64,000 bases of DNA from Patescibacteria group bacterium (GTDB taxonomy: Bacteria; Patescibacteriota; Minisyncoccia; Phycocordibacterales; JAKFXT01). The stretch lies in the NCBI GenBank assembly GCA_038063555.1, contig JBBTUX010000002.1:6806-70805 (forward strand). The letters are read 5' to 3'. The notes under the pieces are model-generated. The model did not search any database. It worked only from the letters and a program-made list of their open reading frames with translations, and was not told the origin of the DNA. Positions 1 to 64,000 of the stretch are shown one piece after another (positions within the stretch are counted from its first letter, which is position 1; each line of letters starts with the position of its first letter). The position numbers and the translations under genes were made by a program.

Positions 1-470
1 AAGTAAAAAGTGTACTTTCAGATTTTTCTGGAACTTGGAGACGCTTTGAATACAAAGGAAAAATGAAAAGTGGAGCCATAATTTATGATGATTACGCGCA
101 TCACCCTGCAGAAATAGCCGCGACATTATCTGGCGCTCGCGAAGCATTTCCAGACAAAAAAATTACTATTATTTTTCAACCCCATTTATATTCTCGTACC
201 AAACTTTTATTAAATGATTTTGCTGAAAGTTTATCCAAAGCGGATTATGCAATTTTGGCTGACATATATGCGGCGCGAGAAAAACCAGATGAAACAATTT
301 CTTCAAAAATTTTAGCCGAAAAAATCAAGGGAAAAAATAAAAAAGTGAGATATTTTCCCGATTTTGGTGAAATAGAGAAATATCTTTCAGAAAATGCGGT
401 AGAAGGGGATTTGCTTATAACCATGGGCGCAGGCGATATTTACAAAGTTGGGGAGGAGCTACTTGGTTAA
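1..470 (+). CDS. murC: UDP-N-acetylmuramate--L-alanine ligase, C-terminal fragment (5' end truncated by window edge)
   Basis: The open frame runs from the window edge with no stop. Translation gives ...GTWRRFEYKGK...GAIIYDDYAHHPAEI..., matching the Mur ligase C-terminal domain and the MurC signatures RRFE and DDYAHHP. Confidence 0.75.
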   Translation, partial: VKSVLSDFSGTWRRFEYKGKMKSGAIIYDDYAHHPAEIAATLSGAREAFPDKKITIIFQPHLYSRTKLLLNDFAESLSKADYAILADIYAAREKPDETISSKILAEKIKGKNKKVRYFPDFGEIEKYLSENAVEGDLLITMGAGDIYKVGEELLG

Positions 471-480
471 TTTGCATTTG

Positions 481-507
481 TTGCAAGTACAACTTGTCCC
501 GTATAAT
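481..507 (+). promoter_or_regulatory. Putative sigma70-like promoter for the ArsR-like gene (TTGCAA, then about 15 nt, then TATAAT at 502-507)
   Basis: A perfect TATAAT hexamer sits at 502-507, with TTGCAA 15 nt upstream. The -10 box overlaps the left arm of palindrome P1, which is an operator-like arrangement. Confidence 0.3.
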
Positions 508-543
508 CTATACCACTATTCGCTAGAATAGTGGTATAGATTA
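504..543. repeat. Palindrome P1 of family A: 18-bp arms TAATCTATACCACTATTC / GAATAGTGGTATAGATTA around the loop GCTA
   Basis: I read it directly as an inverted repeat. It shares the core ATCTATAC[C/T]ACTATTC with P2 (853-890) and P3 (4154-4197). Confidence 0.9.
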
Positions 544-566
544 CGGAGTGTGGTAATATTGAGGTT

Positions 567-833
567 ATGAATTCCAGAAAGACCGAGGTGATTACAAAAG
601 GCTTGGCTAGCCACAGACGGTTGTATATAGTTGAAATGTTATTTAAAAAACCAGAAATGTCTGTTGAAGAAATTGCCAAAGTGGCCAAGATAAGTCACAA
701 AAATGCTTCTGGCCATATTAACAAACTGACTTCTTCTGGTTTGATAATGAAACGGCATGATGGTAATTTTGTTCGTCATAAACTGACAAAACGTGGCGAA
801 ACCATTCTCAAATTCTTGAGAATATTGGAATAG
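567..833 (+). CDS. ArsR/SmtB-like winged-helix HTH transcriptional regulator (88 aa)
   Basis: At 88 aa it has an ...ASHRRLYIVEML... recognition-helix region typical of the ArsR family. It is about 50% identical to the paralog at 60192-60461. Its 3' end encodes FLRILE* over a short palindrome (ATTCTCAA/TTGAGAAT at 804-823). Confidence 0.6.
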   Translation: MNSRKTEVITKGLASHRRLYIVEMLFKKPEMSVEEIAKVAKISHKNASGHINKLTSSGLIMKRHDGNFVRHKLTKRGETILKFLRILE

Positions 834-852
834 TGTAAAAAATAGAAGCGTA

Positions 853-890
853 CATCTATACTACTATTCGCGCGAATAGTAGTATAGATG
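853..890. repeat. Palindrome P2 of family A: a perfect 38-bp palindrome CATCTATACTACTATTCG|CGAATAGTAGTATAGATG
   Basis: I read it directly. It lies between the ArsR-like gene and the DGR target gene. Confidence 0.9.
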
Positions 891-973
891 TTACAGAAAA
901 ATGGTAAGAAAAAAGTAAGAATAAGAAAAAAAAGCTGATGGCAGACCACTGTCTTTTTTGCTAAAGTAAGGTC

Positions 974-2989
974 ATGGAAAAGTTTGAAGGTGATTTTCTT
1001 AAGGATAAATACTGGGGCAATAAAGAATTCCGGGAAGCCGCGGGGGTTTCGGCTCGCCGCACGAAAAAGCGTGAAAGCGAGAATGTGCCCAATACGCCAC
1101 CTGAGCGCATTGAGAACTACCTCGATCGATTTACCGAGATAACCGATCGGGAAGACCCTGAAAAACGCGAGCGCGGCATTTCTGCCATTGAGCGACTCGT
1201 GGAGAAGAAATACATCATCAAGGCAGAAAATATAACCGATGAATATATAAAAAATGTATTGCTCGGCAATGAAGCCGAACTTCTCGGATACGAGCGGGAA
1301 GATGTAAAAGACGAGCAGATACGAAAAACCGTGCTTGATTCGCTGGAGAATAAAATTCATTCGCCTCTCTCTACATATAGAGTGCCGATTGAACTTCGAG
1401 AATCATTGGAGAATATGATTATTACCGACCAGAAAGGGAGGATGAAGCAGTGGCTCGATTACCTTACAGGAGAAGAAGCGCGTCATGCTCCGGTTGCACT
1501 TCGTTATTGGGCATTCGCCGAAATGCTTAAACAGGGAGATTACGATCCTGTTAGCGGAGAATACAACAAACGCACTAACGCAACAGTTGCAATTTTCCCC
1601 GAACTCGACCAACAAGCCCTTGCCCTTGTTTTTGATGAAGTGGAACGACGAAGAACCGGCAAAACATCTGCACTTTCTACGGGCGATGATGCGCGACAGG
1701 CCGAATTGCGAGATCTGCTTCAACATGAGAATTTTGGTAAGCTCTATGCGTTCATGCAGGAGCATGTTCGTTCGCTAAAATTACCGACCGAGCGTCTTGT
1801 CATCACCGAGGGAGGATGGAAACTCTTTTCAAAAGATTCTTCACCATCTGATTTAACCGCTCCGCTCCAAGGGTATCAGACTAAATGGTGCATTGCGGGA
1901 GAAGGCCACGCTACCAGCTATCTGGAAACTGGTGATGTCTGGATTTATTTTTCAAAAGATGTGGACGGACAAAATACTATCCCTCGCGCGTGCGTTATAG
2001 ATAACAAAGAACACGGTATTACCGAAGTCCGAGGCATCATTTTCAATGAAGAAGTTAAACAACATCTTGACGACTACATCACGCCGGTAGTTGACGCAAA
2101 ACTCAAAGATATGGAGGGTGGTGAAAAATGGGCGGACAAAATGGATGATATGAAGAAGTTGCGTGAACTGCACTTCAAATATTTGCAAAAGGAACCATTG
2201 AATAAAAACGATTTAACTTTCTTGTATGAGATTGACCGACCAATACAGGAATCCGGATATGGTAAAGACCCGAGAATAGAAGAGCTGAAAAAAGGCAGAA
2301 ACAGACAAGAGGACATCAAAACAATGTGTGATTGTAAGGAAGAGTTTATTGCCACAGATTTTATTGATATAAAAGAAATCACACAAGTGTTTTGTGAAGA
2401 TACAGGAGATAAAATAACTTTCTTTGATTTTCGGGAAGGACAAAACAAAGAGAAACTTCTGCCGCTTATGGAATTGGCGAAAAGAATAAAAGAAACTGGA
2501 AGGGGAGCACGACCAGACATGTCATTTGAGGGAGGAATAGTAAATATAAATGTGCCAAAAGAAAAACTAAAGGACTTGCCGACGGCCATTAAGTCATTCG
2601 AAGAGGCAGACAATAATTCACCCTCGTCTATTTGGGAAGAATTAAAAAAAATGCCATTTGCTACATTGGAGCAATCTTCTTTGGAACTTATTGTTCTTTC
2701 TTACAATAAAGACGTAGAAACAAGAAAATCATCAGAAAAAATAGTAGAAGATATGGATAAGCTAGGACTTAGACCAGCTACCTTTGGGGAATTAATTACT
2801 CTTGGCATAATTAAGCCCGTTTTTAACAAGAAAAACGAATATATTGTTGCTCTCGGCACAAAAGCTACTCTGGACGGCGGTGTTCGTGTCTCGGTCTTGG
2901 TCTGGTACGGTGATAAGCGTCTTCTGGATGGCGACGGGTGGACGATCGAGTGGGGCGAGCTTAGCCGTTTCCTTTGTCTCCGCAAATAG
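974..2989 (+). CDS. DGR target protein (671 aa) with a C-terminal variable region
   Basis: This long ORF lies immediately upstream of the TR and RT. Its last roughly 40 codons (VR 2868-2985) align without gaps to the TR, with conserved Trp and Gly scaffold codons (LDGGVRVSVLVWYGDKRLLDGDGWTIEWGELSRFLCLRK versus TR-frame LDGDIHVPNLDWNDGERSLNRNIWDNEWDDRNRFVCLRN). The N-terminal half is GC-richer than the C-terminal half. I recognised no other domain. Confidence 0.6.
   Translation: MEKFEGDFLKDKYWGNKEFREAAGVSARRTKKRESENVPNTPPERIENYLDRFTEITDREDPEKRERGISAIERLVEKKYIIKAENITDEYIKNVLLGNEAELLGYEREDVKDEQIRKTVLDSLENKIHSPLSTYRVPIELRESLENMIITDQKGRMKQWLDYLTGEEARHAPVALRYWAFAEMLKQGDYDPVSGEYNKRTNATVAIFPELDQQALALVFDEVERRRTGKTSALSTGDDARQAELRDLLQHENFGKLYAFMQEHVRSLKLPTERLVITEGGWKLFSKDSSPSDLTAPLQGYQTKWCIAGEGHATSYLETGDVWIYFSKDVDGQNTIPRACVIDNKEHGITEVRGIIFNEEVKQHLDDYITPVVDAKLKDMEGGEKWADKMDDMKKLRELHFKYLQKEPLNKNDLTFLYEIDRPIQESGYGKDPRIEELKKGRNRQEDIKTMCDCKEEFIATDFIDIKEITQVFCEDTGDKITFFDFREGQNKEKLLPLMELAKRIKETGRGARPDMSFEGGIVNINVPKEKLKDLPTAIKSFEEADNNSPSSIWEELKKMPFATLEQSSLELIVLSYNKDVETRKSSEKIVEDMDKLGLRPATFGELITLGIIKPVFNKKNEYIVALGTKATLDGGVRVSVLVWYGDKRLLDGDGWTIEWGELSRFLCLRK
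2868..2985 (+). repeat. DGR variable region (VR), 118 bp, at the 3' end of the target gene
   Basis: It aligns without gaps to 3288-3405, with identical 12-nt 5' and 8-nt 3' ends (CTCTGGACGGCG ... CTCCGCAA). TR AAY codons correspond to diversified VR codons (V, Y, D, D, I, S, K). About 42 of 118 positions mismatch, and only about half of those sit at TR adenines. Confidence 0.55.
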
Positions 2990-3287
2990 ATTTTTGAATT
3001 TTTGTCACTTTGCTTATGATTTAGATATTTTGATTTTGTTCTTTTCTTTTTTTAAATTAAAATAATAATGAGAGTAGATAATGAGTGCGCGGATAAATTC
3101 TTCGCAACATCGAAATCAGTAGAACACAGATCGGAATTTTTGCGTGATAAGTGCGTGAAAAGTGTGTCTGTGTTTTCTTTAAAAAAAGAAATCTACTTGG
3201 CGCATATACGTCTGGCATTATGATGCCGACTTAAATACAATGTATGGTTGCGACTATATGTGGTGGATTGCATGTGTATATGCGAAA

Positions 3288-3405
3288 CTCTGGACGGCGA
3301 TATTCATGTCCCGAACTTGGATTGGAATGACGGTGAGCGTAGTTTGAACAGGAACATCTGGGACAATGAGTGGGATGATAGGAATCGATTTGTTTGCCTC
3401 CGCAA
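3288..3405 (+). repeat. DGR template region (TR), 118 bp, adenine/AAY-rich, non-coding
   Basis: In the VR reading frame it carries 7 Asn (AAC/AAT) codons in about 39 codons. It lies 85 nt upstream of the RT. The ORF-track ORF 3248-3463 covers it and is probably not a real protein. Confidence 0.55.
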
Positions 3406-3469
3406 TTTAATTTCTTTCTCCGCCAGATATTTATTTTGGTGGAGTTTTCTTTTGACTCTCTAATTCCAA

Positions 3470-4183
3470 TTGTTTAATCAATTGGTTATGCCAGTAATTA
3501 GCAAAGCAAGTGTTAGAGACAGAGTTGTTCATAGGTTGGTTTATAACGCTCTTTATTATTACTTTGACTATAAATTTATTTATGATTCTTATAGTTGTCG
3601 AATTGGAAAAGGTACACACAAGGCACAGGCGAGATTCAGAAGTTTTGTTAATAAGGTTAGCAAAAATTATACGGCCTCCTGTTTTGTTTTAAAATTTGAT
3701 ATCAAAAAATGTTTTGAGAGTATTGATAAAAATATACTCAAAAATATACTTTCTTTTCATATTGAGGATAAAGGACTAAAAAGAATTATATTTTCTATAA
3801 TTGATAGTTTTGGAACGGGAATTCCTCTCGGGAATTTGACATCACAATTATTCTTGAATATTTATCTCCACGAGCTTGATTGGTATGTAAAACAATTTTG
3901 GGGGTGTAAATATTACCTGCGATATGCTGACGATATAATCATTATCTCCACCAACAAAGAGAAATTAGAAGAACTATATGCAAATTTAGAAATTTTTCTT
4001 AAAAACAAATTGAACCTCACTACTCACAAGAAAATCATTATTAGTATTTACTCGGGAATTGATATTTTGGGGTTGGTGTTTTTCCCGCAGTATCAACGCT
4101 TGCGACGCAGTACCGAAAGAAGAATAGAAAAAAGAAATAGCAAAATATTTAAACATCATCTATACCACTATTCCATGGAATAG
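3470..4183 (+). CDS. DGR-type reverse transcriptase (237 aa; apparently shortened at both the N- and C-terminus)
   Basis: It contains the RT motifs VRDRVVH (motif 1), CRIGKGTHKA (motif 2), FDIKKCFESID, the DGR-diagnostic GIPLGNLTSQLF motif and YADDIII (motif 5). Alignment from memory to Bordetella phage Brt starts at Brt motif 1 (the first roughly 55 aa are missing) and stops about 40 aa short. The last codons lie inside palindrome P3. Confidence 0.8.
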   Translation: MFNQLVMPVISKASVRDRVVHRLVYNALYYYFDYKFIYDSYSCRIGKGTHKAQARFRSFVNKVSKNYTASCFVLKFDIKKCFESIDKNILKNILSFHIEDKGLKRIIFSIIDSFGTGIPLGNLTSQLFLNIYLHELDWYVKQFWGCKYYLRYADDIIIISTNKEKLEELYANLEIFLKNKLNLTTHKKIIISIYSGIDILGLVFFPQYQRLRRSTERRIEKRNSKIFKHHLYHYSME

Positions 4184-4197
4184 TGGTATAGATGATG
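4154..4197. repeat. Palindrome P3 of family A: a perfect 44-bp palindrome CATCATCTATACCACTATTCCA|TGGAATAGTGGTATAGATGATG
   Basis: I read it directly. It overlaps the RT stop codon (TAG at 4181-4183) and shares its core with P1 and P2. It also creates the spurious mirror ORFs ending ...LYHYSME. Confidence 0.9.
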
Positions 4198-4266
4198 TTG
4201 ACGGTAACACTGGCAATGCAATATTGTAGCCTCTCTTAACAAAAGCTTAACAAAGGATATTTTTTT

Positions 4267-4971
4267 GTGTATGGTGTTTTCATGGCTACGTTTTATATAG
4301 TGGCAACGCCGATTGGGAATCTTGAGGACATGACTTTCCGGGCGATTCGTATTTTGAAGGAGGTGGATATTATATTGTGCGAAGATACACGGGTAACACA
4401 AAAATTACTTAAACATTATGAAATTAACGATAAACAGCTTTCTACATATAACGCACAAAAAAGCTCGGTTAGTTTCAGTAAAATTAGCAATTGGATAAAA
4501 GAAGGGAAAAATTTGGCGTTAGTGACTGACGCGGGAACTCCAGGAATATCAGACCCGGGGAGTGAACTTGTGGAAAAATTAAAGAGTGAGTTTAGTAGTG
4601 AAGAGCTCAAAATTGAGCCAATACCGGGGGCTTCGGCGATTGTTGCGGCTATGTCCGCCGCAGGTATCCCTGCGGCGGAATGGACCTTTTTGGGATTTTT
4701 ACCGCACAAAAAGGGCAGGGAGACCTTGTTTAAGGAAATTGCTAAAGGAGAGAGAACTTTTGTTTTTTATGAATCCCCACACAGGATTATGAAAACTTTG
4801 GAAAAGTTGGCACAAGTAATACTTGATAATCGCAAAGTTGCGGTGTGTAAAGAATTGACCAAAATTCACGAAGAATTTGTAAGGGGGAGCGCAAAGGAAA
4901 TATTTGCTCACTTTAGAAAAAACCCCGACCGTGTCCGTGGGGAATTTGTGGTCATAGTTTCTAAATGTTAA
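4267..4971 (+). CDS. rsmI: 16S rRNA (cytidine1402-2'-O)-methyltransferase
   Basis: It has a tetrapyrrole-methylase fold N-terminus, FYIVATPIGNLEDMTFRAIRILKEVDIILCEDTR, and GISDPG. The true start is probably the M of MATFYIV at 4282. Confidence 0.75.
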   Translation: MYGVFMATFYIVATPIGNLEDMTFRAIRILKEVDIILCEDTRVTQKLLKHYEINDKQLSTYNAQKSSVSFSKISNWIKEGKNLALVTDAGTPGISDPGSELVEKLKSEFSSEELKIEPIPGASAIVAAMSAAGIPAAEWTFLGFLPHKKGRETLFKEIAKGERTFVFYESPHRIMKTLEKLAQVILDNRKVAVCKELTKIHEEFVRGSAKEIFAHFRKNPDRVRGEFVVIVSKC

Positions 4972-4980
4972 AATACCTTT

Positions 4981-5253
4981 ATGCAGAAAAATTTTTTCAT
5001 AGTTTTGGGTATATTTGTAGCTTTGCTTCCATTTATCTCAATTCCCAATTCATATAAAACGCCTGTGTACATTATTCTTGGCGCAACCATGGCCATTGCA
5101 AGTTATAGAGAAAGATATTTAAAAAAGAAATTATTAATTCCTCATTTGAGGCGTTTCAAGAAGTTTGCGTCATCGACTCCTATTGCAAATGATATTTCAG
5201 TAAGGACTAATTCTCTTGATGAAAACGCCACCTCTAAAGGTACACAGCAATAA
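4981..5253 (+). CDS. Hypothetical small membrane protein
   Basis: This 90-aa ORF has one or two predicted TM helices. It overlaps the next ORF in a different frame. Confidence 0.25.
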   Translation: MQKNFFIVLGIFVALLPFISIPNSYKTPVYIILGATMAIASYRERYLKKKLLIPHLRRFKKFASSTPIANDISVRTNSLDENATSKGTQQ

Positions 5254-6469
5254 AGGTAGATTATTTGTCTACACTTTGGCCACGGGCGCTATTTTTGCGG
5301 GCGGCTTTTTTGGTTTGCAGTATTTCCCAGGATTTCTCCCGTCACTTACAACATATAAAAGCCAATTCATAGCGCAAGGTTCCGGTCTTTCTCCCAAAGC
5401 AGAAAAGGTAATGCATCTTAAAACACCAGAACCACTCAAAGCGATTTATATGAGTCAGTGTGTTGTGGGCACCAAAGATTTTAGACAAGATTTAGTGGAT
5501 CTTATTAAGAGAACAGAGTTAAACGCTGTTGTTATTGATATTAAAGATTATACGGGGAAGATTGCTTTTGAAACTGATAATCCAAAACTTAAAAACTCTG
5601 TATCGGGTGATTGCGGTGCAACCGATATGAAAAATTTTATTCTCTCGCTTCATGATGATGGCATATACGTGATTGGACGCGTTACTGTTTTCCAAGACCC
5701 ATATATGACGAAAACACGACCGGACTTAGCGGTTAAAAAGAAAAGTGATAATGATATTGTCTGGAAAGATTATAAAGGACTTTCTTTTGTTGATGTGGGA
5801 GCCCGTGAACACTGGGATTATATTATTGAAATAGCTAAAGAAGCATACGGTATTGGATATGACGAAATAAATTTTGACTATATAAGATTTCCTTCGGACG
5901 GTGACATGAAAGATATTGATTACACATATTCTCGTGGCAAAACAAAAGCAGAGGTCTTAAGAGAATTTTTTAGTTACTTGCACGATAATTTAAAAAGTCT
6001 AGGAGTAATAGTATCAGCCGACCTTTTTGGAATGACCACAACCAATACCGATGACTTAAATATAGGACAAATTTTGGAATACGGCCTTATGTATTTTGAT
6101 TATGTTTCCCCAATGGTTTATCCAAGTCATTACCCGCCAAATTTTAATAATTGGAAAAATCCAAATCTATATCCCGGAGAAGTCGTTTCATTTTCTATGG
6201 GTAAAGCAGTAGAAAGAGCGCTTGCCACTAGCACAACATTGAACCTTATAAATTCAATTCCTATAGCAAGTACTACTCCGCAACTTTATACCAAACCTGT
6301 TTGGGATAAATTAAAACTTCGTCCTTGGCTTCAAGATTTTCAATATGGTGGCACATATGGCCCCAAAGAGGTGCGAGCACAAATTGACGCTACTTATAGT
6401 GTGGGACTCACAAGTTGGATGCTTTGGGCGCCATCCAACAGATACACTGAATCAGCCCTTCTTAAATAG
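5216..6469 (+). CDS. Hypothetical membrane-anchored protein, possibly a glycoside-hydrolase-like (TIM-barrel) domain protein
   Basis: It has an N-terminal TM helix followed by a roughly 380-aa soluble domain. I recognised no definitive motif. Confidence 0.3.
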   Translation: MMKTPPLKVHSNKGRLFVYTLATGAIFAGGFFGLQYFPGFLPSLTTYKSQFIAQGSGLSPKAEKVMHLKTPEPLKAIYMSQCVVGTKDFRQDLVDLIKRTELNAVVIDIKDYTGKIAFETDNPKLKNSVSGDCGATDMKNFILSLHDDGIYVIGRVTVFQDPYMTKTRPDLAVKKKSDNDIVWKDYKGLSFVDVGAREHWDYIIEIAKEAYGIGYDEINFDYIRFPSDGDMKDIDYTYSRGKTKAEVLREFFSYLHDNLKSLGVIVSADLFGMTTTNTDDLNIGQILEYGLMYFDYVSPMVYPSHYPPNFNNWKNPNLYPGEVVSFSMGKAVERALATSTTLNLINSIPIASTTPQLYTKPVWDKLKLRPWLQDFQYGGTYGPKEVRAQIDATYSVGLTSWMLWAPSNRYTESALLK

Positions 6470-6494
6470 CGAGAGGTCTATTTTTGGCTTATAA

Positions 6495-8357
6495 TTGAAT
6501 AGATTATGGCACCTTTGGACCCCAAAAGAGTTTTACATTACAAATCAGAATATATTTTATTGTGAGGTCAATTTTAAACCCATGAATTCAAACGAATTTT
6601 CTAAAAACTCTAACGGGGCAAGTGAAAATCGTATAACTTATTTTGCCCATACTGACGCTAGAAACAAGCAGGTTCCTTTTGGAATTAAAGCTAAAGACAG
6701 AACTCGTCATGTATATGTCATAGGCAAAACGGGAATGGGAAAATCCACCCTCCTTGAAAATATGGCGATTCAAGATATTCAAAACGGGGAGGGATTGGCT
6801 TTTATTGACCCTCATGGCAAAACGGCTGAATATTTGTTGGATTTTGTGCCAGAGCACAGAATAAAAGATGTTTTATACTTTGCTCCTTTTGATTTGGAAA
6901 ATCCAATTGCTTTTAACGTAATGGAAGATGTGGGCGCAGATAAAAGACATCTTGTTGTTGCCGGATTAATGAGTGCGTTTGAAAAGATTTGGATTGACGC
7001 CTGGAGCGCCCGTATGGCTTATATTTTGCAAAACACATTACACGCTCTTTTGGAATATCCGGGAGCAACGCTTCTTGGGGTAAACAAAATGTTGACTGAT
7101 AAGGAGTATAGAAAAAAAGTTGTTGATAATGTTAGTGACCCAACAGTTAAATCTTTTTGGACGGACGAATTTGCAAAATACACAGATAGATACACAGCCG
7201 ATGCAACGCCCGCCATTCAAAATAAGGTGGGGCAGTTTACCAGCAACCCTCTTATCAGAAATATTATAGGTCAACCTCATTCTTCTTTTGATATTAGAAA
7301 GATAATGGACGAAAAGAAGATTTTAATAATTAATCTTTCCAAAGGACTTGTCGGTGAAAATAACGCCAATCTTTTGGGTAGTATGCTTGTAACCAAGATA
7401 TATCTTGCGGCTATGTCTCGCGCTGATGTGAGTGAAAAATCAATGATTAAACTTCCAAATTTTTATCTTCATGTAGATGAATTTCAATCTTTTGCTAATA
7501 AAAGTTTTGCCGACATTCTTTCGGAAGCTCGTAAATACAAATTAAATTTGACCATTGCTCATCAATATATAGAACAAATGGAAGAAGAGGTGAGAGATGC
7601 TGTTTTTGGAAATGTCGGCACAACAATAGCTTTTCGAGTCGGGGCATTTGACGCTGAAGTTTTGGAAAAAGAATTTGCCCCCGTTTTTATGGCGGAGGAT
7701 TTAGTTAATTTGGGATTTGCTCAAGTGTATTTGAAGTTAATGATAGATGGAGTTGGTTCCCAACCATTTTCTGCTAAAACCATGGGGCCAATCACAAAAA
7801 CAACTTCTTCTTATAAGAGATTAATACTAGCATCTTCTAGAGAACAATTTAGTTTTCCGCGCTCTCAAGTTGAGAGTGTTATTTCTGAACAACTTATTTC
7901 CAAAGTGGAAACAAGAACCGAAAAAAAACCAAGAGAAGAAATGTTCTCTGGGGTTCAGTCCGAGTTACAAAAAAGAGATGAAAAACGTAAGGGGGTAGAA
8001 AATAGAGAAAAATCAACCAGTGTAAATAAACCAGAAGGACATTTAAGTGAACTTCGACAAACTTTGGCTGGAGTAATGGGAGCAGATTTGTCAAAATCAG
8101 AGAATAAATCTTCTCCTAAACTGGAAGTAAAATCACAACCGCAATCCCATAAACCAAAAGAAAATCCTAGGCGAGAAGTAAAAAATGAAGGAATGTCAGA
8201 TCATAAAAAAGCTCTAGCAGAAGTTTTGGCTAAACTTCAAGAGAAAGAAAAAAAATCTGTTTCAGAAGAAAAAGAAGCAGAGGAATCATTTAACAAGAAA
8301 GAAATTTCGGAAAAGGAATTACGAGATATGCTCCATGTTGATAATGAGGGAAATTAA
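6495..8357 (+). CDS. VirD4/TraD-family (T4SS coupling-protein-like) P-loop ATPase with a K/E-rich C-terminal tail
   Basis: It has Walker A GKTGMGKST, the segment FIDPHGK, a Walker B-like LHVDEFQSF and ...TIAHQY.... No N-terminal TM helices are present. The C-terminal roughly 150 aa are low-complexity K/E-rich sequence. The likely start is M at 6582. Confidence 0.5.
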   Translation: MNRLWHLWTPKEFYITNQNIFYCEVNFKPMNSNEFSKNSNGASENRITYFAHTDARNKQVPFGIKAKDRTRHVYVIGKTGMGKSTLLENMAIQDIQNGEGLAFIDPHGKTAEYLLDFVPEHRIKDVLYFAPFDLENPIAFNVMEDVGADKRHLVVAGLMSAFEKIWIDAWSARMAYILQNTLHALLEYPGATLLGVNKMLTDKEYRKKVVDNVSDPTVKSFWTDEFAKYTDRYTADATPAIQNKVGQFTSNPLIRNIIGQPHSSFDIRKIMDEKKILIINLSKGLVGENNANLLGSMLVTKIYLAAMSRADVSEKSMIKLPNFYLHVDEFQSFANKSFADILSEARKYKLNLTIAHQYIEQMEEEVRDAVFGNVGTTIAFRVGAFDAEVLEKEFAPVFMAEDLVNLGFAQVYLKLMIDGVGSQPFSAKTMGPITKTTSSYKRLILASSREQFSFPRSQVESVISEQLISKVETRTEKKPREEMFSGVQSELQKRDEKRKGVENREKSTSVNKPEGHLSELRQTLAGVMGADLSKSENKSSPKLEVKSQPQSHKPKENPRREVKNEGMSDHKKALAEVLAKLQEKEKKSVSEEKEAEESFNKKEISEKELRDMLHVDNEGN

Positions 8358-9729
8358 TTATTTTTTGATTTTTGTTTTTCTTTTTTTACCAGTTTTTGCT
8401 TTTGCCGATATTAAAATTACCGAAATAATGTATAACGCTTTAGGTAGTGGCAGTTCCGAGTTGCAAGATTTTGTAGAGGTAAAAAACATTGGTTCTTTAT
8501 CAGTGGATTTGTCCTCTTTCAAATTTTCTGATGGTTCGGACCATTCTATTAATTCATATGAAACTTCATTGACTATTGTCCCACCGCAAGAAGTGGTGAT
8601 TTTGGTAAGTTCTCCAAGTAAATTTTTGACTGAATGGCCTCAGTTTAGTGGGAAGGTGCTTGATAGTTCTGTTTCTTTTGTAACAACGGACACAGCTGTT
8701 ATTAAAGATGAAAGTGGGGCAATTATTGATTCGGTTTCCTTTTCTTCTGACATGGGAGCCAATAATGATGGCAATTCCTTACAGCTGGTAAACGGACAGT
8801 GGATTGCTACGATCCCTACTCCCGGCCAATCAAACGCTACGGGTGAATTATCGGGATCTCAAAATTTATCAAATACAAATAATTCCAGCCCAGAAAATCA
8901 ATCACAAACCCAAACGACAGGAACGCAATTATCACAAATTTATGAGCAACAAATATATGCAAACGCAGGTGTAGATAAAACGATTTTAGTAGGAGCAGAA
9001 CTTTTGTTAAATGGTTCGGCTTTAGGAATCAAAAAAGAACCTTTAACGAATGCCCGCTATTTATGGAATTTTGGTGACGGATCTTCTAAAGAAGGGAAAA
9101 AGGTAAGTCATACTTACTCATTTCCGGGAATCTATACCGTAAGTTTAGACGTTTCTTCCGGCGATTATTCACAGGGAGATGTAATGATTGTTACTGCGGT
9201 GGATGCAAAAATAAAAATAGGGGAGATCATTAATGGAATTGATGGATACATAACAGTGTCAAACGAAGGGAATAGTGATATTGATATTTCCAGATTTATT
9301 CTCCAAAGCTCTACAAGTACCTTTGTTTTTCCTGTAGGAACAATTATAAAAGCAAAAAATAGTATTCGTTTTCCGAACGCTAATACAAAATTGTCTGGAA
9401 TCTTCCCAGTCTCTTTACTTTATCCAAACATGACCCCTGTTAAAGCCATCAGAGAAACTGTAGTTCCGGAAACCTCTCTCGTGTCGCAAAAGAGCCCAAT
9501 TCTATCATCAAAAAAAGAAAGTTTAACACCAATTCAAGAAAATTCTGTATCAGAAGAAAATGATAAGAAAGATTTTTTGAGTGCAGTTGGAGAAAGTGGG
9601 CAGGAAAATAATTTACTGTGGATTTCAGCCGTTCTCGCTTTGGTGGGTATTTCTATTGCTGGAGTGATATATTCAAGGAGAGAAAGAAATGAAGCAGATC
9701 TATATGAAATTACAGAAGTGGACGAGTGA
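8335..9729 (+). CDS. Secreted, membrane-anchored surface protein with lamin-tail (LTD)-like and PKD domains
   Basis: It has a signal peptide (MREINYFLIFVFLFLPVFAFA) and LTD-like segments (ITEIMYNALGSG...FVEVKNIGSLSVDLSSFKFSD; IKIGEIINGIDGYITVSNEGNSDIDISRF). There is a PKD-like segment YLWNFGDGSSKEGKKVSHTYSFPGIYTVSLDVS, an S/T/N/Q-rich linker and a C-terminal TM anchor. Confidence 0.55.
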   Translation: MLIMREINYFLIFVFLFLPVFAFADIKITEIMYNALGSGSSELQDFVEVKNIGSLSVDLSSFKFSDGSDHSINSYETSLTIVPPQEVVILVSSPSKFLTEWPQFSGKVLDSSVSFVTTDTAVIKDESGAIIDSVSFSSDMGANNDGNSLQLVNGQWIATIPTPGQSNATGELSGSQNLSNTNNSSPENQSQTQTTGTQLSQIYEQQIYANAGVDKTILVGAELLLNGSALGIKKEPLTNARYLWNFGDGSSKEGKKVSHTYSFPGIYTVSLDVSSGDYSQGDVMIVTAVDAKIKIGEIINGIDGYITVSNEGNSDIDISRFILQSSTSTFVFPVGTIIKAKNSIRFPNANTKLSGIFPVSLLYPNMTPVKAIRETVVPETSLVSQKSPILSSKKESLTPIQENSVSEENDKKDFLSAVGESGQENNLLWISAVLALVGISIAGVIYSRRERNEADLYEITEVDE

Positions 9730-9773
9730 CATTAGTTGGACTTTTCTGGTTTAGACACTAGTATAAATTCGGT

Positions 9774-11228
9774 ATGAAAAAATCAACGCAAAAATTAGTT
9801 TTAGTCACGGGAGGAGCTGGGTTTATCGGTTCTCATCTTTGTGAACGTCTTGTTAAAGATGGCTATAAAGTAATTTCATTGGACAATTATTTTACTGGTT
9901 CAAAGGATAATCATATTGATGGGGTTGAATACCGCGAAGGTCATACCAAAGATATAGAAAAACATATAAAAGAAATACCAGATATTATTTTTCACCTTGG
10001 AGAATATTCCCGTGTTGAACAAAGTCTTTTGGAAGAAGATGTGGTATATGATCTTAATATTGTTGGAACCGGAGGAGTTATAAATTTTTGGAAAAAAAAT
10101 AAATGTAAGTTGGTTTACGCTGGCTCGTCCACAAAATTTGGCGATTTTGGCGCTACGCGTTTAGCAACTCCGTATTCGAGATCAAAAGCAGATAATACAG
10201 AATTAGTTAAAAAAATAGGTGATGCAGAAAGATTGCCTTATGCAATAACTTATTTTTACAACGTATACGGTCCGGGAGAAAGATCTGGGGTATACGGTAC
10301 AGTTATTGAAACTTTCAAACAGATATATTTGCATGGTGCGCCTATCTCAGTCACTTCTCCTGGAAATCAAACTCGTAATTTTACTCATGTCTACGATATT
10401 GTTGAAGGATTAATTTTAATAGGCGAGAAGGGATTAGGTGATGAGTATGGACTTGGTAATGAAGAAAGTTTTTCGATTATTAAAGTTGCCAAGATGTTTG
10501 GCGAAAACATTACTATGTTGCCGGAACGCTCTGGTAACAGAATGCAGTCAGATCTTGATACAAAAAAAGTAAGAGAAATCGGATGGAATACAAAACGATA
10601 TCTTCAAGGTTACATAGAGGATTTTATAAAGAAAAATAAGAAAGGTCGTGTGCGCGAGAAAAGAGTGCTTATATTCTCAACAACCTTTTCTCCCATAGTT
10701 GGACCAGCAGAAATTGCTTTGGAAGAACTAATAAGCAAAATGCCAGATATTCAATTTGATATTATTACAACTTTATTTTCTGGTGGTGCAAAAAAGTTTG
10801 AAAAACGAGGGGAAAATATGAATATATATAAGGTTGGCATTGGAAACAAAATGGATAAGTATTTACTTCCTATTCTAGGATATAAAAAAGCTAAAGATCT
10901 TCATATAAAACACAAATATCTCTTTACCTGGGCTCTAATGGCTAGTTACGCAGCTCTTGCCGGTATATTTTTGAAGCGTAAAAAAAAGTTACCACTTTTA
11001 GTTACACTTGCAGACCAAAAATTAACAGAGATATCTTTTTTGACTAGAAAAATATTAAAAATAGTTTTATCTGATGTAGACCAGATATATGGAGTTAATG
11101 TTAACCAAGAAAAACACGCCTCCCATATTAAAGGTAAACCTTTACGTAATTCAATAGGGGAAGGTGACGCTTTTGCAAATCAACTCAGGTATTCTTATTC
11201 AGAGATTCTACTTAATAGTAAAAAATAA
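9774..11228 (+). CDS. NAD-dependent sugar epimerase/dehydratase fused to a GT4 N-terminal-domain duplicate (484 aa)
   Basis: The N-terminal roughly 290 aa have the Rossmann motif LVTGGAGFIGSHL and a UXS/GalE-like body. The C-terminal roughly 190 aa (RVLIFSTTFSPIVGPAEIALEELISKMPDIQFDIITT...) are clearly paralogous to the N-terminus of the next GT4 (KILIFSLAYFPKHVGGAEVAIKEITERINPKDIEFHMVT...). Confidence 0.6.
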   Translation: MKKSTQKLVLVTGGAGFIGSHLCERLVKDGYKVISLDNYFTGSKDNHIDGVEYREGHTKDIEKHIKEIPDIIFHLGEYSRVEQSLLEEDVVYDLNIVGTGGVINFWKKNKCKLVYAGSSTKFGDFGATRLATPYSRSKADNTELVKKIGDAERLPYAITYFYNVYGPGERSGVYGTVIETFKQIYLHGAPISVTSPGNQTRNFTHVYDIVEGLILIGEKGLGDEYGLGNEESFSIIKVAKMFGENITMLPERSGNRMQSDLDTKKVREIGWNTKRYLQGYIEDFIKKNKKGRVREKRVLIFSTTFSPIVGPAEIALEELISKMPDIQFDIITTLFSGGAKKFEKRGENMNIYKVGIGNKMDKYLLPILGYKKAKDLHIKHKYLFTWALMASYAALAGIFLKRKKKLPLLVTLADQKLTEISFLTRKILKIVLSDVDQIYGVNVNQEKHASHIKGKPLRNSIGEGDAFANQLRYSYSEILLNSKK

Positions 11229-11234
11229 ATCTTT

Positions 11235-12458
11235 ATGAAAAAAATATTAATTTTTTCTTTGGCTTATTTTCCAAAACATGTCGGAGGTGCAGAGGTTGCT
11301 ATTAAAGAAATTACTGAAAGAATAAATCCAAAAGACATAGAGTTTCATATGGTTACCCTTAGATTTGATTCCACTCTTCCAAAAGTTGAAAAAATAGCAA
11401 ATGTTTTGGTACACAGAATTGGTCTTACGACCAATAATCCTTCTACGGGCGACTTAAGAAGATTTCCACTCCATTTAAACAAATTATTTTTTCAATTTTT
11501 AGCCTTTTGGAAAGCACGATCACTCCATAGAGAATATAAATATGATGCTATTTGGGCTATGATGGTTCATTCTTGTGGAGTTCCGACTGCCATCTTCAAA
11601 ATAAATTATCCAAACGTAAAATATATTCTCACTTTGCAAGAAGGGGATCCCATTGAATATATAGAAAATAAAATGAAACCATTTTGGCCATTTTTTACTA
11701 GAGCTTTTACTAAAGCTGATATAATCCAAGTTATATCTACCTTTTTAGGAAAGTGGGCAAGAAACAGGGGGTTCAAAGGTCCTCTTGAAGTTATTCCAAA
11801 TGCAGTAAACGTGGCTCATTTTTCTCAAATATATTCAAACGAAGAATTAAATGATATAAAAAATAAACTTGGCAAAAAAGACGGAGAAGTTTTTATGGTG
11901 ACAACTTCTCGTTTAGTAAAAAAAAATGCATGTGACGATGTTATTAGAGCATTGTCTTATTTACCAAGTAATATTAAATTTGTGATTATGGGAACTGGTC
12001 CAGACGAGGGAATGCTTAAAAGTTTGATTAAGGAATTAAAAATTACAGAACGGATTGTTTTTCTAGGACAAGTAAACCACGAAGAAATGCCACTTTATTT
12101 AAAGGCTTGCGATATTTTTATTCGACCATCGCGATCTGAGGGAATGGGCAATTCTTTTGTTGAAGCTATGGTAGCAGAATTGCCTGTTATTGCAACACAA
12201 GAGGGCGGCATAGCAGATTTCTTGTTTGATAAAAGACGAAATCCAGACAGAGAAACAACGGGGTGGGCAGTGGATAAAGATTCTCCAGAGCAAATTGCTG
12301 AAGCGGTAAAAAATATTATTTCTAATACAGGTAAAGTTTCTAAAGTTGTTGCTAATGCTAAAAAAATGGCAATTGAAAAATACGACTGGAATATAATTGT
12401 AAAAAATATGAAAGAGAGAGTTTTCGATAGAGTTTTGGACACAGAAATTATCGAATAG
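11235..12458 (+). CDS. GT4-family glycosyltransferase
   Basis: It has a GT-B fold: an N-terminal GT4 domain and a C-terminal Glycos_transf_1-like region with the EG..NS.VEAM motif (RPSRSEGMGNSFVEAM). Confidence 0.7.
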   Translation: MKKILIFSLAYFPKHVGGAEVAIKEITERINPKDIEFHMVTLRFDSTLPKVEKIANVLVHRIGLTTNNPSTGDLRRFPLHLNKLFFQFLAFWKARSLHREYKYDAIWAMMVHSCGVPTAIFKINYPNVKYILTLQEGDPIEYIENKMKPFWPFFTRAFTKADIIQVISTFLGKWARNRGFKGPLEVIPNAVNVAHFSQIYSNEELNDIKNKLGKKDGEVFMVTTSRLVKKNACDDVIRALSYLPSNIKFVIMGTGPDEGMLKSLIKELKITERIVFLGQVNHEEMPLYLKACDIFIRPSRSEGMGNSFVEAMVAELPVIATQEGGIADFLFDKRRNPDRETTGWAVDKDSPEQIAEAVKNIISNTGKVSKVVANAKKMAIEKYDWNIIVKNMKERVFDRVLDTEIIE

Positions 12459-12511
12459 GTTTGTTTTTTGATGTAACCTCTGTTAGGGTATTATGGTTAC
12501 ATTTTTATAAT

Positions 12512-13375
12512 ATGAAAATTGGATTTATTGGTCAGGGTTATATTGGTAAAAATTACGCAAACGATTTTGAAAACCGTGGGTTTAAAGTGATACGTTATTC
12601 TCTAGAAAAAGAATATATAGGCAATAAAGAAAAGATAAAAGGTTGCGACATTGTTTTTGTAGCGGTGCCAACACCCACTACCCCGCGCGGTTTTGATGAT
12701 TCAATAGTTACTTCCGCAATGTCGCTTATTGGAAATGGTAAAATTGCCGTAATAAAATCCACTCTTTTGCCTGGAATTACAAAAAAGATACAAAAAAAAT
12801 ATCCAAAAGTTTTTATTCTACACTCCCCAGAGTTTCTGAGTCGAGGAACAGCTTCTTATGATGCGGCACATCCTATAGTTAATATAGTTGGAATGCCAAG
12901 AAACAACGGAGAATATAAAGATAGAGCTAAAAAATTATTATCTATTCTACCAAAATCTTCCTCAAAAATAGTTAGTTCTGAAACTTCTGAATTTTTTAAA
13001 TATGTTCACAACACTTCTTTATTTGTGAGGGGTGTATATATGAATCTTTTATACGATCTGGCGAAATCACTCAATGTGGAGTGGCAAGACGTAAAAGATT
13101 TAATAATTTTAGATCCCATGATTGCTTTCCAAGATTCAGTTGTTGCGAAATGGCACATAGATCCTGTTCGTAAAGAAGGCAGGGGAATTGGAGGCAATTG
13201 CCATATAAAAGATTTCGAAGCACTGTCAAGGCTTTATAAGAAAAATGTTAAAGATAAAATCGGAGAAAAAATAATTGATTCTTTGAAGAAAAAAAATATA
13301 AGTTTGCTGACAGAGAGTAAAAAAGATATACCGTTAATCAGGGGTGTCTATGGTAAAAGAATATTAAAAAAATAA
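12512..13375 (+). CDS. Nucleotide-sugar dehydrogenase-like protein (UDP-glucose 6-dehydrogenase family), short form
   Basis: It has MKIGFIGQGYIGKNY (NAD-binding), ...VFVAVPTP..., ...IKSTLLPGIT..., and a catalytic-Cys-like GIGGNCHIKD that matches GGSCFPKD. At about 288 aa it appears to lack the C-terminal UDP-sugar-binding domain. Confidence 0.5.
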   Translation: MKIGFIGQGYIGKNYANDFENRGFKVIRYSLEKEYIGNKEKIKGCDIVFVAVPTPTTPRGFDDSIVTSAMSLIGNGKIAVIKSTLLPGITKKIQKKYPKVFILHSPEFLSRGTASYDAAHPIVNIVGMPRNNGEYKDRAKKLLSILPKSSSKIVSSETSEFFKYVHNTSLFVRGVYMNLLYDLAKSLNVEWQDVKDLIILDPMIAFQDSVVAKWHIDPVRKEGRGIGGNCHIKDFEALSRLYKKNVKDKIGEKIIDSLKKKNISLLTESKKDIPLIRGVYGKRILKK

Positions 13376-13385
13376 TAAAATAATT

Positions 13386-14288
13386 ATGAGAAAAGTGGTG
13401 GTCGTTGGTGGAGCTGGTTTTATTGGTTCGCACTTGACCGATTCTTTGGTTGAGGAGGGCTATGATGTGCATGTTATAGATAATCTTTCGGCTGGAAAGA
13501 GGGAACACGTAAATAAAAAAGCCAAGTTACATGTCAAAGATATAAGGAAAATCAAGGATATTAAACCAATCATAAGAGGAGCAGAATACGTTTTTCACTT
13601 AGCAGCCCTGCCTCGTGTGCAGTATTCAATAGAAAATCCAGAAGAAACACACGACGTAAACGTTAACGGCACACTAAACGTTTTAATCGCGAGCAAAGAA
13701 GAGGATGTAAAAAAAGTAATATACTCGGCTTCAAGTTCTGCTTATGGAAATCAAAAAATTACACCACTTCATGAGGATTTACCTGCAAAGCCCACTAGTC
13801 CATATGGCCTACAAAAATATTTAGGAGAATTATATTGTAAAGTCTGGAATACTGTATACGGACTTCCCACAGTTTCACTCCGCTATTTTAATGTTTACGG
13901 CCCCAGACTTGATCCAGAGGGGGCATACGCTTTAGTTATAGGAAAGTTTTTAAAACAAAAAAAGGAAAGCAAACCGCTAACTATTACCGGAGATGGAAAA
14001 CAAACGCGAGATTTTACTCACGTAAAAGATGTTGTTAGAGCGAATATTTTGGCAGCTAAAAGTAAAAAAGTTGGAAGGGGCGAAGTAATTAATATAGGAG
14101 CGGGTAAAAATAAATCTGTAATAGAAATTGCCAAACTTATTGGTGGTAAAAAAGTTTTTATTCCTCCTCGTTTTGAACCCAAGCATACAAAAGCTGATAA
14201 TAGAAAAGCCAAAAAACTTTTAGGATGGGAGCCAAAAATTTCTATTGAAGAGGGTCTGGCAGAGTTAAGGAAAATTTGGGGTATTTAA
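13386..14288 (+). CDS. NAD-dependent epimerase/dehydratase (UDP-sugar 4-epimerase-like)
   Basis: It has VVVGGAGFIGSHL and an extended SDR-type body with YxxxK-like YGLQKYLGE. Confidence 0.7.
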   Translation: MRKVVVVGGAGFIGSHLTDSLVEEGYDVHVIDNLSAGKREHVNKKAKLHVKDIRKIKDIKPIIRGAEYVFHLAALPRVQYSIENPEETHDVNVNGTLNVLIASKEEDVKKVIYSASSSAYGNQKITPLHEDLPAKPTSPYGLQKYLGELYCKVWNTVYGLPTVSLRYFNVYGPRLDPEGAYALVIGKFLKQKKESKPLTITGDGKQTRDFTHVKDVVRANILAAKSKKVGRGEVINIGAGKNKSVIEIAKLIGGKKVFIPPRFEPKHTKADNRKAKKLLGWEPKISIEEGLAELRKIWGI

Positions 14289-14291
14289 ATA

Positions 14292-15635
14292 CTAAGCACC
14301 AGATTGTGACATCAATGTTCTAATAGTTTTCAAAGCTATTTTTACATCTAATATTAGAGATTGGTTTTTTAAATAATAAAGATCATAAGAAAGTTTGTTT
14401 CGCGTTTCTTCCACTCCGATTCCATGGTGTGCGTGTCGTCCATAAATTTGTGCCCAACCAGAAAGACCTGGCTTTATCAAATGTCTAATATTGTAATAAG
14501 GAATTTTTCCTTCATAGTATTTAACTCCTGAAGGTAATTCTGGTCGTGGTCCAATTAGTGACATGTCATTTTTTATGATACTCCAGAGTTGAGGCAATTC
14601 ATCAATACGGCTCTTACGTAAAAAATTACCAACACGGGTTATTTTATTTTCACCTTTTTGTTGAAGGTCTGTTATGTTTTGTGTCATACTTCTAAACTTA
14701 TATGTTTTAATTATGCTATTATTTTTTCCAACTCTTTCTTGCATAATGAAAATTTGTCCTCCATCATCAATTTTAATTGCTAAATAGACAAATGGGTAAA
14801 ATAATAAAGAGATAATTCCAAGTATAGAAGCGATAAAAAAATCCATCATTCTCTTTAAGACATTATAAAAAGTATTGGTAGAAGAGGATATGTTTTCTAA
14901 AAACCAGCTATGGTTTAGTGAAGAAACAGGTATACGGTCAAAGATTTCCTCGTATAATTTATTAATGTCAAGAAAGTGAAATTGTTTAAATAATGAGTTG
15001 TAAAGGTGACTTATTAGATATTCTGATTTTTTGTTGTGTAAATCTGTTACTATAACGGAGACGTCATGTTTTTTTACATCACTTTTTATTTTTTTAAGAA
15101 GCACTTCTTCGTTTAGATTTTCTGGACTAATTGTTGAAACAAAAAAAATTGAGTAGCGGGAATTACTATTGACTTCTTTTTCAACCTCTACAATTTCTTC
15201 GCCATTTCCTATAAGTATTGCATTTAATTTTTCAGAAATTATTAGAAACCTAACTCCATATATTCTCCATAAAAAAATAAGAACAGAAGATATTGCTATG
15301 TATAGAAAGAGATTTGTTTTTGGTTCTATGCCAAAACTAGGAATAAAATAAAAGAAAATAACAGACAGGAAAGTATTGGTTGCCTGGGTATTAAATAATG
15401 TCTCTGGTAACTTTGCTTTGAAGAAAAGCGTTTGTTTTTCATAGAGGCCTGCGATGAAAAAGACCATTAGCCAGAGAGTAATCAAAATACTGAAGGGTAG
15501 AAGATGTTGAATTACAAGGCTATTGCTGGGAAATTCTAAATGACGCAGAAAGAGAGTTAAATAAAGTGATGTGGACAAAATGACAATGTCGCCAATCAAA
15601 AGATAGAGATATTCACGGTTAGAAAATAGGATCAT
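14292..15635 (-). CDS. Polyprenyl-phosphate sugar-1-phosphate transferase (WbaP/bacterial sugar transferase family), the initiating enzyme
   Basis: It has multi-TM N-terminal helices and a C-terminal Bac_transf motif ...IDELPQLWSIIKNDMSLIGPRPELP... Confidence 0.75.
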   Translation of the reverse strand: MILFSNREYLYLLIGDIVILSTSLYLTLFLRHLEFPSNSLVIQHLLPFSILITLWLMVFFIAGLYEKQTLFFKAKLPETLFNTQATNTFLSVIFFYFIPSFGIEPKTNLFLYIAISSVLIFLWRIYGVRFLIISEKLNAILIGNGEEIVEVEKEVNSNSRYSIFFVSTISPENLNEEVLLKKIKSDVKKHDVSVIVTDLHNKKSEYLISHLYNSLFKQFHFLDINKLYEEIFDRIPVSSLNHSWFLENISSSTNTFYNVLKRMMDFFIASILGIISLLFYPFVYLAIKIDDGGQIFIMQERVGKNNSIIKTYKFRSMTQNITDLQQKGENKITRVGNFLRKSRIDELPQLWSIIKNDMSLIGPRPELPSGVKYYEGKIPYYNIRHLIKPGLSGWAQIYGRHAHHGIGVEETRNKLSYDLYYLKNQSLILDVKIALKTIRTLMSQSGA

Positions 15636-15721
15636 ATTTTTCCCGAATCATACAGAATAAATGATAAAAATCAATTATTATTATAATCGTAAAACATTTT
15701 TATTCGTGATAAGGTAACACC

Positions 15722-16864
15722 ATGGAAATTAGAAAAATTAAATTAATGTTTGCTGTCACAAAGTCAAATTGGGGAGGGGCTCAGCGCTATGTTTATGATT
15801 TGGTGACTAGTCTGCCGAAAAATCAATTTGAGATCACAGTGCTTTTGGGCGGGTCCGGTTTGTTAAAAAAAAAGTTAGAAGCTGTTAATTTTCGGACTAT
15901 TTCTATTCCAACACTTGATCGTGATATTGATTTGTTTAAGGAATTCGTGATTTTTTTTAATATTTGGAAAATATTGATGAACGAGAAACCAGATATTCTG
16001 CATGTTAATAGTTCTAAAATTGGTGGTCTCGGGTCATTTGTTGGAAGGATCATTGGAATTAAAAATATTTTTTTTACAGTTCATGGATGGCCATTTTTTG
16101 AAAATAGGTTTTTCTTGTTTAAATGGTTAATTGTGTTTTTCTCTTGGTTAACAGTAATTTTTTCACATAAAACAATTGTAATTTCTAAAAATGATCAAGT
16201 AATAGGTTCACGTTTACCTTTTGTGAAAGATAAAATTTTTATGATTCATAATGGGATTGGTTCGATTGATTTTAAGGAGAAAGATTCTAGTAGAACCTAT
16301 CTTTTGGGTGAAAAAATGGCTAATTTAAACTCGATTGCTTTTTGGATAGCTGGAGGGACAGAATTGACATTCAATAAAAACTTAGAAATGGCCATATTAG
16401 GAGTAATTGAGGCCAAGAGAAGAGGTTTTGATATTTTATATTTAATTATTGGTGAAGGTGAAGAAAGAGGAAAAATTGAAAAATTAATTGAGAAATATAA
16501 AGCCACTGACTTTATTAGACTCGTTGGTTTCAAGGAAAATTTACAGCAATATTTAAAAGCTTTTGATTGTTTTCTTTTAACTTCAAAAAAAGAGGGTCTA
16601 CCATATATATTACTTGAAACAGGATTAGCTGGGATTCCAGTTATTGCTTCTAATGTTGGCGGAATTCCCGAAATTATTGATGACAGAGAAAATGGTATTT
16701 TAATTGAGCCAAAGAATATAAATGGTATAGCTAGTGCCATTGAGTATTTGATTAAAAACCCAGAAATTAGAAAAATATATGGAGAAAAATTACAGGAAAA
16801 AGTTAAAACTCAATTCAGTAAAGAATTAATGCTTAAAAAAACAATTGAACTTTATAACTCATAA
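15722..16864 (+). CDS. GT4-family glycosyltransferase
   Basis: It has a GT-B architecture with the C-terminal ...TSKKEGLPYILLETGLAGIPVIASNVGGIPEII... motif. Confidence 0.7.
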   Translation: MEIRKIKLMFAVTKSNWGGAQRYVYDLVTSLPKNQFEITVLLGGSGLLKKKLEAVNFRTISIPTLDRDIDLFKEFVIFFNIWKILMNEKPDILHVNSSKIGGLGSFVGRIIGIKNIFFTVHGWPFFENRFFLFKWLIVFFSWLTVIFSHKTIVISKNDQVIGSRLPFVKDKIFMIHNGIGSIDFKEKDSSRTYLLGEKMANLNSIAFWIAGGTELTFNKNLEMAILGVIEAKRRGFDILYLIIGEGEERGKIEKLIEKYKATDFIRLVGFKENLQQYLKAFDCFLLTSKKEGLPYILLETGLAGIPVIASNVGGIPEIIDDRENGILIEPKNINGIASAIEYLIKNPEIRKIYGEKLQEKVKTQFSKELMLKKTIELYNS

Positions 16865-16865
16865 A

Positions 16866-17975
16866 ATGAACGAAAACAATAAGAAAATCAAAGTCGTCAT
16901 AGCCACGCCGAATTCTGGTGGCCCCATAACTTATAGCAAAATACTTTTTTTGCATTTACCGAAAATGGGATATGAAGTGAGAATAGTCAATTTCTCGTCA
17001 GTAGAAAATTTACCGAAATTAGTAAGACATGTGGTTTATTTTCTTAAATTATTTTTCGAAGGATTTAAGGCTGACATTATTTATGCTCAAGATCCAGTTT
17101 CAACTGGGTTACCTGCATTATTGGCGGCTAAATTAATCGGTAGTCGTTTTTTTTTAAAAATCGTTGGTGACTATGCTTGGGAGCAAGGGGTGCAAAGGTT
17201 TGCTGTAAAAGATTCGCTTGATGATTTTGCAAAAAAGAAAAAATATTCATTTATGGTTCAACTATTACGATATATCGAAACATTTGTGGCTAAGAGGGCG
17301 GAGAAAATAATTGTTCCGAGCAATTACTTAAAAGGGATTGTTGAGAAATGGGGTATTGAAAGTGGAAAAATTGAAGTTATATATAACGCTGTCTCAATTG
17401 ATGAAATAGGGCGGGTGCCTGAAGCTGTGAAAAGAATGTCCAAACCTTTGGTTGTGACAGCTGGTAGATTGGTTCCTTGGAAAGGAATAAAGCCACTAAT
17501 GAAAGTTTTTGAGGGTGTTTGGCACGCACGTCTAGAAGGATCAAATGCCTCATTGGTTGTCGTTGGTCAAGGGACAGAAGAAAAGGAGCTGAAAGATTAT
17601 GCAGAAGAATTAAATATAAAGAATCAGTGTTTATTTACAGGTCAACTATCCCATGAGGATACGCTTGCAGTAATGAAAGAGGCCGATATTTTTGTATTGA
17701 ACTCGACCTATGAAGGTCTATCGCATACCCTAATTGAAGCTTTGAAGCTTGGGCTTTGTATTATTGCAACAGACGCTGGGGGAAATGGTGAAATTATTAT
17801 GAATGGGAATGGACTCGTCATTAAAACTGGAGACGAAAAAATGCTTGCGTCCAATCTCAAGATGCTTATCGAACATCAAGAGAAGAGAGCTCAATTTTCA
17901 GCAATAGCAAAAGAATCGGCTGAACGATTTTCAATAGAAGCAATGCTTCAAAAGTTGGCTTTGGTTTTAAGGTAA
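16866..17975 (+). CDS. GT4-family glycosyltransferase
   Basis: It carries ...NSTYEGLSHTLIEALKLGLCIIATDAGGNGEII.... The start is set at ATG 16866, just after the upstream stop. Confidence 0.7.
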   Translation: MNENNKKIKVVIATPNSGGPITYSKILFLHLPKMGYEVRIVNFSSVENLPKLVRHVVYFLKLFFEGFKADIIYAQDPVSTGLPALLAAKLIGSRFFLKIVGDYAWEQGVQRFAVKDSLDDFAKKKKYSFMVQLLRYIETFVAKRAEKIIVPSNYLKGIVEKWGIESGKIEVIYNAVSIDEIGRVPEAVKRMSKPLVVTAGRLVPWKGIKPLMKVFEGVWHARLEGSNASLVVVGQGTEEKELKDYAEELNIKNQCLFTGQLSHEDTLAVMKEADIFVLNSTYEGLSHTLIEALKLGLCIIATDAGGNGEIIMNGNGLVIKTGDEKMLASNLKMLIEHQEKRAQFSAIAKESAERFSIEAMLQKLALVLR

Positions 17976-17984
17976 AATGTACTT

Positions 17985-19109
17985 ATGAAGATTTTAATGA
18001 TTTCGACTGATTGGCGCATAGCTCTTTTGGGCAGTAAAGAGCATATACGAATGAGTGGTTATGCAACCGTAACAGAGGAACTACACATAATAGTTTTTAC
18101 TTTAAAAAGCCAAGGACTAAAATCAACTCAATCTGGAAATCTATATATTTATCCCACAAACTCTATTTTCAAATTATTATACGGAGTTAATGCTTATTTT
18201 TTATCAAATAAAATTAAAGAGAAGGGCATTACTTTAGTGACTGCACAAGACCCATTTGAAGCAGGTTTAATTGCTCTTAAAATTTCGAAGAAATTAAAAG
18301 CTTCTTTTCAAGTGCAACTTCATACCGACTTTGCTAGTACTTATTATGGTAGGGAATCATTCAAAAATCGTCTAAGGATAGCTATTGCAGATTATGTTAT
18401 CCCCAAGGCTAATTGCGTAAGAGTTGTTTCTAAACGTTTGCAAAGAGACCTCATTAATCGCTATGGTTTAAAGAAAGAGCCGTTTGTTTTACCAATACAC
18501 CTTGATATACCAATGTCTATACTTTCAGAGCATCAAGACTTGCTACGCGTTAAATACCCTAAGTTTGGCACAGTTATGGTTATGATTAGTCGAATCGAAA
18601 AAGAAAAAAATATGATTATGGCTATTAAGTGTTTTAATAATATATATAAAAGTTATCCGGGAGTCGGTCTTGTGATCGTTGGAGACGGATCTTTGAAAGC
18701 TGGTTTAGAAAAACTCGTTAGGAAACTTGGCCTTGAGGAAATTGTAATTTTTGAGGGATGGAGCGATAAGACAATAATATATTTTTTAAGCGCAGATTTA
18801 TTTTTAAATACTTCTAATTACGAAGGGTTCGGCAGAACTTTGATGGAAGCTTCCGCCGCAGGGTGTCCCATTATAACCACGGACGTTGGAATCGTGGGAG
18901 AAGTTTTAAACAATAAAAACGCTCTGATTTCAGCACCACAAGATGAACTAACTTTTCAAAATAATTTAGAATTTGCTCTAAAAAATAAAAACCTTATTAA
19001 GGAAAGAGCTAAGCTTGCTCGCAATGCTGTGAATTACTATATGTCTATTACGGAAGATGATCGTCTCTCTATGTATAAGAGCTCTTGGGAAGAATGTTCC
19101 CAAAAGTAA
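17985..19109 (+). CDS. GT4-family glycosyltransferase
   Basis: It carries ...TSNYEGFGRTLMEASAAGCPIITTDVGIVGEVL... Confidence 0.7.
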   Translation: MKILMISTDWRIALLGSKEHIRMSGYATVTEELHIIVFTLKSQGLKSTQSGNLYIYPTNSIFKLLYGVNAYFLSNKIKEKGITLVTAQDPFEAGLIALKISKKLKASFQVQLHTDFASTYYGRESFKNRLRIAIADYVIPKANCVRVVSKRLQRDLINRYGLKKEPFVLPIHLDIPMSILSEHQDLLRVKYPKFGTVMVMISRIEKEKNMIMAIKCFNNIYKSYPGVGLVIVGDGSLKAGLEKLVRKLGLEEIVIFEGWSDKTIIYFLSADLFLNTSNYEGFGRTLMEASAAGCPIITTDVGIVGEVLNNKNALISAPQDELTFQNNLEFALKNKNLIKERAKLARNAVNYYMSITEDDRLSMYKSSWEECSQK

Positions 19110-19110
19110 T

Positions 19111-20199
19111 ATGAAACTTTTAATCTTAACTCAAAAAATTGATAGGGATGATCCAGTTCTTGGCTTTTTTCACCAATGGGTTAAGGAGTTTGCAAAACAT
19201 TGGACAAGAATAACCGTAATTTGCCTTGAGAAGGGTTTTTATGATTTCCCAAAAAACACCGAGGTGTTTTCTCTTGGTAAAGAAGAAAAAGTTTCTAGGA
19301 TTATATATTTATTGCGTTTTTACAAATATATAATTTATGAACATAAAAATTATGATGCTGTTTTTGTGCATATGAACCAAGAGTATGTGTTGTTGGGTGG
19401 TTTGATATGGAAATTTTTTGGAAAAAATATAAGTATGTGGAGGAACCATTTGAAAGGGAGTTTTCTAACTAATTTAGCGGTATTTCTATCTGATAGGGTT
19501 TTTTGCACTTCCAATCAATCGTATACCACCCGATTTAAAAAAACCAAGATTATGCCTGCGGGAATAAATACAGATTTATTTAAACCCGATGCTTCAGTGC
19601 ACAAGAAACCAAAATCCATTCTTTTTTTGGGCCGAATCGATCCAGTCAAGAATGTTGATGTTTTTGTTGAAGCGCTCCAAAAATTAAGAAATGAAGGAAT
19701 AAAATTTTTTGCAACTATAGCAGGGGGCTCCTCGGATAAATATAAAGCGTATGAAAAAATGATTCATGAGAAAATAATTACGTATGATTTAGGCGATAAA
19801 GTGACATTTACTGGCGCCATGTCACAAAGAGAAGCTTTAAAATTGTATAGAGAGCATGAGTTTTATGTGAATTTGACCCCCTCCGGTAGTATGGACAAAA
19901 CTATTTTTGAAGCTCTTGCTTCCGGTCTTAAAGTTCTAGTCGCCAATACTTTTTTTAGGGATAAATTACCCGAAAGTTCTATTGTGGCAAATCCCAATGA
20001 TTTGGAAAGTTTGGTTTCCAAGATTAAAAACATCCTTAGCGATTCTCACGGCGACAACTCTGATTCTCAAAAAAATAACATGGCTTTCCTTGAGTGGCAT
20101 AGTTTGAATAATTTAATGAAAGAGCTAAAAGTAGCCATGACTAATACGAGAAAGGTTGTTTCAAAACAAACGAATGAAATTAATTTATATAACTTCTAA
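19111..20199 (+). CDS. GT4-family glycosyltransferase
   Basis: It has a GT-B C-terminal domain (...LTPSGSMDKTIFEALASGLKVLVAN...). The start is set at the internal ATG 19111, after the upstream stop. Confidence 0.6.
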   Translation: MKLLILTQKIDRDDPVLGFFHQWVKEFAKHWTRITVICLEKGFYDFPKNTEVFSLGKEEKVSRIIYLLRFYKYIIYEHKNYDAVFVHMNQEYVLLGGLIWKFFGKNISMWRNHLKGSFLTNLAVFLSDRVFCTSNQSYTTRFKKTKIMPAGINTDLFKPDASVHKKPKSILFLGRIDPVKNVDVFVEALQKLRNEGIKFFATIAGGSSDKYKAYEKMIHEKIITYDLGDKVTFTGAMSQREALKLYREHEFYVNLTPSGSMDKTIFEALASGLKVLVANTFFRDKLPESSIVANPNDLESLVSKIKNILSDSHGDNSDSQKNNMAFLEWHSLNNLMKELKVAMTNTRKVVSKQTNEINLYNF

Positions 20200-21286
20200 A
20201 AAATTTCCATCCACGAAAACTGACCCTTTCTATGTAAGGTCAATGGCACAGGCTTTCGCCGAGCTTTTGGGTAAAGATTTTTTGTTTTTTGTGAGAGGAA
20301 ATATTCCTGATGAATTGAAAGATGTAAATGCTATATCGGTGAAATTACCAAAACGTTTTAGAATCGCGCTTTACTTTATTTTTTTACCTATTTTTATTGT
20401 GTTGCATAAATGGAATGCCAAAGACATAGTTTTTTTTTCTTACGATCCTTTTTTATTGTCGATACTTATATTCTGGCGAAAAATTTTTAGATTTCAATAT
20501 TCTATCTGTTCTGACTGGCATCAACTTTTTGATGACTGGAAAGATAAATATGTAGCGAAAAATAGTGATTATCTGATATCCACCTCAAAAAGATTAAAAG
20601 AACTTCTGCACTCCGTCTGTGGCATTGATCAGAATAAAATATTGGTCGCTTATGGAGGGGTGAATGTAAATCTTTATATTGAGAAATCAAAAATAAAAAA
20701 AGAGGAGTATCGTCAAAAGTTAGAACTCCCGATAGATTCCTTCCTTGTGGGTTACGTAGGTAGTTTTAGAAGTGTTGGTATGGAAAAGGGGCTTGATATT
20801 ATGATCAAATCTTTTTCTTATCTAGACGAAAAAATAATGATGGTATTTGTGGGTGGTTCTAAACAACATATAAACGAATACATGATGTTAGCGAGAGAGA
20901 AAAATGTTCTGAACAGATGTATTTTTGTGGAAAAACAAAAGCCGTTTGATAAAGTTGTTGAATATATGTTGGCTATGGACATTTTAGTCATACCTTACCC
21001 GGACAAACGTCATTTTAGAGATTACGGTTTTCCAATGAAAGTGTGGGAATATATGGCTTCCGGGCGGCCGATAGTATACTCAAATCTTGAAATTATAGGG
21101 GAGATATTGAAAGGAAGAGCTACTGCTTTTAAGCCCGATGACGCATCTAGTCTTGCGGAAGCAATATTGTCTCTTTATCAAGATAGGGAATCGGCCGAAA
21201 GATTAGCAAAGCAAAATCCCGAGGATGTTTTAGCTTATACTTGGAAAGCAAGGGTTAAAAATATATTGGATTTTGTTAATCTATAA
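20174..21286 (+). CDS. GT4-family glycosyltransferase
   Basis: It carries ...VWEYMASGRPIVYSNLEIIGEIL... in a GT-B C-terminal domain. Confidence 0.6.
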   Translation: MKLIYITSKKFPSTKTDPFYVRSMAQAFAELLGKDFLFFVRGNIPDELKDVNAISVKLPKRFRIALYFIFLPIFIVLHKWNAKDIVFFSYDPFLLSILIFWRKIFRFQYSICSDWHQLFDDWKDKYVAKNSDYLISTSKRLKELLHSVCGIDQNKILVAYGGVNVNLYIEKSKIKKEEYRQKLELPIDSFLVGYVGSFRSVGMEKGLDIMIKSFSYLDEKIMMVFVGGSKQHINEYMMLAREKNVLNRCIFVEKQKPFDKVVEYMLAMDILVIPYPDKRHFRDYGFPMKVWEYMASGRPIVYSNLEIIGEILKGRATAFKPDDASSLAEAILSLYQDRESAERLAKQNPEDVLAYTWKARVKNILDFVNL

Positions 21287-21291
21287 ATAAC

Positions 21292-23121
21292 ATGTGCGGT
21301 ATATCGGGATTTAATTGGAAAGATGAAAACAAGGTATCCTCTATGGTGGGGGAACTTAATCACCGCGGACCTGATGCTAAGGGTATTTTTGTTGATGAAA
21401 AAATATCTCTTGGACACAACCGATTAAGTATTATTGACCTGTCAGCCAGGGCAAATCAACCAATGTTTGATAATGATAAAGATTTAGTGATTGTCTTTAA
21501 TGGAGAGATTTATAATTTTGAGGATTTGAAAAGGGAGTTAGAAGGAGAGTATGAATTTAAGACCAAGAGTGATACGGAAGTAATTCTTGCTGGATATAAA
21601 AAGTGGGGGAAGAATGTAGTCAATAAATTAAATGGCATGTTCGCTTTCGCTATTTGGAATAAAAGTAAGGAGGAATTATTTTGCGCTCGAGACCATGCGG
21701 GAGTTAAACCCTTCTATTATTTTTTTGATGGGGATAGATTTATATTTGCTTCGGAAATCAAAGCTATTTTAAAGCATGCAACGTCACGTAAGCTAAACAG
21801 GAACGCTTTCAATCAGTACTTGCGTATGCTCTATGTACCAGAGCCCATGACTATGATTGAAAATATTTACAAACTGCCTCCTAAAAGCACTCTGACTCTC
21901 AAAGACAAAAATCTCTTTGTAGAAGAATATAATAATCTAGCAGAAGAAACGAAAATTATTTCATACGAAGAAAACAGGGATATTTTGCGAGAGAAAGTCA
22001 TAGGTGCTGTAAAGAGGCAGCTTGTTTCCGATGTGCCTGTTGGAGTTTATCTTTCCGGAGGTATAGATTCTAGCGCGGTGCTATTTTCCATGACGAAGTT
22101 CTGCAAAGACATTGAAACTTTTTCTATTGGTTTTGAACTGGGAAAGGGAGAAGAAAAGGAAAAATTCAATAGTGACTTTGAGCTTGCGGGAAAAACGGCA
22201 AATTTTTTCGGGACTAAACACAATTCACTTTTGGTTTCCGCTAAAGACGCCAGGGACTCTTTCGAAGAAGCTGTGTCTAAATGTGATGATCCTATATCCA
22301 ATCCCACATCCATAGCAATGATGCTTCTTTCTAAGTTTGCCAAGAATAAAGTAAGTGTGGTCCTGACCGGAAGTGGCGGGGATGAACTTTTCGGTGGTTA
22401 TGATCGCTACAGAATAGCCCTCTTGGCATCTTACTATCAAAAACTCCCAAGGTTCTTGCGGGCAGTGGGCAATATAAACACAAGGGTTTCCAAAATGGAT
22501 TATAAAAATAAAATTGATCTTTTTGCGCAATTTATGTTTGAAAAAGATGACATACTCTCGGAAGTGATTTCACCGTCAGTTTTCCAAGAAGATGATGACA
22601 TTAAAAAATATTTTCAGCAAAAATATCTTTCTCAATGTATTGGTGATGTAGCTGATTGTTTTATGAAAGTAGACCAGAAAAGCTGGCTACCAGATTATTT
22701 CTTTATGCTTGCCGATAAAATGTCTATGGCTAATTCTCTTGAAGAGAGGGTCCCTTTGGTAGATAAGGAACTGGTTGCTTTCTCCAAGATAATACCAAGG
22801 TCTTTTAAACTAGATTTATTCAGGACAAAAAAAATTCTAAAAGATGCTTTCAGAAATGATTTACCAGAATATCTTTTTAATCAACCTAAGCGTGGTTGGT
22901 TTTCACCGGGGGCTAAATGGTTGAGAAACCCAGATTTTGCAAAATTTGCCAAAGAGGTCTTATCCGAAGATTATTACGAAGGCACTAGAGAGCTTTTCAA
23001 TTGGTCCAATGTGAGAGAATTGTTGGATAAGCATATACGCAAAGAGAAATACAATTTGACCATTCTCTGGGCTATTCTTACTTTTCAAATTTGGGCAAGG
23101 AAATACAGAATAGAAATATGA
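21292..23121 (+). CDS. asnB: Asparagine synthetase (glutamine-hydrolysing) / amidotransferase of the polysaccharide-locus type
   Basis: It has the N-terminal Ntn nucleophile MCGISGF, a class-II GATase domain and a PP-loop SGGIDSS in the synthetase domain. Confidence 0.8.
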   Translation: MCGISGFNWKDENKVSSMVGELNHRGPDAKGIFVDEKISLGHNRLSIIDLSARANQPMFDNDKDLVIVFNGEIYNFEDLKRELEGEYEFKTKSDTEVILAGYKKWGKNVVNKLNGMFAFAIWNKSKEELFCARDHAGVKPFYYFFDGDRFIFASEIKAILKHATSRKLNRNAFNQYLRMLYVPEPMTMIENIYKLPPKSTLTLKDKNLFVEEYNNLAEETKIISYEENRDILREKVIGAVKRQLVSDVPVGVYLSGGIDSSAVLFSMTKFCKDIETFSIGFELGKGEEKEKFNSDFELAGKTANFFGTKHNSLLVSAKDARDSFEEAVSKCDDPISNPTSIAMMLLSKFAKNKVSVVLTGSGGDELFGGYDRYRIALLASYYQKLPRFLRAVGNINTRVSKMDYKNKIDLFAQFMFEKDDILSEVISPSVFQEDDDIKKYFQQKYLSQCIGDVADCFMKVDQKSWLPDYFFMLADKMSMANSLEERVPLVDKELVAFSKIIPRSFKLDLFRTKKILKDAFRNDLPEYLFNQPKRGWFSPGAKWLRNPDFAKFAKEVLSEDYYEGTRELFNWSNVRELLDKHIRKEKYNLTILWAILTFQIWARKYRIEI

Positions 23122-24065
23122 AGACGGATAATAAAAGACATAAATTAATTGAAATGTTTCTTACTTCTGTATCAAAATACGAAGATTCTCTGCAGTATAT
23201 AAAGTTTGAAAAAGATAAGTTAAAAAGAATTTTGTATGGTTTAAATAAATTCGGTTTTTCTTATGTCTTATACAATTTGTCCAGATTTAAGGTACCTGGA
23301 CTTTTTGGTGATATTCGCGGTCAGTTTTTCTTTGGCAGAGAAATGATTTGGCCAATTGGGGACATCGGCGCTAATGTATTCTCCATGTATGGCATTTCTC
23401 CGCATAAAAGTGAAAAAAAGTTGGCTCTTTGGATTATTAAAAACATTGGGGACTCTGAAATTTTTTACGATGTCGGAGCGCATCTTGGATACTACACAGC
23501 CCTTTCTTTGGAAATTCTTACAAAAGGCGAAGTGCATGTATTTGAAGCAAATAATAAACTTTGCAGATATCTATATAAAAATTTTTCTGGTTTAAAAGGG
23601 GTTCATATCTCCTGCACCGCTATTGCCGATATTGTTGGAAAAGTAAATTTCTATGATGTGAGTAGTACTGAAGATAGTTCCACTAGCTCTCGATTTAACC
23701 TGTCGGGGAGAGAAATTGTTCCCTCAAGAATTGATGCAATCACTCTAGATGAGTATGTAAGGAGAGGGCGTAAAGCGCCAACGGTAATAAAGTTTGATAT
23801 TGAAGGCGGAGAATACGATGCGATTATGGGAGCCGAAAGTCTCATAAAAGGGAATAGACCCATGATTATTATGGAAGTTTGGGGGGGAGAGAAAGGTAGA
23901 AAATATTCCGAAAGAGCAGTTAAAAAACTTCAAGAGTTTGATTACAAAGCTTTCCCATTAAAAAGCGATGGCTCTGTTTCCGATAAACCTATAGAAGATC
24001 CAGTTGGAAACATTACAAATTTATCAAATGATGCTCGGGACAATTTTTTATTTTTGGTAAAATAA
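23091..24065 (+). CDS. FkbM-family SAM-dependent methyltransferase
   Basis: It has ...FYDVGAHLGYYT... and ...VFEANNK.... The likely start is M at about 23118. Confidence 0.55.
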   Translation: MGKEIQNRNMKTDNKRHKLIEMFLTSVSKYEDSLQYIKFEKDKLKRILYGLNKFGFSYVLYNLSRFKVPGLFGDIRGQFFFGREMIWPIGDIGANVFSMYGISPHKSEKKLALWIIKNIGDSEIFYDVGAHLGYYTALSLEILTKGEVHVFEANNKLCRYLYKNFSGLKGVHISCTAIADIVGKVNFYDVSSTEDSSTSSRFNLSGREIVPSRIDAITLDEYVRRGRKAPTVIKFDIEGGEYDAIMGAESLIKGNRPMIIMEVWGGEKGRKYSERAVKKLQEFDYKAFPLKSDGSVSDKPIEDPVGNITNLSNDARDNFLFLVK

Positions 24066-24068
24066 ATT

Positions 24069-25184
24069 ATGAGAATTACCTACATAGCCAATGCCCGTAT
24101 TCCCACCGAGAAAGCTCACGGCATTCAAATAATTAAGATGTGCGAGGCCTTCACCAACCTAGGTCATAGAGTTGAATTAGTAATTCCCAAACGCAAAAAT
24201 CCTATTCAGGAAGAAATTTTTTCTTACTATGGAGTAAAGAATAGTTTTGTTATAACTCGTCTTTGGTGCATTGATACGGTTAAATTTGGATTTTGGGGGT
24301 TTCTCTTGGAATGGCTATCATTTGCTGAAATGGCATTTTGGTATTTACTTTTCAAAAAAAACGATATTTATTTTGGCCGAGACTACGTGACCCTTCTTTA
24401 CCTAAGCCTTTTTCGAAGAAAAACCGTATGGGAAACTCATACTGGTGAGTGGAATATTTTAATTTGGCTCTTTTCTAAATTAGATAATAAAGTGGTGGCT
24501 ATTAGCCAGGGACTCAAAGATTTTTATGTAAAGAAAGGCGTGAAAGAAGAGAAAATTGTGGTAGCGCATGATGCGGTTGATTTGGAACAATTCACTGTTT
24601 CCATAAAGAAAGATGTGGCGCGAGAAAAACACGGCTTGCAAAGCGAGCTCCCACTGGCTTTGTATGCAGGTAAATTAGACGGATGGAAGGGGGTAGAAAC
24701 TTTACTGTTGGCCAGTCAGTTATTAATAGGCGAAGTTAAGATGGTAATAATAGGGGGCAGTGAAGAGGAAATAGTTACATTAAAAAAGAAATATCCGGAA
24801 GTTACTTTCCTTGGCTATCATCCCTATCGGCAATTACCGGAAATTCAACAGATGGCAGACGTGTTGGTAATTCCCAACACAAGCAAGAACATTGTTTCCC
24901 GACAATTCACTTCTCCTTTAAAAGTATTTGCGGCAATGGCCTCGGGGATTCCAATGGTGGTTTCTGATCTCCCTTCTGTGCGCGAGATTCTGGATGATTC
25001 AATGTGTTATTTCTTTTCCCCGGATAATGCAGAAAATCTTGCGAATGTTATCAAAATGGTGTTAACCGATGGAATGAACAGTCAAGTTAAGACAGAAAAG
25101 GCACTTTTGAAAGCGGAAATTTATACGTGGGAAAAGAGAGCGGCGAACATACTTAATTTCATGTCAAAAGATAATTCCAACTAA
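24069..25184 (+). CDS. GT4-family glycosyltransferase
   Basis: It has a GT-B fold with ...VFAAMASGIPMVVSDLPSVREIL... Confidence 0.7.
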   Translation: MRITYIANARIPTEKAHGIQIIKMCEAFTNLGHRVELVIPKRKNPIQEEIFSYYGVKNSFVITRLWCIDTVKFGFWGFLLEWLSFAEMAFWYLLFKKNDIYFGRDYVTLLYLSLFRRKTVWETHTGEWNILIWLFSKLDNKVVAISQGLKDFYVKKGVKEEKIVVAHDAVDLEQFTVSIKKDVAREKHGLQSELPLALYAGKLDGWKGVETLLLASQLLIGEVKMVIIGGSEEEIVTLKKKYPEVTFLGYHPYRQLPEIQQMADVLVIPNTSKNIVSRQFTSPLKVFAAMASGIPMVVSDLPSVREILDDSMCYFFSPDNAENLANVIKMVLTDGMNSQVKTEKALLKAEIYTWEKRAANILNFMSKDNSN

Positions 25185-25193
25185 AATAAAAAA

Positions 25194-25760
25194 ATGAAGG
25201 AGTTATTTTTACAGGATATTCCGCTTTCCCTTATAAGGCACAATGATTTGCCTTGCTATAATAAGGAGGGTTTTGGTGGCTGTAAAATTGAAATGTGGCC
25301 GATGTATAATTTTTTCCGCCAATATCTTGACAACAAAAAAGAATCTGCCAGACAAAATTTTGAAAATTGGTATAGAGAGCAACTTACCAAGTACCACGCT
25401 TCGCCAAAATCGGAGGGTGGTATGCGCCACGGGTCGCTGTATCAATTAATTGAAAAAAGATGCAATGCGCCGTTTTCCAAAGTCGAGGAGGGGTGCAAAG
25501 ACGAAGTCATAAGAGAAAGAGTGGGACAACGGTTTAAGATGCTTGAAGATATACAAAATCAAGGATATAAAGTGAATGAGACCGAGCGCATTGATGCGGT
25601 CAGAAAAAACGAATTGATTTATCTAAAGGGAGGGCATCATCGCGCTGCGGCGCTATCTGCTCTGGGAAAAACAGAGCTTCCGGGTGTTCTTGTTTTTCCA
25701 AATCAACTAGTTTATAACATGATTCGTTTTTGGCGATGGATAAAGTATGACAATATTTAA
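25194..25760 (+). CDS. Hypothetical protein with a ParB/sulfiredoxin-like motif
   Basis: Its ...YLKGGHHRAAALSALGK... resembles the ParB-like nuclease-domain motif DGHHR. It has no other recognisable domain. Confidence 0.3.
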   Translation: MKELFLQDIPLSLIRHNDLPCYNKEGFGGCKIEMWPMYNFFRQYLDNKKESARQNFENWYREQLTKYHASPKSEGGMRHGSLYQLIEKRCNAPFSKVEEGCKDEVIRERVGQRFKMLEDIQNQGYKVNETERIDAVRKNELIYLKGGHHRAAALSALGKTELPGVLVFPNQLVYNMIRFWRWIKYDNI

Positions 25761-26430
25761 AAATAAAGAAGAATATAAAAAATGGATTGAAATGGAGGAT
25801 TGGTATCAAACAATCAACCTTAAAAGCGGTTTAAAAACGGCAGGCAAAGCCCCAACACATTTGCGCGAGCCCCTTTTTGAAAAATTTGATTTAGAGAATA
25901 AATCTTTTTTGGATATTGGCTGCAATTCCGGACAATATTGTTTCTTGGCAAAAGATAAGGGTGCTTCCAAAGTGGTTGGAATTGATATAGAAAAAAAACG
26001 TATAGCGCAGGCGAAAACTCTTGCCGAAAACGAAGGATACGACATTGATTTTGAAAAACGCAGTATTTTTGATATAGACACTTTCCCCAAATTTGATGTG
26101 GTGTTTTGCATCGCGGTCCTTACTGAAATTCAAGATATTTTCGGCGCAATTGAAAAGTTGAAAAAAGTTATTGGGAAAATGGCTTATCTTGAACTGGAAT
26201 TGGCAAAACCGATATTTTATTTTTCGCACTCTAAATATTGGCTAAAAGGTTACCCCAATCTTTCGCGCCAGAATGCAGTGGCCGAAGTTAGGCAAACGCA
26301 CAACGACAAGTGGGTTATTAGCCCCTCTTTCGAAGTATTACGAGCGGCTTTTGGTGAGGAATTTAAACTTACACGTAAAGAAGGAGGCGTCCGATATGAC
26401 TTAGTTGAAGTGACTCGAGTTTCTAAGTAA
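25747..26430 (+). CDS. Class I SAM-dependent methyltransferase
   Basis: It has motif I LDIGCNSGQY, an acidic motif II VVGIDIE and a ...FDVVFC... segment. Confidence 0.6.
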   Translation: MTIFKNKEEYKKWIEMEDWYQTINLKSGLKTAGKAPTHLREPLFEKFDLENKSFLDIGCNSGQYCFLAKDKGASKVVGIDIEKKRIAQAKTLAENEGYDIDFEKRSIFDIDTFPKFDVVFCIAVLTEIQDIFGAIEKLKKVIGKMAYLELELAKPIFYFSHSKYWLKGYPNLSRQNAVAEVRQTHNDKWVISPSFEVLRAAFGEEFKLTRKEGGVRYDLVEVTRVSK

Positions 26431-26453
26431 TTTTAAGAATATAAATTTAAACT

Positions 26454-27617
26454 ATGAATTATTTATTGCGCATGCGAAATATCCTGCTGTTTATTCTCGC
26501 AATTTTCTCCATTGTTTTTTATGGGAATAGAAAAAAAATAAATAAGACGCCGAAGAAAATACTCATTATACAACTGGCGAAGTTGGGGGATATGGTTTGT
26601 ATGACTCCTGTTTTTCATGCGCTACGGCAGAATGTGCCTCAAACAAAAATATATGTAATGGGGGATGGAACAAATAAAGAATTACTAAAAGGCAATAATG
26701 ACATTGATGAATATTTAGTATTTCAACATGGGAGGTTGTTTTCTATGGTTAAGCAATTAAGGCGCGAAAAAATAAACGTTGCATGCATTCGTGGTACAGG
26801 GTTTGTTCCTCTTGTGGTAGCACTTCTTGCTGGTATACCCTTAATTATTACACCAAAAGTTACAAAAGGAAAGGCCCTTCAAACAAAAACCTACGAGTTG
26901 CTTCTTCCTTACGTGAAGACAGTTGATTTTAGATTTGGGGAATATATGCCACGCCAATTTTTACGATTGCTTGAACCGTTAGGTATAGTATCTTCCGACA
27001 CTAAAAAATATTTGGTATTTTCAGATACTGCACTTGAAAAAACAAACCAATTTTTAAAGCGTAATGGAATAGAATCGGAAAAATATCTTGTAGTAGGGAT
27101 ATCACCATCCGCAGGAAATAAAATAAAGGAATGGCCGGAAGAACGTTTCGCTGAAGTTGCTGATTATCTTATACAAAAACATAATGCGAAGGTGCTACTA
27201 ATTGGAGGACCACATGACGATCAAAAAGTGAAAAAGTTGATTAAAAATATTAAAAATATTGCAGGTGTTGTAAATACTCAAGGGGAATTTAATGTAGATG
27301 AGCTCAAGGCACTTGTCTCCAAGCTGGACCTGTTTATAAGCGTTGATACTGGCCCGATTTATATTGCGGAAGCATTTGGTGTACCCACAATTGATATCAT
27401 AGGACCAGTAGATGAAAAAGAGCAGCCCCCAATTTCAAATATTCACAGAATTGTTTATTGGAAGGACCGTAAAGCACCAGCAGTTCATATTTTGAATACG
27501 CGCATTTATGATGCTTATGAAGCCAGAAAACAGATAGAGTCAATTTCTGCTAAGGACGTTATCTCAACTTTTGAAGAATTAATCAGAGATTCAGAGTTCA
27601 GAAGGTTTGTGTGCTAA
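26454..27617 (+). CDS. GT9-family glycosyltransferase (heptosyltransferase-like)
   Basis: It has KILIIQLAKLGDMVCMTPVFHALRQ at the N-terminus and a GT-B C-terminal half with ...SVDTGPIYIAEAFGVPTI... Confidence 0.6.
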   Translation: MNYLLRMRNILLFILAIFSIVFYGNRKKINKTPKKILIIQLAKLGDMVCMTPVFHALRQNVPQTKIYVMGDGTNKELLKGNNDIDEYLVFQHGRLFSMVKQLRREKINVACIRGTGFVPLVVALLAGIPLIITPKVTKGKALQTKTYELLLPYVKTVDFRFGEYMPRQFLRLLEPLGIVSSDTKKYLVFSDTALEKTNQFLKRNGIESEKYLVVGISPSAGNKIKEWPEERFAEVADYLIQKHNAKVLLIGGPHDDQKVKKLIKNIKNIAGVVNTQGEFNVDELKALVSKLDLFISVDTGPIYIAEAFGVPTIDIIGPVDEKEQPPISNIHRIVYWKDRKAPAVHILNTRIYDAYEARKQIESISAKDVISTFEELIRDSEFRRFVC

Positions 27618-27632
27618 AATTGTTTATACAAC

Positions 27633-27887
27633 ATGGAAGCAAACGGGGATAAATTTTTAAAGCGTACAATAAATAGAATTCGTGATTCTCATATCGGGAG
27701 GTATTTTTTAAATAAAAGTTTTTTTGATTATTTTTGGACCGGAGGACTTTTCACCATTCTTAACATTTTTTTTGTGTGGCTCTTTATAGATATTTTTAAA
27801 ATTCCGACCATTATTTCTAGTATTGTCGTAATCGGCGGATTATTTATTGCTCGGTATGTAGTCTATAGATGGTTAAAGGTAATGTGA
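27633..27887 (+). CDS. Small GtrA-like membrane protein (2 TM helices)
   Basis: This 84-aa protein has two hydrophobic helices and a GtrA-like ...RYVVYRW... end. Confidence 0.35.
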   Translation: MEANGDKFLKRTINRIRDSHIGRYFLNKSFFDYFWTGGLFTILNIFFVWLFIDIFKIPTIISSIVVIGGLFIARYVVYRWLKVM

Positions 27888-27891
27888 AATT

Positions 27892-28503
27892 ATGATCTCT
27901 TTAATCTCTTTATTGAAAAAACTTCCCATAGATGTGGGTCAGGCTGAAATGAAGCACACAAGCGCAGGAAAACGCATCGCATTTTCATTTGTAGAGGATG
28001 GGAATGGGAAAGCAGCTCTTGATATAGGGTGTCGCGATGGTTATTGGTCGGAGAAGCTAAAAGAAAAAGGATATCAAGTAAAATCTTTGGATATTGAACC
28101 CCGCTACGACAATGCCATAACTCACAATGTGGAAACAGGTTTGCCATTTGCTGATAAATCATTTGATCTCGTTTGGTGCACGGAGGTTATAGAACATTTG
28201 CACAAACCATCCTTTTTATTGGAAGAGATTGAAAGAGTTTTAAGACCTGGGGGTAAAGTTATTTTAACTACCCCTAATTCCGGTTGGTGGTTTTATTGGA
28301 TTGTGAGTCTTTGGGGGTGGACTCCACAAAAACTACAAAATTTGGATCATAAACAATTTTTCAAAGAAAAAGATATAAGAAAAATTGCGGGCAAAAATTA
28401 TGATTTATTCGGTTACTTTCCCTATGCTTTCTTTTTCTTTCGCATAAGCTTCCTTATTGGCGCGCTTTCGCCGACTTTTATACTTGTCCGCAGAGTTTGT
28501 TAA
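27892..28503 (+). CDS. Class I SAM-dependent methyltransferase (Methyltransf_11-like)
   Basis: It has LDIGCRDGYW as motif I and ...RVLRPGGKVILTTPN... Confidence 0.6.
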   Translation: MISLISLLKKLPIDVGQAEMKHTSAGKRIAFSFVEDGNGKAALDIGCRDGYWSEKLKEKGYQVKSLDIEPRYDNAITHNVETGLPFADKSFDLVWCTEVIEHLHKPSFLLEEIERVLRPGGKVILTTPNSGWWFYWIVSLWGWTPQKLQNLDHKQFFKEKDIRKIAGKNYDLFGYFPYAFFFFRISFLIGALSPTFILVRRVC

Positions 28504-28664
28504 TCATTCATTTACCACGACACCATCCACATTTGTTTTCGTGACATTTATTGAGTGCGCACGTTTACAATAAAAAAAAGACATGTCGGTAAGCAAACTC
28601 AATTTTAACAAACTAAGGTTATTGAGATTATTGAAGAGTTATTAGTTGATTTATATAAAGGAAA

Positions 28665-28702
28665 ATAAAAAAACCGCTCGGCCTATATTGTGGCAAAGCG
28701 GG
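28665..28702 (-). terminator. Rho-independent terminator for the minus-strand SDR gene
   Basis: The minus strand reads CCCGCTTTGCCACAATATAGGCCGAGCGG followed by TTTTTTTATTTT, which is a GC stem plus T-tract, immediately 3' of the SDR stop. Confidence 0.5.
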
Positions 28703-28704
28703 AA

Positions 28705-29409
28705 TTATCGTGTCTCTAACTCCTCAATTCTCGGTGGGCCACGCAGGATGCGCACGAGTTTGTATTGGAAGTTACTGCGATACAAACTCATTATTTGTTC
28801 TGCTACCCACTTGGGATCAAGGAGAGAGGATAAGTCGTCGCGGGGGTTACTTCTCCAGAACTCGGTGTTCATTCCGGAAGGTCCTACTACCAAGACTTTG
28901 CCAATACGCTCGTCAAGCGAGAGAGAGCTGGCAAGCATGGCGGTTCCCGCTTTGATTCCAGTGTAGACTGGTTCACGGAGACGGGGAATCCACTGCGAGG
29001 TAGAGGTGACAGCGATGAACCCGTTTAGCACCCCCTGCTTTCGCAGAATCCTTTGCATCATCATGGCGGGTGCCAGGAAGCCGACATTGGTCATTTTCTG
29101 GATACTTGAATCCCCGAGTTCGTCGATAGTTCCTTTTTCCTCGAATCCGGCGGCGTAAATAAGCAGGTCAATCGGACCAACTTTGCCGATTAGTGAATCT
29201 AAGTCGACAGAAAGCTCGTCGGCATTAGGGCCTATATAAAAGTTGAAGAATCGAACGTTTTTTTCCTGGGGATCGTTTCTGCCGGTAATGAAAACGGTAT
29301 CGCTTTCTTTGGCGAAAAAACGTGCCAAGGCAAGTCCTAATCCGGATGTTCCGCCGACAATTAATATTTTTTTCATGACAATTCCTCGGTGACTAACTAT
29401 TTCGCACAT
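28705..29409 (-). CDS. Short-chain dehydrogenase/reductase (SDR) family oxidoreductase
   Basis: It has MKKILIVGGTSGLGLALA, a TGxxxGxG Rossmann motif. Its GC content is much higher than the surrounding sequence. Confidence 0.65.
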   Translation of the reverse strand: MCEIVSHRGIVMKKILIVGGTSGLGLALARFFAKESDTVFITGRNDPQEKNVRFFNFYIGPNADELSVDLDSLIGKVGPIDLLIYAAGFEEKGTIDELGDSSIQKMTNVGFLAPAMMMQRILRKQGVLNGFIAVTSTSQWIPRLREPVYTGIKAGTAMLASSLSLDERIGKVLVVGPSGMNTEFWRSNPRDDLSSLLDPKWVAEQIMSLYRSNFQYKLVRILRGPPRIEELETR

Positions 29410-29498
29410 TAATACTAAAATTCTTCTTTGTCAAATTTTGTTTTTCAAAAAAATGTCGGAGAAGCGAGTGCGTCTCCGACATGTTGCTACGGCCAGGA

Positions 29499-30824
29499 TC
29501 ACAGGAAGTAATCCCCCCGATCAGCGACGGCCTCAAGTTCTTCCGGATTGATCCCGCTTTTGATGGCGTCTTCAATCCAGTCGTTGACTGGTTTGTAGAG
29601 GCAGGTTACTTCGCGGCACTCATGCTCTGCGTTGAAATGTCGCAGTATTGAGGTGGTGGCTTCTTGTGTTTTGGCCACGCTTCCGGTATCCGCATAAGCA
29701 TCTTTCCCGGCGATGAAGGCCTTTCCAACTCCGCGATGTGCTGGGCAGTTGTAAAGTCCGCGTGGAGAGAGAACCTGGCGCAAGGCCTGCATGTGGCAGG
29801 TGTTCGGTTGCTTGGTGAAATCTCGCCATGTGTCGCTTTCCAGGAGCCGTAGATTGGTACTCTCCACGATGTTGAATGTGGGGGTTTCCAGTTTTTTGGC
29901 TTCGTTGATTGCAATTCGGATGCGGGCGATTGTGCTCCTGTAATCCTCAATCGCCCCGGTGTCCATCACTTCGCCGCCCTCCGGAGAGCGCCGAAGAAAC
30001 GGCTTGGCGGAAAAATAGCTGAACCCCGAATCATGCGCCAATTTTGCCGCAGGAACTATCTCATCGATATTCGGCACAACTGACACCTTCTCTGCGCTTT
30101 CGGCTCCACGCCAGGTGACAATAAAGGAAAAACCGATTTGAAGCCCCGGGTTTTTTTCGCGAATACCCGGTACTCCGGCACAAATTTCCTCCAATGACAC
30201 ATTTTGCTTCGGTTGATGCATGGCTTGAAAGGTTTGGTCATACGCGGAGTCAAGCGAAAGGCGCACCCAGTCACCGGGAGTGAACAAATGTGCCACCTCG
30301 CGGATTTTCTCGTTGCGGGAACCGTTGCTGACGACCGCCACTTGAATGTTGCGCTCTTTTAGGAAGCGAACGGTGTCTCCAAATCGAGGGTAAAGAGTCG
30401 GTTCGCCCCCCCCGATTAGAATTACCGAACGCAGCCCCCGCTCAATCAGTTGCGAAAGAGAAGACAGCAGTTTTTCGTGGGCATACTTGACCGGACTGTT
30501 CAGAATGTCCCAGTCGATGCAATGTCCACACGCGTAATTGCAGGCGGTGGTCATGTCCAAGTTCATGGAAAGCGGTCCGAAGTCCACGGGCATTTCCGGC
30601 GGAGCGTTGCCTTTCAAGAGGGCATGGTTCACCGCTCTTTGCCACTTCACATACGAAATGACCCTGGGCAGAACCGACTCCTGCCGCAATTTGGCGGTGA
30701 AATCATGACGCTGGTCGAGCTTGGGGCTCGGTGGCACCGTTTTCCCCGAGTTTGAAGCAATCTCCAAGTTTGGCTGTAAACCGCGCCTGGATTTAATCTT
30801 TATTACTTGTCTGGTCAGGTTCAC
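29499..30824 (-). CDS. Radical SAM domain protein of unknown specificity, with extra C-terminal Cys residues
   Basis: It has CNYACGHC, a CxxxCxxC motif, at about aa 95 and a glycine-rich SAM motif ILIGGGEP. The C-terminus carries additional Cys (CHMQ, CPAHRG, CREVTC). It lies in a GC-rich island. Confidence 0.65.
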   Translation of the reverse strand: MNLTRQVIKIKSRRGLQPNLEIASNSGKTVPPSPKLDQRHDFTAKLRQESVLPRVISYVKWQRAVNHALLKGNAPPEMPVDFGPLSMNLDMTTACNYACGHCIDWDILNSPVKYAHEKLLSSLSQLIERGLRSVILIGGGEPTLYPRFGDTVRFLKERNIQVAVVSNGSRNEKIREVAHLFTPGDWVRLSLDSAYDQTFQAMHQPKQNVSLEEICAGVPGIREKNPGLQIGFSFIVTWRGAESAEKVSVVPNIDEIVPAAKLAHDSGFSYFSAKPFLRRSPEGGEVMDTGAIEDYRSTIARIRIAINEAKKLETPTFNIVESTNLRLLESDTWRDFTKQPNTCHMQALRQVLSPRGLYNCPAHRGVGKAFIAGKDAYADTGSVAKTQEATTSILRHFNAEHECREVTCLYKPVNDWIEDAIKSGINPEELEAVADRGDYFL

Positions 30825-31193
30825 GATGCTCTCCTAAAGTTTCATTAGTTCGGAAGGATTTAAAAGATCGGTCTAGTATGAAACTAGTCTTGTCCAACGT
30901 TAACACTTTTCTAGACACATTCCAATGTTTACATTTTTGTGGGGTAAAAGTGTCAAAGTGTTTAATTTTTTAAAAATTAGCAATTTGTCGCTTCTTCGAA
31001 CGTTTGCGCCAAGGAGCTTCAGAGAGAAGTGTGTGGGATGAAATAAAGATGCGGGTTGGCAAGTGGCGACCTGAATGGTTCTCACGGCGCAAGTAAGGGA
31101 TTTTTGCAATACAGGCGCGAAGGGGTCGAGAGGAACCACACGCGTTTTTTTTTCATGTTATACTGACGCACCAAACCATAACCAGAGGCGCCC

Positions 31194-32147
31194 ATGAGAA
31201 TGTCAATTATATTGCCTGTTTATAACGAAGCGGGTAGCATAGAGGAGCTTTACCTTCAAATTAAGAATGAGCTTGCTTTAGTGTCTTTTAAATATGAAAT
31301 TGTTGCTGTAAACGACGGCTCTACTGATAAGAGTTTAGAAATACTTGAGAAAATCGCCAAGGACGACCATAATTTCCGAGTACTCAATTTAAGCAAAAAC
31401 TATGGCCAAACAGCGGCGCTTTCCGCGGGACTTGACTTTGCTTCGGGCGAAGTAATTATACCGATGGATTCGGATTTACAGAATGATCCGGCGGATATCC
31501 CAAAATTCTTGGAGCTCATAGATGAGGGGTATGACGTAGTTTCCGGCTGGAGAAAGGACAGAAAAGACAATTTTCTTCGCCGCTTGCCATCCCAGATAGC
31601 CAACAAGCTCATTTCCTACATCACAAATGTGAAACTTCATGATTATGGCTGTACCATGAAGGCCTACAGTAAAGAAATAATAAAGGATGTGCGCTTCTAC
31701 GGAGAGATGCATCGCTTTATGCCGGTTTATGTTGCCTGGCACGGCGCGCGAATAAAAGAGCTCGTCGTAAATCATCGGGCGAGAATTCACGATAAGTCAA
31801 AGTACGGAATTGGCAGGACTTTCCGCGTAATTCTGGATCTTCTCACGGTTAAATTTCTGATGACTTATTTGGGAAGGCCGATGCACTTTTTCGGCTGGGC
31901 GGGACTTTTCTCTCTTTTTTTAAGTTTTATATCAGGAGGCGGGGCTATTTTTTTGAGAATATTTGAAGATATTCATTTTACTAGAACGCCCCTTCCGTTG
32001 TTGACAGTTTTTTTAGCTATCATGGGTGTCCAGTTTATCTTAATGGGATTATTGGCCGAAATTTTGATCAGAATTTATCACGAGCCACGTGGCAAGAATA
32101 CCTATACACTAAGAAGTAAAATAAACTTTGAGCATGAGTCAGTTTAA
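31194..32147 (+). CDS. GT2-family polyprenyl-phosphate glycosyltransferase (DPM1/ArnC/GtrB-like) with C-terminal TM helices
   Basis: It has ILPVYNEAGSIEEL, VNDGSTDKS and the DSD motif (PMDSDLQNDP). Two C-terminal TM helices are present. Confidence 0.75.
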   Translation: MRMSIILPVYNEAGSIEELYLQIKNELALVSFKYEIVAVNDGSTDKSLEILEKIAKDDHNFRVLNLSKNYGQTAALSAGLDFASGEVIIPMDSDLQNDPADIPKFLELIDEGYDVVSGWRKDRKDNFLRRLPSQIANKLISYITNVKLHDYGCTMKAYSKEIIKDVRFYGEMHRFMPVYVAWHGARIKELVVNHRARIHDKSKYGIGRTFRVILDLLTVKFLMTYLGRPMHFFGWAGLFSLFLSFISGGGAIFLRIFEDIHFTRTPLPLLTVFLAIMGVQFILMGLLAEILIRIYHEPRGKNTYTLRSKINFEHESV

Positions 32148-33903
32148 ACAAGTTCTCGTCGAACACAGGTGGGTGTTCATTTTGGCAATTCTCACTTCAG
32201 TTATAGTTTCCTTTCCGCAAATTTATTTTCGCGTTGACCATGGGGAAGGTCGATTCGGTGACGGTATTTATCAAGGAATAGAGCTTTTGCCGGATTCTCC
32301 ATGGTCTGCACGGGTTAGGGAAGTGCAGGATGGGCATCCGAATTTTGGAAGTATTTATTACAAAGAAGGAAAGGGTGACCCGTATCTTTTTCAGCCCCTT
32401 GGTTCCATGGTGGCGGCGTATGCGGGCAAGCTATTTTCTTTAGGAATTAACAACACCATTCTTCTTTCTCGTCTGGCACTTACTTTTTTTACCTCTCTTT
32501 TGATATACGCTTTTGTTTATCTTTTTTCTAGAGAAAAAATAGTTGCCTTATGCTGTACAGCGGTACTTTTGCTCGCAGAATCCATTTTAAGTTATTTTGG
32601 CCTCAAGCAGATTCTTCAGGGAATTAGTCCGGAAGATTTTCTTAGAATTGCAAGACCTGTTAATCCGGCAATGATATATATATTATTTTTCGGTTTTATG
32701 ACAGCTTTTTGGCTGTTTTATCAAAAAGGAACTTGGCGTTATGGAATTTTAAGCGCAATTTTGCTTGGTTTGAATTTTTATAATTATTTTTATTCATGGA
32801 CATTTCTCTACGCTTTCGGTGGATTTTTATTTTTAATACTTATTATCAGAAAAAATTGGCAAAAGGCTTTTAAAATAGGTACTGTTTTTGTTGGCGCGCT
32901 TCTTTTGATGATTCCTTACGCCATAAATTTTTACCGCGCCACATTGCACCCGGCTTATGCGGAAGCGAGTGTACGTTTTGGGGTAATTGAAACCCACGCG
33001 CCTTTATTTGTCGGCTTTGTAGTAATTGTTGCCCTCGTTATCTTTTTGTGGAAATTTCCAAGAGAAGATAGAGAGAAATATATTTTTGGATTAGCGCTTT
33101 TACTTGCACCCTTCCTCACTATGAACCAACAGCTTCTTACGGGTAAGGTTTTACAAGCGGCTCATTATCATTGGTTTTTTCATAAGCCAATAGCAGTTAT
33201 CTTTACTCTCATAGTGGTTTTCTATTTACTTGAACGTTACAAACTTTTTCTTTATAAGAAAGTGTTGGCAGTTCTAATTATTTCGACAAGTATTGCGACC
33301 GGGGTCTTTGTTCAGGGGACTTCTTATGTTGGGGGTGACAACGACGGCGGCAGTGTAGCCATCGAGAGACAGAAATATGGACCGGTTATGAAATGGTTGA
33401 ATGCAAATGCCGAAAAAGAAGCAGTTGTCATGTCCAACAATGAAACTTCCCACATGGTAGCAATTTATACTCCCCTAAATCTTTTTTATCATCGAGCTGC
33501 AATGTACTCTCTCGCCGCTACAAAAGAGCGTCTCCTCGAGGTTTGGTTTACTTTTTACCGTCTTAACGGTGTGGGAGCGACGGATGCCCGAGAGAAAATT
33601 TTTGCAGATCGCGAACTAGTTTCCGCGAATATTTACGGTATGTACTACCGAGAACTTTTAGGCGCGTATGAAGCGATTCCTGATGAAAAAATTGAAGAAA
33701 TTGTCAAATTGTATGAAAAGGGACTTACCATATCAAACTCTAAATGGCTGAAACAGATGATGGATAAGTACGAAGTAGAATATATTGTTTGGGATAAAAA
33801 TAATAATCCGACCTGGGAATTGGATCAGTATGATTATCTTAATAAAGTGGTCGATTTCAGCGACTACAATCTTGCCATCTATCATTTTCGCCCATATCCG
33901 TGA
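32128..33903 (+). CDS. Polytopic membrane protein, putative GT-C-fold glycosyltransferase (ArnT/PMT-like)
   Basis: It has roughly 10 TM helices plus a C-terminal soluble domain. It lies immediately downstream of the polyprenyl-P sugar synthase, which is a classic pairing. Confidence 0.4.
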   Translation: MSMSQFKQVLVEHRWVFILAILTSVIVSFPQIYFRVDHGEGRFGDGIYQGIELLPDSPWSARVREVQDGHPNFGSIYYKEGKGDPYLFQPLGSMVAAYAGKLFSLGINNTILLSRLALTFFTSLLIYAFVYLFSREKIVALCCTAVLLLAESILSYFGLKQILQGISPEDFLRIARPVNPAMIYILFFGFMTAFWLFYQKGTWRYGILSAILLGLNFYNYFYSWTFLYAFGGFLFLILIIRKNWQKAFKIGTVFVGALLLMIPYAINFYRATLHPAYAEASVRFGVIETHAPLFVGFVVIVALVIFLWKFPREDREKYIFGLALLLAPFLTMNQQLLTGKVLQAAHYHWFFHKPIAVIFTLIVVFYLLERYKLFLYKKVLAVLIISTSIATGVFVQGTSYVGGDNDGGSVAIERQKYGPVMKWLNANAEKEAVVMSNNETSHMVAIYTPLNLFYHRAAMYSLAATKERLLEVWFTFYRLNGVGATDAREKIFADRELVSANIYGMYYRELLGAYEAIPDEKIEEIVKLYEKGLTISNSKWLKQMMDKYEVEYIVWDKNNNPTWELDQYDYLNKVVDFSDYNLAIYHFRPYP

Positions 33904-33939
33904 ACCCGACTATGTACACTCCCTGTAACTGTTGATTAT

Positions 33940-36012
33940 ATGACAATTTTTTTAGCCATTGCATTTTTTTCAATCCTGTTCTTTTTTGGTTGGCAGACGG
34001 CTCGTTTTATTTTTAACGAAAACCGCATTGAATATTTAATTGCCTTTGCAGGAATCTTTGGAATTGGGCTATACACATTTTTTATTAATGTAGCCGGCTT
34101 GTTTATTCCGATACAAACAGCATTTTACCTAATATTACTTATTTTTCTTTTGCTGGCACTTACTTGTTATGCGAGTCGGCGGCTTCAGATATTTGGCCAT
34201 CAGAAACATCTGGAATGGGGGATTGATACAAGGTGGAGAAAAATACTTCTTTTCTTCACTTTATTTTTAACTCTTTCTGTTGGTCTCATTTCTTTTCGTC
34301 ATCCTATGGATTTAGCCACTATTCGCGAACCTACGGCAGCGACTATAGCCGAAGGAAACTTTCCGCCCATGGAAATATTCAGTCCAACAAACCCATTTCG
34401 CTATCACTATGCTCCAGATTTATTTTCCGCCGCCATTCACAAAGTAACAGACATGCCTCTGTATTTGGCTTATGATTTTCAAAATGCGATTTTGAGCGGG
34501 ACCTTGTTTCTTTTGGTTTTTCTTTTCATTAAATTATTTTTTGCCAACAATTTTGTGGCGTTTTTTTCTTCATTATCTACGGTATATGCCGGAACCCTTG
34601 TTTTCTTTGAAGGTTTTAAAGGCATTCCGGTTTTATATAATAAATATATTTTGGAACAGGAAATCCAGGCCCCCTTTAAGTTTATTTCTGACGCCATTGT
34701 CGGAGAATATACCACTCCGGTAATAAATTCTGTTATTACACTGCATTGGGGGGCGATGGCTTTCTCCTTGATGATGATTGTGGTGTATATCTATTTCCGT
34801 TTGCTACAGACGGAAAAAGAAGATCGCCGCACATTGATATTTTTTACGGGTGGGTTTTTATTCGCTCTTCTGGCTCTTGTTTCAGAATCTTACTTTGCAG
34901 TTTTGAGCGTTATTTTTTTCTCTTTTCCATTTATCTTCTATTTCTTCGAAAGAGACACGGTAAAAGCGAAAAAAGTTTTTGTCACATCGTTCTTCCTCTT
35001 GTTAATAGCTTTGCCTGTGGCCTTCTCCCAAGGAGGACTTCTAAGTGCTGCCCTTGCTCAACAACTTCATCTGCCCTCCACTCAAAATTCAGATGAAACG
35101 ATTCTATATGCAAACAATAAAGATAATGTCGGCCCCTTTAAATTTGGTACGCCCTGGTTGCTGTATGATGGCAAGCCATTGTACAACCCCCAGTTCCTTG
35201 TGGAATGGATACTATTGCTGGCAGTGCTCGGTCCGGCCCTTGTTTTTTTGTTCAGGAGTCGTTTTGACCTGGCTCTTTTTCTGACAAGCTTAATACTTTT
35301 ATTTTTTTCAATTCCCCTTTTTATTGACTCGGATTTTCCGATTCTTGCCGGTCAGCTAGGAAGATTCTTTTACCCGATAAATCTGTTTGGAGGTCTCCTC
35401 GTGGGCCTGTTTTTGGCAACTTTGTACCTGCGTATGCAAAAACCCCTGCTTAAAGGAGTTCTTTTATTTTTTGTCTTTATTCTTATGGCACAAGGTCTAT
35501 TTACTCATTCTGTCTGGTTGGCTTTTGGATATCCCCTAGGGGGTGCCTGGAACCCGAATGCAAAGTTTTTTGCCGAAGCAGGTACCCTTGAGGCGAATGC
35601 ATATAGCTGGGTCAAAAAGAATACCACCACTCATGATATTTTTCTTATTATTAAAGACGATTACACGGAATGTGGAGCTTCCAGCGCCCCGAACTGCCTT
35701 TTTATTCTCAATACAGGCAGAATGGCCCCCATCTTTACACATCGTGGTACCGGTGATAACACTGAATCTGAAACATCGTCGCCGGAAAAGGCAATCTTGT
35801 TCAGCGAAGCAAGCAAAAGTTGTACGCCCAATATTTTAAGGAAGCTGAACTATGGCTATATTTATGTTGACGGAGAGTGGCGATTGGGCATGGAAGAAAA
35901 ATGTGTTAAAAACAATAATCTCGAGCTTGTATTTGAAGGCACTGAAGAAACGAAATTTATTAGGATTTATAAAATCAAAGAGGGCGGTTACAGTAGAAAT
36001 AAAACTTTTTAA
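33940..36012 (+). CDS. Large polytopic membrane protein (690 aa), possibly a second GT-C-like glycosyltransferase or polymerase
   Basis: It has many TM helices and a C-terminal soluble domain. I found no definitive motif. Confidence 0.3.
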   Translation: MTIFLAIAFFSILFFFGWQTARFIFNENRIEYLIAFAGIFGIGLYTFFINVAGLFIPIQTAFYLILLIFLLLALTCYASRRLQIFGHQKHLEWGIDTRWRKILLFFTLFLTLSVGLISFRHPMDLATIREPTAATIAEGNFPPMEIFSPTNPFRYHYAPDLFSAAIHKVTDMPLYLAYDFQNAILSGTLFLLVFLFIKLFFANNFVAFFSSLSTVYAGTLVFFEGFKGIPVLYNKYILEQEIQAPFKFISDAIVGEYTTPVINSVITLHWGAMAFSLMMIVVYIYFRLLQTEKEDRRTLIFFTGGFLFALLALVSESYFAVLSVIFFSFPFIFYFFERDTVKAKKVFVTSFFLLLIALPVAFSQGGLLSAALAQQLHLPSTQNSDETILYANNKDNVGPFKFGTPWLLYDGKPLYNPQFLVEWILLLAVLGPALVFLFRSRFDLALFLTSLILLFFSIPLFIDSDFPILAGQLGRFFYPINLFGGLLVGLFLATLYLRMQKPLLKGVLLFFVFILMAQGLFTHSVWLAFGYPLGGAWNPNAKFFAEAGTLEANAYSWVKKNTTTHDIFLIIKDDYTECGASSAPNCLFILNTGRMAPIFTHRGTGDNTESETSSPEKAILFSEASKSCTPNILRKLNYGYIYVDGEWRLGMEEKCVKNNNLELVFEGTEETKFIRIYKIKEGGYSRNKTF

Positions 36013-36018
36013 CGTTTC

Positions 36019-36435
36019 TCATTCCCCGTTGTGCATCTTTAGCTGTCTATCTTCTTCCTTCCTAAAAATAAAATTATAGATTATAAAATTAATAACAGCC
36101 AGAGCCCCCAACATGATTATCTGCGCATGGATATACCACATCCCCTGTATTTCGACTAAAAAATAAATTGCGGAAGTGCTGACCATAACATTACAAACAA
36201 CTAAAAGGGTGAAAAAAAACAACTGTCGAGGAATGCGTCGCGTATTTTTCTCTCCAAAGGTCCAAAATTTCTGAAGTGAAAAATTTAAGAAAAATGACGC
36301 AAGAAAAGCAAAAATAACCGAGGTCAAATAGTGTATTCTTAAAAACTCCGTTAATGTGTATGTTAAAGCAAGATAAGTAAGCGCGGCATACCCGCCTGAA
36401 AATAACGACTTGGTGAATTTTTTTGCAAGTGGCAT
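36019..36435 (-). CDS. GtrA-family membrane protein (polyprenyl-P-sugar flippase-like)
   Basis: It has ...FLASFFLNFSLQKFWTFGEKN..., a GtrA signature, and 4 TM helices. The start is set at the MPLAKKF ATG at 36435. The longer ORF from 36552 would translate the upstream 12-mer tandem repeat as HKHL x3. Confidence 0.6.
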   Translation of the reverse strand: MPLAKKFTKSLFSGGYAALTYLALTYTLTEFLRIHYLTSVIFAFLASFFLNFSLQKFWTFGEKNTRRIPRQLFFFTLLVVCNVMVSTSAIYFLVEIQGMWYIHAQIIMLGALAVINFIIYNFIFRKEEDRQLKMHNGE

Positions 36436-36487
36436 GCGAAAATAAATAGGACTTACGCACCTACCAGACCCACAAAAAATCAGATAA

Positions 36488-36523
36488 TGTAAATGCTTGT
36501 GTAAATGCTTGTGTAAATGCTTG
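36488..36523. repeat. Tandem repeat of the 12-mer TGTAAATGCTTG, 3 perfect copies
   Basis: I read it directly. It lies about 55-90 bp upstream of the GtrA-like start, in the divergent intergenic region shared with rfbB. Confidence 0.85.
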
Positions 36524-36666
36524 TGAATATAATAACATGCCCAATGTCTCAATAAAAATATCCTTCGGAGCTTTACACCAAGAAAGGAAGAGATAATTGA
36601 GAATATAGCACTTCAAGATAGGCCCATTGCAAAATATAAGAAACATAGGTTAAACTACCTTTCAAT

Positions 36667-37740
36667 ATGACTGCCAAAGCTAAAAATGCCAAAACGATAC
36701 TGATTACTGGGGGTGCGGGTTTTATTGGAAGCAATATTGTTGAATATCTTTTTGATAAATATCCAGCATACAATTTTATTGTTCTGGACGCTCTAACATA
36801 TGCTGGCGATATAAAAAATATTCCGGAGCGTATTCATAAAGCAAAAAATTTTCGCTTCGTGTACGGCGATGTTCGTAATGCCAAAATTGTGCAACACCTT
36901 GTTTCTAAGGTGACGGATATTATTCATTTTGCCGCAGAAACCCACGTAGCCCGGTCTATTTATGATGATGCACGTTTTTTTGAAACAGATGTCTTGGGTA
37001 CATTGGAAATTGCTAACGCCGTTTTAGTCAATCGTAGTAATATTTCTCTTTTTATTCATATTTCTACAAGTGAAGTATATGGGACGGCTAAGTCACGTCT
37101 AATGGATGAAAGTCATCCTTTGAATCCAGCAAGCCCATATGCTGGAGCAAAGACAGGGGCTGATCGTTTGGTGTCGTCTTATTATCTTACGCATAGAATA
37201 CCTGCTGTAATTTTAAGAATATTTAATCAATTTGGACCAAGACAACATTTAGAGAAGTTAATTCCACGTTTTATCACCAATATTATTTCTGGGGAATTGC
37301 TCACCATTCATGGAACAGGTAATAGTATGCGCGATTTTACATATGTTTCAGATTTGGCGCGAGGAATTGATTTGGTCCTTCATGCACCTAAAGAAAAGGT
37401 TGTGGGAGAGGTTTTTAATTTGGGTAACGGGCAGAGTTTTTCTATTAATGAAGTTGCTCAAAAAATTATCAAATTAATGAAGCGAAATCATAAGTTATCA
37501 AAACTAAAATTTAGTCATTCTGCGTTGAATATAGGTGACCGTCCAGGACAAGTTTTCCGACACACGGCTTCGTATGACAAGATCAAAAAAGTTCTTGGTT
37601 GGAAGCCGAGAGTTAAGTTTGATAATGGTTTGGAAAAAACAATTGATTGGTATTTAGATAATCAATTGTGGTGGCGAGACAAAAAATGGATGCGTCATGT
37701 GGAGATTGAAACAGAGGCAGGGAAATTTGAAAAACATTAA
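36667..37740 (+). CDS. rfbB: dTDP-glucose 4,6-dehydratase
   Basis: It has ILITGGAGFIGSN, ...DALTYAGD..., ...FIHISTSEVYG... and YAGAKTGAD (YxxxK). Confidence 0.8.
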   Translation: MTAKAKNAKTILITGGAGFIGSNIVEYLFDKYPAYNFIVLDALTYAGDIKNIPERIHKAKNFRFVYGDVRNAKIVQHLVSKVTDIIHFAAETHVARSIYDDARFFETDVLGTLEIANAVLVNRSNISLFIHISTSEVYGTAKSRLMDESHPLNPASPYAGAKTGADRLVSSYYLTHRIPAVILRIFNQFGPRQHLEKLIPRFITNIISGELLTIHGTGNSMRDFTYVSDLARGIDLVLHAPKEKVVGEVFNLGNGQSFSINEVAQKIIKLMKRNHKLSKLKFSHSALNIGDRPGQVFRHTASYDKIKKVLGWKPRVKFDNGLEKTIDWYLDNQLWWRDKKWMRHVEIETEAGKFEKH

Positions 37741-37752
37741 TTTTTTATAATT

Positions 37753-38448
37753 TTAGCGTAAACGAAGTACGTAAGTAATCATATCGCGGACAAACTCAAG
37801 AGATGTCCATACGTAGATTTTTGATTTTCCGTGAGTTCTTTTTAAGAATTCAATAGGGATTTCTATAAAAGGTATTTTGGCTCGATTAAGTCGTATGACC
37901 CATTCGGCGTCAATAAAGTATCTGTGATTAGTGAGAGTAACTAATTTTAGTATTTCTCGTCGCATAAATTTTGGTTTTGCGTTGACGTCCCAAGTTGTAT
38001 CACCAAACAATAGAACAAAAATAAGGTTAAAGAAAAAGCTCTGCACTTTGCGGAAAAGAGATTCTCGTCGTATGACACGAACTGCTTTTGCGGCTCTAGC
38101 TTTTTTAGATTCCATAACGCTATAAACATTGAATATCTCTTGAGGAGCTATTTGACCATCACCATCACACCATCCTATGGTGTTTCCTTTGGCCTCCTTA
38201 ATCCCTTCTAATATTGCTGCACCGTAACCTTTATTGGTGAGAAAATGTATCACAGAAATATTCTTATCTTTCAGTATTAATTCGTCGAGTATCCTCCGAG
38301 TATTGTCGGTTGATCCGTCATTGACGATGATCAATTCGAAACTAACTCCATTTTTTTTGAAGATAGAGAGAATCTCATTGGCAGTTTGTTTAAGTCTCTC
38401 ACCTTCGTTATAGATGGGTAAAATGAGAGAAAGATCGGGTGTCTCCAT
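37753..38448 (-). CDS. GT2-family glycosyltransferase (soluble, DPM1-like)
   Basis: It has LSLILPIYNEGERL, VNDGSTDNT and a DxD-like GWCDGDGQ. Confidence 0.65.
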   Translation of the reverse strand: METPDLSLILPIYNEGERLKQTANEILSIFKKNGVSFELIIVNDGSTDNTRRILDELILKDKNISVIHFLTNKGYGAAILEGIKEAKGNTIGWCDGDGQIAPQEIFNVYSVMESKKARAAKAVRVIRRESLFRKVQSFFFNLIFVLLFGDTTWDVNAKPKFMRREILKLVTLTNHRYFIDAEWVIRLNRAKIPFIEIPIEFLKRTHGKSKIYVWTSLEFVRDMITYVLRLR

Positions 38449-38502
38449 ATCAGGTGGGTCTTAAATAGCTTATTCTGTTTAATAACTCAATAACAGCAAA
38501 TA

Positions 38503-39288
38503 TTATCTTGGATTTTTTTGGGCGATACAAAGAAGGGAAGTTCCAAACGGAAAGTTTAACCAAGGTAATAATTTTCCCTCTAGACCAAATAACCATGCCA
38601 TCATGTTATTTAGTATGGGTGGCATAGCAATAATATCAGATTCGCCCGTGCGTACTCCAAATGCTTTTTTTGTAAGACGTATCAGGGCAATCGGAATAAA
38701 AAATATCGTATTGAAGTAGGAAAGCCGGAGAATGGTTAATCCGGTAGATGCCTCAATCGTGGTGCGCATTAATTTTTTTGTGTAACGCCTCTTGTGTAGA
38801 TTGACATCATCGTGCTCGCTCCACAGGAACTGGTATGCGGGAACTGTTATAATCACCAACCCTCCCGGCTCCAATACAGATTCTATTTTTTTTAACGCTT
38901 CTTTGTCGTCCTCAATGTGTTCTAAGGAGTCAAATAATGTAACAAGTTTAAAGGTTTGGTTGACGGCAACATCTGTCCAGAGTCCCTTTATGATGTGCAC
39001 ATTTTTTATTCTTCGTTTGAGGATTTCTATCATTTCATCGGCCATCTCTACGCAATATACGGAGTCGGAGATTTTAGCCACTAATGTGGTAAGGTAGCCG
39101 GTTCCGCAGCCGATATCGAGCGCGCGAGCGTTCTTTTGGGGAATTGTTTTGTGTTTTAGTAACCGAGAAAATATCTTATATCGACCGATGAACCACCAGT
39201 GCGTTTCTTCCTGGAGCCGGTAATCTTCATAGAGACTTTTTTGCATATGCGTTTTTTGCATTATGTAGTTGTGTAGAAGATAAGTCAA
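38503..39288 (-). CDS. Class I SAM-dependent methyltransferase
   Basis: It has motif I LDIGCGTGYLT and ...LEPGGLVIITVP... Confidence 0.6.
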   Translation of the reverse strand: MTYLLHNYIMQKTHMQKSLYEDYRLQEETHWWFIGRYKIFSRLLKHKTIPQKNARALDIGCGTGYLTTLVAKISDSVYCVEMADEMIEILKRRIKNVHIIKGLWTDVAVNQTFKLVTLFDSLEHIEDDKEALKKIESVLEPGGLVIITVPAYQFLWSEHDDVNLHKRRYTKKLMRTTIEASTGLTILRLSYFNTIFFIPIALIRLTKKAFGVRTGESDIIAMPPILNNMMAWLFGLEGKLLPWLNFPFGTSLLCIAQKNPR

Positions 39289-39544
39289 TGATGTTTTTCA
39301 GAAATTCGTAACATTTTAGAATACCCCAAAAACAGAATCCCAAAACAACATCTCTTCCTTTTTTTATTTGTCGTGATTACTTTCGGCATGAATACACTTT
39401 TTATGTACACGAAGGTCGATATATCTGTGATTTATTACTTTATTTATTACTTAGCAGTGCAGCTTATTTCAAGCGGCAAATTTGCCTTTTGCAGCTATCT
39501 TGTGAACAAAAATATTATTTTTCGTACTGTAAGCAATTATGGTA

Positions 39545-40105
39545 TTACAATAGATAATTTTTTACCCGAGTTTTTTTATTTTGTTTCTTGAAGAGTTTAA
39601 CCGCCTGCGGAATAGTACGATCTTTGTGCAATTTAAGAGTGTTTTTTGGTAGGGCATTAACTGAATACCAAGTTCCTTTTTTTCCACTAGTCTTACAAAG
39701 ATAAGTTATTACAAGAATGTGGCCACGCGCTTCCCTTTTGTTATTCAAGTGTCCTAAAAAGTCTAATATTTTTAGATTTCCCCCGAATTCGTCTTTTGAA
39801 AGTCGTGTGATTACATCACTAAATTCTTCGCCTACTCTTAAAATTGATCCAGGAACATGCCATATTCCTGGATAGGCGCTATCATTAAGTGATCTTTTAG
39901 TGAGAAATACCTCAATATTTTTTTTCCATTTGTTTCTTCTGATGCACACTGCGTCAATGGAGACACTTACGCTTACACGGGCCACAGCATTAAAAAGAAG
40001 TGTTCCTTTCGGTTTTTGGGGGTCAATTTTACTCAAAGCTTTTATTACATGTTTTTTTTCTATTTCGTAGGTATTTTTTTCTTGTAAGATTGACTTTTTT
40101 AACAT
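39545..40105 (-). CDS. NUDIX-like hydrolase domain protein
   Basis: It has a degenerate Nudix box: GS(x5)VGEEF(x5)ITRLSKDEFG. Confidence 0.35.
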   Translation of the reverse strand: MLKKSILQEKNTYEIEKKHVIKALSKIDPQKPKGTLLFNAVARVSVSVSIDAVCIRRNKWKKNIEVFLTKRSLNDSAYPGIWHVPGSILRVGEEFSDVITRLSKDEFGGNLKILDFLGHLNNKREARGHILVITYLCKTSGKKGTWYSVNALPKNTLKLHKDRTIPQAVKLFKKQNKKTRVKNYLL

Positions 40106-40234
40106 ATGATCGTTTATTAGATTTATATTGAGGTTTTTTATACTTTCGGGTAAAGTAAAAATATAGTAAGATGGGCTTTACTGCAAGTCTCGGTATTGTT
40201 AGGCATGGCTTTTTAAAAATAAGATAATAAAATA

Positions 40235-41515
40235 ATGAATTCACCATATCCCAAACACCACTTAGTAAATATAGGCCATATACCCACCTGCCAAGTCTGT
40301 AATTCTAAAAAGCTTCATACTATTTTAGACTTGGGTCATCAACCGCTTTGTGACACCTTGCTTTCAAAGGAAGACCTTGATCGACCTGAAAAAACATATC
40401 CACTTCGAATGATTTGGTGCGAAAATTGTACTAATTCCCAGATAGATTACTGCGTTGATGGAAATGAGGTTTATCATCCGGGTTATCCTTACAAGAGCGG
40501 TGTTACCAGAGAACTGGTTGAGTATCAGGTAAAAATTGCCGAAAGTCTCATAAAGAAATACAGTCTTAAAAAGAGAGATTTAGTTGTTGATGTTGGATCA
40601 AACGACGGCACGCTTCTTAGTGGCTTTAAGGGCACGGGCATAAAAGTTCTTGGCGTGGAGCCGACGAACATCGCAAAAATCGCAAATAAAAACGGTATTG
40701 ATACCGTGCAAGCATTCTTTGATATCAAAACCTCCAAGGCAATCAAAAAGAAATATGGTCAGGCCTCTTTGATTGTGACCACAAATACTTTTGCCCATAT
40801 GCGAACACTCGGTGAAGTAATTATGGGAGCTTATAATTTACTTAAAGATAATGGAGTTTTTGTAATTGAGAACCATTATCTTTTGGATGTTATTCAAGGC
40901 GGACAATTTGATACGGTTTACCACGAACACTTGAGAACCTATTCATTGAAATCTCTCACCAAATTATTTGACCAATACGATTTTACAGTTACGGACGTGG
41001 AAAGAGGAGATAGGTATGGCGGAAATATTCGCGTACATGTTACAAAAGGCAAAGGAAGGAAGATTTCTCCGGAAGTTAATAAATTACTGAAACTTGAAGA
41101 AAAATCCGGACTCAATGAGCTTGCTACATATACTAAATTTGCTAAAAGAGTAAAAAAAGCGCGTATAAATTTTATGGATTTTCTAATTTCTACTAAAAAA
41201 TCTGGCAAACATATAGTCGGCGATGCCGCCCCAGGTCGTTGTGTTACGCTGTTTAATTATTATGGAGTTGATTCGGAGTTCATTCCTTATATTACTGAGC
41301 AGCCAGCTTCTTTAAAACTGAACATGTACTTACCCGGTAAACATATTCCGATCATTAATAATCAAAGGCTAATGGATGAACAGCCAGATTATGTAATTAT
41401 GCTGGCCTGGCATTATGCAAAAGCAATTATGCCAAAACTAAAAGCTCGGGGATTAAAATCAGATTTTGTTATTCCTTTACCTGACTTTCGTATAGTAAAA
41501 AATTCTGAAGTATAA
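40235..41515 (+). CDS. NDP-hexose C-methyltransferase (TylC3/TcaB9-like, SAM-dependent)
   Basis: It has an N-terminal Zn-ribbon (CQVCNS...CENC), a central MTase motif VVDVGSNDG and a C-terminal C-methyltransferase domain. Confidence 0.55.
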   Translation: MNSPYPKHHLVNIGHIPTCQVCNSKKLHTILDLGHQPLCDTLLSKEDLDRPEKTYPLRMIWCENCTNSQIDYCVDGNEVYHPGYPYKSGVTRELVEYQVKIAESLIKKYSLKKRDLVVDVGSNDGTLLSGFKGTGIKVLGVEPTNIAKIANKNGIDTVQAFFDIKTSKAIKKKYGQASLIVTTNTFAHMRTLGEVIMGAYNLLKDNGVFVIENHYLLDVIQGGQFDTVYHEHLRTYSLKSLTKLFDQYDFTVTDVERGDRYGGNIRVHVTKGKGRKISPEVNKLLKLEEKSGLNELATYTKFAKRVKKARINFMDFLISTKKSGKHIVGDAAPGRCVTLFNYYGVDSEFIPYITEQPASLKLNMYLPGKHIPIINNQRLMDEQPDYVIMLAWHYAKAIMPKLKARGLKSDFVIPLPDFRIVKNSEV

Positions 41516-41534
41516 GAGCGGAATTTAATCTTGT

Positions 41535-42482
41535 ATGTCACGTCTAAAAATCGCTGTTTTGGGAGCCAGTGGTATTGGTAAATTCTACGTAAGAGAATTT
41601 TTGCATGCAGGAGCGGAGGTAGTGGCAATTTTGGGAAGTAGTAAGGAGACTGCAGAAAAAACTGTCGCCAAACTTTCTTCAGAATATATTTTTTCGCCTA
41701 AAGCGTACTTTGATTTGGATATGCTTATACAAAATGAGTCACTCGATGCAGTTAGTGTATGTACCCCTCCCGAATTTCATTACCCACAGGTAAAGAGGTG
41801 CCTTGAAGCGGGTTTACATGTTTTATGCGAAAAGCCATTTATTTTAGATTCTGAATGTGATAACAGCCAAAAAACTACTGAGCTTGTTAAGCTGGCTGAA
41901 AAGAAAAAATTGGTGCTCGGGGTGAATATGCAGTGGCCTTCGGTTTTAAAATATTTTAAGCCCTTTGTTGACTTGTCCAATGTTCAAGATTTTTTTATGT
42001 TTATGCAACCAAGTGTCAAAGGGAAAGAGATGCTTATTGAACAGCTCTCCCATATGAACAGTGTTCTTATAAGACTCATCCCGAATGGTAAAGCCGAGAA
42101 AATAGAATTCTCAACACAAGCACCAGAGGCGGAAGAAATTGATGTCCATTTTGGGTATTTTAATAAAAACTCTAAGAGCAAGGTTCATTACAAATTCAAA
42201 CATAAAGCAGACAGGCCAAGGGACATTCGATTTTCTATTAATGGAATTGAATTTAAAAGGCATGTAGGGGAAGATTATAAGCAGAAATTCATAACCGATA
42301 AAAATGAGATTGATATAGAAGATCCTTTCAAAATTTCAATCGGAATGTTTATTGGGGCAATAGAAGGCAAGGGCTCTCCATTAATAAGCGGGGAAGAGAT
42401 AATTGAAAATATTGCATTACAAGACAGAATAATTGCAGAATATACAAAACGCACAATTATGCCGATAAGATTGACTTTGTGA
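41535..42482 (+). CDS. Gfo/Idh/MocA-family NAD(P)-dependent oxidoreductase
   Basis: It has an N-terminal Rossmann LKIAVLGASGIGKFY and ...EKP... in the linker. Confidence 0.55.
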   Translation: MSRLKIAVLGASGIGKFYVREFLHAGAEVVAILGSSKETAEKTVAKLSSEYIFSPKAYFDLDMLIQNESLDAVSVCTPPEFHYPQVKRCLEAGLHVLCEKPFILDSECDNSQKTTELVKLAEKKKLVLGVNMQWPSVLKYFKPFVDLSNVQDFFMFMQPSVKGKEMLIEQLSHMNSVLIRLIPNGKAEKIEFSTQAPEAEEIDVHFGYFNKNSKSKVHYKFKHKADRPRDIRFSINGIEFKRHVGEDYKQKFITDKNEIDIEDPFKISIGMFIGAIEGKGSPLISGEEIIENIALQDRIIAEYTKRTIMPIRLTL

Positions 42483-42561
42483 CTTCAGCGAAGTTTGACG
42501 TGTTTTCCAGTGTATTGGTTTGGGAAATAAAGGATAAATAGAATGATCCCGTACGAAATTC

Positions 42562-42822
42562 ATGTTCTATACTTACATACTGAAAAGTAAAATGAATGGT
42601 AGATTATATACCGGGTACACTAATGATTTACGGAAACGTTTTAATCAACATAATGAAAAAAGATCAAAATATACAAAATACCGGGGGCCGTACAATCTCA
42701 TTTATTATGAAGCGTGCGTGGATGAAAATGACGCAAGGTCGAGAGAGTTATATCTTAAATCAGGTAGGGGTAAGCGTTATCTTAAATCAAGATTAAAACG
42801 TTTCCTATTTTGTACGGGATGA
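42562..42822 (+). CDS. GIY-YIG nuclease-superfamily small protein (UPF0213/YhbQ-like)
   Basis: It carries FYTYIL...GRLYTGYTNDLRKRFNQH, which are GIY-YIG motifs. Confidence 0.65.
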   Translation: MFYTYILKSKMNGRLYTGYTNDLRKRFNQHNEKRSKYTKYRGPYNLIYYEACVDENDARSRELYLKSGRGKRYLKSRLKRFLFCTG

Positions 42823-44081
42823 AGATTGTATTTCTACAAGATGATTTTCCACCACAAAGTTTTGGTGGAGCAGGGATTTCTACTTTTGAACTTGCACTCG
42901 GTATGAAGAATGCTGGTCATGATATTTTTGTTATTACCACCTGCAGGAAACAAGGCGATGCGGGTGAAAGTGATTATCAGGGTTTAAAGATTTTCAAAAT
43001 ATTAAGCAACTACCATCCGAGGTGGCGCGCGTATCTGAGTATTTATAACAGGCCTGTAATCAAAGAAGTGGAGAAAATACTGGAGAAAATAAAGCCAGAT
43101 ATTGTACATGCCAATAATATTCACTTCTATCTTTCATATTGCACATTGCAAGTGGCAAAGAAATACTCCAAAGCAGTGGTAATAACCCTAAGAGATGCCA
43201 TGTCTATTTGTTATGGGAAGTTAGAGACGAAACAGTATTTGGAGAATTTTAATTGTCGCACTACCTGGCGCGATCATATAAGCCAAGCGAGAAAGAGATG
43301 GAATCCTTTTCGCAACTTTTTTATTAAAAGATATCTTAAGTATGCAAGTAAAATATTTGCAATTAGCAAGTCGTTACAAAATGCTCTTTTCCAAAACGGT
43401 ATCAAAAATGTTGATGTTATATACAACGGAATTAATGTTCGCGAATGGAATGTTGAAGCAAATGCTGTTACACAATTTCAATCTAAATATGATTTGCATG
43501 CAAAAAAAGTTCTTCTCTTTAGCGGACGGCTCGGTGCATCAAAGGGCGGAGCGAAAGCTCTCGAAGCGCTAGTCATAATAGTTAGAGAGATACCTGACGT
43601 GGTGCTTTTGGTTGCTGGAAGTGTTGACGAGTACGCGCGTGTGATGAAAGAGTACGCAAGGAGGTTGAATGTAGAAAAAAACCTGATTTTTACGGGTTGG
43701 ATTGAAAGAGAGGAAATCAAAGTTGCTTATGCCGTTTCTGATATTGTGCTGATGCCATCCGTTTATCTTGACGCTTTTGGTAGAGTGAATATTGAAGCGA
43801 TGGCTTCGAGGAAACCGGTGGTCGGCACTTGCTACGGAGGAACTCCCGAAATTGTTGTTGATGGAGTTACAGGTTACATCGTGAATCCATGTTATCCAGA
43901 GAGAATAGCTGAAAAAATAATTGAGTTACTCAAAAATCCTAAAATGGCGGAGGAATTTGGTGATGCTGGATACGAAAGAGTAAAGACCCATTTCAACCTT
44001 GAAAGGAGTGTTGAGCAGCATCTTTCCCAATATGATATGTTACTTAATACGAGCCGTGTTAGTAGTAGACAAAAGACATAA
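42810..44081 (+). CDS. GT4-family glycosyltransferase
   Basis: It has a GT-B fold with ...PSVYLDAFGRVNIEAMASRKPVVGTCYGGTPEIV... Confidence 0.7.
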   Translation: MYGMKIVFLQDDFPPQSFGGAGISTFELALGMKNAGHDIFVITTCRKQGDAGESDYQGLKIFKILSNYHPRWRAYLSIYNRPVIKEVEKILEKIKPDIVHANNIHFYLSYCTLQVAKKYSKAVVITLRDAMSICYGKLETKQYLENFNCRTTWRDHISQARKRWNPFRNFFIKRYLKYASKIFAISKSLQNALFQNGIKNVDVIYNGINVREWNVEANAVTQFQSKYDLHAKKVLLFSGRLGASKGGAKALEALVIIVREIPDVVLLVAGSVDEYARVMKEYARRLNVEKNLIFTGWIEREEIKVAYAVSDIVLMPSVYLDAFGRVNIEAMASRKPVVGTCYGGTPEIVVDGVTGYIVNPCYPERIAEKIIELLKNPKMAEEFGDAGYERVKTHFNLERSVEQHLSQYDMLLNTSRVSSRQKT

Positions 44082-44093
44082 ATCTGGAAAAAT

Positions 44094-44915
44094 ATGCCAA
44101 AAAATAAACTTTTTTCTCGCGAGCACAGAAATGAAAATAAACTGGTGAAGGTTGGGAAAGTGGTAATTGGTGGACCGGAGTTTATTGTTATGGCTGGACC
44201 ATGTGCGGTTGAGAATCTAAAGCAAATACAGAAAATTGCCTTTAGCGTTAAAAGCTCCGGCGCCGAAGTTTTGCGAGGCGGGGCTTGGAAGCCAAGATCT
44301 TCCCCTTATAGTTTCCAAGGTTTGGAAACTGAAGGTCTAGAATATTTAAAAAAAGCAGCAGAAGAAAACAACCTCTTAATAGTAAGTGAGATAATGGATC
44401 ACCGTGATATTCCGCTTTTCTTGGAAAATGTGGACATTTTGCAAGTTGGAGCCAGAAATATGCACAATTTCACTCTTCTCAAAGAGCTAGGTAAAATTAA
44501 TAAACCAATCTTGTTAAAACGTGGCATGAGCGCGACTATAGATGAATTTTTACATGCGGCAGAATATATTCTCTCTGGAGGAAACGAAAACGTTATTCTT
44601 TGTGAACGTGGCATTCGTACTTTTGAAACGGCAACCAGGAATACTTTAGATATTTCGGCTATACCAATTGTTAAAAAACTTTCCCATTTACCAATAATAG
44701 TTGATCCAAGTCATGCTGCCGGGAAGAACAAAGAAATCATTCCCGCTCTGTGTAGGGCGGCTTTAGCCGCGGGTGCCGATGGTCTTTTGCTTGAAGTCCA
44801 TCATGACGCCGATAATGCGCTTTGCGATGGAGATCAGGCGCTTTCCGAAAAAGAATTTGCCGATCTTATGATTGATCTTAAAAAAGTTGCTCCAGTTTTT
44901 GGTAGAAAAATATGA
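44094..44915 (+). CDS. Class I-beta 3-deoxy-ulosonate-phosphate synthase (DAHP synthase / KDO8P synthase family); its motifs sit closer to DAHP synthase
   Basis: It has GPCAVEN, RGGAWKPRSSPYSFQGLETEGL, LQVGARNMHNF and GADGLLLEVHHDADNALCDGDQAL. Canonical KdsA has KANRSS and QIPAFLxRQTDL instead, while the motifs here match type I-beta DAHPS from memory. Confidence 0.6.
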   Translation: MPKNKLFSREHRNENKLVKVGKVVIGGPEFIVMAGPCAVENLKQIQKIAFSVKSSGAEVLRGGAWKPRSSPYSFQGLETEGLEYLKKAAEENNLLIVSEIMDHRDIPLFLENVDILQVGARNMHNFTLLKELGKINKPILLKRGMSATIDEFLHAAEYILSGGNENVILCERGIRTFETATRNTLDISAIPIVKKLSHLPIIVDPSHAAGKNKEIIPALCRAALAAGADGLLLEVHHDADNALCDGDQALSEKEFADLMIDLKKVAPVFGRKI

Positions 44916-44976
44916 CGCATATTAACAAATAAAAAAACGCACAGGCCGGTTTTTGGCCCATGCGGTCGTGTGGAAC

Positions 44977-45624
44977 TCAGCCCAGGGTTCTGTGTCGAGC
45001 AATAATGGGTTTCCATAGCCCTTTGACGTCAAGTAGCATCTGCAGGACTTCCCGCACAACGCCATAGCCACCTTTTGCTTTGGTGACATAGTCCACTTCG
45101 GCTCTTGCCTCCGGTGCTGCGTCTTGCGGAGCAGCAGAGAATCCCGCACGGCGAATGAGGGAAATATCCTGAATATCGTTCCCGATAAACAAGACTTCAT
45201 CCCACCCGATGTCAAACTCTTTCAGCAGTGCTTCAACTGCGGCGACCTTATCTTCGACGCCCTGTAGGCACCGAGCACCAAGATCTTCAGCTCGTTGTCG
45301 CACTGTTGGAGACTTGCGCCCGCTGATGAGAACAACAGGTATATCGTGTCTCAGGCATTCCTTGATAACAATGCCGTCGCCAGTAAAGAAGAAGTACCCC
45401 TCAATTCGGCCGTCGGCACCAGATGATAGTTGAAGGAACCTCTCGCTCGGCACGCCGTCGCCATTGCATGGGACGAGCTTTTGAGTAATCCCGGCTGTTT
45501 CAATGTTAAGTCCATCCGATGTTTTGGAAATATAAAACCTGTCATCGGTGTGGACGCCGTCTACGTCCGTTACCGCCATGCGCACTTTTTGAAGTGCGAC
45601 ATTATTGCTATTTCCATGCATCAT
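44977..45624 (-). CDS. kdsC: HAD-family 3-deoxy-ulosonate-8-phosphate phosphatase
   Basis: It has the HAD motif I VTDVDGV and a motif IV-like FIGNDIQD. It is GC-rich. Confidence 0.6.
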   Translation of the reverse strand: MMHGNSNNVALQKVRMAVTDVDGVHTDDRFYISKTSDGLNIETAGITQKLVPCNGDGVPSERFLQLSSGADGRIEGYFFFTGDGIVIKECLRHDIPVVLISGRKSPTVRQRAEDLGARCLQGVEDKVAAVEALLKEFDIGWDEVLFIGNDIQDISLIRRAGFSAAPQDAAPEARAEVDYVTKAKGGYGVVREVLQMLLDVKGLWKPIIARHRTLG

Positions 45625-46390
45625 GATCTCCTTTTTGTTGTCGTGCGACCATGATGGTGCGCACCTGTTCTAGTTCGTCAGGCATGTTCACGCCCAAATT
45701 TTTCCAATCGCCCTTAACGACACGTATACGGACGCCGTTTTCAAGAATTCGCATTTGCTCCACCCCCTCACGTAATTCAAGAGGAGTCCGGGACATTTGC
45801 AGAAATTCGTACAAAAATTCACGTCTAACTACCATAACTCCGATTACATGATAAAGGTCAACTGGAGAGTTGGTGCTATGCGCAAAGGGGACTGGGGCTC
45901 TAGAAAATGACAATACATTATTTTTTAAATCTGTCAAAACCTTGACGACACTTGGAGAGCGCCACATTTCTTCATCATGGATTTTGTCTGCAGCAATGGA
46001 CACCTGGAGCTCGGGGTCTTCCTGAAGTAGAGCCACACATTGATCTATTGCTTCGGCTGGGTAGAGAGGTTCGTCTCCCCAAATGATTGCAATAACATCA
46101 GGAGTGAATTCGGTAAATAATTTAGTCGCGGCGCCGGCGCGATCGCTTCCTGTGGGTAGCTCGCTTGGTGTCATGATGACCGGTACTCCTAAAGGTTTCA
46201 CTATATTTGCAATACGTTCGGAGTCAGTTGCAACCACCAGCGCATCCAAAAGATGCGCTTTCTTTGTACGATCTATTGTGTGTTGTATAAGGGGCTTGCC
46301 AGATATATCGGCGAGCATTTTTTCTGGGATTCGGGTAGAGCCTAGGCGGGCGGGGATTATCCCAAGAACTTTAAGGCGGGGGTTTTGCAT
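45608..46390 (-). CDS. kdsB: 3-deoxy-manno-octulosonate cytidylyltransferase (CMP-Kdo synthetase family)
   Basis: It has LGIIPARLGSTRIPEK and ...WGDEPL... It aligns with E. coli KdsB along its length, from memory. It is GC-rich. Confidence 0.65.
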   Translation of the reverse strand: MQNPRLKVLGIIPARLGSTRIPEKMLADISGKPLIQHTIDRTKKAHLLDALVVATDSERIANIVKPLGVPVIMTPSELPTGSDRAGAATKLFTEFTPDVIAIIWGDEPLYPAEAIDQCVALLQEDPELQVSIAADKIHDEEMWRSPSVVKVLTDLKNNVLSFSRAPVPFAHSTNSPVDLYHVIGVMVVRREFLYEFLQMSRTPLELREGVEQMRILENGVRIRVVKGDWKNLGVNMPDELEQVRTIMVARQQKGDHDAWK

Positions 46391-46492
46391 ATGTATGGAT
46401 ACTTGGAAATTGTATAGAAAGTTTCGTTGAACAGCAATGTTTATTATACATTCGTATGTGGTTCTATAAATAAATTTTTAAATAAATCAAAT

Positions 46493-46528
46493 AAAAAATG
46501 CATACACTCCGCGAGGAAAATGTATGCA
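46493..46528 (-). terminator. Rho-independent terminator downstream of the minus-strand glycosyltransferase gene
   Basis: The minus strand reads TGCATACATTTTCCTCGCGGAGTGTATGCA, a 9-bp stem, followed by TTTTTTATTT. Confidence 0.5.
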
Positions 46529-46559
46529 CGTGATGCTGTACTTAACTTAGTGATGCAGG

Positions 46560-47732
46560 TCAACTTCTTGGCTTGGAAGCGACTTCTTCCAGATAATCGC
46601 AGACCCGGCCGAGGGATTTCTGTGGAGGAATAAAGCGACTTTCAAGCTCTCGTCCCCACTCATCGTCCAATGTTCGAGAGAGCTCCGCAATGGCTTCCTC
46701 CCCGTCGCGTGCGCAAAGAGAACGCCCATCGGCTACGTCTCCCCAATAGGGCCATTTCTGGAGAAGTTCTTTTTCGAAATACTTCCGCCCCCGCCCGCCG
46801 AAATTCCGAATCACCACGTTTCCGAGGAGAACGGCTTTGAGACCTTCCACTGAAAGGCTTCCGGCAAAGACTGCGTCCGCCGCGATGTTTAGAACTTCAG
46901 AGGACGGCGCCCCATGGACTTTGCTCAAAACACGCAACGTCCGTGGTGCCCACTTTCGAATCCTCCCCATTTCGTTCTTGCAAAAATCGGGGTTATCGAA
47001 ACTTGTGTTGAGAGCTGGGTGAAGTCTGGGAATAAAAACGAGGGGGTGTATTTCCGAAACCTCTGTAACCGCTTTCAGAACCATCTCGCAATCTTCGGCG
47101 TAGAGGTCTCGAATGCCGTGGGACCACCAGAGCACAATCTTTTCCTCTTCTGATATCCCATTGTCTTTCCGGAATGTCAGCCGTATTTCCTCCCGTTGCG
47201 GGAGAAGCTCAAGAAGGCCGTCGAAGAGAGGTTGGCCGACGACTTTCACAGCGCGCGAATCCATGGAAGGATGCATTTTGCGAATGGCATCTGCATGTCC
47301 TTCGTTAATTGCACACCAGTTTCCATACCCCACTTCGCGCCACATCGGAAAGGCGTGATTGAAGTAATTGTCGGCCGGGAAGAACAGAGGGATCTTCATT
47401 GTGGAAACGACATCGGCAACTTCTCGGCAGAGATTTGGATTGGCTTGCACATCGAGACCAACCGAAATCGCGTCGAACTTGGAGTATGAGTAGAAATCCG
47501 ATGCCGAACGCGCCAAGAAAGGATTTCCGACACCTCCCTTGGCGAAGATGTTTGTTGCTTGCCCTCTGGAATCGGCCAGAAGTTGCACATTATGCCCCCG
47601 ACGAATCATTTCTCTTGCCAACGCCAAGTGGACGTTAGCGCTTCCTCCATCGGCGGAAACGAACAAGAATTTTTTCATTTGATGAACCAACCCCTTCTTT
47701 GGTTGTTGGAAAATCTGATGGCATTTAATCAT
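46560..47732 (-). CDS. Putative GT-B glycosyltransferase, possibly a capsule KpsS-like or Kdo transferase
   Basis: It is 390 aa, GC-rich and adjacent to kdsB. I verified no definitive motif; the functional guess rests on context and size only. Confidence 0.25.
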   Translation of the reverse strand: MIKCHQIFQQPKKGLVHQMKKFLFVSADGGSANVHLALAREMIRRGHNVQLLADSRGQATNIFAKGGVGNPFLARSASDFYSYSKFDAISVGLDVQANPNLCREVADVVSTMKIPLFFPADNYFNHAFPMWREVGYGNWCAINEGHADAIRKMHPSMDSRAVKVVGQPLFDGLLELLPQREEIRLTFRKDNGISEEEKIVLWWSHGIRDLYAEDCEMVLKAVTEVSEIHPLVFIPRLHPALNTSFDNPDFCKNEMGRIRKWAPRTLRVLSKVHGAPSSEVLNIAADAVFAGSLSVEGLKAVLLGNVVIRNFGGRGRKYFEKELLQKWPYWGDVADGRSLCARDGEEAIAELSRTLDDEWGRELESRFIPPQKSLGRVCDYLEEVASKPRS

Positions 47733-47762
47733 AATTCATAGAAAAGTCAAATTTTTCTCTCT

Positions 47763-49568
47763 GTGACATTGACCTCTCCTCGTTTGTTGGTAATCTTACT
47801 ATACATGAAAGAGAAGAAAGTTTTAGTGGTTTTTGGAGAACAACTTCCACCGAAATGGTTGCAATTAAGACATCAATATGACGTCGTAATTACTAGCGAA
47901 AAATTACGACAAAATGTAGAGAAACTCGGCTTTAAATGGACGGATATTGATGGATTAATTGAACCAGGAAGTATTTATGAGGCAAGCACCTTTGCCGAGG
48001 AACTTTCTCACTTGAAATTTTCTGACGGGTCTCGGATTGCCAAGTCATTTCTTTATAAAGGATACGAATTATGGTGGACACATTATGACATGTTGTTTTT
48101 ATACTTTTGTTTACCATATACGAGGTATAGGAAATTACTTGAATATGTAAGAAGTTTTCAGGGTGTTTATTTTTATCGTCCTCCGAATAAAAGTTTGTTT
48201 TCTTGCTATCTAGAAGCATACGGCAGCAAAATGATTGTACTTCAAGAGCCAAGACTCAAAAGCCCATCCTTTCTTCCTTTTGGTGTCTTTCTACAAATTG
48301 TAATTACTCTTTTGTGTTTGCCGATTCTTATATTAAGAAGGTATCATTCCATGATATTTATTGGCGATAAATTTGAAAAAGATAAAGATTATGATTCTAG
48401 GGTGAAGTTTATATATGAAGAGTTGAGACAAAAGAAAATTCCTTTCGTTGAGTTCATTCGCGGTTTGGAATCTTGGAAAACCGTATTAGAGCATGCGTTT
48501 ACAAGAAAGCGTCCAGTCGTTTATTCTGAAGCGGTAGCTTTTGTCGGTCGTTTTATAAGTATTCTCACAGGCGGACATTCTATAGCTAGAAAAAGATTTG
48601 GCTCTCACATTTTTTCTTCTGAAACAGATAGGGAAGCGCGATTTAAATTTTTTGTGGCAACCCAATATCTTTTAGGCGCATACGATGATATTTGGGCGAT
48701 ACGGATTATGAAATGGATTTTGCGTGTGATAGGTGTTAGGGCGGCATTTATTTCGGCGGCTTGTGAACGTAATTTTCACACTGTATTGGGTTGTAAATTA
48801 AATGTCATACCAATAGTTGGTATTTTGCACGGATTCGCTTCAAAGAATTACAATGTATATGATTTTATGCCGGGGTTTGATGGAGAAAAAAGTTTATCCG
48901 TTGATAAGTATGGTCTTTGGAGCGAGTGGTGGAGAGGATATTATATAAAAAATAGTAAAACCTATCGTCCGGAACAGCTTTTTGTTTCTGGTCCAATGAG
49001 ACCCTTGCAAAAACCATTAATTGATTCTGTTTTGAAAACACTTGTTAAACGACAAAAGATAAATGTTCTTTTGGTTTCTGAAATAGTCGCTGTCCCCTCG
49101 GAAGTCATGCCGTATCTGGATGCTCTTTTTGAAGATTCTAATTTTTCTGTTTATATAAAATTTCGTCAAAATAAAGACGCTTTTGAAGAATGGCTAAAGA
49201 TTAATCGTCCTGATGTTTTAGCCAAGCTTGGTAAAGACAGAACTTTGAAAGGGACGATGAATGAAGCTATTGAACTGTGCGATGTTGTAGTCGGTTCCCA
49301 GAGCACTGGAGTTATAGAGGCGACACTTCACGGCAAACCCTTTGTTTTTTTCAACACCAAGAAGTGGGGCGACTATTTTGATTTAAAATCACTTGATTCA
49401 AAATATAATTTCTTTGCAGAAAATCCTAAAGAGTTAGTTAATTACATAAGAGAGAGCGAAAAAATTCCCAAAGAAGTGTTAAAAGATTTTTGTGAAAGAT
49501 TTTTCGGAGACCCACGTAAAAATGGTAGCAAATGGGCTGTCGAAGAATTGGAAAAATTTTCCAAATAG
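47763..49568 (+). CDS. Putative GT-B polymer-forming transferase (TagF/CDP-glycerol glycerophosphotransferase-like or capsule-synthesis family)
   Basis: Its C-terminal ...CDVVVGSQSTGVIEATLHGKPFVFF... resembles GT-B donor-binding segments. The assignment is low-confidence. Confidence 0.25.
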   Translation: MTLTSPRLLVILLYMKEKKVLVVFGEQLPPKWLQLRHQYDVVITSEKLRQNVEKLGFKWTDIDGLIEPGSIYEASTFAEELSHLKFSDGSRIAKSFLYKGYELWWTHYDMLFLYFCLPYTRYRKLLEYVRSFQGVYFYRPPNKSLFSCYLEAYGSKMIVLQEPRLKSPSFLPFGVFLQIVITLLCLPILILRRYHSMIFIGDKFEKDKDYDSRVKFIYEELRQKKIPFVEFIRGLESWKTVLEHAFTRKRPVVYSEAVAFVGRFISILTGGHSIARKRFGSHIFSSETDREARFKFFVATQYLLGAYDDIWAIRIMKWILRVIGVRAAFISAACERNFHTVLGCKLNVIPIVGILHGFASKNYNVYDFMPGFDGEKSLSVDKYGLWSEWWRGYYIKNSKTYRPEQLFVSGPMRPLQKPLIDSVLKTLVKRQKINVLLVSEIVAVPSEVMPYLDALFEDSNFSVYIKFRQNKDAFEEWLKINRPDVLAKLGKDRTLKGTMNEAIELCDVVVGSQSTGVIEATLHGKPFVFFNTKKWGDYFDLKSLDSKYNFFAENPKELVNYIRESEKIPKEVLKDFCERFFGDPRKNGSKWAVEELEKFSK

Positions 49569-49579
49569 ATTCACTAAAG

Positions 49580-50836
49580 TCAACTATTCTTTCGCCACAT
49601 AGCTATGTTGATGAGCATGCCGATGAAAGACATAATGACAAAAGCCGATACTAATCCCATTATTCCACCTTGTATTCCAAGGACTAAATAAAGAATAATT
49701 TTAAGAATATTTTGAATTAAGCTGTTTGTAAAAATAACCCTAGACAATTTTTGAGAAACCAAAAGCAAGCTGACGTAGCGGTTGGGGATGGCGAATACAA
49801 AGCTAACTGCCAATATTTGTGAATAAGTTACGGCGTCTATATATTGTGGAAGCAAGTATTTGAATAAATATGGAGCAACCAATATATAGCTAATAAAACA
49901 CACGAGCCCCACCGCGATACCTTGAAAAGTTCTCAAATAGAAAGTTTCATTTATTTCTCGAGGTGTCTTTGTGGCAAATTTCGGAAAACCTAAACCGACC
50001 CAGTTTTTTATTAAATAAGTTGCTCTGTCCGGAATGGCGATTGCGAGTGAGTATAGTGCGAGCTGGGCTACTCCATAGAAGTGAGCCAGAATAATCTTGT
50101 CTATTTGCGAGGCAACTGGACCGATAAACCCAATGAAGGTTAGCTCCCGGCCATATTTCAAGGTTTCTTCGGTCGGTGTTTTGGGTGGCTTGAATGTGTA
50201 TAAAGTGAACAAATAAAAAAATAAAGTGGTGGCGAAGGTCGTCGCGGCATAGGTGATAATTAACCAGATGATTTCCTTGGTTAAGAGCAATGTGGCCAGC
50301 ATTCCCAATCCGTATACAAAAGTGGAAACGATACTTGAAATACTTGCCAATTTGAATTCTTTTTTGCCTTCAAGATAAGCTCCGTATGTATTAAAAGCTA
50401 AAGTGGCTGGGACAAATATTCCTAAAATAAGAAATGACATCGCGAATAGCGAATCGTCTTGCATAAAATAATAACCGCTAAGCGCCCAAAAAGCGGAGAG
50501 CATTAGTATGTTCCACCTGAGCTGATATCTGACGGATGTTTGAAGCGCTCCCTCTTGTCCTGCTGCTACCGCTCTTGCAACGGCGCCATTCATTCCGGTA
50601 AGCGAGAAAACATTCAATATGGCGGCCAAAGAAAGAATATATCTATAGAGACCATATGTTTCTTTTGGTAACAGATTGGCAAAAGCAATTACTAGTAAGA
50701 GCGATAAAACGTTTGATGCTACTTGCCCGAATGTTATCCAGAAACTTCCCTTGGCGACATATACCATATCAATCTTTAAAAAGCGCTCGCTGAAACGAAG
50801 CGCTTCAAGGGACTTTTGTTTTAGGCCGGCAATCAT
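49580..50836 (-). CDS. Oligosaccharide flippase (Wzx / MOP superfamily)
   Basis: It is a roughly 418-aa polytopic membrane protein with about 12-14 TM helices and a Wzx-like organisation. Confidence 0.55.
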   Translation of the reverse strand: MIAGLKQKSLEALRFSERFLKIDMVYVAKGSFWITFGQVASNVLSLLLVIAFANLLPKETYGLYRYILSLAAILNVFSLTGMNGAVARAVAAGQEGALQTSVRYQLRWNILMLSAFWALSGYYFMQDDSLFAMSFLILGIFVPATLAFNTYGAYLEGKKEFKLASISSIVSTFVYGLGMLATLLLTKEIIWLIITYAATTFATTLFFYLFTLYTFKPPKTPTEETLKYGRELTFIGFIGPVASQIDKIILAHFYGVAQLALYSLAIAIPDRATYLIKNWVGLGFPKFATKTPREINETFYLRTFQGIAVGLVCFISYILVAPYLFKYLLPQYIDAVTYSQILAVSFVFAIPNRYVSLLLVSQKLSRVIFTNSLIQNILKIILYLVLGIQGGIMGLVSAFVIMSFIGMLINIAMWRKNS

Positions 50837-51050
50837 ATGAAGTAAAACTATGTTAGCTTGGCTGAAGTTTCTTGGCTAGTCATCAATAAGGAGTAATGCT
50901 ATAGTGTCGCCTTATGAATCCTGTTAGTAGAAAATGGCATTAGAAACAGTGTCAATTTATATACTATGAGCAAAAGGTTGAATATTATTAAAATAATACA
51001 AATTTGGTTAATCTACTTCTAAAAGAAGTGATGCCATTTTTCACTACAGG

Positions 51051-53408
51051 ATGAATAACGTCCTCCGGTATACAATTTTACTCGGTTTATTTTCAATACC
51101 GTTTATTCCTCTCATTGTTTCTAGTTCAATGTTTTTTCCGTTTATAACTGGGAAAAATTTTACTTTCCGAATCATAGTAGAAATTATCTTTGCTCTATGG
51201 CTCATTCTTTCTCTAAGAGAAGCTCTATATAGACCTAAGTTCTCTGGCATTTTAGCCGCTTTCGCTGTTTTTGTGGGAATCGTTGCTATCGCAGACTTAA
51301 ATAGCGAATATGCCTTTAAAAGTCTTTGGAGCAATTATGAACGTATGGAGGGTTTGGTAACTTTGGTTCACTTGCTCGCATATTTTGTCGTTCTTGGTTC
51401 AATGTTTATAAAACGTTCTACTTGGGATCATTTCTTTAACTTAATGCTTGTGGTGTCCTCTGGTCTTTCCACTTATGGACTTTTTCAATTGGCAGGGTTT
51501 CTCATTATAAATCAAGGAGGCATTAGAGTAGATGGAACTTTAGGTAATGCCACCTATTTTGCAATTTATCTTGTCTTTCACTTCTTTTTGGCTTTGATGT
51601 TGGCAATTAGGCAGAAAGGTAAAGATTGGGATGCGATTTCGCGCGCCGTAATTACCGCTTCTGCTATTTTTGTTCCCTTGATAATGTTTGGTTTTTTGCC
51701 GGCAAACGCCAGCATAAAAGAAGGTAGGGAAATTTTCGCTTGGATTATACCTATTATAAGTTTAATCACAGTTGGGCTTTCTTTTCTTTCTCGTCAATAT
51801 CTTTATTTATTCCTTGGAGCCATTTATTCTCTTGTTCTTTATTACACGGCAACTCGTGGCGCCATCTTGGGATTAATTGGGGGGGTTTTGCTCGCCTCGC
51901 TTCTCGTTGCTTTGTTTGAAAAAGAAGAAAAGAATTTGAAGAAAATTTCTTGGGGAGTAATTGGCGCCGTTTTCATACTAATAGTTGGCTTTTTCTTTAT
52001 TCGTAACACTGAATTTGTAAAAACAAGTCCAGTTTTGAATCGTTTTGCCACTATTTCCATAAACGAAACCAAGACCCAGGCTCGCGCCTATGTTTGGCCA
52101 ATGGCCATAGAAGGATTTAAGGAAAGGCCAATTTTAGGATGGGGGCAAGAAAGTTTTAATTATGTTTTTAACAAACATTATAATCCGGCAATGTTTAACC
52201 ACGAGCCGTGGTTTGATAGAACGCATAATGTTTTTCTAGATTGGCTTATAGCGAGTGGCATCTTGGGACTTTTGGGGTATTTGTCTTTATATGGCTTTGG
52301 TCTTTACGCTTTGTGGAAAAAAAGTGACATGACATTTGCGGAAAAGGCAGTATTAATAGGACTTTTTTCCGCCTATGTTTTCCACAATTTCTTTGTCTTT
52401 GATAATTTGGTTAGCTACTTGCTCTTTGTCATATTTCTCGCCTTTCTTCATTTTGATACGGCCAAGGATTTCCCCGAAAGAGTATCTCTTCCTTTCAGAT
52501 CGTTCACCAATTTGGGCAACATTGGTTTTTCAATGGTCAGCATTATTGTGATCGCCACCACTGTTTGGGGAATATATGCGATAAATGGTAAGGCAATATC
52601 GGCAAACACCACTTTAATTAATGCTATTAACGGTGATAACAAATTGAGCGTAACCGATAGATTGAAAACTTTTCAAAAAGCGATTGATTATGGAAGTTTT
52701 GGTAATCAAGAAATTCGTGAGCAACTTTTCCAGTCTATGAATAGTGTTTCCCAGGTGGATTCGGTTTCTTCTCAAGACAAGGAGGCGTTTTATCAATACA
52801 CTAAGTCCCAATATGAGGAAATGATTAAAGAAGCGCCGAATGACGTAAGGCATCATATGTTTTTTGGCTCTTTGTTAAGCAGTCATCGCGACTACCAAGC
52901 TGGGCTAAATGAACTTTTAATAGCGCAGAAACTTTCGCCTAAAAAACAAACCATCCTTTTTGAGATTGCAAGATTACGTTTAATTGTTGGCGATAGTGCG
53001 GGCGCCATTAATATCTTAAAAGATACATTGGCTTTGGCGCCGAATAATACAGAAGCTCGTATTAATTTGGCAACAGCCGCCATATATTCAGGGCAAAACG
53101 AATTAGCCAATCAAGTTCTTTTGGAGGGATTTAACACAGTGGCTTATCCTCATGAGCAGCTTTTGCGCGCTTATTATGATACTAAACAATTTAATCAAGT
53201 TCTTGCCATATGGATTAGTAGAGCCAACGCTGAACCAAGTTCTCGAAATTATGCTGGGGTTGCCGCTTCTTATTTGCAACTTGGAAGAAGAATTGATGAC
53301 AGAATAGCTTTAGAAAAAGCGCGAGATCTGGAACTTAATCCAAGTGCTAAATCTCAATATCAAAAATTTATAGATGATTTGGTGGCAGGGAAAAATATTT
53401 TGAAGTAA
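51051..53408 (+). CDS. O-antigen ligase/polymerase (Wzy_C-like) membrane domain fused to C-terminal TPR repeats
   Basis: The N-terminal roughly 480 aa are polytopic, with a Wzy/WaaL-type large periplasmic loop (...YVWPMAIEGFKERPILGWGQESF...HNVFLDWL...). The C-terminal roughly 250 aa hold TPR-like repeats. Confidence 0.55.
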   Translation: MNNVLRYTILLGLFSIPFIPLIVSSSMFFPFITGKNFTFRIIVEIIFALWLILSLREALYRPKFSGILAAFAVFVGIVAIADLNSEYAFKSLWSNYERMEGLVTLVHLLAYFVVLGSMFIKRSTWDHFFNLMLVVSSGLSTYGLFQLAGFLIINQGGIRVDGTLGNATYFAIYLVFHFFLALMLAIRQKGKDWDAISRAVITASAIFVPLIMFGFLPANASIKEGREIFAWIIPIISLITVGLSFLSRQYLYLFLGAIYSLVLYYTATRGAILGLIGGVLLASLLVALFEKEEKNLKKISWGVIGAVFILIVGFFFIRNTEFVKTSPVLNRFATISINETKTQARAYVWPMAIEGFKERPILGWGQESFNYVFNKHYNPAMFNHEPWFDRTHNVFLDWLIASGILGLLGYLSLYGFGLYALWKKSDMTFAEKAVLIGLFSAYVFHNFFVFDNLVSYLLFVIFLAFLHFDTAKDFPERVSLPFRSFTNLGNIGFSMVSIIVIATTVWGIYAINGKAISANTTLINAINGDNKLSVTDRLKTFQKAIDYGSFGNQEIREQLFQSMNSVSQVDSVSSQDKEAFYQYTKSQYEEMIKEAPNDVRHHMFFGSLLSSHRDYQAGLNELLIAQKLSPKKQTILFEIARLRLIVGDSAGAINILKDTLALAPNNTEARINLATAAIYSGQNELANQVLLEGFNTVAYPHEQLLRAYYDTKQFNQVLAIWISRANAEPSSRNYAGVAASYLQLGRRIDDRIALEKARDLELNPSAKSQYQKFIDDLVAGKNILK

Positions 53409-53416
53409 GTATAGAT

Positions 53417-53444
53417 TTGACTTTTAGCTCAAATTTGCTATAAT
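53417..53444 (+). promoter_or_regulatory. Near-consensus sigma70 promoter (TTGACT, then 16 nt, then TATAAT)
   Basis: TTGACT at 53417-53422 and TATAAT at 53439-53444 give a textbook promoter spacing. It drives either a small RNA or a 260-nt murB leader. Confidence 0.5.
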
Positions 53445-53450
53445 GGGGCG

Positions 53451-53660
53451 CAAGTGAGTGCTAACAAATTCTGTTAGTTCTAACGAATGTCTGCGAAAAG
53501 GCCTCCGTAAGGGGGCCTTTTCGTGCCTATGGAAAGAGCTTTTGCTATACTTTGACCGAGGGAATTTTCAATTGTTCCTATATATGGCTCCCGGCTGCAC
53601 TCACTTAAGACATTAGTTTTGGAGCTGGCACCCGGGGGCCATATGTCGGCGTAATTTTTT
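53451..53660 (+). ncRNA. Candidate structured small RNA (about 210 nt), or a long structured 5' leader of murB
   Basis: It begins GGGGCGCAAGTGAGTGC. The 5' end is complementary to 53597-53609 (GCACTCACTTAAG). Internal hairpins include CTAACA-AATTC-TGTTAG and AAGGCCTCC-GTAA-GGGGGCCTT, and a T-run follows at 53652-53660. I found no match to tmRNA, RNase P or SRP consensus elements. Confidence 0.3.
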
Positions 53661-53706
53661 ATTCATCCAGTTTAGAGACAAATTAAATTAACAACACCAG
53701 CCTATT

Positions 53707-54744
53707 ATGACCAGCGGTATCTCTAACGGGATAAAGGAAAATGTTTCTCTAAAGCCATTAACAACATTTCGTATCGGCGGGAAAGCCCGCTTTTTTTGTT
53801 TAATAAACAATATAGAAGACCTTAAAAAGGCGACCAATTTTGCTAAAGAAAATAAACTTGAAATTTTTATTTTAGGAGGAGGTTCAAATATTTTGGTTGC
53901 CGACGAAGGATTTTCTGGAGTTGTCATTCGCATGAACATTTTGGGAACCGAAATTAAAAAGAGCGCTGATGGCACACAGGTTTCTGTTGGAGCGGGAGTT
54001 TCTTGGGATGAATTTGTCGGAGAGATGGTTTTAAAAAATATATACGGACTTGAAAATCTTTCTCTAATCCCAGGAAGTGTGGGAGCCGCCCCTATTCAAA
54101 ATATCGGCGCTTATGGAAAAGAGGTGAAAGATTTTATAGATTCGGTAGAAGTTTTTGATATCAAAAATCTAAAAGAAGTAAAATTAAGTAACAAGGATTG
54201 CAATTTTTCTTACAGAGACAGTATTTTTAAAAAAGAAGATGGTAAAAATTTAGTCATTACCAGAGTTAACTTTTTGCTAAATGGTAATTTTAATCCCGAT
54301 ATAACTTACAAGGATTTAAAAGATTATTTTTTGGGAAAAGAGCCAGAAATTACCCCTTTCAAACTTCGCCAAGCGGTGATTTCCATAAGAAAAGGCAAAT
54401 TACCTGACCTAAAAGTATATGGCACGGCTGGGTCATTTTTTAAAAACCCTATAATTGATGAAGATTTGACGAGATCTCTCTTAGGAAATTATCCTAACAT
54501 TCCTAATTGGAGAGACCGTGACGGAAAAACGAAGGTTTCGGCAGGGTTTCTCATAGACAAGGTCTGCGGTTTGGGCAAAGAACAAGTGGGGGATGCTTGT
54601 GTTTGGGAAAAGCAAAACTTAGTTTTGATAAATAAAGGCGAGGCGATGGCTAAAGATGTTCTAGAGCTTTCGGGAAAAATAAAAAAATGTGTTAAGGAAA
54701 AGACGGGAATAAATCTCGAACAAGAAGTGCAATTTATTTCCTGA
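53707..54744 (+). CDS. murB: UDP-N-acetylenolpyruvoylglucosamine reductase
   Basis: It has an FAD-binding PCMH-type N-terminus (...LKPLTTFRIGGKARFF...ILGGGSNILV...) and a MurB C-terminal domain. Confidence 0.75.
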   Translation: MTSGISNGIKENVSLKPLTTFRIGGKARFFCLINNIEDLKKATNFAKENKLEIFILGGGSNILVADEGFSGVVIRMNILGTEIKKSADGTQVSVGAGVSWDEFVGEMVLKNIYGLENLSLIPGSVGAAPIQNIGAYGKEVKDFIDSVEVFDIKNLKEVKLSNKDCNFSYRDSIFKKEDGKNLVITRVNFLLNGNFNPDITYKDLKDYFLGKEPEITPFKLRQAVISIRKGKLPDLKVYGTAGSFFKNPIIDEDLTRSLLGNYPNIPNWRDRDGKTKVSAGFLIDKVCGLGKEQVGDACVWEKQNLVLINKGEAMAKDVLELSGKIKKCVKEKTGINLEQEVQFIS

Positions 54745-55185
54745 TTATTTTCTTTGGATTTATTTTTAAGTTGTCAGTTTTTAATTTTAAATTATTTCCC
54801 ACTAAATTTTTTGTAAAAAACTTAGTGGGAAAGTTATCCACATAATTTTGTAAAAAAATATTGTGAAAGATTTTATTAGAGGGATAATTGTATTTAGAAG
54901 TAGTGGTTTGTTGTTTTTCTCTTTCGGAATGACACTTTGTAAATATTTTTATGAATGTGCCGAAAAGAGAGGTCGGCAGCATCCGCGAATTATAAAGTAG
55001 TTCTAATACCGAAATGGCAAAGAAAAGAAAGGCCGCAAAAAAGAAGGCCAAGAAGTCAAGAAAGAAGAAGATGTAAATCTTCTTCTAAGGACTTCTCACT
55101 TAAGGCAAGGGACCATCTCTCAAAAGGAGAAGGTCCTTTGCTTTTTTGGCCTATTTTTAAGAGCTAAATATGCTAAAATGTCCCA

Positions 55186-57690
55186 ATGTTTAAATGGTTT
55201 GAGGGTTTTGCCGACAGTGGACAGGGCGCTCTGAAAAAGGCGGAAAAAGAGCTTCAAAAAGTTAATGCTTTTGAGGAGAAAATTGTCGCGCTTTCAGACG
55301 ATGCTTTAAAAGCAAAAACTTTGGAATTCAAGGAGCGTTATCAAAAGGAGGAAACATTAGATGATTTACTCCCCGAGGCCTTTGCTGTTGTTCGTGAAGC
55401 CGCTAAGCGTTTCCGGGGTGAACGTCATTATGATGTGCAAATAATAGGCGGCATCGTTCTTCATCGTCGCGGTATTGCGGAAATGAAAACTGGTGAAGGA
55501 AAAACTTTGGTGGCAACCTTACCTGTTTATTTGAATGCCATTTCCGCTAAGGGAGTGCATGTAATTACGGTTAATGATTATCTCTCCCGACGTGACGCTG
55601 TTTGGATGGGAGAAATTTATTCTTTTTTGGGATTATCGGTCGGAGTTTTAAATCATGACTCTTCTTTCCTTTATGACCCCAAGCACGGCAACAACCAACA
55701 ACTAACAACCAACAACCAACAAGAGGATGCGAAAGACGAGGAAAGAGACAAGTTGGGTTCATTTAAAGTGATGCATGAATTTTTACGCCCAGTGACAAGG
55801 AAAGAAGCTTATCAAGCTGATATAACTTATGGCACGAATAGCGAATTTGGCTTTGATTACTTAAGGGATAATCTTGAATACAGTAAAGAGTCATTGAGAC
55901 AAAGACCGCACGCTTTTGCTGTAGTGGATGAAATTGACTCTATTTTAATAGATGAAGCAAGGACCCCCTTAATAATATCGGCGCCTTCTTCAGAAAGCGC
56001 AGAACTTTACAACGTCTTTGCTAAAATTGCTCGACAAATGAAAAAGGACGAGGATTTTTTGATTGATGAAAAACTAAAAGCTATAACTTTGACCGATGAA
56101 GGAATAAACAAAGCAGAAAAAACATTGGGTGTTTCCAATATTTATACGGAAAAAGGCATTAAATATGTGCATCACTTGGAAACGGCCATAAAAGCGTCGG
56201 CTCTTTTTGAAAAAGATAAAGAATATGTTGTAAAAAACGATGAAATTATCATAGTGGATGAATTTACAGGGCGACTTCAACCAGGTAGACGTTGGAGTGA
56301 AGGGTTACACCAAGCTATTGAAGCCAAAGAAGGAGTTTCCGTGCAAAAGGAATCCCGCACCTTTGCATCAATCACCTATCAAAATTATTTCCGTCTTTAC
56401 GAAAAACTTTCGGGGATGACAGGAACGGCCCTCACTTCATCTGAAGAATTTTATAAAGTTTATGGTTTGGAAGTTGTGGCTATTCCTACCAATAGACCTT
56501 CGGCAAGAATGGATTTTGAAGACCAAATTTTCCAAACTGAAAAAGGAAAATTGAAAGCCATAGCTTCTCGAGTCAAAGACCTGCACCAGAAGGGCCAACC
56601 AGTTTTAATAGGTACGGTTTCAATTGAAAAAAATGAACTTCTTTCTGCTTACTTAAAGCAAGAAGGAATACCGCACGAAATACTTAATGCTAAAAATCAT
56701 GAGCGTGAAGGAGAAATTATTGCTCAAGCTGGAAAAAAAGGACAAGTAACAATAGCGACCAACATGGCGGGACGCGGGGTGGATATAAAGTTGGGGGGAA
56801 ATCCAGCAACAAATGAAGAATATGAAGAAGTGAAGAAGAATGGCGGACTTTTTGTCCTGGGAACCGAGCGACACGAAGCGCGACGTATAGATAATCAGCT
56901 CCGCGGTCGTTCTGCCCGTCAGGGCGACTCAGGCGCCACACAATTTTTTGTTTCATTGGAGGATTCTTTAATGAGAGTTTTTGCGTCCGATACTATAAAA
57001 AATATGATGGGACGTTTTGGTATTCCCGAAGACCAGCCAATTGAAAATCGTCTCATAACTCGCTCCCTTGAATCGGCTCAAACTAAAATTGAAGGATTTC
57101 ATTTTGATTCCAGGAAACACATTCTTGAATACGATGACATTTTGAATCACCAACGCACCATAATGTATTCTCGCCGTCGCGACATGCTTTTAGGAGAAAA
57201 TGAAGCGGTGGATGTATTTCTAGAACAAGTAATTTTAGGAGATGAGAATTTGGCCGCGAAAGTTCAGCAATTAAAACAAAAAATAGGAGCTGAGAATTTT
57301 TATTTGAATTTACGCCGTTTGGTTTTACAAACAATAGATTTATTTTGGATTGACCACTTGGAAGCGATGGATTACTTACGCTCATCGGTCAATTTGCGTG
57401 CTTATGGTCAACGTGACCCATTGGTGGAATATAAAAAAGAAGGATTGAAAATTTTTAAAGAAATGGAAGAGGGAATGTTTAATGAGATTACTCGTCTACT
57501 TCCAATTTTAGCTGAAGGAGCTCTCGCTATGGAGAAACAATCGGAGTTAACTGAAGTTAAAGAAGGAGCGGAATCAATAACTTCTTCAACAAAAAGTAGC
57601 CCAGATAATTCAGGTATACCTAAGGTTGGCCGAAACGAACAGTGCCCCTGCGGAAGTGGCAAGAAGTATAAACATTGTCATGGGAAGTAG
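55186..57690 (+). CDS. secA: Preprotein translocase ATPase SecA
   Basis: It has DEAD-like motor motifs (...MKTGEGKTLVATLP..., ...VDEIDSILIDEARTPLIIS...) and a C-terminal zinc-binding tail CPCGSGKKYKHCHGK. It also contains an N/Q-rich low-complexity insert (NNQQLTTNNQQ) encoded by a CAACAA-type repeat at about 55686-55720. Confidence 0.9.
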   Translation: MFKWFEGFADSGQGALKKAEKELQKVNAFEEKIVALSDDALKAKTLEFKERYQKEETLDDLLPEAFAVVREAAKRFRGERHYDVQIIGGIVLHRRGIAEMKTGEGKTLVATLPVYLNAISAKGVHVITVNDYLSRRDAVWMGEIYSFLGLSVGVLNHDSSFLYDPKHGNNQQLTTNNQQEDAKDEERDKLGSFKVMHEFLRPVTRKEAYQADITYGTNSEFGFDYLRDNLEYSKESLRQRPHAFAVVDEIDSILIDEARTPLIISAPSSESAELYNVFAKIARQMKKDEDFLIDEKLKAITLTDEGINKAEKTLGVSNIYTEKGIKYVHHLETAIKASALFEKDKEYVVKNDEIIIVDEFTGRLQPGRRWSEGLHQAIEAKEGVSVQKESRTFASITYQNYFRLYEKLSGMTGTALTSSEEFYKVYGLEVVAIPTNRPSARMDFEDQIFQTEKGKLKAIASRVKDLHQKGQPVLIGTVSIEKNELLSAYLKQEGIPHEILNAKNHEREGEIIAQAGKKGQVTIATNMAGRGVDIKLGGNPATNEEYEEVKKNGGLFVLGTERHEARRIDNQLRGRSARQGDSGATQFFVSLEDSLMRVFASDTIKNMMGRFGIPEDQPIENRLITRSLESAQTKIEGFHFDSRKHILEYDDILNHQRTIMYSRRRDMLLGENEAVDVFLEQVILGDENLAAKVQQLKQKIGAENFYLNLRRLVLQTIDLFWIDHLEAMDYLRSSVNLRAYGQRDPLVEYKKEGLKIFKEMEEGMFNEITRLLPILAEGALAMEKQSELTEVKEGAESITSSTKSSPDNSGIPKVGRNEQCPCGSGKKYKHCHGK

Positions 57691-57694
57691 AAGT

Positions 57695-58084
57695 ATGTCG
57701 CCAATAGAAATCAGAAAATCTGAAATAGAAGGAAAAGGAGTATTCGCAGCCCGCAACATCGAGAAGGGCGAGCATGTGTATTCCTATCCAAGTGGTAAAA
57801 TTATTGGCGCATCTGATATCTTGCGAATTCCAGAGAATGATAAGCGGTACTTGGACAAGATTGGAGATGGTAAGTTCGAGATTATTGAACCACCAGCACG
57901 ATACGTAAATCATTCGTGTAATCCGAATATTGAAGAAAAAGACAGAAAGGCATTTGCCCTAAGGGATATAAAACGAGGTGAAGAGATAACAATTGATTAT
58001 GATAAGATTGCCTATATTGAAAAGCCGTTTAAATGCCAATGTGACTCAAAGAATTGCAGGAGATTAGTGCGGGGGAAGCAATAA
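57695..58084 (+). CDS. SET-domain protein (putative protein-lysine N-methyltransferase)
   Basis: It has ...GKGVFAARNIEKGE..., NHSCNPN and a post-SET-like CQCDSKNCRR. The start is set at the ATG with a GGAAG RBS, after the secA stop. Confidence 0.6.
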   Translation: MSPIEIRKSEIEGKGVFAARNIEKGEHVYSYPSGKIIGASDILRIPENDKRYLDKIGDGKFEIIEPPARYVNHSCNPNIEEKDRKAFALRDIKRGEEITIDYDKIAYIEKPFKCQCDSKNCRRLVRGKQ

Positions 58085-58098
58085 GAAATAAAATTGTC

Positions 58099-58518
58099 AT
58101 GGGAAATAAAAGAAAAGTCTCGATATTAATTCCTTATAAAATCAGAAAGGGGAACACTCTAGTTTTTCTTCAGAAACGTTCAAAAGATGCCAAAAGACTT
58201 CCTGATTATTTTGGATTTTTTGGTGGAGGAGCGGAAGGAAATGAAAATCCGGAAGACGCTCTGAGGAGGGAAATCAAAGAAGAGTTGAATTACATACCAA
58301 CGGGTTACAGATTTCTTAAGAAGTATGATTTTACAGGTAGTATTAAAGATATATTTTTTCTTGAAGTAAGCAATGATTTTGAAAAGGAGATAACTGTTTT
58401 GGAGGGAGATTATGGAAAATGGTTTTCCGAAAGAGAATTTGAGAAAGAACAAAAATTAATTGAGGAAGATAAAATTGTTTTACGAGATTTATTCAAATTA
58501 CTAAAAAATGAAAAATAA
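58099..58518 (+). CDS. NUDIX hydrolase
   Basis: It has the Nudix box GGGAEGNENPEDALRREIKEELN. Confidence 0.65.
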   Translation: MGNKRKVSILIPYKIRKGNTLVFLQKRSKDAKRLPDYFGFFGGGAEGNENPEDALRREIKEELNYIPTGYRFLKKYDFTGSIKDIFFLEVSNDFEKEITVLEGDYGKWFSEREFEKEQKLIEEDKIVLRDLFKLLKNEK

Positions 58519-58828
58519 ATTTGTACAAATTCAAACTACAGTTGCCAATAAAAAAGACGCTGAAAAGATTGCCAAAGTATTGAGTCAGAGAAAATTATCT
58601 GCTTGCACGCAAATAATTGGCCCAGTCACAAGTATTTATCGATGGAAAGGAAAATTGGAAAACTCTAAAGAATTTTTAATTCTAATAAAAACAAAATTAA
58701 ATCTCTATAAAAAAGTAGAGAAAGTAATCAAAGAAAATCATCCTTACGAATTACCCGAAATTATCGTTACCCCCATTATTGCTGGAAGTAAAGAATACTT
58801 AAACTGGTTAAACAAAGAGATAAAATAA
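58508..58828 (+). CDS. cutA: CutA1 divalent-cation-tolerance protein (PII-like fold)
   Basis: At 106 aa it carries ...TQIIGPVTSIYRWKGK...SKEFLILIKT..., typical of CutA. Confidence 0.6.
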   Translation: MKNKFVQIQTTVANKKDAEKIAKVLSQRKLSACTQIIGPVTSIYRWKGKLENSKEFLILIKTKLNLYKKVEKVIKENHPYELPEIIVTPIIAGSKEYLNWLNKEIK

Positions 58829-58832
58829 AAGT

Positions 58833-59096
58833 ATGGAAAATTTTGAACAAAGAATACAAAAAATTGAGGAGAGAAACGAAAGGGTGGAAAAGGACAAAGC
58901 TTGGGAAACAAGTTGGACTCGAAAAATTGTCCTAGCCATTTTTACATACTTAGTCATAGGCCTGTTTTTGTGGGTAATTGAAATCCAAAAACCATGGCTT
59001 AATGCTCTAGTTCCAACAGCCGGTTTTCTAATCTCAACCCTGACCATACCGTTATTCAAAAAAGTTTGGTTAAAATACACAGAAAATGGAAAATAG
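58833..59096 (+). CDS. Hypothetical small membrane protein (2 TM helices)
   Basis: This 87-aa protein has two hydrophobic helices and overlaps the next gene by 11 nt. Confidence 0.35.
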   Translation: MENFEQRIQKIEERNERVEKDKAWETSWTRKIVLAIFTYLVIGLFLWVIEIQKPWLNALVPTAGFLISTLTIPLFKKVWLKYTENGK

Positions 59097-59511
59097 TATA
59101 GAAGTAAAAACAAGTGCTGGTGGGGTAGTGGTAAATAAAAATGGGGAAGTCCTTGTGGTGAATCAAAACGGAAATTCTTGGTCTTTGCCAAAAGGACACA
59201 TCGAAGATGGTGAAGAAGTTTTGACTGCCGCTAAAAGGGAAATTTATGAAGAGTCGGGGATTAGTGAATTAGAGCTAGTTCGTGAGCTGGGTAAATACAG
59301 AAGAACAGCAATAGATAAGGACGGCAAGGGGGAAATCGTCTCAATAATGAAAGAAATAATAATTTTCTATTTCAAAACCAAACAAATGGATTTAAAGCCA
59401 ATTGATAAGGATAATCCAGAGGCAAAATGGGTTTCAAAAGATGAGGTATCTAGTATTTTGACACATCCGAAAGACAAGGAATTTTTCTTAAGTATTAAGA
59501 ATCAAATATGA
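59086..59511 (+). CDS. NUDIX hydrolase
   Basis: It has the Nudix box GHIEDGEEVLTAAKREIYEESGI. Confidence 0.65.
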   Translation: MENSIEVKTSAGGVVVNKNGEVLVVNQNGNSWSLPKGHIEDGEEVLTAAKREIYEESGISELELVRELGKYRRTAIDKDGKGEIVSIMKEIIIFYFKTKQMDLKPIDKDNPEAKWVSKDEVSSILTHPKDKEFFLSIKNQI

Positions 59512-60128
59512 AAAGAATAAATGGAAAAGTTGCCGATAAAGTTGTTGAACTTGGTAAATTGGTTTTACAATTTGCAAGAGTAAATAGAATCACTCTTTAT
59601 GAGGATGGTGTTACACCAGAATCTGACACAGACCATACCGTAATGCTTTCACTTATTGCTTGTGCTGTCGCATCAGAATATAAAAAAGATTTAGATTTGG
59701 GATTAGTTGCTCAATTTGCCCTAGTTCATGATTTTGTAGAGGTTTACACGGGAGACATTCCTAATATTCATGGAAAAATGATTGATAAAAGACACTTGAA
59801 GAAAAAGGAACTTGAACAAAAAGCCTTAAAAAGATTAGAAAAAAACTTCAAAAAAGTTTTACCTTGGCTTTCAAAGACCATAAAAAAGTATGAAAAAATG
59901 GATACTAAAGAAGCCCGTTTTGTTAAGATTTTAGATAAAGCGATGCCTAAAATAACACATTCGCTTAATAAAATGAAAGCTTTAAAAATACGTGGTTTTG
60001 ACAAGAAAATGGCAGAAGATACTTTAAGAGACCAAATAATATCCATAGAAAAAAGTTATGGAAAAGACCAAAAAGAAGCGATAGACATAATGAAATTATT
60101 AGCAAAAAAATCTTTATCCGCTTTTTAA
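59508..60128 (+). CDS. HD-domain phosphohydrolase (YfbR-like 5'-deoxynucleotidase family)
   Basis: It has ...SDTDHTVMLSLIA... and ...LVHDFVEVYTGDIP..., which are the HD motifs. Its 4-nt overlap with the upstream gene makes an ATGA junction. Confidence 0.55.
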   Translation: MKRINGKVADKVVELGKLVLQFARVNRITLYEDGVTPESDTDHTVMLSLIACAVASEYKKDLDLGLVAQFALVHDFVEVYTGDIPNIHGKMIDKRHLKKKELEQKALKRLEKNFKKVLPWLSKTIKKYEKMDTKEARFVKILDKAMPKITHSLNKMKALKIRGFDKKMAEDTLRDQIISIEKSYGKDQKEAIDIMKLLAKKSLSAF

Positions 60129-60173
60129 ATTCTCTATTCCAATGTTCTCAAGAACATTGGAATAGAGAATTTT
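60127..60173. repeat. Palindrome P4 of family B: 22-bp arms AAATTCTCTATTCCAATGTTCT / AGAACATTGGAATAGAGAATTT with a 2-nt spacer
   Basis: I read it directly. It overlaps the HD-gene stop and lies 19 nt upstream of the second ArsR-like gene. Confidence 0.9.
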
Positions 60174-60191
60174 TAGTGATATTATAGAGTT

Positions 60192-60461
60192 ATGAAAAAC
60201 TTTAGGAAACTGGAAAGGGTAGTGAAAGGATTTTCCAATCACCGAAGAATTGAAATTTTAGAATTGTTAAAAAGAAAACCGGAACTTTCCGTCGTTGAAA
60301 TTGCTGAAGAGTTGAAAATCAATTTCAAAACAGCTTCCGAGCACATAAGAAGATTGGCCATTGCTGGACTTGTAATCAAACGCTCCGAAGGTCCTGCTGT
60401 CCGTCACAAACTCACCCCCACCGGAATCTCTATTCTAATGTTCTTAAGAACATTAGAATAG
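60192..60461 (+). CDS. ArsR/SmtB-like winged-helix HTH transcriptional regulator, a paralog of 567-833
   Basis: At 89 aa it carries ...SNHRRIEILELL... It is about 50% identical to the first copy. Its 3' end encodes FLRTLE* inside palindrome P5. Confidence 0.6.
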   Translation: MKNFRKLERVVKGFSNHRRIEILELLKRKPELSVVEIAEELKINFKTASEHIRRLAIAGLVIKRSEGPAVRHKLTPTGISILMFLRTLE

Positions 60462-60465
60462 AGAT
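60426..60465. repeat. Palindrome P5 of family B: a perfect 40-bp palindrome ATCTCTATTCTAATGTTCTT|AAGAACATTAGAATAGAGAT
   Basis: I read it directly. It covers the last 11 codons and the stop of the ArsR-like gene and shares its core with P4. Confidence 0.9.
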
Positions 60466-60654
60466 TTAGGAAAATAAATAATAATACTTATAAATACTTG
60501 CACGATAAACAAGAGATATGAGAAACTAGACGGAACCTGTCCCGTTAGAAGTCGCGGACACCAAAACATAATTTTATTAAATCAGTTATATCAATTATCA
60601 AAAATCATTGTAGTAAATGCGGAGTATTAATTTCCGTGTCCTACTTCTAATGGG

Positions 60655-61224
60655 ATGAATACACAAAAAGATTTTATAGTCATAGGAGTAACGGGAGAAC
60701 CCTCATCTGGAAAAGATACCTTTGCCCAAATTATTGAAGAAAAAGGATTCCACCACATTTCAGGGGGTGATTTTTTACGAGAAGAGGCTAAGAAAATAGG
60801 AGTGCCTCTTGATAGAACGAGTATAACTAACTTTGTTATGAAAATGAGAAAAGAAAAAGGTCTTCAATATCCAATGGATATTGTTATAGAAAATGTTTTT
60901 AATAACACTGTTATTTCTGGCATGAGAAATACGACTGAAGTGGATTTACTTAAAAATACGTTTGGTAATAAATTTTATATGGTTGCTGTTACGGCAACGC
61001 CAGAAATTCGGTATGAGCGTATGAAAAAGCGCGGCAGAATTGGGGATGAAGTAACGTTTGAGATCTTTAAAAAAGAAGAATCCGTAGAGAAACGTGGCGG
61101 CTCTGGTACTCATGAACTTAGTAAAGTTATAGAAAATGCAGATTATAAAATTGACAATAGTGGAAGTGGAGAAGAATTTAAAAAGAAAGTTGATGAATGG
61201 TTTAGGGGTATAATCAAAAGATGA
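60655..61224 (+). CDS. P-loop nucleotide/nucleoside kinase-like protein
   Basis: It has Walker A GVTGEPSSGKDT and is about 190 aa, a size typical of small NMP/dephospho-CoA-kinase-like enzymes. Confidence 0.4.
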   Translation: MNTQKDFIVIGVTGEPSSGKDTFAQIIEEKGFHHISGGDFLREEAKKIGVPLDRTSITNFVMKMRKEKGLQYPMDIVIENVFNNTVISGMRNTTEVDLLKNTFGNKFYMVAVTATPEIRYERMKKRGRIGDEVTFEIFKKEESVEKRGGSGTHELSKVIENADYKIDNSGSGEEFKKKVDEWFRGIIKR

Positions 61225-62516
61225 GTATAAAAAAGATAAAAAATTATGATGAATTGGCACGAAACGATTTGCGTAAAGAAGCATTGTCTATTGTTGAATC
61301 TGGTTTACAGGCAATTGACACCAAAAGAGCTATTGAGAGGTTTGTAAAAATTACTGATGGAGAAATATCAGTCATTGGTCAAAAGTTTAATTTAGATAAA
61401 AAAGGACGCATTTTTGTTATAGGGGTTGGTAAATGTTCATTGGATTCGGCTGAGGTGTTGGAAAAATTATATGGAGATTATATTTATAAAGGAATGGTTA
61501 TAGATATTAGGTGTAATACAGAATTAAAAAAAATAAAATCATGCGAAGGCGACCATCCTTTTCCAAGTCAGAGAAATGTTGATTTGACGAGTGAAATGAT
61601 TGAAATGTTAAAAGAAGTTACAAAGGACGATTTGGTTTTAGCCATAATCTCCGGCGGTGGATCAACTCTTTTGTGTAACCCAGTTAATTTTACTTGTGTT
61701 GATGAATCAAATATTATTCAATGCCTTTTTCGAGGTGGAGCAAATATTCAAGAGATTAATATGATTCGAAAACATCTTTCTCTGGCTAGAGGAGGAAACC
61801 TTGCTAAGGCGTGTTACCCAGCACAAGTGGCCGTATTAATTTTTTCTGATGTTATAGAGAATGATTTAAATTCAATAGCTTCAGGACCTTTTATTAAAGA
61901 CAATTCTTTGGTTGATGAAGCGCGAGAGACACTTAAAAAATATGATATTGATAAAAGATGTTCTTTTGATGCCACCAATTTAATGGAAACTCCAAAAGAA
62001 GATAAGTATTTTGAAAAAGTTCATCACATAATTCTTGTTTCAAATGAAATTGGACTTTTGGCTATGAAAAAAGAATCAGAAAAGTTGGGGTATGACGCGT
62101 ATGTCTCCGCAAGTTATTTAATAGGAGAAGCTTCAATTTGCGGAGAGAGAATAGTAAAAGAATTACATAATAAAACAAACAAAACAGTTTTACTTTATGG
62201 AGGTGAAACAACGGTGCGTATAAAAGGAAGTGGAAAGGGTGGTCGTAATCAAGAATTAATTTTAGGCGCTTTCACTAAAGTTAAAGAAAATGAATGCATA
62301 GTTTCATTTGCTTCAGATGGTAGGGATAACACCGAGGTTGCTGGTGCCATTTGTGATATAATCAGCATAGAGACAGCAAAAACAAAAAAACTTTTGCCGA
62401 AAAAATATTTAGATAACAACGATTCATTTCCTTTTTTTGCTGAACTCAACGACCACATTATTACCGGACCGACCGGCTCGAATGTTGCCGATTTCGTTAT
62501 TGCTTTAAAGCGTTAA
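61221..62516 (+). CDS. Glycerate kinase (MOFRL family, glycerate 2-kinase-like)
   Basis: It has ...LAIISGGGSTLL... and ...GGETTVRIKGSGKGGRNQE..., characteristic of DUF4147/MOFRL glycerate kinases. Confidence 0.5.
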   Translation: MSIKKIKNYDELARNDLRKEALSIVESGLQAIDTKRAIERFVKITDGEISVIGQKFNLDKKGRIFVIGVGKCSLDSAEVLEKLYGDYIYKGMVIDIRCNTELKKIKSCEGDHPFPSQRNVDLTSEMIEMLKEVTKDDLVLAIISGGGSTLLCNPVNFTCVDESNIIQCLFRGGANIQEINMIRKHLSLARGGNLAKACYPAQVAVLIFSDVIENDLNSIASGPFIKDNSLVDEARETLKKYDIDKRCSFDATNLMETPKEDKYFEKVHHIILVSNEIGLLAMKKESEKLGYDAYVSASYLIGEASICGERIVKELHNKTNKTVLLYGGETTVRIKGSGKGGRNQELILGAFTKVKENECIVSFASDGRDNTEVAGAICDIISIETAKTKKLLPKKYLDNNDSFPFFAELNDHIITGPTGSNVADFVIALKR

Positions 62517-62562
62517 AACGCACGAATTTTAGAGCCCTTAGGAAATTTTTAATAAAAGTTTT

Positions 62563-64000
62563 ATGTTAGACAGAGAAAAATCTTTAGTTCTTTGGTTTGA
62601 CCAAGTCGGCATCGTGGACGTACCGCTTGTCGGCGGGAAAAACGCTTCGCTTGGAGAGATGTATTCCAATTTAAATCCGATGGGAATAAATATTCCGAAC
62701 GGTTTTTGCATTACGGCTTACGCTTACAGACATTTTCTGGAAAAGGCCGGCATTAAAGAAAAGATACAACAACTTTTGAAAGGACTGGACACCGGCAATT
62801 TGCGGGAGTTGGAGCGCGTGGGAGAAGCGGTGCGCGACACTATTCTAAGAGCCAAATTGCCGGAAGATTTGAATAAAGAAATAATTAAGGGTTATATAAA
62901 TTTAAGCTTGGCCTATAATGAAAAAAATGTGGATGTGGCCGTGCGCTCCAGTGCCACCGCCGAAGATTTGCCGGGGGCTTCGTTTGCCGGAGAGCAAGAA
63001 ACTTATTTGAATATTTCGGGAAATGAAGATTTGCTATTTTCGGTCAAAAAATGCTTCGCCTCGCTTTTCACCAATCGCGCTATTTCTTATAGACAAGACA
63101 AGGGATTTGCGGGTTTTGACGCGGCGCTTTCGGTTACAGTGCAAAAAATGGCGCGCTCTGACATGGCTTGTTCGGGTGTGATGTTTACGCTTGACACCGA
63201 AACCGGTTTTGAAGACGTGGTGGTTATCAATGGTTCATACGGTTTGGGGGAGATGATTGTGCAAGGCGCGGTGACGCCGGATGAATTCACGATTTTTAAA
63301 CCGGGGCTAAAGCGCGGACTTCCAGCTTTAATCGGCAAGGACCTTGGCAAGAAAGACCAAAAAATGATTTACGCCGCGCACGGCATAAAAAAAGTTCCGG
63401 TTTCCAAAAGCGACCAGGAAAAATTTTGTTTAACCGACCAAGAGGTTTTGACGCTGGCCGAATGGGGAGTAAAAATTGAAGAGTATTTTTCCAAGAAAGT
63501 AGGCCATTTTCAGCCGATGGATATGGAGTGGGCCAAGGATGGTAAAACCAATAAACTTTTCATTGTGCAGGCGCGTCCCGAAACGATTCACGCCGGCAAG
63601 AAAAAAGATGTTTACGTGGAGTATAAACTTTTAGAACAAGGGAAAAAATTGGTGGCGGGGACCGCCATTGGCACCAAGCTTGCAACGGGTCCGGTGCGGG
63701 TTATTCGCGATGTAAAGAATATTCATCAGTTTCAAAAAGGCGAAGTACTGGTAACCGAAATTACCGACCCCGACTGGGAGCCCATAATGAAAATTGCTTC
63801 GGCCATTGTGACTGATAAAGGCGGACGCACCTCCCACGCGGCCATAGTTTCCCGCGAGCTCGGTATTCCGGCCATTGTGGGCACCGAAAACGCCACTGCC
63901 AAACTTCACGATAAGCAGATGGTGACGATTGATTGCTCGGGCGGTAAAGAGGGAGTGGTTTATGAGGGGAAATTGAAATTTGAAGTTATTGAGCATGAAC
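62563..64000 (+). CDS. ppsA: Phosphoenolpyruvate synthase / pyruvate-water dikinase, N-terminal fragment (runs off the window end)
   Basis: It has MLDREKSLVLWFDQVGIVDVPLVGGKNASLGEM..., a PEP-utilisers N-terminal ATP-grasp, and later ...GGRTSHAAIVSRELGIPAIVG... from the phospho-His domain. The frame stays open to 64000. It is GC-richer than the flanks. Confidence 0.85.
   Translation, partial: MLDREKSLVLWFDQVGIVDVPLVGGKNASLGEMYSNLNPMGINIPNGFCITAYAYRHFLEKAGIKEKIQQLLKGLDTGNLRELERVGEAVRDTILRAKLPEDLNKEIIKGYINLSLAYNEKNVDVAVRSSATAEDLPGASFAGEQETYLNISGNEDLLFSVKKCFASLFTNRAISYRQDKGFAGFDAALSVTVQKMARSDMACSGVMFTLDTETGFEDVVVINGSYGLGEMIVQGAVTPDEFTIFKPGLKRGLPALIGKDLGKKDQKMIYAAHGIKKVPVSKSDQEKFCLTDQEVLTLAEWGVKIEEYFSKKVGHFQPMDMEWAKDGKTNKLFIVQARPETIHAGKKKDVYVEYKLLEQGKKLVAGTAIGTKLATGPVRVIRDVKNIHQFQKGEVLVTEITDPDWEPIMKIASAIVTDKGGRTSHAAIVSRELGIPAIVGTENATAKLHDKQMVTIDCSGGKEGVVYEGKLKFEVIEHE

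Follow-up and report, generated by a model that had tools for sequence, protein, structure and literature searches.

The three perfect palindromes P1, P2 and P3 near the start of the window (the whole 64 kb stretch of DNA that was analysed) are likely to be sites of the small winged-helix protein ArsR-A, with P1 as a putative autoregulatory site and with the neighbouring DGR associated only incidentally. This reading is based on comparative genomics of about 13 loci, and copy number was taken from 64 kb of genome.

Palindromes and the arsR-A gene

The features of the arsR-A locus are as follows.
504..543, no strand: P1, perfect palindrome 18+4+18, TAATCTATACCACTATTC-GCTA-GAATAGTGGTATAGATTA
551..559, + strand: extended -10-like motif TGGTAATAT, 7 nt before the arsR-A ATG (upstream alignment anchored on the ATG)
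567..833, + strand: arsR-A, encoding an 88-aa ArsR/HlyU-like winged-helix protein with a group A recognition helix
852..891, no strand: P2, perfect palindrome 20+20, centre GCGC, T variant at half-site position 9
4152..4199, no strand: P3, perfect palindrome 24+24, with the RT stop codon (4181-4183) inside

All three palindromes described in an earlier note are present and perfect. The limits given there are correct for P1 (504-543) and 1-2 nt short on each side for P2 and P3. P2 lies, as described, between arsR-A and the DGR target gene, beginning 18 nt past the arsR-A stop codon (831-833) and ending 83 nt before the target ATG (974), and P3 overlaps the RT stop codon. The centre of P1 is located 43.5 nt before the arsR-A ATG, that of P2 102 nt 5' of the target ATG and about 100 bp upstream of the conserved -10 of the target, and that of P3 106.5 nt before the rsmI ATG. 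The absence of a trailing T-tract was confirmed on the + strand for all three by a terminator scan, which flags P3 on the - strand only, where no gene ends.

The common pattern of the three sites is ATCTATACYACTATTC-N4-inverted, with three exact matches of the full dyad in the window versus 0 expected. The half-site occurs six times, as both arms of the three sites, a count reached in 0/100 shuffles of the window; elsewhere in the 64 kb there are two weak matches only (2-3 mismatches), and no further copy of this type was found in the remaining 60 kb. The 36-nt core of P3 is identical in sites of other genomes (L014, L010, L035, L036), and an imperfect variant of P2 is present in two metagenome contigs.

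P1 had been placed over the -10 box of the arsR-A promoter. A TATAAT at 502-507 does overlap it, but its spacer to TTGCAA is only 15 nt, and the element conserved among homologues is instead TGGTAATAT at 551-559, found there at equal distance from the ATG. This motif is probably a leaderless promoter of arsR-A. Relative to it, P1 spans about -63 to -24, that is, the -35 region and upstream DNA.

The predicted fold of the ArsR-A protein is of the ArsR/HlyU type. The protein, which contains no cysteine, matches Pfam HTH_5 (3.4e-7) and reaches 49.9 bits with NCBIfam HTH_metalloreg, under the curated cut-off of 55. Among PDB profiles, HlyU (3jth, 4.4e-11) is matched better than AspA (1.1e-4). A Foldseek search with the AF2 model (pLDDT 88) returned AspA (4rs8, TM 0.73-0.76) as best match, followed by a set of ArsR, HlyU and MarR structures.

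A second regulator with its own palindromes

A paralogue with a palindrome pair, missed in the earlier inventory, is located at 60127-60466.
60127..60172, no strand: Q1, perfect palindrome 22+2+22 of the B type (CTCTATTCCAATGTTC)
60177-60185: extended -10 TGATATTAT, between Q1 and arsR-B
60192..60461, + strand: arsR-B, encoding an 89-aa paralogue with the group B recognition helix INFKTASEHIRRL
60425..60466, no strand: Q2, perfect palindrome 21+21, within the final 12 codons and stop of arsR-B (..GISILMFLRTLE*)

The two proteins are 53% identical, and the centre of Q1 lies 42.5 nt before the arsR-B ATG. The presence of Q1-arsR-B-Q2 in the same window therefore makes palindrome-regulator-palindrome a recurring layout of the family and not a feature of the DGR.

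Conservation of the site and regulator pairing

A palindrome of this architecture is found 20-60 nt upstream of the ATG in all 13 arsR homologues with readable upstream DNA (arsR-A and arsR-B of the window, L014, L020, L023, L025, L035, L041, L045, L018, L022, L026 and L015). In the aligned loci, the half-site sequence covaries with the recognition helix: group A proteins (N-A/T-S-G/D-H-I-N/G) pair with ATCTATACYACTATTC, group B proteins (T-A-S-E-H-I-R-R-L) with (A/C)TCTATTCYARTRTTC, and the window holds both types, each beside its own paralogue. The arms are conserved between genomes despite 55-70% protein identity and non-alignable flanks. Among 21 sites there are 15 invariant alignment columns, and each half-site comprises two blocks ~10 bp apart. 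Co-occurrence, helix covariation and the cognate paralogue pair make the palindromes the best candidates for binding sites of the adjacent winged-helix protein, as the earlier note had proposed; its suggestion of autoregulation at P1 likewise stands as a candidate, with an equivalent palindrome at all homologous loci.

The layout P-arsR-P is seen at both loci of the window and in L025 and L041; L018 and L022 retain degenerate remnants of it. Sites equivalent to P2 on the 3' side are those of L025 and L041 and Q2; the spacing from 5' to 3' site is 296-348 bp in four loci. In L025, the gene downstream of the 3' site is fba. Seven of the eight non-promoter copies (P2, P3, Q2, L025d, L041a, L031b and L036) overlap a stop codon or lie at most 18 nt from one. 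The L010/L032 and L031b copies are located between convergent genes, and the L036 copy 11 nt past a stop codon. In L031, two sites flank a MazG-like gene, with no arsR on the 14 kb contig.

A pattern scan of 185,579 species genomes returned 2 other loci, and in a metagenome collection 7 contigs were found to carry 8 true sites, L010 and L020 being two re-finds among them. Even across these two very large collections the core is limited to a few loci, in contrast to the dozens of scattered positions expected of a generic repeat. Pairing of regulator and site appears, from these sequences, to occur in several other CPR bacteria, and among the matches examined the arsR family is confined to contigs of the CPR/Patescibacteria type. 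Public assemblies frequently break at the palindromes.

The DGR cassette and the rsmI neighbourhood

Between P2 and the end of rsmI, the following features were annotated.
940..959, + strand: terminator-like hairpin GGCAGACCACTGTC, weak, then T6, between P2 and the target promoter
959..967, + strand: extended -10-like TGCTAAAGT, 6 nt before the target ATG
974..2989, + strand: DGR target gene, 671 aa, no Pfam family
about 2867-2985: VR, in the target gene
3287..3405, + strand: TR (template repeat)
3470..4183, + strand: RT relic, 237 aa
4247-4275: rsmI candidate promoter TTAACA-17-TATGGT
4282..4971, + strand: rsmI (TP_methylase)

The target is a member of a large family in CPR in which the N-terminal ~70% is conserved and the C-terminus variable. 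BLAST homology at the DNA level to L027, a homologue without DGR, covers 955-2271 and includes the shared TTTTTGCTAAAGTAAGGTCATGG. Judged by its sequence, the DGR of the window is a decayed relic, because avd is missing, the RT has lost its N-terminus and VR and TR have drifted at non-A positions. No avd gene was found between TR and RT; about 41 N-terminal residues are missing relative to the RT of L030, and the relic aligns only with residues 75-290 of Bordetella bRT. Of 123 aligned positions, TR and VR mismatch at 45, about 42 of them within the repeat proper. TR has A at only 20 of the 45 and another base at 25, compared with 19 A-type mismatches and 1 non-A mismatch in the intact DGR of L030, used as control.

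In relatives, rsmI typically follows arsR directly, often with overlapping or nearly abutting stop and start codons, in the order murC-P-arsR-rsmI without a DGR (L015-L020, L022, L023, L026, L045). The dedicated control of the DGR considered in the earlier note is not supported from either side: eight regulator loci of this order lack a DGR, and neither regulator nor palindrome was found at three loci with target homologues, one of them an intact DGR. In L014, where the neighbourhood is different, an arsR-A homologue with its palindrome precedes a remote member of the target family (~30% identical).

Proposed function of the sites

A dimer of the ArsR-A family would bind P1, P2 and P3 as 16-4-16 inverted repeats. 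P1 would be the conserved autoregulatory operator of the family over the -35 region and upstream DNA. P2 may represent the family's recurrent second site, placed where the regulator gene ends and, in the case of arsR-B, embedded in the last 12 codons. P1 and P2 could work together as paired operators, through DNA looping or through bound protein that serves as a roadblock or insulator where the transcription unit ends. The decayed DGR cassette would then sit between arsR and rsmI, which are adjacent in most relatives. P3 occupies the distal junction, 5' of rsmI; it may tie rsmI to the regulator, or it may be no more than a duplicated site.

Some observations speak against this explanation. Several copies cannot be promoter operators (L010/L032, L031b, L036), P2 and P3 are located ~100 bp 5' of the next start codon, which is no position for classical repression, and the L031 pair surrounds a MazG-like gene with arsR absent from 14 kb.

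Symmetry of the sites and alternative explanations

The dyad symmetry covaries over the full length of the sites including the centre, by Watson-Crick changes only. At half-site position 9, 13 of the 21 sites have C:G, 8 have T:A and none is unpaired; G-T combinations at dyad positions are almost absent. The symmetry score was attained in 0/500 shuffles, with 79.6% paired versus 33-45% in slid controls, and 17-18 of the 21 sites have a self-complementary centre of 4 nt. A dimeric repressor does not need perfect symmetry over 36-50 bp together with a self-complementary centre and variable flanks; such symmetry hints at an extra constraint, for instance extrusion of a cruciform, self-correction from a template or a role in recombination.

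The palindromes could be att-like, possibly cruciform-forming sites of recombination or insertion that bound exchangeable cassettes, the DGR having entered at a pre-existing arsR-rsmI palindrome and left one copy per junction. We consider this reading, related to the mobile DGR module of the earlier note, improbable. It would account for the position of P2 and P3, one at each end of a segment that the arsR-rsmI operon of relatives does not have, for the P-X-P arrangement around the MazG-like gene and arsR itself, and for central tetranucleotides that tend to match within a genome (L031 TATA/TATA, L041 AATT/AATT, L025 CATA/CATT); a cleavage-and-rejoining or hairpin mechanism would also be expected to yield perfect palindromes that have no spacer and whose variable flanks are symmetric. 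However, a scan of 47 of the window's 54 ORFs of at least 120 aa, several of them without a family match, turned up no integrase, transposase or HUH enzyme. Other DGR and target loci lack the sites, and Q2 lies within a conserved coding region. Since the centres and flanks of P1, P2 and P3 are not the same, a recombination event, if there was one, was not recent.

Slightly less probable still is a role of ArsR-A as dedicated transcription factor of the DGR, acting at P2 (target) and P3 (RT end). The position of these sites, the L014 arrangement and a 2024 preprint describing the regulation of mutagenic retrohoming as still awaiting discovery are in its favour. Against it stand the regulator loci without DGR, the target and DGR loci without regulator and palindrome, and the degeneracy of the cassette, all of which leave the regulation at P2 and P3 proposed in the earlier note unsupported. 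Furthermore, P2 is placed next to the arsR stop codon and does not reach the conserved target promoter, which starts at 955, and the same 3' site also occurs in L025, where fba is the next gene, and within the arsR-B coding sequence.

A function as RNA stem-loops, namely terminators without U-tract, processing sites or 3' stabilisers, is about as doubtful, if not a little more so. It agrees with the location at stop codons and with the very stable predicted hairpins (-15 to -21 kcal/mol as DNA, z about -10), but the Watson-Crick covariation over the whole length points to recognition of double-stranded DNA rather than to RNA hairpins. The central 4 nt are self-complementary although unable to pair in a hairpin, G-U intermediates are nearly absent, and arm sequence is conserved across genomes beyond what pairing alone requires. 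In addition, the U-tract is absent, no Rfam match was obtained and the upstream copies would be untranscribed given the conserved promoter; with only five such palindromes among about 55 genes, they are no general terminator.

Least plausible are REP/BIME-like selfish palindromes or centromere-like, nucleoid-organising sites of an AspA-like protein, as the extragenic position near gene ends, the structural match to the archaeal plasmid centromere-binding AspA and the assembly breaks are outweighed by very low copy number, tight linkage to one regulator gene, the lack of a ParA, ParB or RAYT gene nearby and a GC skew that is monotonic across the window and thus indicates no origin region.

Comparison with known systems

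As in REP/BIME elements, palindromes lie just past stop codons, but here they are few rather than hundreds, perfect rather than imperfect and tied to a specific regulator paralogue, with one copy inside coding sequence. The attC sites of integrons are not perfect palindromes: they carry extrahelical bases and a conserved R box, and they require the IntI integrase. The palindromes resemble them in flanking single genes or small modules (arsR, the MazG-like gene, the DGR), whereas neither attC-type features nor IntI were seen here. Inverted repeats are also associated with DGRs as cis elements (IMH, hairpin/cruciform 3' of VR); known DGR hairpins reportedly lie directly after VR, while P2 and P3 are outside the cassette and absent from the homologous intact DGR of L030.

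AspA, encoded on Sulfolobus pNOB8, is said to be a small wHTH centromere-binding protein acting on a palindrome upstream of its own gene. ArsR-A shares this palindrome position and finds in AspA its best Foldseek match, but HlyU is nearer by sequence (4.4e-11 vs 1.1e-4), and arsR-A is chromosomal, without ParA/ParB partners, in a conserved murC-rsmI position. Auxiliary operators are known inside lacZ (lac O2) and galE (gal OI). The palindromes likewise include a second copy a few hundred bp downstream, at times in coding sequence, although here this copy lies beside or across the stop codon of the gene for the regulator itself, and oligomerisation and looping are putative.

The ArsR/SmtB family includes the autorepressors SmtB, CzrA and CadC, with 12-2-12 inverted-repeat operators, and HlyU as a non-metal member. 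ArsR-A corresponds to it in its winged-helix dimer fold of the ~90-100 aa class, in HlyU as closest solved sequence relative, and in a palindrome at its own promoter whose half-sites have two blocks about one helical turn apart. It differs in having no cysteine or recognisable metal site, in a score under the NCBIfam cut-off (49.9 vs 55 bits), in 16-4-16 sites that are perfectly symmetric over 36-50 bp, in a second site that adjoins the end of the regulator gene or lies within its last codons, and in belonging to a family confined, among the matches examined, to contigs of the CPR/Patescibacteria type.

Long palindromes at the arsR genes

The earlier note had described three palindromes with a shared core (P1, P2 and P3) around the gene of an 88-aa ArsR/HlyU-like protein (arsR-A) and a retroelement (DGR). 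All three are present, perfect and non-random, and their positions relative to the genes agree with that description. A second pair (Q1 and Q2) is located at the paralogous gene arsR-B.

Palindromes, arsR genes and DGR (window positions)
504-543: P1, perfect palindrome TAATCTATACCACTATTC-GCTA-GAATAGTGGTATAGATTA
567-833: arsR-A, 88 aa
852-891: P2, perfect palindrome, left half ACATCTATACTACTATTCGC, right half GCGAATAGTAGTATAGATGT
974-2989: DGR target gene, intact ORF of 671 aa
3287-3405: TR of the DGR
3470-4183: RT of the DGR
4152-4199: P3, perfect palindrome, left half AACATCATCTATACCACTATTCCA, right half TGGAATAGTGGTATAGATGATGTT
60127-60172: Q1, perfect palindrome upstream of arsR-B
60192-60461: arsR-B, 89 aa, group B paralogue, 53% identical to arsR-A
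60425-60466: Q2, perfect palindrome formed by the last 12 codons and the stop of arsR-B, ..GISILMFLRTLE*

The 16-nt half-site ATCTATACYACTATTC occurs six times in the window, namely in both arms of P1, P2 and P3, a count reached by none of 100 shuffles. The dyad pattern has three matches versus zero expected, all within 3.7 kb of the 64 kb. The other 60 kb hold only two weak half-site matches (2-3 mismatches); a match at 9270 (2 mismatches) was set aside as a lone half-site without a dyad partner. At a minimum arm length of 11 nt, the window has no perfect palindromes besides P1, P2, P3, Q1, Q2 and one 11-bp-arm inverted repeat in rsmI. The five named sites all have arms of at least 18 nt and are all attached to arsR-A or arsR-B. 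A direct repeat at 892-918 and 4111-4137 (74%, A-rich) was discarded as low complexity and is unfit as a target duplication because it lies on the wrong side of P3.

As the earlier note had stated, P1, P2 and P3 have no trailing T-tract on the + strand, and the terminator scan found no intrinsic terminator (GC-rich stem and U-tract) at any of them on this strand. The one hit is P3 read on the - strand, and no gene ends there. An Rfam scan of the whole 64 kb returned no family at gathering thresholds, tRNAs included.

The window is DNA of CPR/Patescibacteria: NCBI assigns the regulator to a "Patescibacteria group bacterium" MAG, and contigs identical to the window DNA come from Hainich groundwater metagenomes. 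Two independent Hainich contigs (L006 and L007) carry P2 with GAATAG instead of GTATAG in one arm. The perfection of the sites is thus not absolute, and an imperfect P2 allele circulates in the population.

The ArsR/HlyU-like proteins and their predicted sites

By fold and sequence signature, the arsR-A product is a winged-helix protein of the ArsR/HlyU type. It matches Pfam HTH_5 above the cut-off (3.4e-7, 30.5 bits versus 22), and its family profile matches HlyU (3jth, 4.4e-11) over residues 5-86. The AF2 model (pLDDT 88) consists of helices at 3-27, 33-40, 44-56 and 75-87, with a beta-wing at 60-73 before the last one; Foldseek ranks AspA (4rs8) first, ahead of ArsR, HlyU and MarR structures. 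The curated NCBIfam cut-off for ArsR/SmtB metalloregulators (NF033788, 55 bits) is missed by both arsR-A (49.9) and arsR-B (52.8). A metal- or thiol-sensing site with Cys pairs of the alpha3N/alpha5 type is absent from arsR-A, there being no cysteine in its 88 residues, conservation being limited to His16, His50 and His71. A word-indexed search recovered 15 clusters of homologues, an exhaustive profile search 254 clusters at E <= 1e-10, mostly of 88-95 aa.

The ArsR/HlyU-like protein encoded next to the palindromes probably binds them as its cognate sites. An inverted repeat of 16-4-16 architecture is found 20-60 nt before the ATG in 13/13 loci with readable upstream DNA, and its sequence follows that of the recognition helix. 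In group A (window P1, L014, L020, L023, L025, L035, L041, L045), a helix ..N-A/T-S-G/D-H-I-N/G-K/R-L is paired with the half-site ATCTATACYACTATTC. In group B (L018, L022, L026; degenerate site in L015), the helix INFKTASEHIRRL is paired with (A/C)TCTATTCYARTRTTC. In an alignment of 21 sites, 15 columns are invariant and fall, within each half-site, into the blocks TCTAT.C and TTC, spaced by about 10 bp, a pattern that marks sequence-specific recognition by a protein. The window genome thus appears to encode two non-overlapping regulator/site pairs. The upstream palindrome in every homologue examined, together with the covariation of the recognition helix, points to autoregulation via an operator at the own promoter, and P1 would be the autoregulatory operator of arsR-A. 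This part of the operator idea in the earlier note gains comparative support; its reading of P2 and P3 as operators of the DGR is not supported.

Q2 makes up the C-terminal coding end of arsR-B, so that protein sequence and predicted binding site constrain each other. A change in the Leu codon CTA is balanced in the opposite arm by a synonymous one, TTA/TTG. The C-terminal helix of arsR-B is encoded by a copy of the protein's presumed binding site. At the 3' end of arsR-A (..ILKFLRILE*), a degenerate B-type dyad, CCATTCTCAAATTC-TTGA-GAATATTGGAATAG, was seen by eye at 803-835 with 10/14 arm positions complementary. Its right arm is a B half-site with two mismatches (820-835), and no dyad at 803-835 passed the 14/18 scan. 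The equivalent coding stretch is an exact B-type half-site in L026 and L014.

Position of the sites relative to promoters and gene ends

When upstream regions were aligned on the ATG, an extended -10-like motif, TG-n-TA(A/T/G)TAT, was found conserved 6-7 nt before the start (window 551-559, L023, L025, L026, L014, L035, L041, L045, and arsR-B at 60177-60185). A motif placed likewise precedes the DGR target gene (TGCTAAAGT at 959-967; kept in its DGR-less homologue L027), and the candidate promoters of rsmI (motif at 4270-4275) and fba conform as well. A TGnTAnnnT motif at this distance leaves no room for a Shine-Dalgarno sequence, which suggests that these CPR genes (arsR homologues, target, rsmI and fba) have leaderless transcripts. 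On the inferred promoter geometry, site centres lie at about -43.5 for P1 and -42.5 for Q1, between -45 and -58 in L014, L026 and L020, and at -20 in L018 and L022. The earlier note had placed P1 on the -10 box of arsR-A. A TATAAT does exist at 502-507, but it is conserved only in L035, and on that geometry P1 overlaps the -35 region instead.

Besides the promoter copies, eight sites are found at gene ends.

Sites at gene ends
P2: 18 nt past the arsR-A stop
P3: includes the RT stop codon
Q2: includes the arsR-B stop codon
L025d: 3 nt past an arsR stop; fba starts 63 nt further on
L041a: directly adjoins an arsR stop
L031b: overlaps the stop codon that ends a MazG-like gene; the genes on either side converge
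L036: follows an RNase R-like gene after 11 nt
L010/L032: in the gap of a convergent gene pair, 48 nt past one stop

A palindrome - arsR - palindrome layout is present at four loci, 296-348 bp centre to centre. The distance from the centre to the following start codon is 102.5 nt for P2 and 106.5 nt for P3, which places both sites off the promoters of these genes. Given this distance and the recurrent sites 3' of arsR, P2 is read as the 3' partner of the arsR unit, a site recurring in the family, and not as a DGR operator. A pair of the P1/P2 type could loop the DNA, block read-through as a protein roadblock, or both.

Symmetry of the sites

In the 21-site alignment, 79.6% of cells are paired between a column and its mirror column, versus 67.9% in shuffles and 33-45% in slid controls. 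The covariation score is 0.343 versus 0.146 and was reached by 0/500 shuffles. Position 9 of the half-site is C:G in 13 sites, T:A in 8 and mixed in none, and the variable flanks stay complementary as well (first flank position A:T in 7 sites, T:A in 7, C:G in 3). In 17-18 of the 21 sites the four central nucleotides are self-complementary, although they are unable to pair in a hairpin, and G-T combinations are almost missing from mirror columns. Self-complementary centres, paired flanks and the near-absence of G-T favour a constraint on duplex DNA symmetry over one on an RNA stem-loop. The symmetry exceeds what a simple repressor requires; it might stem from a symmetric oligomer in contact with the full site, or from correction of one arm by the other via a cruciform or template switching.

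The centre CATG dominates across genomes. Two sites of the same genome have identical or nearly identical central tetranucleotides (L031 TATA/TATA, L041 AATT/AATT, L025 CATA/CATT), which hints at duplication or conversion between copies.

Gene neighbourhood and the DGR between P2 and P3

The order murC - palindrome - arsR - rsmI (TP_methylase) is found in L015-L019, L020, L022, L023, L026 and L045; further downstream there is usually a small ORF and then a TrwB/VirD4-like gene. The arsR and rsmI genes of these relatives are often contiguous or overlapping, and none of the loci contains a DGR. The window has the same flanks (murC 63-470, rsmI from 4282, TrwB-like gene 6495-8357), so that the P2-P3 segment of ~3.3 kb is read as an insertion into the arsR-rsmI unit. 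P3 would then be the third copy, placed where the decayed DGR insertion ends, just upstream of rsmI, which in relatives is fused to the arsR unit.

At 6495-9729 of the window and in L015-L026, a TrwB/VirD4-like coupling-protein gene is followed by an LTD/PKD-domain gene, syntenic with murC-arsR-rsmI across several CPR lineages. Positions 9774-53408 are occupied by ~44 kb of polysaccharide/glycan synthesis genes (many GT4 and GT2 transferases, epimerases, Asn synthase, a KDO-8-P-synthase-like protein, CMP-sugar synthetase, Wzy_C, flippase). Two G+C-richer islands (0.45-0.47) are located at 28-32 kb and 44-48 kb.

The DGR itself (2867-4183) is a relic, as indicated by VR/TR drift, the missing avd and the shortened RT. 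The VR of an active DGR differs from TR at TR adenines only. In a 123-position ungapped alignment, the window VR and TR differ at 45 positions, 20 at TR adenines and 25 elsewhere (~22 within the repeat proper), many of the non-A mismatches falling on third codon positions. The intact DGR of L030, which has a target of the same family, shows 23 mismatches: 19 at TR adenines, one non-A within the repeat and three beyond its end. An active DGR also has a full-length RT and Avd. L030 encodes avd on the - strand and an RT of 276 aa. By tblastn, neither avd nor an Avd remnant was found in 2900-3500 of the window. The window RT, preceded immediately by an in-frame stop, is 237 aa long; it has ~41 N-terminal residues fewer than that of L030 and aligns to bRT over residues 75-290 only. 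Roughly 500-600 nt, which in L030 hold avd and the RT 5' end, appear to be missing from the window. No further VR copies of this TR were found in the window.

Dedicated transcription-factor control of the DGR, as proposed in the earlier note, is not supported, in view of arsR loci without a DGR, target homologues without arsR or sites, and the position of P2 off the target promoter. The target family is large (>430 matches), and its members at L027 (pgk), L028 (murC) and L030 (greA, with DGR) have no arsR or P-type sites. Palindromes and regulator do not, therefore, always accompany the DGR: the homologous intact DGR of L030 has no P-type site and no such regulator. A counter-observation is L014 (6658-8000, Saccharibacteria MAG), where an arsR-A homologue and palindrome are followed by a distant (~30% identical) target-family member, downstream of secY-adk-map. 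The tempting claim of a first transcription factor dedicated to a DGR is removed as unsupported, and the relic state of the window DGR matters for counts of active DGRs in CPR genomes.

Mobile elements and repeats

The palindromes could also mark the boundaries of exchangeable CPR gene cassettes, with a perfect palindrome left at each junction; we consider this highly improbable. The DGR, a MazG-like gene and the regulator itself would be examples of modules inserted between housekeeping genes by a site-specific or hairpin/cruciform mechanism, with the winged-helix protein as site-recognition or architectural factor. A role in recombination is made conceivable by three observations: the insertion has P2 at one junction and P3 at the other, a 228-aa MazG-like gene in L031 (10292-11063) has an A-type palindrome on each side, and copies in one genome tend to have the central tetranucleotide in common. 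The neighbours of the MazG-like gene are a trxB-like gene and, in convergent orientation, an HhH-GPD glycosylase gene; arsR does not occur on this 14-kb contig. However, surveys with Pfam among others found no integrase, transposase or HUH enzyme among 47 of the 54 window ORFs of at least 120 aa (non-overlapping, all those of at least 155 aa included; several gave no family match at all). Moreover, Q2 lies inside a conserved coding sequence, and P1, P2 and P3 differ in centre and flanks.

In one genome per species (185,579 species), the dyad scan returned six loci, two of them real, L014 and L010 (the latter in Saccharibacteria MAGs); the other four were unrelated short hairpins with T-runs or other chance dyads. 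Among metagenomes it returned 12 contigs, seven of them real with eight true sites, L010 and L020 being re-found among the seven. The core is thus not scattered at dozens of loci in the 64 kb, the species genomes or the metagenomes, a distribution that the earlier note would have taken as REP-like. The low copy number (3 in 64 kb; few loci in both collections) speaks against REP/BIME-like repeats; in MAGs it may be under-counted because the sites are assembly breakpoints. The public contigs L002, L004, L036 and L045 end in a site or no more than a few tens of nt from one; such breaks are expected at a repeated palindrome longer than the assembler's k-mer. Viral contigs yielded unrelated hairpins only and hence no phage link, and no replication origin is indicated near the sites, GC skew being monotonic.

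Comparison with known systems

Integron attC sites are imperfect, have R and L boxes and lie near a tyrosine integrase, whereas the P sites are perfect and lack an R box, with no recombinase family in the scanned window ORFs. The known target-recognition hairpin of DGRs is located directly 3' of the VR/IMH, whereas P2 lies 2 kb upstream and P3 1.2 kb downstream of the VR. No description of this regulator/palindrome pair, nor of transcription-factor control of DGRs, was found in the literature.

To our knowledge, transcription control in CPR/Patescibacteria, which cannot be grown alone, is almost unexplored. The conserved 88-aa protein at the conserved murC-arsR-rsmI position offers a concrete, testable regulator/site pair, whose predicted operator is unusually long and perfectly symmetric, with a second copy at the 3' end of its own gene. 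Judged from sequence, the kind of system is probably a known one, an autoregulated winged-helix regulator. Unusual within it are perfect dyads of 36-50 bp, a second site adjoining the stop codon, which in arsR-B is the gene's own 3' coding sequence, and symmetric covariation over the full site length.

Follow-up and report, generated by a model that had tools for sequence, protein, structure and literature searches.

A probable non-autonomous remnant of a Patescibacteria-type DGR with mismatched VR and template repeat

The locus described here lies in a 64,000-nucleotide stretch of DNA from a Patescibacteria group bacterium (positions 6,806 to 70,805 of contig JBBTUX010000002.1), referred to below as the window. 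It harbours a DGR cassette and its immediate neighbourhood, in which the following features were located:

504..543, no strand: perfect palindrome 1, TAATCTATACCACTATTC-N4-GAATAGTGGTATAGATTA, upstream of the winged-helix gene
567..833, plus strand: ArsR/MarR-type winged-helix (wHTH) regulator gene, 88 aa, MEK7567303.1; context, outside the DGR
852..891, no strand: perfect palindrome 2, the left limit of the cassette as originally delimited and also of independently assembled contigs
974..2989, plus strand: target gene, 671 aa, MEK7567304.1
2868-2985 (feature row 2867..2985), plus strand: VR, the final 39 codons of the target plus AA
3068..3287, plus strand: conserved structured RNA domain of ~215 nt with six helices, directly 5′ of the TR
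3288-3405 (feature row 3287..3405), plus strand: TR (template repeat), with 30 adenines within 3288-3405 and seven AAY codons
3′ boundary of the repeats, VR ...CGCAAATAG vs TR ...CGCAATTTA: candidate IMH/IMH*-like switch
3418..3453, plus strand: stem-loop and U tract, starting 13 nt past the TR
3434..3493, minus strand: avd remnant, the final ~20 codons only (GWHNQ...)
3488..4183 (ORF 3470/3488-4183), plus strand: truncated RT ORF, 231 aa from the ATG at 3488 (P0001)
3493..3494, no strand: deletion junction, where avd codon ~55 (minus strand) meets RT codon 76 (plus strand)
4152..4199, no strand: perfect 48-nt palindrome 3, overlapping the RT stop codon; the right limit of the cassette as originally delimited

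The wHTH gene is flanked by palindromes 1 and 2. Positions 853 and 4197, which the original prediction had taken as the bounds of the cassette, turned out to mark two perfect palindromes and no DGR parts.

The N-terminal ~470 aa of the target belong to a widespread family without a Pfam match. Modelling of the target C-terminus, as had been proposed, yielded a C-type lectin fold for the last ~105 aa, and the window thus presents the C-terminal VR in a C-type-lectin-fold target that typifies DGRs, with the fold taken from the model. A target paralog, as a possible gene-conversion donor, was not found within the 64 kb. When the target C-terminal domain was used as query, three matches were obtained, with no close VR allele among them, and clustering at 90% grouped the target with nothing more than an N-terminal fragment. 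Likewise, no intact cassette was found at an orthologous locus, the closest N-terminal homolog (P0121) being located in another context without a DGR.

VR and TR align without gaps over 118 nt at an offset of 420 nt, share the ends ACTCTGGACGGCG (5′) and CTCCGCAA (3′), and keep all three TGG (Trp) codons between them, just as had been read from the sequence. The VR/TR switch point just 3′ of the repeat has the same position in relatives. Among gap-free matches of the TR across the 64 kb, the VR scored 76/118 and the runner-up 53/118, and the similarity of the two repeats is far above chance. The original estimate of about 42 differences, roughly half of them at TR adenines, was borne out by our count of 42, with mismatch rates of 19/30 at TR adenines and 23/88 elsewhere (Fisher p = 4e-4); the sites said to carry an A in the VR rather than in the TR were recovered as three mismatches in which a TR G faces a VR A. 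Six of the seven AAY codons stand opposite changed VR codons, and the seventh, an AAT, faces AAA.

The adenine mismatches fall nearly all (18/19) at codon positions 1-2, while most of the non-adenine ones (14/23) affect codon position 3, with 15/39 third codon positions differing between VR and TR overall. Such a concentration of non-adenine changes in third positions suggests selection-filtered divergence rather than fresh mutagenesis. With 19 adenine and 23 non-adenine differences, the pair departs from the DGR pattern, where nearly all VR/TR differences lie at TR adenines. The side that deviates from the family state is the TR at some sites and the VR at others, indicating that both have changed. 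A search of both strands of the 64 kb for a second VR, based on the TR non-adenine positions, gave a best non-self match after the VR of 40/88, which is at chance level.

The window cassette falls into a Patescibacteria (CPR) DGR group, and the layout target (plus strand), VR, structured RNA, TR, avd (minus strand) and RT (plus strand) is common to its seven relatives with a full-length RT. Of these seven, the five assessed for the avd gene (L001, L008, L009/L010, L011/L012 and the P0212 contig; the other two being L014 and L020) all carry it (PF22296, minus strand), and the RT of these five measures 276-315 aa. L014 shares the target-VR-TR-RT order and has an RT of 326 aa, with no avd called. 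In their own VR/TR pairs (adenine/non-adenine mismatches), related cassettes showed 16/1 (L001), 14/1 (L008), 17/0 (L009), 17/1 (L011), 19/1 (L014), 17/0 (L020) and 13/0 (L016), against 19/23 in the window, so that non-adenine mismatches number 0-1 across eight related cassettes (the seven with full-length RT and one RT-less satellite). This satellite, a target-VR-RNA-TR unit beside nusG/rplK, shares its contig in UBA11704 with a complete DGR, and its 13 adenine and 0 non-adenine differences indicate that cassettes of this group are at times served in trans.

Own VR and TR of intact cassettes differ at 0-2 third positions, and the TRs of different organisms at 10-22, a range that includes the 15/39 of the window. 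Moreover, the window VR has 23 non-adenine mismatches to its own TR and 22 to the L009 TR, and foreign VRs have 20-36 against the window TR. By these comparisons, the window VR matches its own TR no better than it matches the TR of a different organism. TRs across the group have a common length, frame and end motifs, and none carries an A at third positions. The adenine bias at the window would be a family-level legacy, every VR of the group being diversified at those codons for which every group TR has AAY.

The TR is flanked by conserved RNA elements, as is typical of DGRs. The consensus of the 5′ RNA domain (10 sequences), with the motif GAGTAGATAATG-N18-32-CATCGAAATCAGT, comprises 62 pairs, 38 of which are supported by compensatory changes, and the window keeps 61/62. 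Rfam gave no match for the RNA region or the window, the sub-threshold matches being miRNA models on palindromes only, and a second copy of the RNA element was not found within the 64 kb. Every relative checked has the post-TR stem-loop, with differing stem sequences; this stem-loop may be terminator-like, or else the counterpart of the Avd-binding stem-loop described downstream of TRs (10.1101/2023.10.23.563531).

The RT ORF matches Pfam RVT_1 (E = 9e-18) and retains motifs 1-7, including GIPLGNLTSQ and RYADD, plus a short C-terminus; with RVT_1, LGxxxSQ and YxDD it carries the marks of the DGR lineage. It contains no stop codons, and among 215 shared alignment columns only three that do not vary in the 11 other RTs are changed, two of these three at the junction. 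However, its alignment begins at homolog residue 76 (bRT ~75), and with 231 aa vs 276-330 aa in homologs it lacks the N-terminal extension (NTE) and fingertips of a complete RT, the absent part being equivalent to bRT residues 1-74, including the NTE, K29, F66 and R74. In bRT, the NTE touches Avd and the template, F66 and R74 are fingertip residues, and Avd is needed for catalysis (10.1101/2023.10.23.563531). Since the lost part comprises the Avd-binding NTE and the fingertip residues, the element would be unable to retrohome alone, and homology to bRT suggests that the window RT has lost its activity. The C-terminus is complete; its truncation by palindrome 3 was ruled out, as close homologs stop at the same point.

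What is left of avd corresponds to aa 55-74 of the L011 Avd (tblastn E = 2.5e-6), and neither another avd nor another RT was found within the 64 kb, leaving the window without the Avd partner of a DGR. Relative to L008 and L011, about 0.56-0.61 kb is absent at 3493|3494, and a single ~0.6-kb deletion has taken avd codons 1-54, RT codons 1-75 and the avd-RT intergenic region. The open RT remnant with its few private changes, together with the nearly complete set of RNA pairs, suggests that this deletion is recent relative to the VR/TR divergence. The native promoter region of the RT is deleted as well, and a terminator-like hairpin lies between the TR and the RT ORF.

A second natural haplotype (haplotype 2) was recovered from four independent samples and compared as consensus contigs. 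Its TR and RT are identical to those of the window (0 differences over 3273-4181), and the downstream flank in the same samples (3.9-7 kb) is 99.91-99.99% identical, whereas its VR differs from the window VR at 35/118 sites (15 TR adenines and 20 other positions), and at 13/39 third codon positions. Of the non-adenine changes, 16 occur in one VR haplotype only, and 12 of these are transitions. The differences in the VR run from 2874 through 2980, ending within 7 nt (left) and 5 nt (right) of the VR limits; around this patch there are just two further changes, at 2841 and 2852, with none in the following 154 nt and one in the 540 nt before. Haplotype 2 further carries 86 differences within 1500-2300 (51 synonymous vs 23 non-synonymous codons); within 3135-3272 there are 28 substitutions and one indel. 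Thirteen RNA pairs are changed, nine of which are still paired (two of them double compensatory), and 3/4 of the broken pairs combine an unchanged 5′ strand with a changed 3′ strand, which is a chimera signature. The VR is identical across the four haplotype 2 samples, and likewise in the window and L003 (consensus contigs). A single hidden TR′ behind both VR haplotypes was rejected, as it would need ~13 third-position As (in codons like GAA, AAA and TGA), unlike the TRs of the group.

We consider it probable (roughly 0.6) that the window cassette is what remains of a Patescibacteria-type DGR, no longer autonomous, and that its mismatch arose via mosaic recombination and not via slow in-place drift. 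In intact relatives, an RNA composed of the structured 5′ domain, the TR and the 3′ stem-loop would be copied by RT and Avd with errors opposite adenines, after which the cDNA would replace the final 39 codons (VR) of the C-type-lectin-fold target. In the window, the ~0.6-kb deletion joined the antisense avd 3′ end to RT codon 76, so that the VR would no longer be written by the element itself. VR and TR would then not be donor and product and would differ like parts of separate organisms; most likely, target, VR and RNA segments were swapped by homologous recombination with divergent cassettes, leading to mosaic alleles. Because the VR differs at 35 sites in a 99.9%-identical background with identical TR and RT, and two further patches diverge, one of them with the chimera signature, mosaic recombination best explains the mismatch. 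Counting against mosaic recombination, the hypervariable patch between haplotypes almost exactly equals the VR, which is expected of a TR-templated process but would be accidental if the patch were an ordinary recombination tract. Also on this side, neither haplotype has a VR that matches the TR they share, so that two or more exchanges, or an older one, are required. A pattern fitting the TR and both VRs, as a query for the donor cassette, had 0 matches in genome and metagenome contigs, in collections from which this genome is absent. The cassette is dead or at best dependent, and it involves no new mutagenesis mechanism.

The original prediction had offered a decaying DGR with a drifted target as its first reading, and it was right about the decay of the machinery, given the deletion of avd and the RT start. 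Slow in-place drift of such a fossil, with VR and TR gathering point mutations at about a quarter of the non-adenine sites, is disfavoured by haplotype 2 and seems unlikely to us. It is consistent with the broken machinery, the mostly third-position non-adenine mismatches (14/23), the predominance of transitions among the haplotype-private changes (12/16) and a deviant side that is sometimes the TR and sometimes the VR. However, 35/118 VR sites, including 13/39 third positions, differ despite 99.9% identity over the 7-kb flank, for which background mutation is insufficient, and ~0.36 changes per third position would predict RT stops and eroded helices where 0 stops and 61/62 kept pairs are seen. 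Its second reading, in which the RNA-TR module is still in use by the RT-Avd of another DGR to diversify a different VR elsewhere, while the VR beside it is no longer its target or never was, strikes us as rather doubtful: the intact RNA domain (61/62 pairs), seven AAY codons and 3′ stem-loop speak for it, as does the precedent of the RT-less UBA11704 satellite (13/0), but a recent deletion explains the integrity of RNA and TR equally well, and the 64 kb is without a second VR, RT, avd, target paralog or second RNA element.

Alternatively, heterologous TRs, from other DGRs in the cell or incoming elements, might keep retrohoming into the VR via the shared ends. This would account for 35/118 VR differences between 99.9%-identical genomes, and it agrees with the limits of the inter-haplotype patch (no more than 7 nt from the left VR limit and 5 nt from the right one, with 154 identical nt downstream) and with the likeness of group TRs in length, frame and end motifs. 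We nevertheless hold it to be improbable, since the 13 third-position differences bar one common TR (no group TR has a third-position A), two separate donor TRs would be required within the time of 0.1% divergence, and TR homology covers neither the patches at 1500-2300 and 3135-3272 nor the changes at 2841 and 2852, all of which need recombination anyway; moreover, a donor TR was not found in genome and metagenome contigs, again in collections without this genome. That the truncated RT is itself active without Avd, with relaxed base specificity giving rise to the non-adenine VR changes, is hardly credible: its ORF is open and all catalytic motifs are present, but equivalents of the bRT NTE, K29, F66 and R74 are gone, as is its native promoter region, a terminator-like hairpin separates it from the TR, the VR is invariant in the four haplotype 2 samples and between the window and L003, and the third-position enrichment of non-adenine changes corresponds to selection-filtered divergence.

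As a mosaic remnant, the locus would give a clean view of how a reduced CPR genome begins to lose a DGR, with a mapped single deletion while target, TR and template RNA remain intact. It also suggests that slow decay is not the necessary cause of a non-adenine VR/TR mismatch. Nearly identical genomes diverge strongly in the variable part of the target, and recombination (or, with lower probability, cross-homing) would thus be a second source of diversity at DGR targets. For DGR surveys, motif-based detection would count the window cassette as a DGR, though it is unable to work alone.

The window cassette is a degraded member of an already known DGR kind. Its group probably corresponds to the Patescibacteria/CPR-restricted DGRs, 'DGR clade 2' of Roux et al. 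2021 (PMC8144416), of which Nomurabacteria UBA11704 (GCA_003518045.1, L008), GCA_021734745.1 (L009) and GCA_043760235.1 (L011) are our intact examples. The window shares with these its target family, 39-codon C-terminal VR, 5′ RNA, post-TR stem-loop and gene order, as well as 70-74% RT identity over the retained 215 aa, and differs from them in an avd reduced to 20 codons, the missing RT residues 1-75 and 23 non-adenine mismatches vs 0-1. The Bordetella phage BPP-1 DGR (bRT-Avd-TR-Sp; PDB 8ub7) is a more distant likeness: the P0002 RT is homologous to bRT (E = 9e-35, residues 6-280), and the relatives share with BPP-1 the adenine-specific VR/TR differences, the Avd partner and the C-type lectin-fold target. 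Unlike BPP-1, the group has avd antisense and downstream of the TR, a shorter RT thumb/C-terminus, and a large structured RNA 5′ of the TR, where the Sp of BPP-1 is 3′ of it; the window moreover is without NTE and Avd, both required for catalysis according to the bRT work. Compared with Treponema denticola TvpA and other C-type lectin-fold DGR variable proteins, the window target has ~10% identity or less and a ~470-aa N-terminal domain without Pfam match. Some DGRs have been classed as 'inactive' by Roux et al. (PMC8144416), and among related targets we found two orphans, L013, with a frameshifted VR beside glmS and without TR/RT, and L026, with no DGR nearby. Unlike these orphan targets, the window keeps its target ORF, TR and RNA domain intact and its truncated RT open, consistent with an early-stage remnant that carries a single defined deletion.

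The cassette is a degraded diversity-generating retroelement (DGR), a broken element in which a complete reverse transcriptase (RT), Avd and adenine-only differences between variable repeat (VR) and template repeat (TR) are all missing.

Features of the cassette and its surroundings (window positions)
504-543, 852-891, 4152-4199, 60127-60172 and 60425-60466: palindromes
567-833 and 60192-60461: paralogous ArsR-type wHTH genes (88 and 89 aa)
974-2989: target ORF, 671 aa (MEK7567304.1, 'Patescibacteria group bacterium'), no Pfam match
2868-2985: VR
3068-3287: structured RNA, ~215 nt, immediately 5′ of the TR
3288-3405: TR
3434-3493, minus strand: last 20 Avd residues (GWHNQ...)
3470/3488-4183: RT ORF (RVT_1 reverse transcriptase), identical to P0001 (231 aa)

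Realignment of the VR and TR, which lie 420 nt apart, yielded a gap-free alignment with 76/118 identities, identical ends, three retained Trp codons and seven AAY codons in the TR, just as the original prediction had described. Its estimate of about 42 differences, some half of them at TR adenines, likewise agreed with the count of 42 mismatches, located at 19 of the 30 TR adenines and 23 of the 88 positions at which the TR has another base (Fisher p = 4e-4). The adenine mismatches affected codon positions 1-2 in 18/19 cases, and the majority of the non-adenine mismatches (14/23) affected codon position 3. No other part of the 64 kb matched the TR at more than 53/118 positions.

Related cassettes were retrieved with gene calls in five cases, i.e. 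L001, L008 (Nomurabacteria UBA11704), L009/L010, L011/L012 and the contig encoding P0212, and two further VR/TR pairs were found on contigs L014 and L020. All five gene-called cassettes consist of a target (+), a VR, an offset of ~420-480 nt to the TR, a short opposite-strand avd (PF22296) and an RT (+), the RT homologs (58-74% identity) being 276-330 aa long. The target-VR-TR-RT order also holds for L014, with no avd among its gene calls. The numbers of adenine/non-adenine mismatches between own VR and TR were 16/1 (L001), 14/1 (L008), 17/0 (L009), 17/1 (L011), 19/1 (L014), 17/0 (L020) and 13/0 (the RT-less satellite cassette L016), leaving the window (19/23) as the sole outlier among cassettes that otherwise differ almost only at TR adenines. 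On contig L013 (600-960; JGI 3300048016 Ga0456299_027329), a related target has its VR broken by a frameshift or stop and is directly followed by glmS. TR, avd and RT are all absent there, making it a further, more advanced DGR loss within this group.

When all VRs were compared with all TRs, cognate pairs of intact cassettes showed 0-1 non-adenine mismatches and foreign pairs 16-40. The window VR has 23 such mismatches with its own TR and 22 with the TR of L009, which stems from a different organism, while foreign VRs show 20-36 with the window TR. Third codon positions differ at 0-2/39 in intact cassettes and at 15/39 in the window, a value within the range of 10-22 between TRs of different organisms. 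Judged by these comparisons, the window VR and TR are not a donor-product pair. The adenine pattern had been taken as the hallmark of adenine-directed mutagenic retrohoming; any VR against any TR of the group shows this bias, which is thus a family legacy and no sign that the local TR wrote the VR. Comparison with the TRs of relatives further revealed that both window repeats have changed: for example, GGT GAT AAG in the VR resembles GGC GAC AAG in the family TRs, from which the local TR deviates (GAC GGT GAG).

The window RT could be aligned only from homolog residue 76 onwards, and its C-terminus was judged complete because the thumb end of the group is short. Since the Avd remnant (tblastn, E = 2.5e-6) runs up to 3493 and the RT alignment begins at 3494, about 0.56-0.61 kb was lost in one deletion event: the first 54 codons of avd, the first 75 of the RT and the intergenic stretch between the two genes. 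The missing RT part corresponds to residues 1-74 of the Bordetella bRT (alignment to PDB 8ub7, E = 9e-35). In the bRT-Avd-RNA cryo-EM structure, this region is the N-terminal extension, which contacts Avd extensively and touches the template through K29, and the fingertips reach the template base and incoming dNTP with residues F66 and R74; catalysis needs Avd (bioRxiv 10.1101/2023.10.23.563531). The F66 and R74 equivalents fall within the lost region. From the loss of the N-terminal extension, fingertips and Avd, we infer that the 231-aa RT would be inactive and the cassette unable to retrohome by itself. Searches of the 64 kb turned up neither a second RT or avd nor a further VR, RNA element or paralog of the target. 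The RT remnant contains zero stop codons and, at columns invariant in its homologs, just three private changes, two of which lie at the junction; its open frame and the 61/62 consensus pairs retained by the RNA domain indicate a deletion that is young relative to the VR/TR divergence.

This RNA domain recurs in relatives (L001 8100-8318, L008 5118-5340, L009 5222-5503, L011 5181-5404; also L014, L016, L018 and L020) with six helices and the invariant blocks GAGAGTAGATAATG, CATCGAAATCAGT, AAAAAGAAAT..ACTTGG, CTTAAAT and GTTGCGACT. Across 10 sequences, 38/62 predicted pairs displayed compensatory changes, and the domain has no Rfam match; neither did any RNA family reach gathering score across the whole 64 kb. 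Its invariant AAAGAAAT is complementary to AUUUCUUU, which is conserved and follows closely 3′ of the TR, a pairing that may equal the upstream-downstream duplex described for other DGR RNAs (bioRxiv 10.1101/2023.10.23.563531).

The exact 231-aa RT is also present on independently assembled contigs, of which L003 matches the window at 100% identity and L002, L004, L005 and L006 (four runs, another study) share one second haplotype. Haplotype 2 differs from the window at 0 positions in 3273-4181 (TR and RT), 0 in 2990-3134 and 1 in 2300-2840, with two differences just upstream of the VR (2841 and 2852). The VR itself carries 35 differences (15 at TR adenines, 20 elsewhere), and it too disagrees with the TR, at 17 adenines and 19 other positions. 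Further differences comprise 28 substitutions and a 14-nt indel in 3135-3272, and 86 differences in 1500-2300 (51 synonymous and 23 non-synonymous codons). Over the 3.9-7 kb that same-sample contigs cover on the downstream side of the cassette, identity to the window is 99.91-99.99%, so that the background is in essence a single strain and the divergence local.

A VR divergence of 30%, including 13/39 third positions, beside 99.9%-identical flanks rules out ordinary drift. The decaying DGR proposed originally thus stands as regards the broken element, given the avd/RT deletion, but not as regards slow drift of the target. Our preferred explanation for the VR/TR discordance is a mosaic produced by homologous exchange with divergent cassettes. 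In the haplotype 2 RNA, 13 base pairs are changed, of which nine still pair (two by double compensatory changes), and in 3/4 broken pairs the 5′ strand lies in the unchanged segment and the 3′ strand in the divergent patch, as is typical of a chimera formed from two RNAs that are divergent yet functional. The synonymous-rich 1500-2300 patch has the pattern of an imported allele, and P0242, a third allele fragment, mixes the states of this patch differently (another mosaic). Such exchange leaves unexplained why the VR patch fits the VR limits far better than a random tract should. That coincidence would suit retrohoming of heterologous TRs into the window VR, an improbable course for which two separate donor TRs would be needed, given that the third positions distinguishing the two VRs carry adenine in none of the group's TRs.

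It is also possible, though less likely, as the original prediction offered in its second reading, that the window TR is in use in trans, its RNA domain, TR and 3′ stem-loop all being intact. A precedent is the satellite cassette of Nomurabacteria UBA11704 (L016 1729-2808, contig DOZK01000020.1), which adjoins nusG/rplK and, though lacking an RT, has a target of 214 aa, a VR, a TR and this RNA domain; its 13 adenine and 0 non-adenine mismatches imply trans service by the RT-Avd of the complete DGR L008 on the same contig.

In genomes otherwise 99.9% identical, alleles that differ by about 10% form a mosaic in the N-terminal domain of the target, and recombination seems to be concentrated in this gene irrespective of the DGR. 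Among target homologs, one ~470-aa N-terminal domain is joined to at least two unrelated C-terminal modules (P0121-P0124 and P0186 versus the window target, P0125, P0201 and P0212), both with an RF(V/L)x(V/L)RK-like tail at their end, a pattern suggesting that DGR-diversified heads are swapped as modules. No DGR was found near P0121 (L026).

The neighbours of the cassette are rsmI at one end and, at the opposite end, an ArsR-type wHTH gene together with the 3′ end of murC; its predicted limits, 853 and 4197, belong to two members of a perfect-palindrome family. Each wHTH paralog is bracketed by perfect 36-48-nt palindromes of its own sequence variant (TCTATACCACTATTC versus TCTATTCCAATGTTC), and the first variant occurs a third time at the end of the cassette. 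The arrangement resembles regulator-operator pairs, with a small mobile module as another possibility. All Logan contigs break at these palindromes. Elsewhere in the window, G+C is clearly higher at 28001-32000 and 44001-48000 (0.45-0.47, versus about 0.35 in the remainder).

With its mapped single-deletion junction, its foreign-pair level of VR/TR discordance and a VR swap between near-identical genomes, the cassette is useful for studying the evolution of DGR targets after retroelement failure. Its group has a large RNA domain upstream of the TR, whereas in Bordetella the Sp lies downstream. DGR clade 2, to which the window RT may belong, is described as restricted to Patescibacteria (Roux et al. 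2021, PMC8144416). The window cassette works like CPR-type DGRs and descends from them.

Follow-up and report, generated by a model that had tools for sequence, protein, structure and literature searches.

A decayed DGR cassette in Patescibacteria, very probably the product of a single deletion across the head-to-head 5' ends of avd and the reverse transcriptase gene

Here we describe a reverse transcriptase (RT) gene in a 64-kb stretch of Patescibacteria DNA (hereafter the window) that belongs to an ordinary decayed DGR of known architecture. Very probably it is what remains of a cassette of the Patescibacteria TR-(avd)-RT type after a single deletion of ~570 nt across the 5' ends of avd and the RT gene. 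The deletion is observed directly, as is the loss of both avd and the RT N-terminal extension. It reached across the 5' ends of the two genes, which lie head to head with avd on the minus strand and the RT gene on the plus strand, and took all of avd except the last 20 codons, the inter-gene region in which the promoters of both would lie, and about 75-100 codons of RT N-terminal extension. Left behind is an open frame of 231-237 codons that starts in antisense avd and encodes fingers, palm and a short thumb only. The cassette is most likely a dead remnant.

The RT core and its two ends

The ORF at 3470-4183 (plus strand) is a DGR-type RT core with motifs 1-7 intact, including the catalytic YxDD. 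It has 237 codons counted from a TTG, while the NCBI call, labelled 'reverse transcriptase/maturase family protein', is a 231-aa protein from the ATG at 3488. It matches Pfam RVT_1 (E=9e-18; residues 10-202 on profile positions 12-203 of 205), and its best solved relative is Brt (PDB 8ub7), with residues 9-229 aligning to Brt 75-290 of 328 (E=4e-26). Homology to RTs begins at Val9 (3494) with motif 1 (VISKASVRDRVVH; 3494-3532) and ends at 4144, taking in motif 4 (LGNLTSQ, within 3821-3868), the motif-5 block that holds YADD (3914-3946) and the first thumb helix (4091-4135). The motif 4 signature of DGR RTs is (I/L/V)GxxxSQ. The remnant carries it as PLGNLTSQ, which is invariant in the homologs and served as a search pattern that retrieved 550 relatives.

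This core is undecayed. No stop interrupts its 237 codons, all columns invariant in 15 close homologs are kept, and it deviates at two of the 77 columns conserved at >=90%, against 1.5 +/- 1.7 in its peers. Two strains with ~5% divergence in the rest of the cassette have cores that are 100% identical. When 5.8 billion proteins were searched, thousands of relatives came back, many of them from short contigs; a single protein is identical, and the next closest reaches 74% identity. Close Patescibacteria homologs are 57-74% identical. The state of the core implies either that the deletion was recent or that the core is still under selection.

Ahead of motif 1, the N-terminus is truly missing. The original prediction held that the RT starts exactly at motif 1 and lacks some 55 residues. 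The homologous part does begin there, preceded by eight codons of antisense avd, and the loss is real when measured against Brt and close homologs alike, but that estimate of its size was too small: ~74 N-terminal residues of Brt have no counterpart, and close relatives carry about 75-108 residues ahead of the equivalent (V/I)IHKASV. In 15 of 15 close homologs, a block reading TFENLLxAWNDFVxGKRKREDVN...ICDPKKR lies upstream of IHKASVRDR. By tblastn, the conserved N-terminal block of the homologs matches the window from 3494 onward only, with nothing elsewhere in the 64 kb, and tblastn of the same 64 kb found no displaced N-terminal extension, second RT or second avd. Motif 0 is not included in 3470-4183, since the alignments begin at Brt residue 75 and at position 72 of 353 in the group II RT profile TIGR04416; the ORF thus has no N-terminal extension (NTE/RT0) ahead of motif 1. 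Fewer than 40 residues precede the motif-1 position in eight of 114 aligned homologs, and fewer than 9 in only two.

Two other loci, L024 (678-1565) and L043 (3932-4753), contain RTs without an N-terminal extension, at junctions other than that of the window. The avd gene is intact in L024; in L043 it is internally shortened, and no VR/TR pair was detected there. Deletions at the head-to-head avd/RT junction seem to be recurrent. The closest intact relatives (L001, at ~5985-5996, L087 and L088) carry a homopolymer of 10-11 G within the RT 5' coding region, across which the reading frame varies from one to the other; the tract could be a sequencing error, or it could provide slippage-prone (phase-variable) control of RT expression.

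At the other end, it had been proposed that about 40 C-terminal residues were clipped inside palindrome P3 (4152-4199). The RT remnant is indeed shorter than Brt, of which 38 C-terminal residues (291-328) have no counterpart, and the stop (TAG, 4181-4183) does lie inside P3, but this length is normal within the subclade, and the impression of clipping arose because Brt was taken as the yardstick. Among the 114 nearest homologs spanning the RT core, 0-16 residues follow the position of window residue 222 in 79, and 24-40 residues in the other 35; the window protein has 15. All 15 of 15 close long-contig homologs stop a few residues past RLRRSTERRKKxRE, the same place as the window protein, and the longer Brt-like tail is found in more distant genomic relatives. 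Only the last 10 RT codons (4151-4180) and the stop overlap P3. L087 (RT P0015, 73% identical) has a short tail together with a 117-nt VR/TR pair in which 17 of 17 mismatches fall at TR adenines; a DGR can thus look active with a short tail. Judged by alignment, the RT C-terminus is complete for its subclade. Truncation of a longer RT by P3 was considered and ruled out, the C-tails of homologs being equally short. More broadly, C-tail length is bimodal across the RT homologs (P0002-P0120, loci L008-L086), and the short-tail subclade has no counterpart of Brt 291-328, yet holds loci with perfect A-only VR/TR pairs.

The avd remnant, the deletion junction and the shared reading frame

Among CPR DGRs, 90% have architecture B3, TR-(avd)-RT (Wu et al., 2018, PMC5758913). 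Of 80 related genomic loci, 75 encode an Avd homolog on the minus strand, immediately 5' of the RT. The order in the window fits B3, with the TR at 3287-3413 (plus), an avd remnant at 3431-3493 (minus) and the RT at 3494-4183 (plus). Of the accessory gene itself, the window holds only a C-terminal remnant, the last 20 codons and the stop. Read on the minus strand, 3431-3493 gives WHNQLIKQLELESQKKTPPK followed by a stop, which resembles the Avd C-termini of L087 (WHNQVEKQLELQKGKKNT, then a stop), L088 and L001; the Avd proteins encoded at the three closest loci end in ...GGWHNQV(V/E)KQLE... ahead of the stop. The avd stop lies 18 nt past the TR, the same spacing as in intact loci. A profile built from 75 Avd proteins gave no significant match against all window ORFs (E=35 for the remnant), since the remnant offers too little sequence and Avd C-termini are weakly conserved; it is therefore identified from three close relatives and from its position. 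As ~29% of catalogued DGRs have no accessory gene (PMC5758913), the absence of avd alone would not prove inactivity.

The deletion junction falls at 3493/3494, where the avd Trp codon (3491-3493, minus) directly abuts the RT codon Val9 (3494, plus). The distance between these two codons is 0 nt in the window and 563 nt in L001, 577 nt in L087 and 572 nt in L088; a single deletion therefore accounts for the loss of the RT N-terminal extension, of the avd body and of the head-to-head 5' stretch between them. The ATG-CCA annotated as the start of the RT gene (3488-3493) is the reverse complement of avd TGG-CAT.

This origin of the start bears on the suggestion that the locus encodes a natural minimal RT. 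The first eight codons, annotated ATG included, are antisense avd joined to RT codon ~100, so the protein is a deletion derivative and not a member of a short family. Even as a derivative, the 231-237-aa protein might function as a minimal RT without N-terminal extension or Avd, either in diversification or in a domesticated role, which we regard as improbable. Its catalytic motifs are all intact, with no excess of changes at conserved columns, the ORF is perfectly conserved between strains, DGR lineages without avd exist (PMC5758913), and extension-less RTs recur with other junctions in L024 and L043. Set against this are opening codons of antisense avd that the deletion created, the want of any homolog family with so short an N-terminus (the two of 114 noted above), a promoter region that was presumably deleted, a terminator-like hairpin upstream, the lack of a cognate TR/VR pair and a VR that is static across samples (see below); the truncated L043 is likewise without a detectable VR/TR pair. 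In addition, the bRT extension is needed to position the template:primer duplex (10.1101/2023.10.23.563531). In Brt the N-terminal extension contacts both Avd and that duplex, and cDNA synthesis needs Avd (10.1101/2023.10.23.563531). With extension and Avd both needed in Bordetella, mutagenic retrohoming should, by analogy, be impossible for the remnant.

The TR-covering ORF (3248-3463, plus) and the RT ORF were said to share a frame broken by one TAA, with readthrough or a sequencing error as ways to join them. The shared frame is borne out: translation of 3248-4186 in one frame meets a single stop. That stop, however, is at 3461-3463 and not at 3464-3466, where it was misplaced because the end of the ORF had been taken as excluding the stop. 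The frame common to the two ORFs is coincidental, frame sharing having a chance prior of 1 in 3. The TR-covering ORF matches no family, L001 has an equivalent ORF over its own TR, and the frame is open only because the TR copies coding sequence. What it encodes is the TR copy of the target C-terminus and then antisense-avd residues. The missing N-terminal extension is encoded in no frame of 3000-3494, nor (by tblastn) in any frame of the 64-kb window. Readthrough would therefore add the TR peptide and antisense avd, not the missing domain, and could not restore the enzyme.

These observations leave it extremely unlikely that the TAA is a sequencing error, or is read through, such that a TR-peptide::RT fusion restores a full-length enzyme. 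Two ORFs in frame with one stop between them are what such a fusion would call for, but a shared frame is a 1-in-3 event, the upstream VR-like peptide and antisense avd are unlike an RT N-terminal extension, and the stop, with all of 3300-4181, is identical across samples, assemblies and a second strain. TAA is not known as a recoded stop in Patescibacteria.

The NCBI MAG contig is the window itself, and the comparison adds a Logan contig (5 samples) and three contigs of the second strain. Over 3300-4181, TAA included, all are 100% identical, with zero differences even in the second-strain contigs, which are ~95% identical to the window overall; at least 10 contigs encode the identical 231-aa protein. 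Identity across independent assemblies means that the junction and the TAA are real and fixed, and it disposes of both sequencing error and stop polymorphism as accounts of the TAA. By the same token, we see next to no chance that a faulty assembly, for instance one collapsed across repeats, produced the truncation. Short-read contigs do break at the flanking palindromes, but the junction at 3493/3494 is interior to the contigs and far from the palindromes, no repeat spans it, and it recurs in at least five independently assembled contigs from different runs and assemblers.

The repeats, the target gene and the palindromes

The DGR target gene (974-2989, plus; ORF list) is intact, encodes 671 aa in both strains and gave no Pfam or NCBIfam match. 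Its product ends in the VR framework of the L001 and L087 targets, the VR-type 3' end (2867-2989) matching 3287-3409 of the TR without gaps. The two differ at 45 of 123 positions, 20 of them (44%) at TR adenines. Against these 45 mismatches in 123-127 nt, intact relatives (L088 and L089 were left out of the VR analysis, their upstream sequence being too short) show 9-27 VR/TR mismatches per 110-140 nt, with 67-100%, mostly >=90%, at TR adenines; in L001 the count is 14 of 15. In a common 117-nt register, the window VR has 23 non-A differences from its own TR and 22 from the TR of L087, while the same count between VR and own TR is 0 in L087 and 1 in L001. With its own TR about as distant as a foreign one, the window VR is therefore non-cognate with the window TR, and the window holds no cognate pair with near adenine-only differences. 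Mismatches remain enriched at A sites (p=0.0006), but they are so against foreign TRs too, and this residual enrichment reflects family-wide AAY codon placement.

Between the two strains, the VRs differ at 35 of 123 positions amid nearly identical flanks, with 15 of 32 TR-A positions affected against 20 of 91 elsewhere (Fisher p=0.012); the differences include five synonymous third-position T/C changes. Within strains, consensus contigs are static, the MAG and a contig from 5 samples having the same window-type VR and 3 runs the same second-strain allele, so that no ongoing diversification is seen in the population at the level of these contigs. The local RT could still be dead while an intact second DGR, holding the true TR of this VR, diversifies the target in trans. 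Such an arrangement would account for a VR that is non-cognate with the local TR and differs between strains, with an enrichment at TR-A positions, while its flanks hardly change, and remote DGR targets are known (PMC5758913). We nevertheless consider it unlikely: the five synonymous changes are easier to reconcile with ordinary divergence between alleles than with mutagenesis at adenines, the 3 to 6 samples of each VR allele show no differences, and no second RT, N-terminal extension or Avd lies within the 64-kb window. The variable domain of the target protein is probably frozen in this lineage.

The VR-TR spacer (3068-3286, plus) is likely the upstream part or the promoter of the TR transcript, and may form a structured upstream segment of it. 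It contains the blocks GAGAGTAGATAATGAGTG, CAACATCGAAATCAGTAG, AAGAAATCTACTTGGCG and TATGGTTGCGACT, which are strongly conserved with L001 and L087, as well as promoter-like sites at 3197-3241; a block search across loci found no conservation of these blocks in more distant ones. Immediately 3' of the TR, and before the RT remnant, a hairpin with a T-run (3418-3455, plus) resembles a terminator and has equivalents in L001, L087 and L088.

Strain divergence is patchy across the cassette: it is concentrated in sharp patches at 1500-2300, the VR and 3146-3275, amid identical stretches. From the VR end toward the TR, 2990-3145 is identical between strains and 3146-3275 is ~25% different, with a 14-nt indel. 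In the target gene of the second strain (L003/L005/L006), 1500-2300 is ~10% different and 2300-2840 ~0.2%, which looks like mosaic recombination within the gene. There is thus a tension in the locus between a pristine RT core and ~25% non-A VR/TR divergence. In-situ neutral drift was rejected as the source of the non-A mismatches, being incompatible with an undecayed RT core. From the undecayed core and the patchy divergence we infer that diverged cassettes recombined and that the deletion is recent. The tension also leaves a small room for a selected minimal RT or for diversification in trans.

The DGR sits between the 3' end of murC (to 470, at the window start) with an ArsR/MarR-type HTH gene (567-833, 88 aa) on one side and rsmI (from 4267) on the other. 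Three long perfect palindromes, near-identical and with the core ATCTATACYACTATTC..GAATAGTRGTATAGAT, punctuate this region: P1 (504-543) and P2 (852-891, 20+20 nt) flank the HTH gene, and P2 and P3 (24+24 nt) bracket the DGR, marking the left and right cassette boundaries. Half-sites of the core occur seven times in the window against 0.05 expected. In metagenome contigs L092 and L094, murC, a palindrome, the HTH gene and rsmI are syntenic with no DGR between them; the cassette is therefore a ~3.3-kb insertion bounded by palindromes. The closest RT relatives occupy another locus, upstream of recO. Elsewhere, L095 carries a palindrome-HTH-palindrome module, and in L090 two palindromes lie 736 nt apart around a gene. 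The palindrome was absent from viral contigs, and an Rfam scan of 400-4400 gave only spurious miRNA-like matches on the palindromes, which are candidate operator or recombination sites. With the HTH genes of L092, L094 and L095 as queries, tblastx and blastn reveal a paralog of the small HTH gene at ~60176-60460 of the window; no matching palindrome was found beside it.

A further reading combines the undecayed core with these boundaries: selection would maintain the core as an enzyme that still works, either Avd-free or helped by a partner in trans, and the P2...P3 cassette would be a mobile unit that moves through recombination at the palindromes, which also flank the HTH gene next to it. 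We give this little credence, and continue to favour a decayed cassette that arose by a single deletion.

Likeness to known systems

The locus calls for caution in annotation, as screens that look for an RT plus a repeat would count it as a DGR despite the absence of avd, of the N-terminal extension and of a cognate TR/VR pair. It also shows cleanly that, where avd and the RT gene lie head to head as they do in Patescibacteria DGRs, one deletion can disable both, and it illustrates that Brt is a poor yardstick for the C-terminus in this RT subclade.

The nearest B3 examples are Ca. Nomurabacteria UBA11704 DOZK01000020 (L001/L007) and JAIPIK010000004 (L087). Their RT cores are 73-74% identical to that of the window and share its short C-terminus. 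L001 and L087 also share with the window the order of target with VR, conserved spacer, TR, hairpin, avd on the minus strand and RT, and the VR framework ...LDG...W...EW...NRF.C.RK followed by a stop. The window differs from them in lacking 563-577 nt, that is, the avd body and the RT N-terminal extension, in having a non-cognate VR/TR pair where mismatches at adenines number 17/17 in L087 and 14/15 in L001, and in its site, between murC-HTH and rsmI and bracketed by palindromes rather than upstream of recO.

With BPP-1 Brt of the Bordetella phage, the window RT shares the fingers-palm core, motif 4 of the form (I/L)GxxxSQ, YxDD and the first thumb helix. It lacks Brt residues 1-74, the extension that binds Avd and the template:primer duplex, and, like the whole short-tail subclade, Brt residues 291-328. 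Unlike the Brt system, the clade of the window has avd on the opposite strand.

DGRs without accessory genes (architecture A, TR-RT; Wu et al., 2018) are superficially similar, since the window too reads as TR-RT without avd, but the avd remnant and the truncated RT mark its layout as secondary, reached via deletion, and not natively avd-less. Group II intron RTs/maturases (TIGR04416) provide the best non-DGR profile, on which residues 14-230 of the window RT fall at positions 72-294 of 353. This match reaches 102 bits, far short of the cut-off of 300; the RT has no RT0, X/maturase or DNA-binding domain, and Rfam detects no intron RNA.
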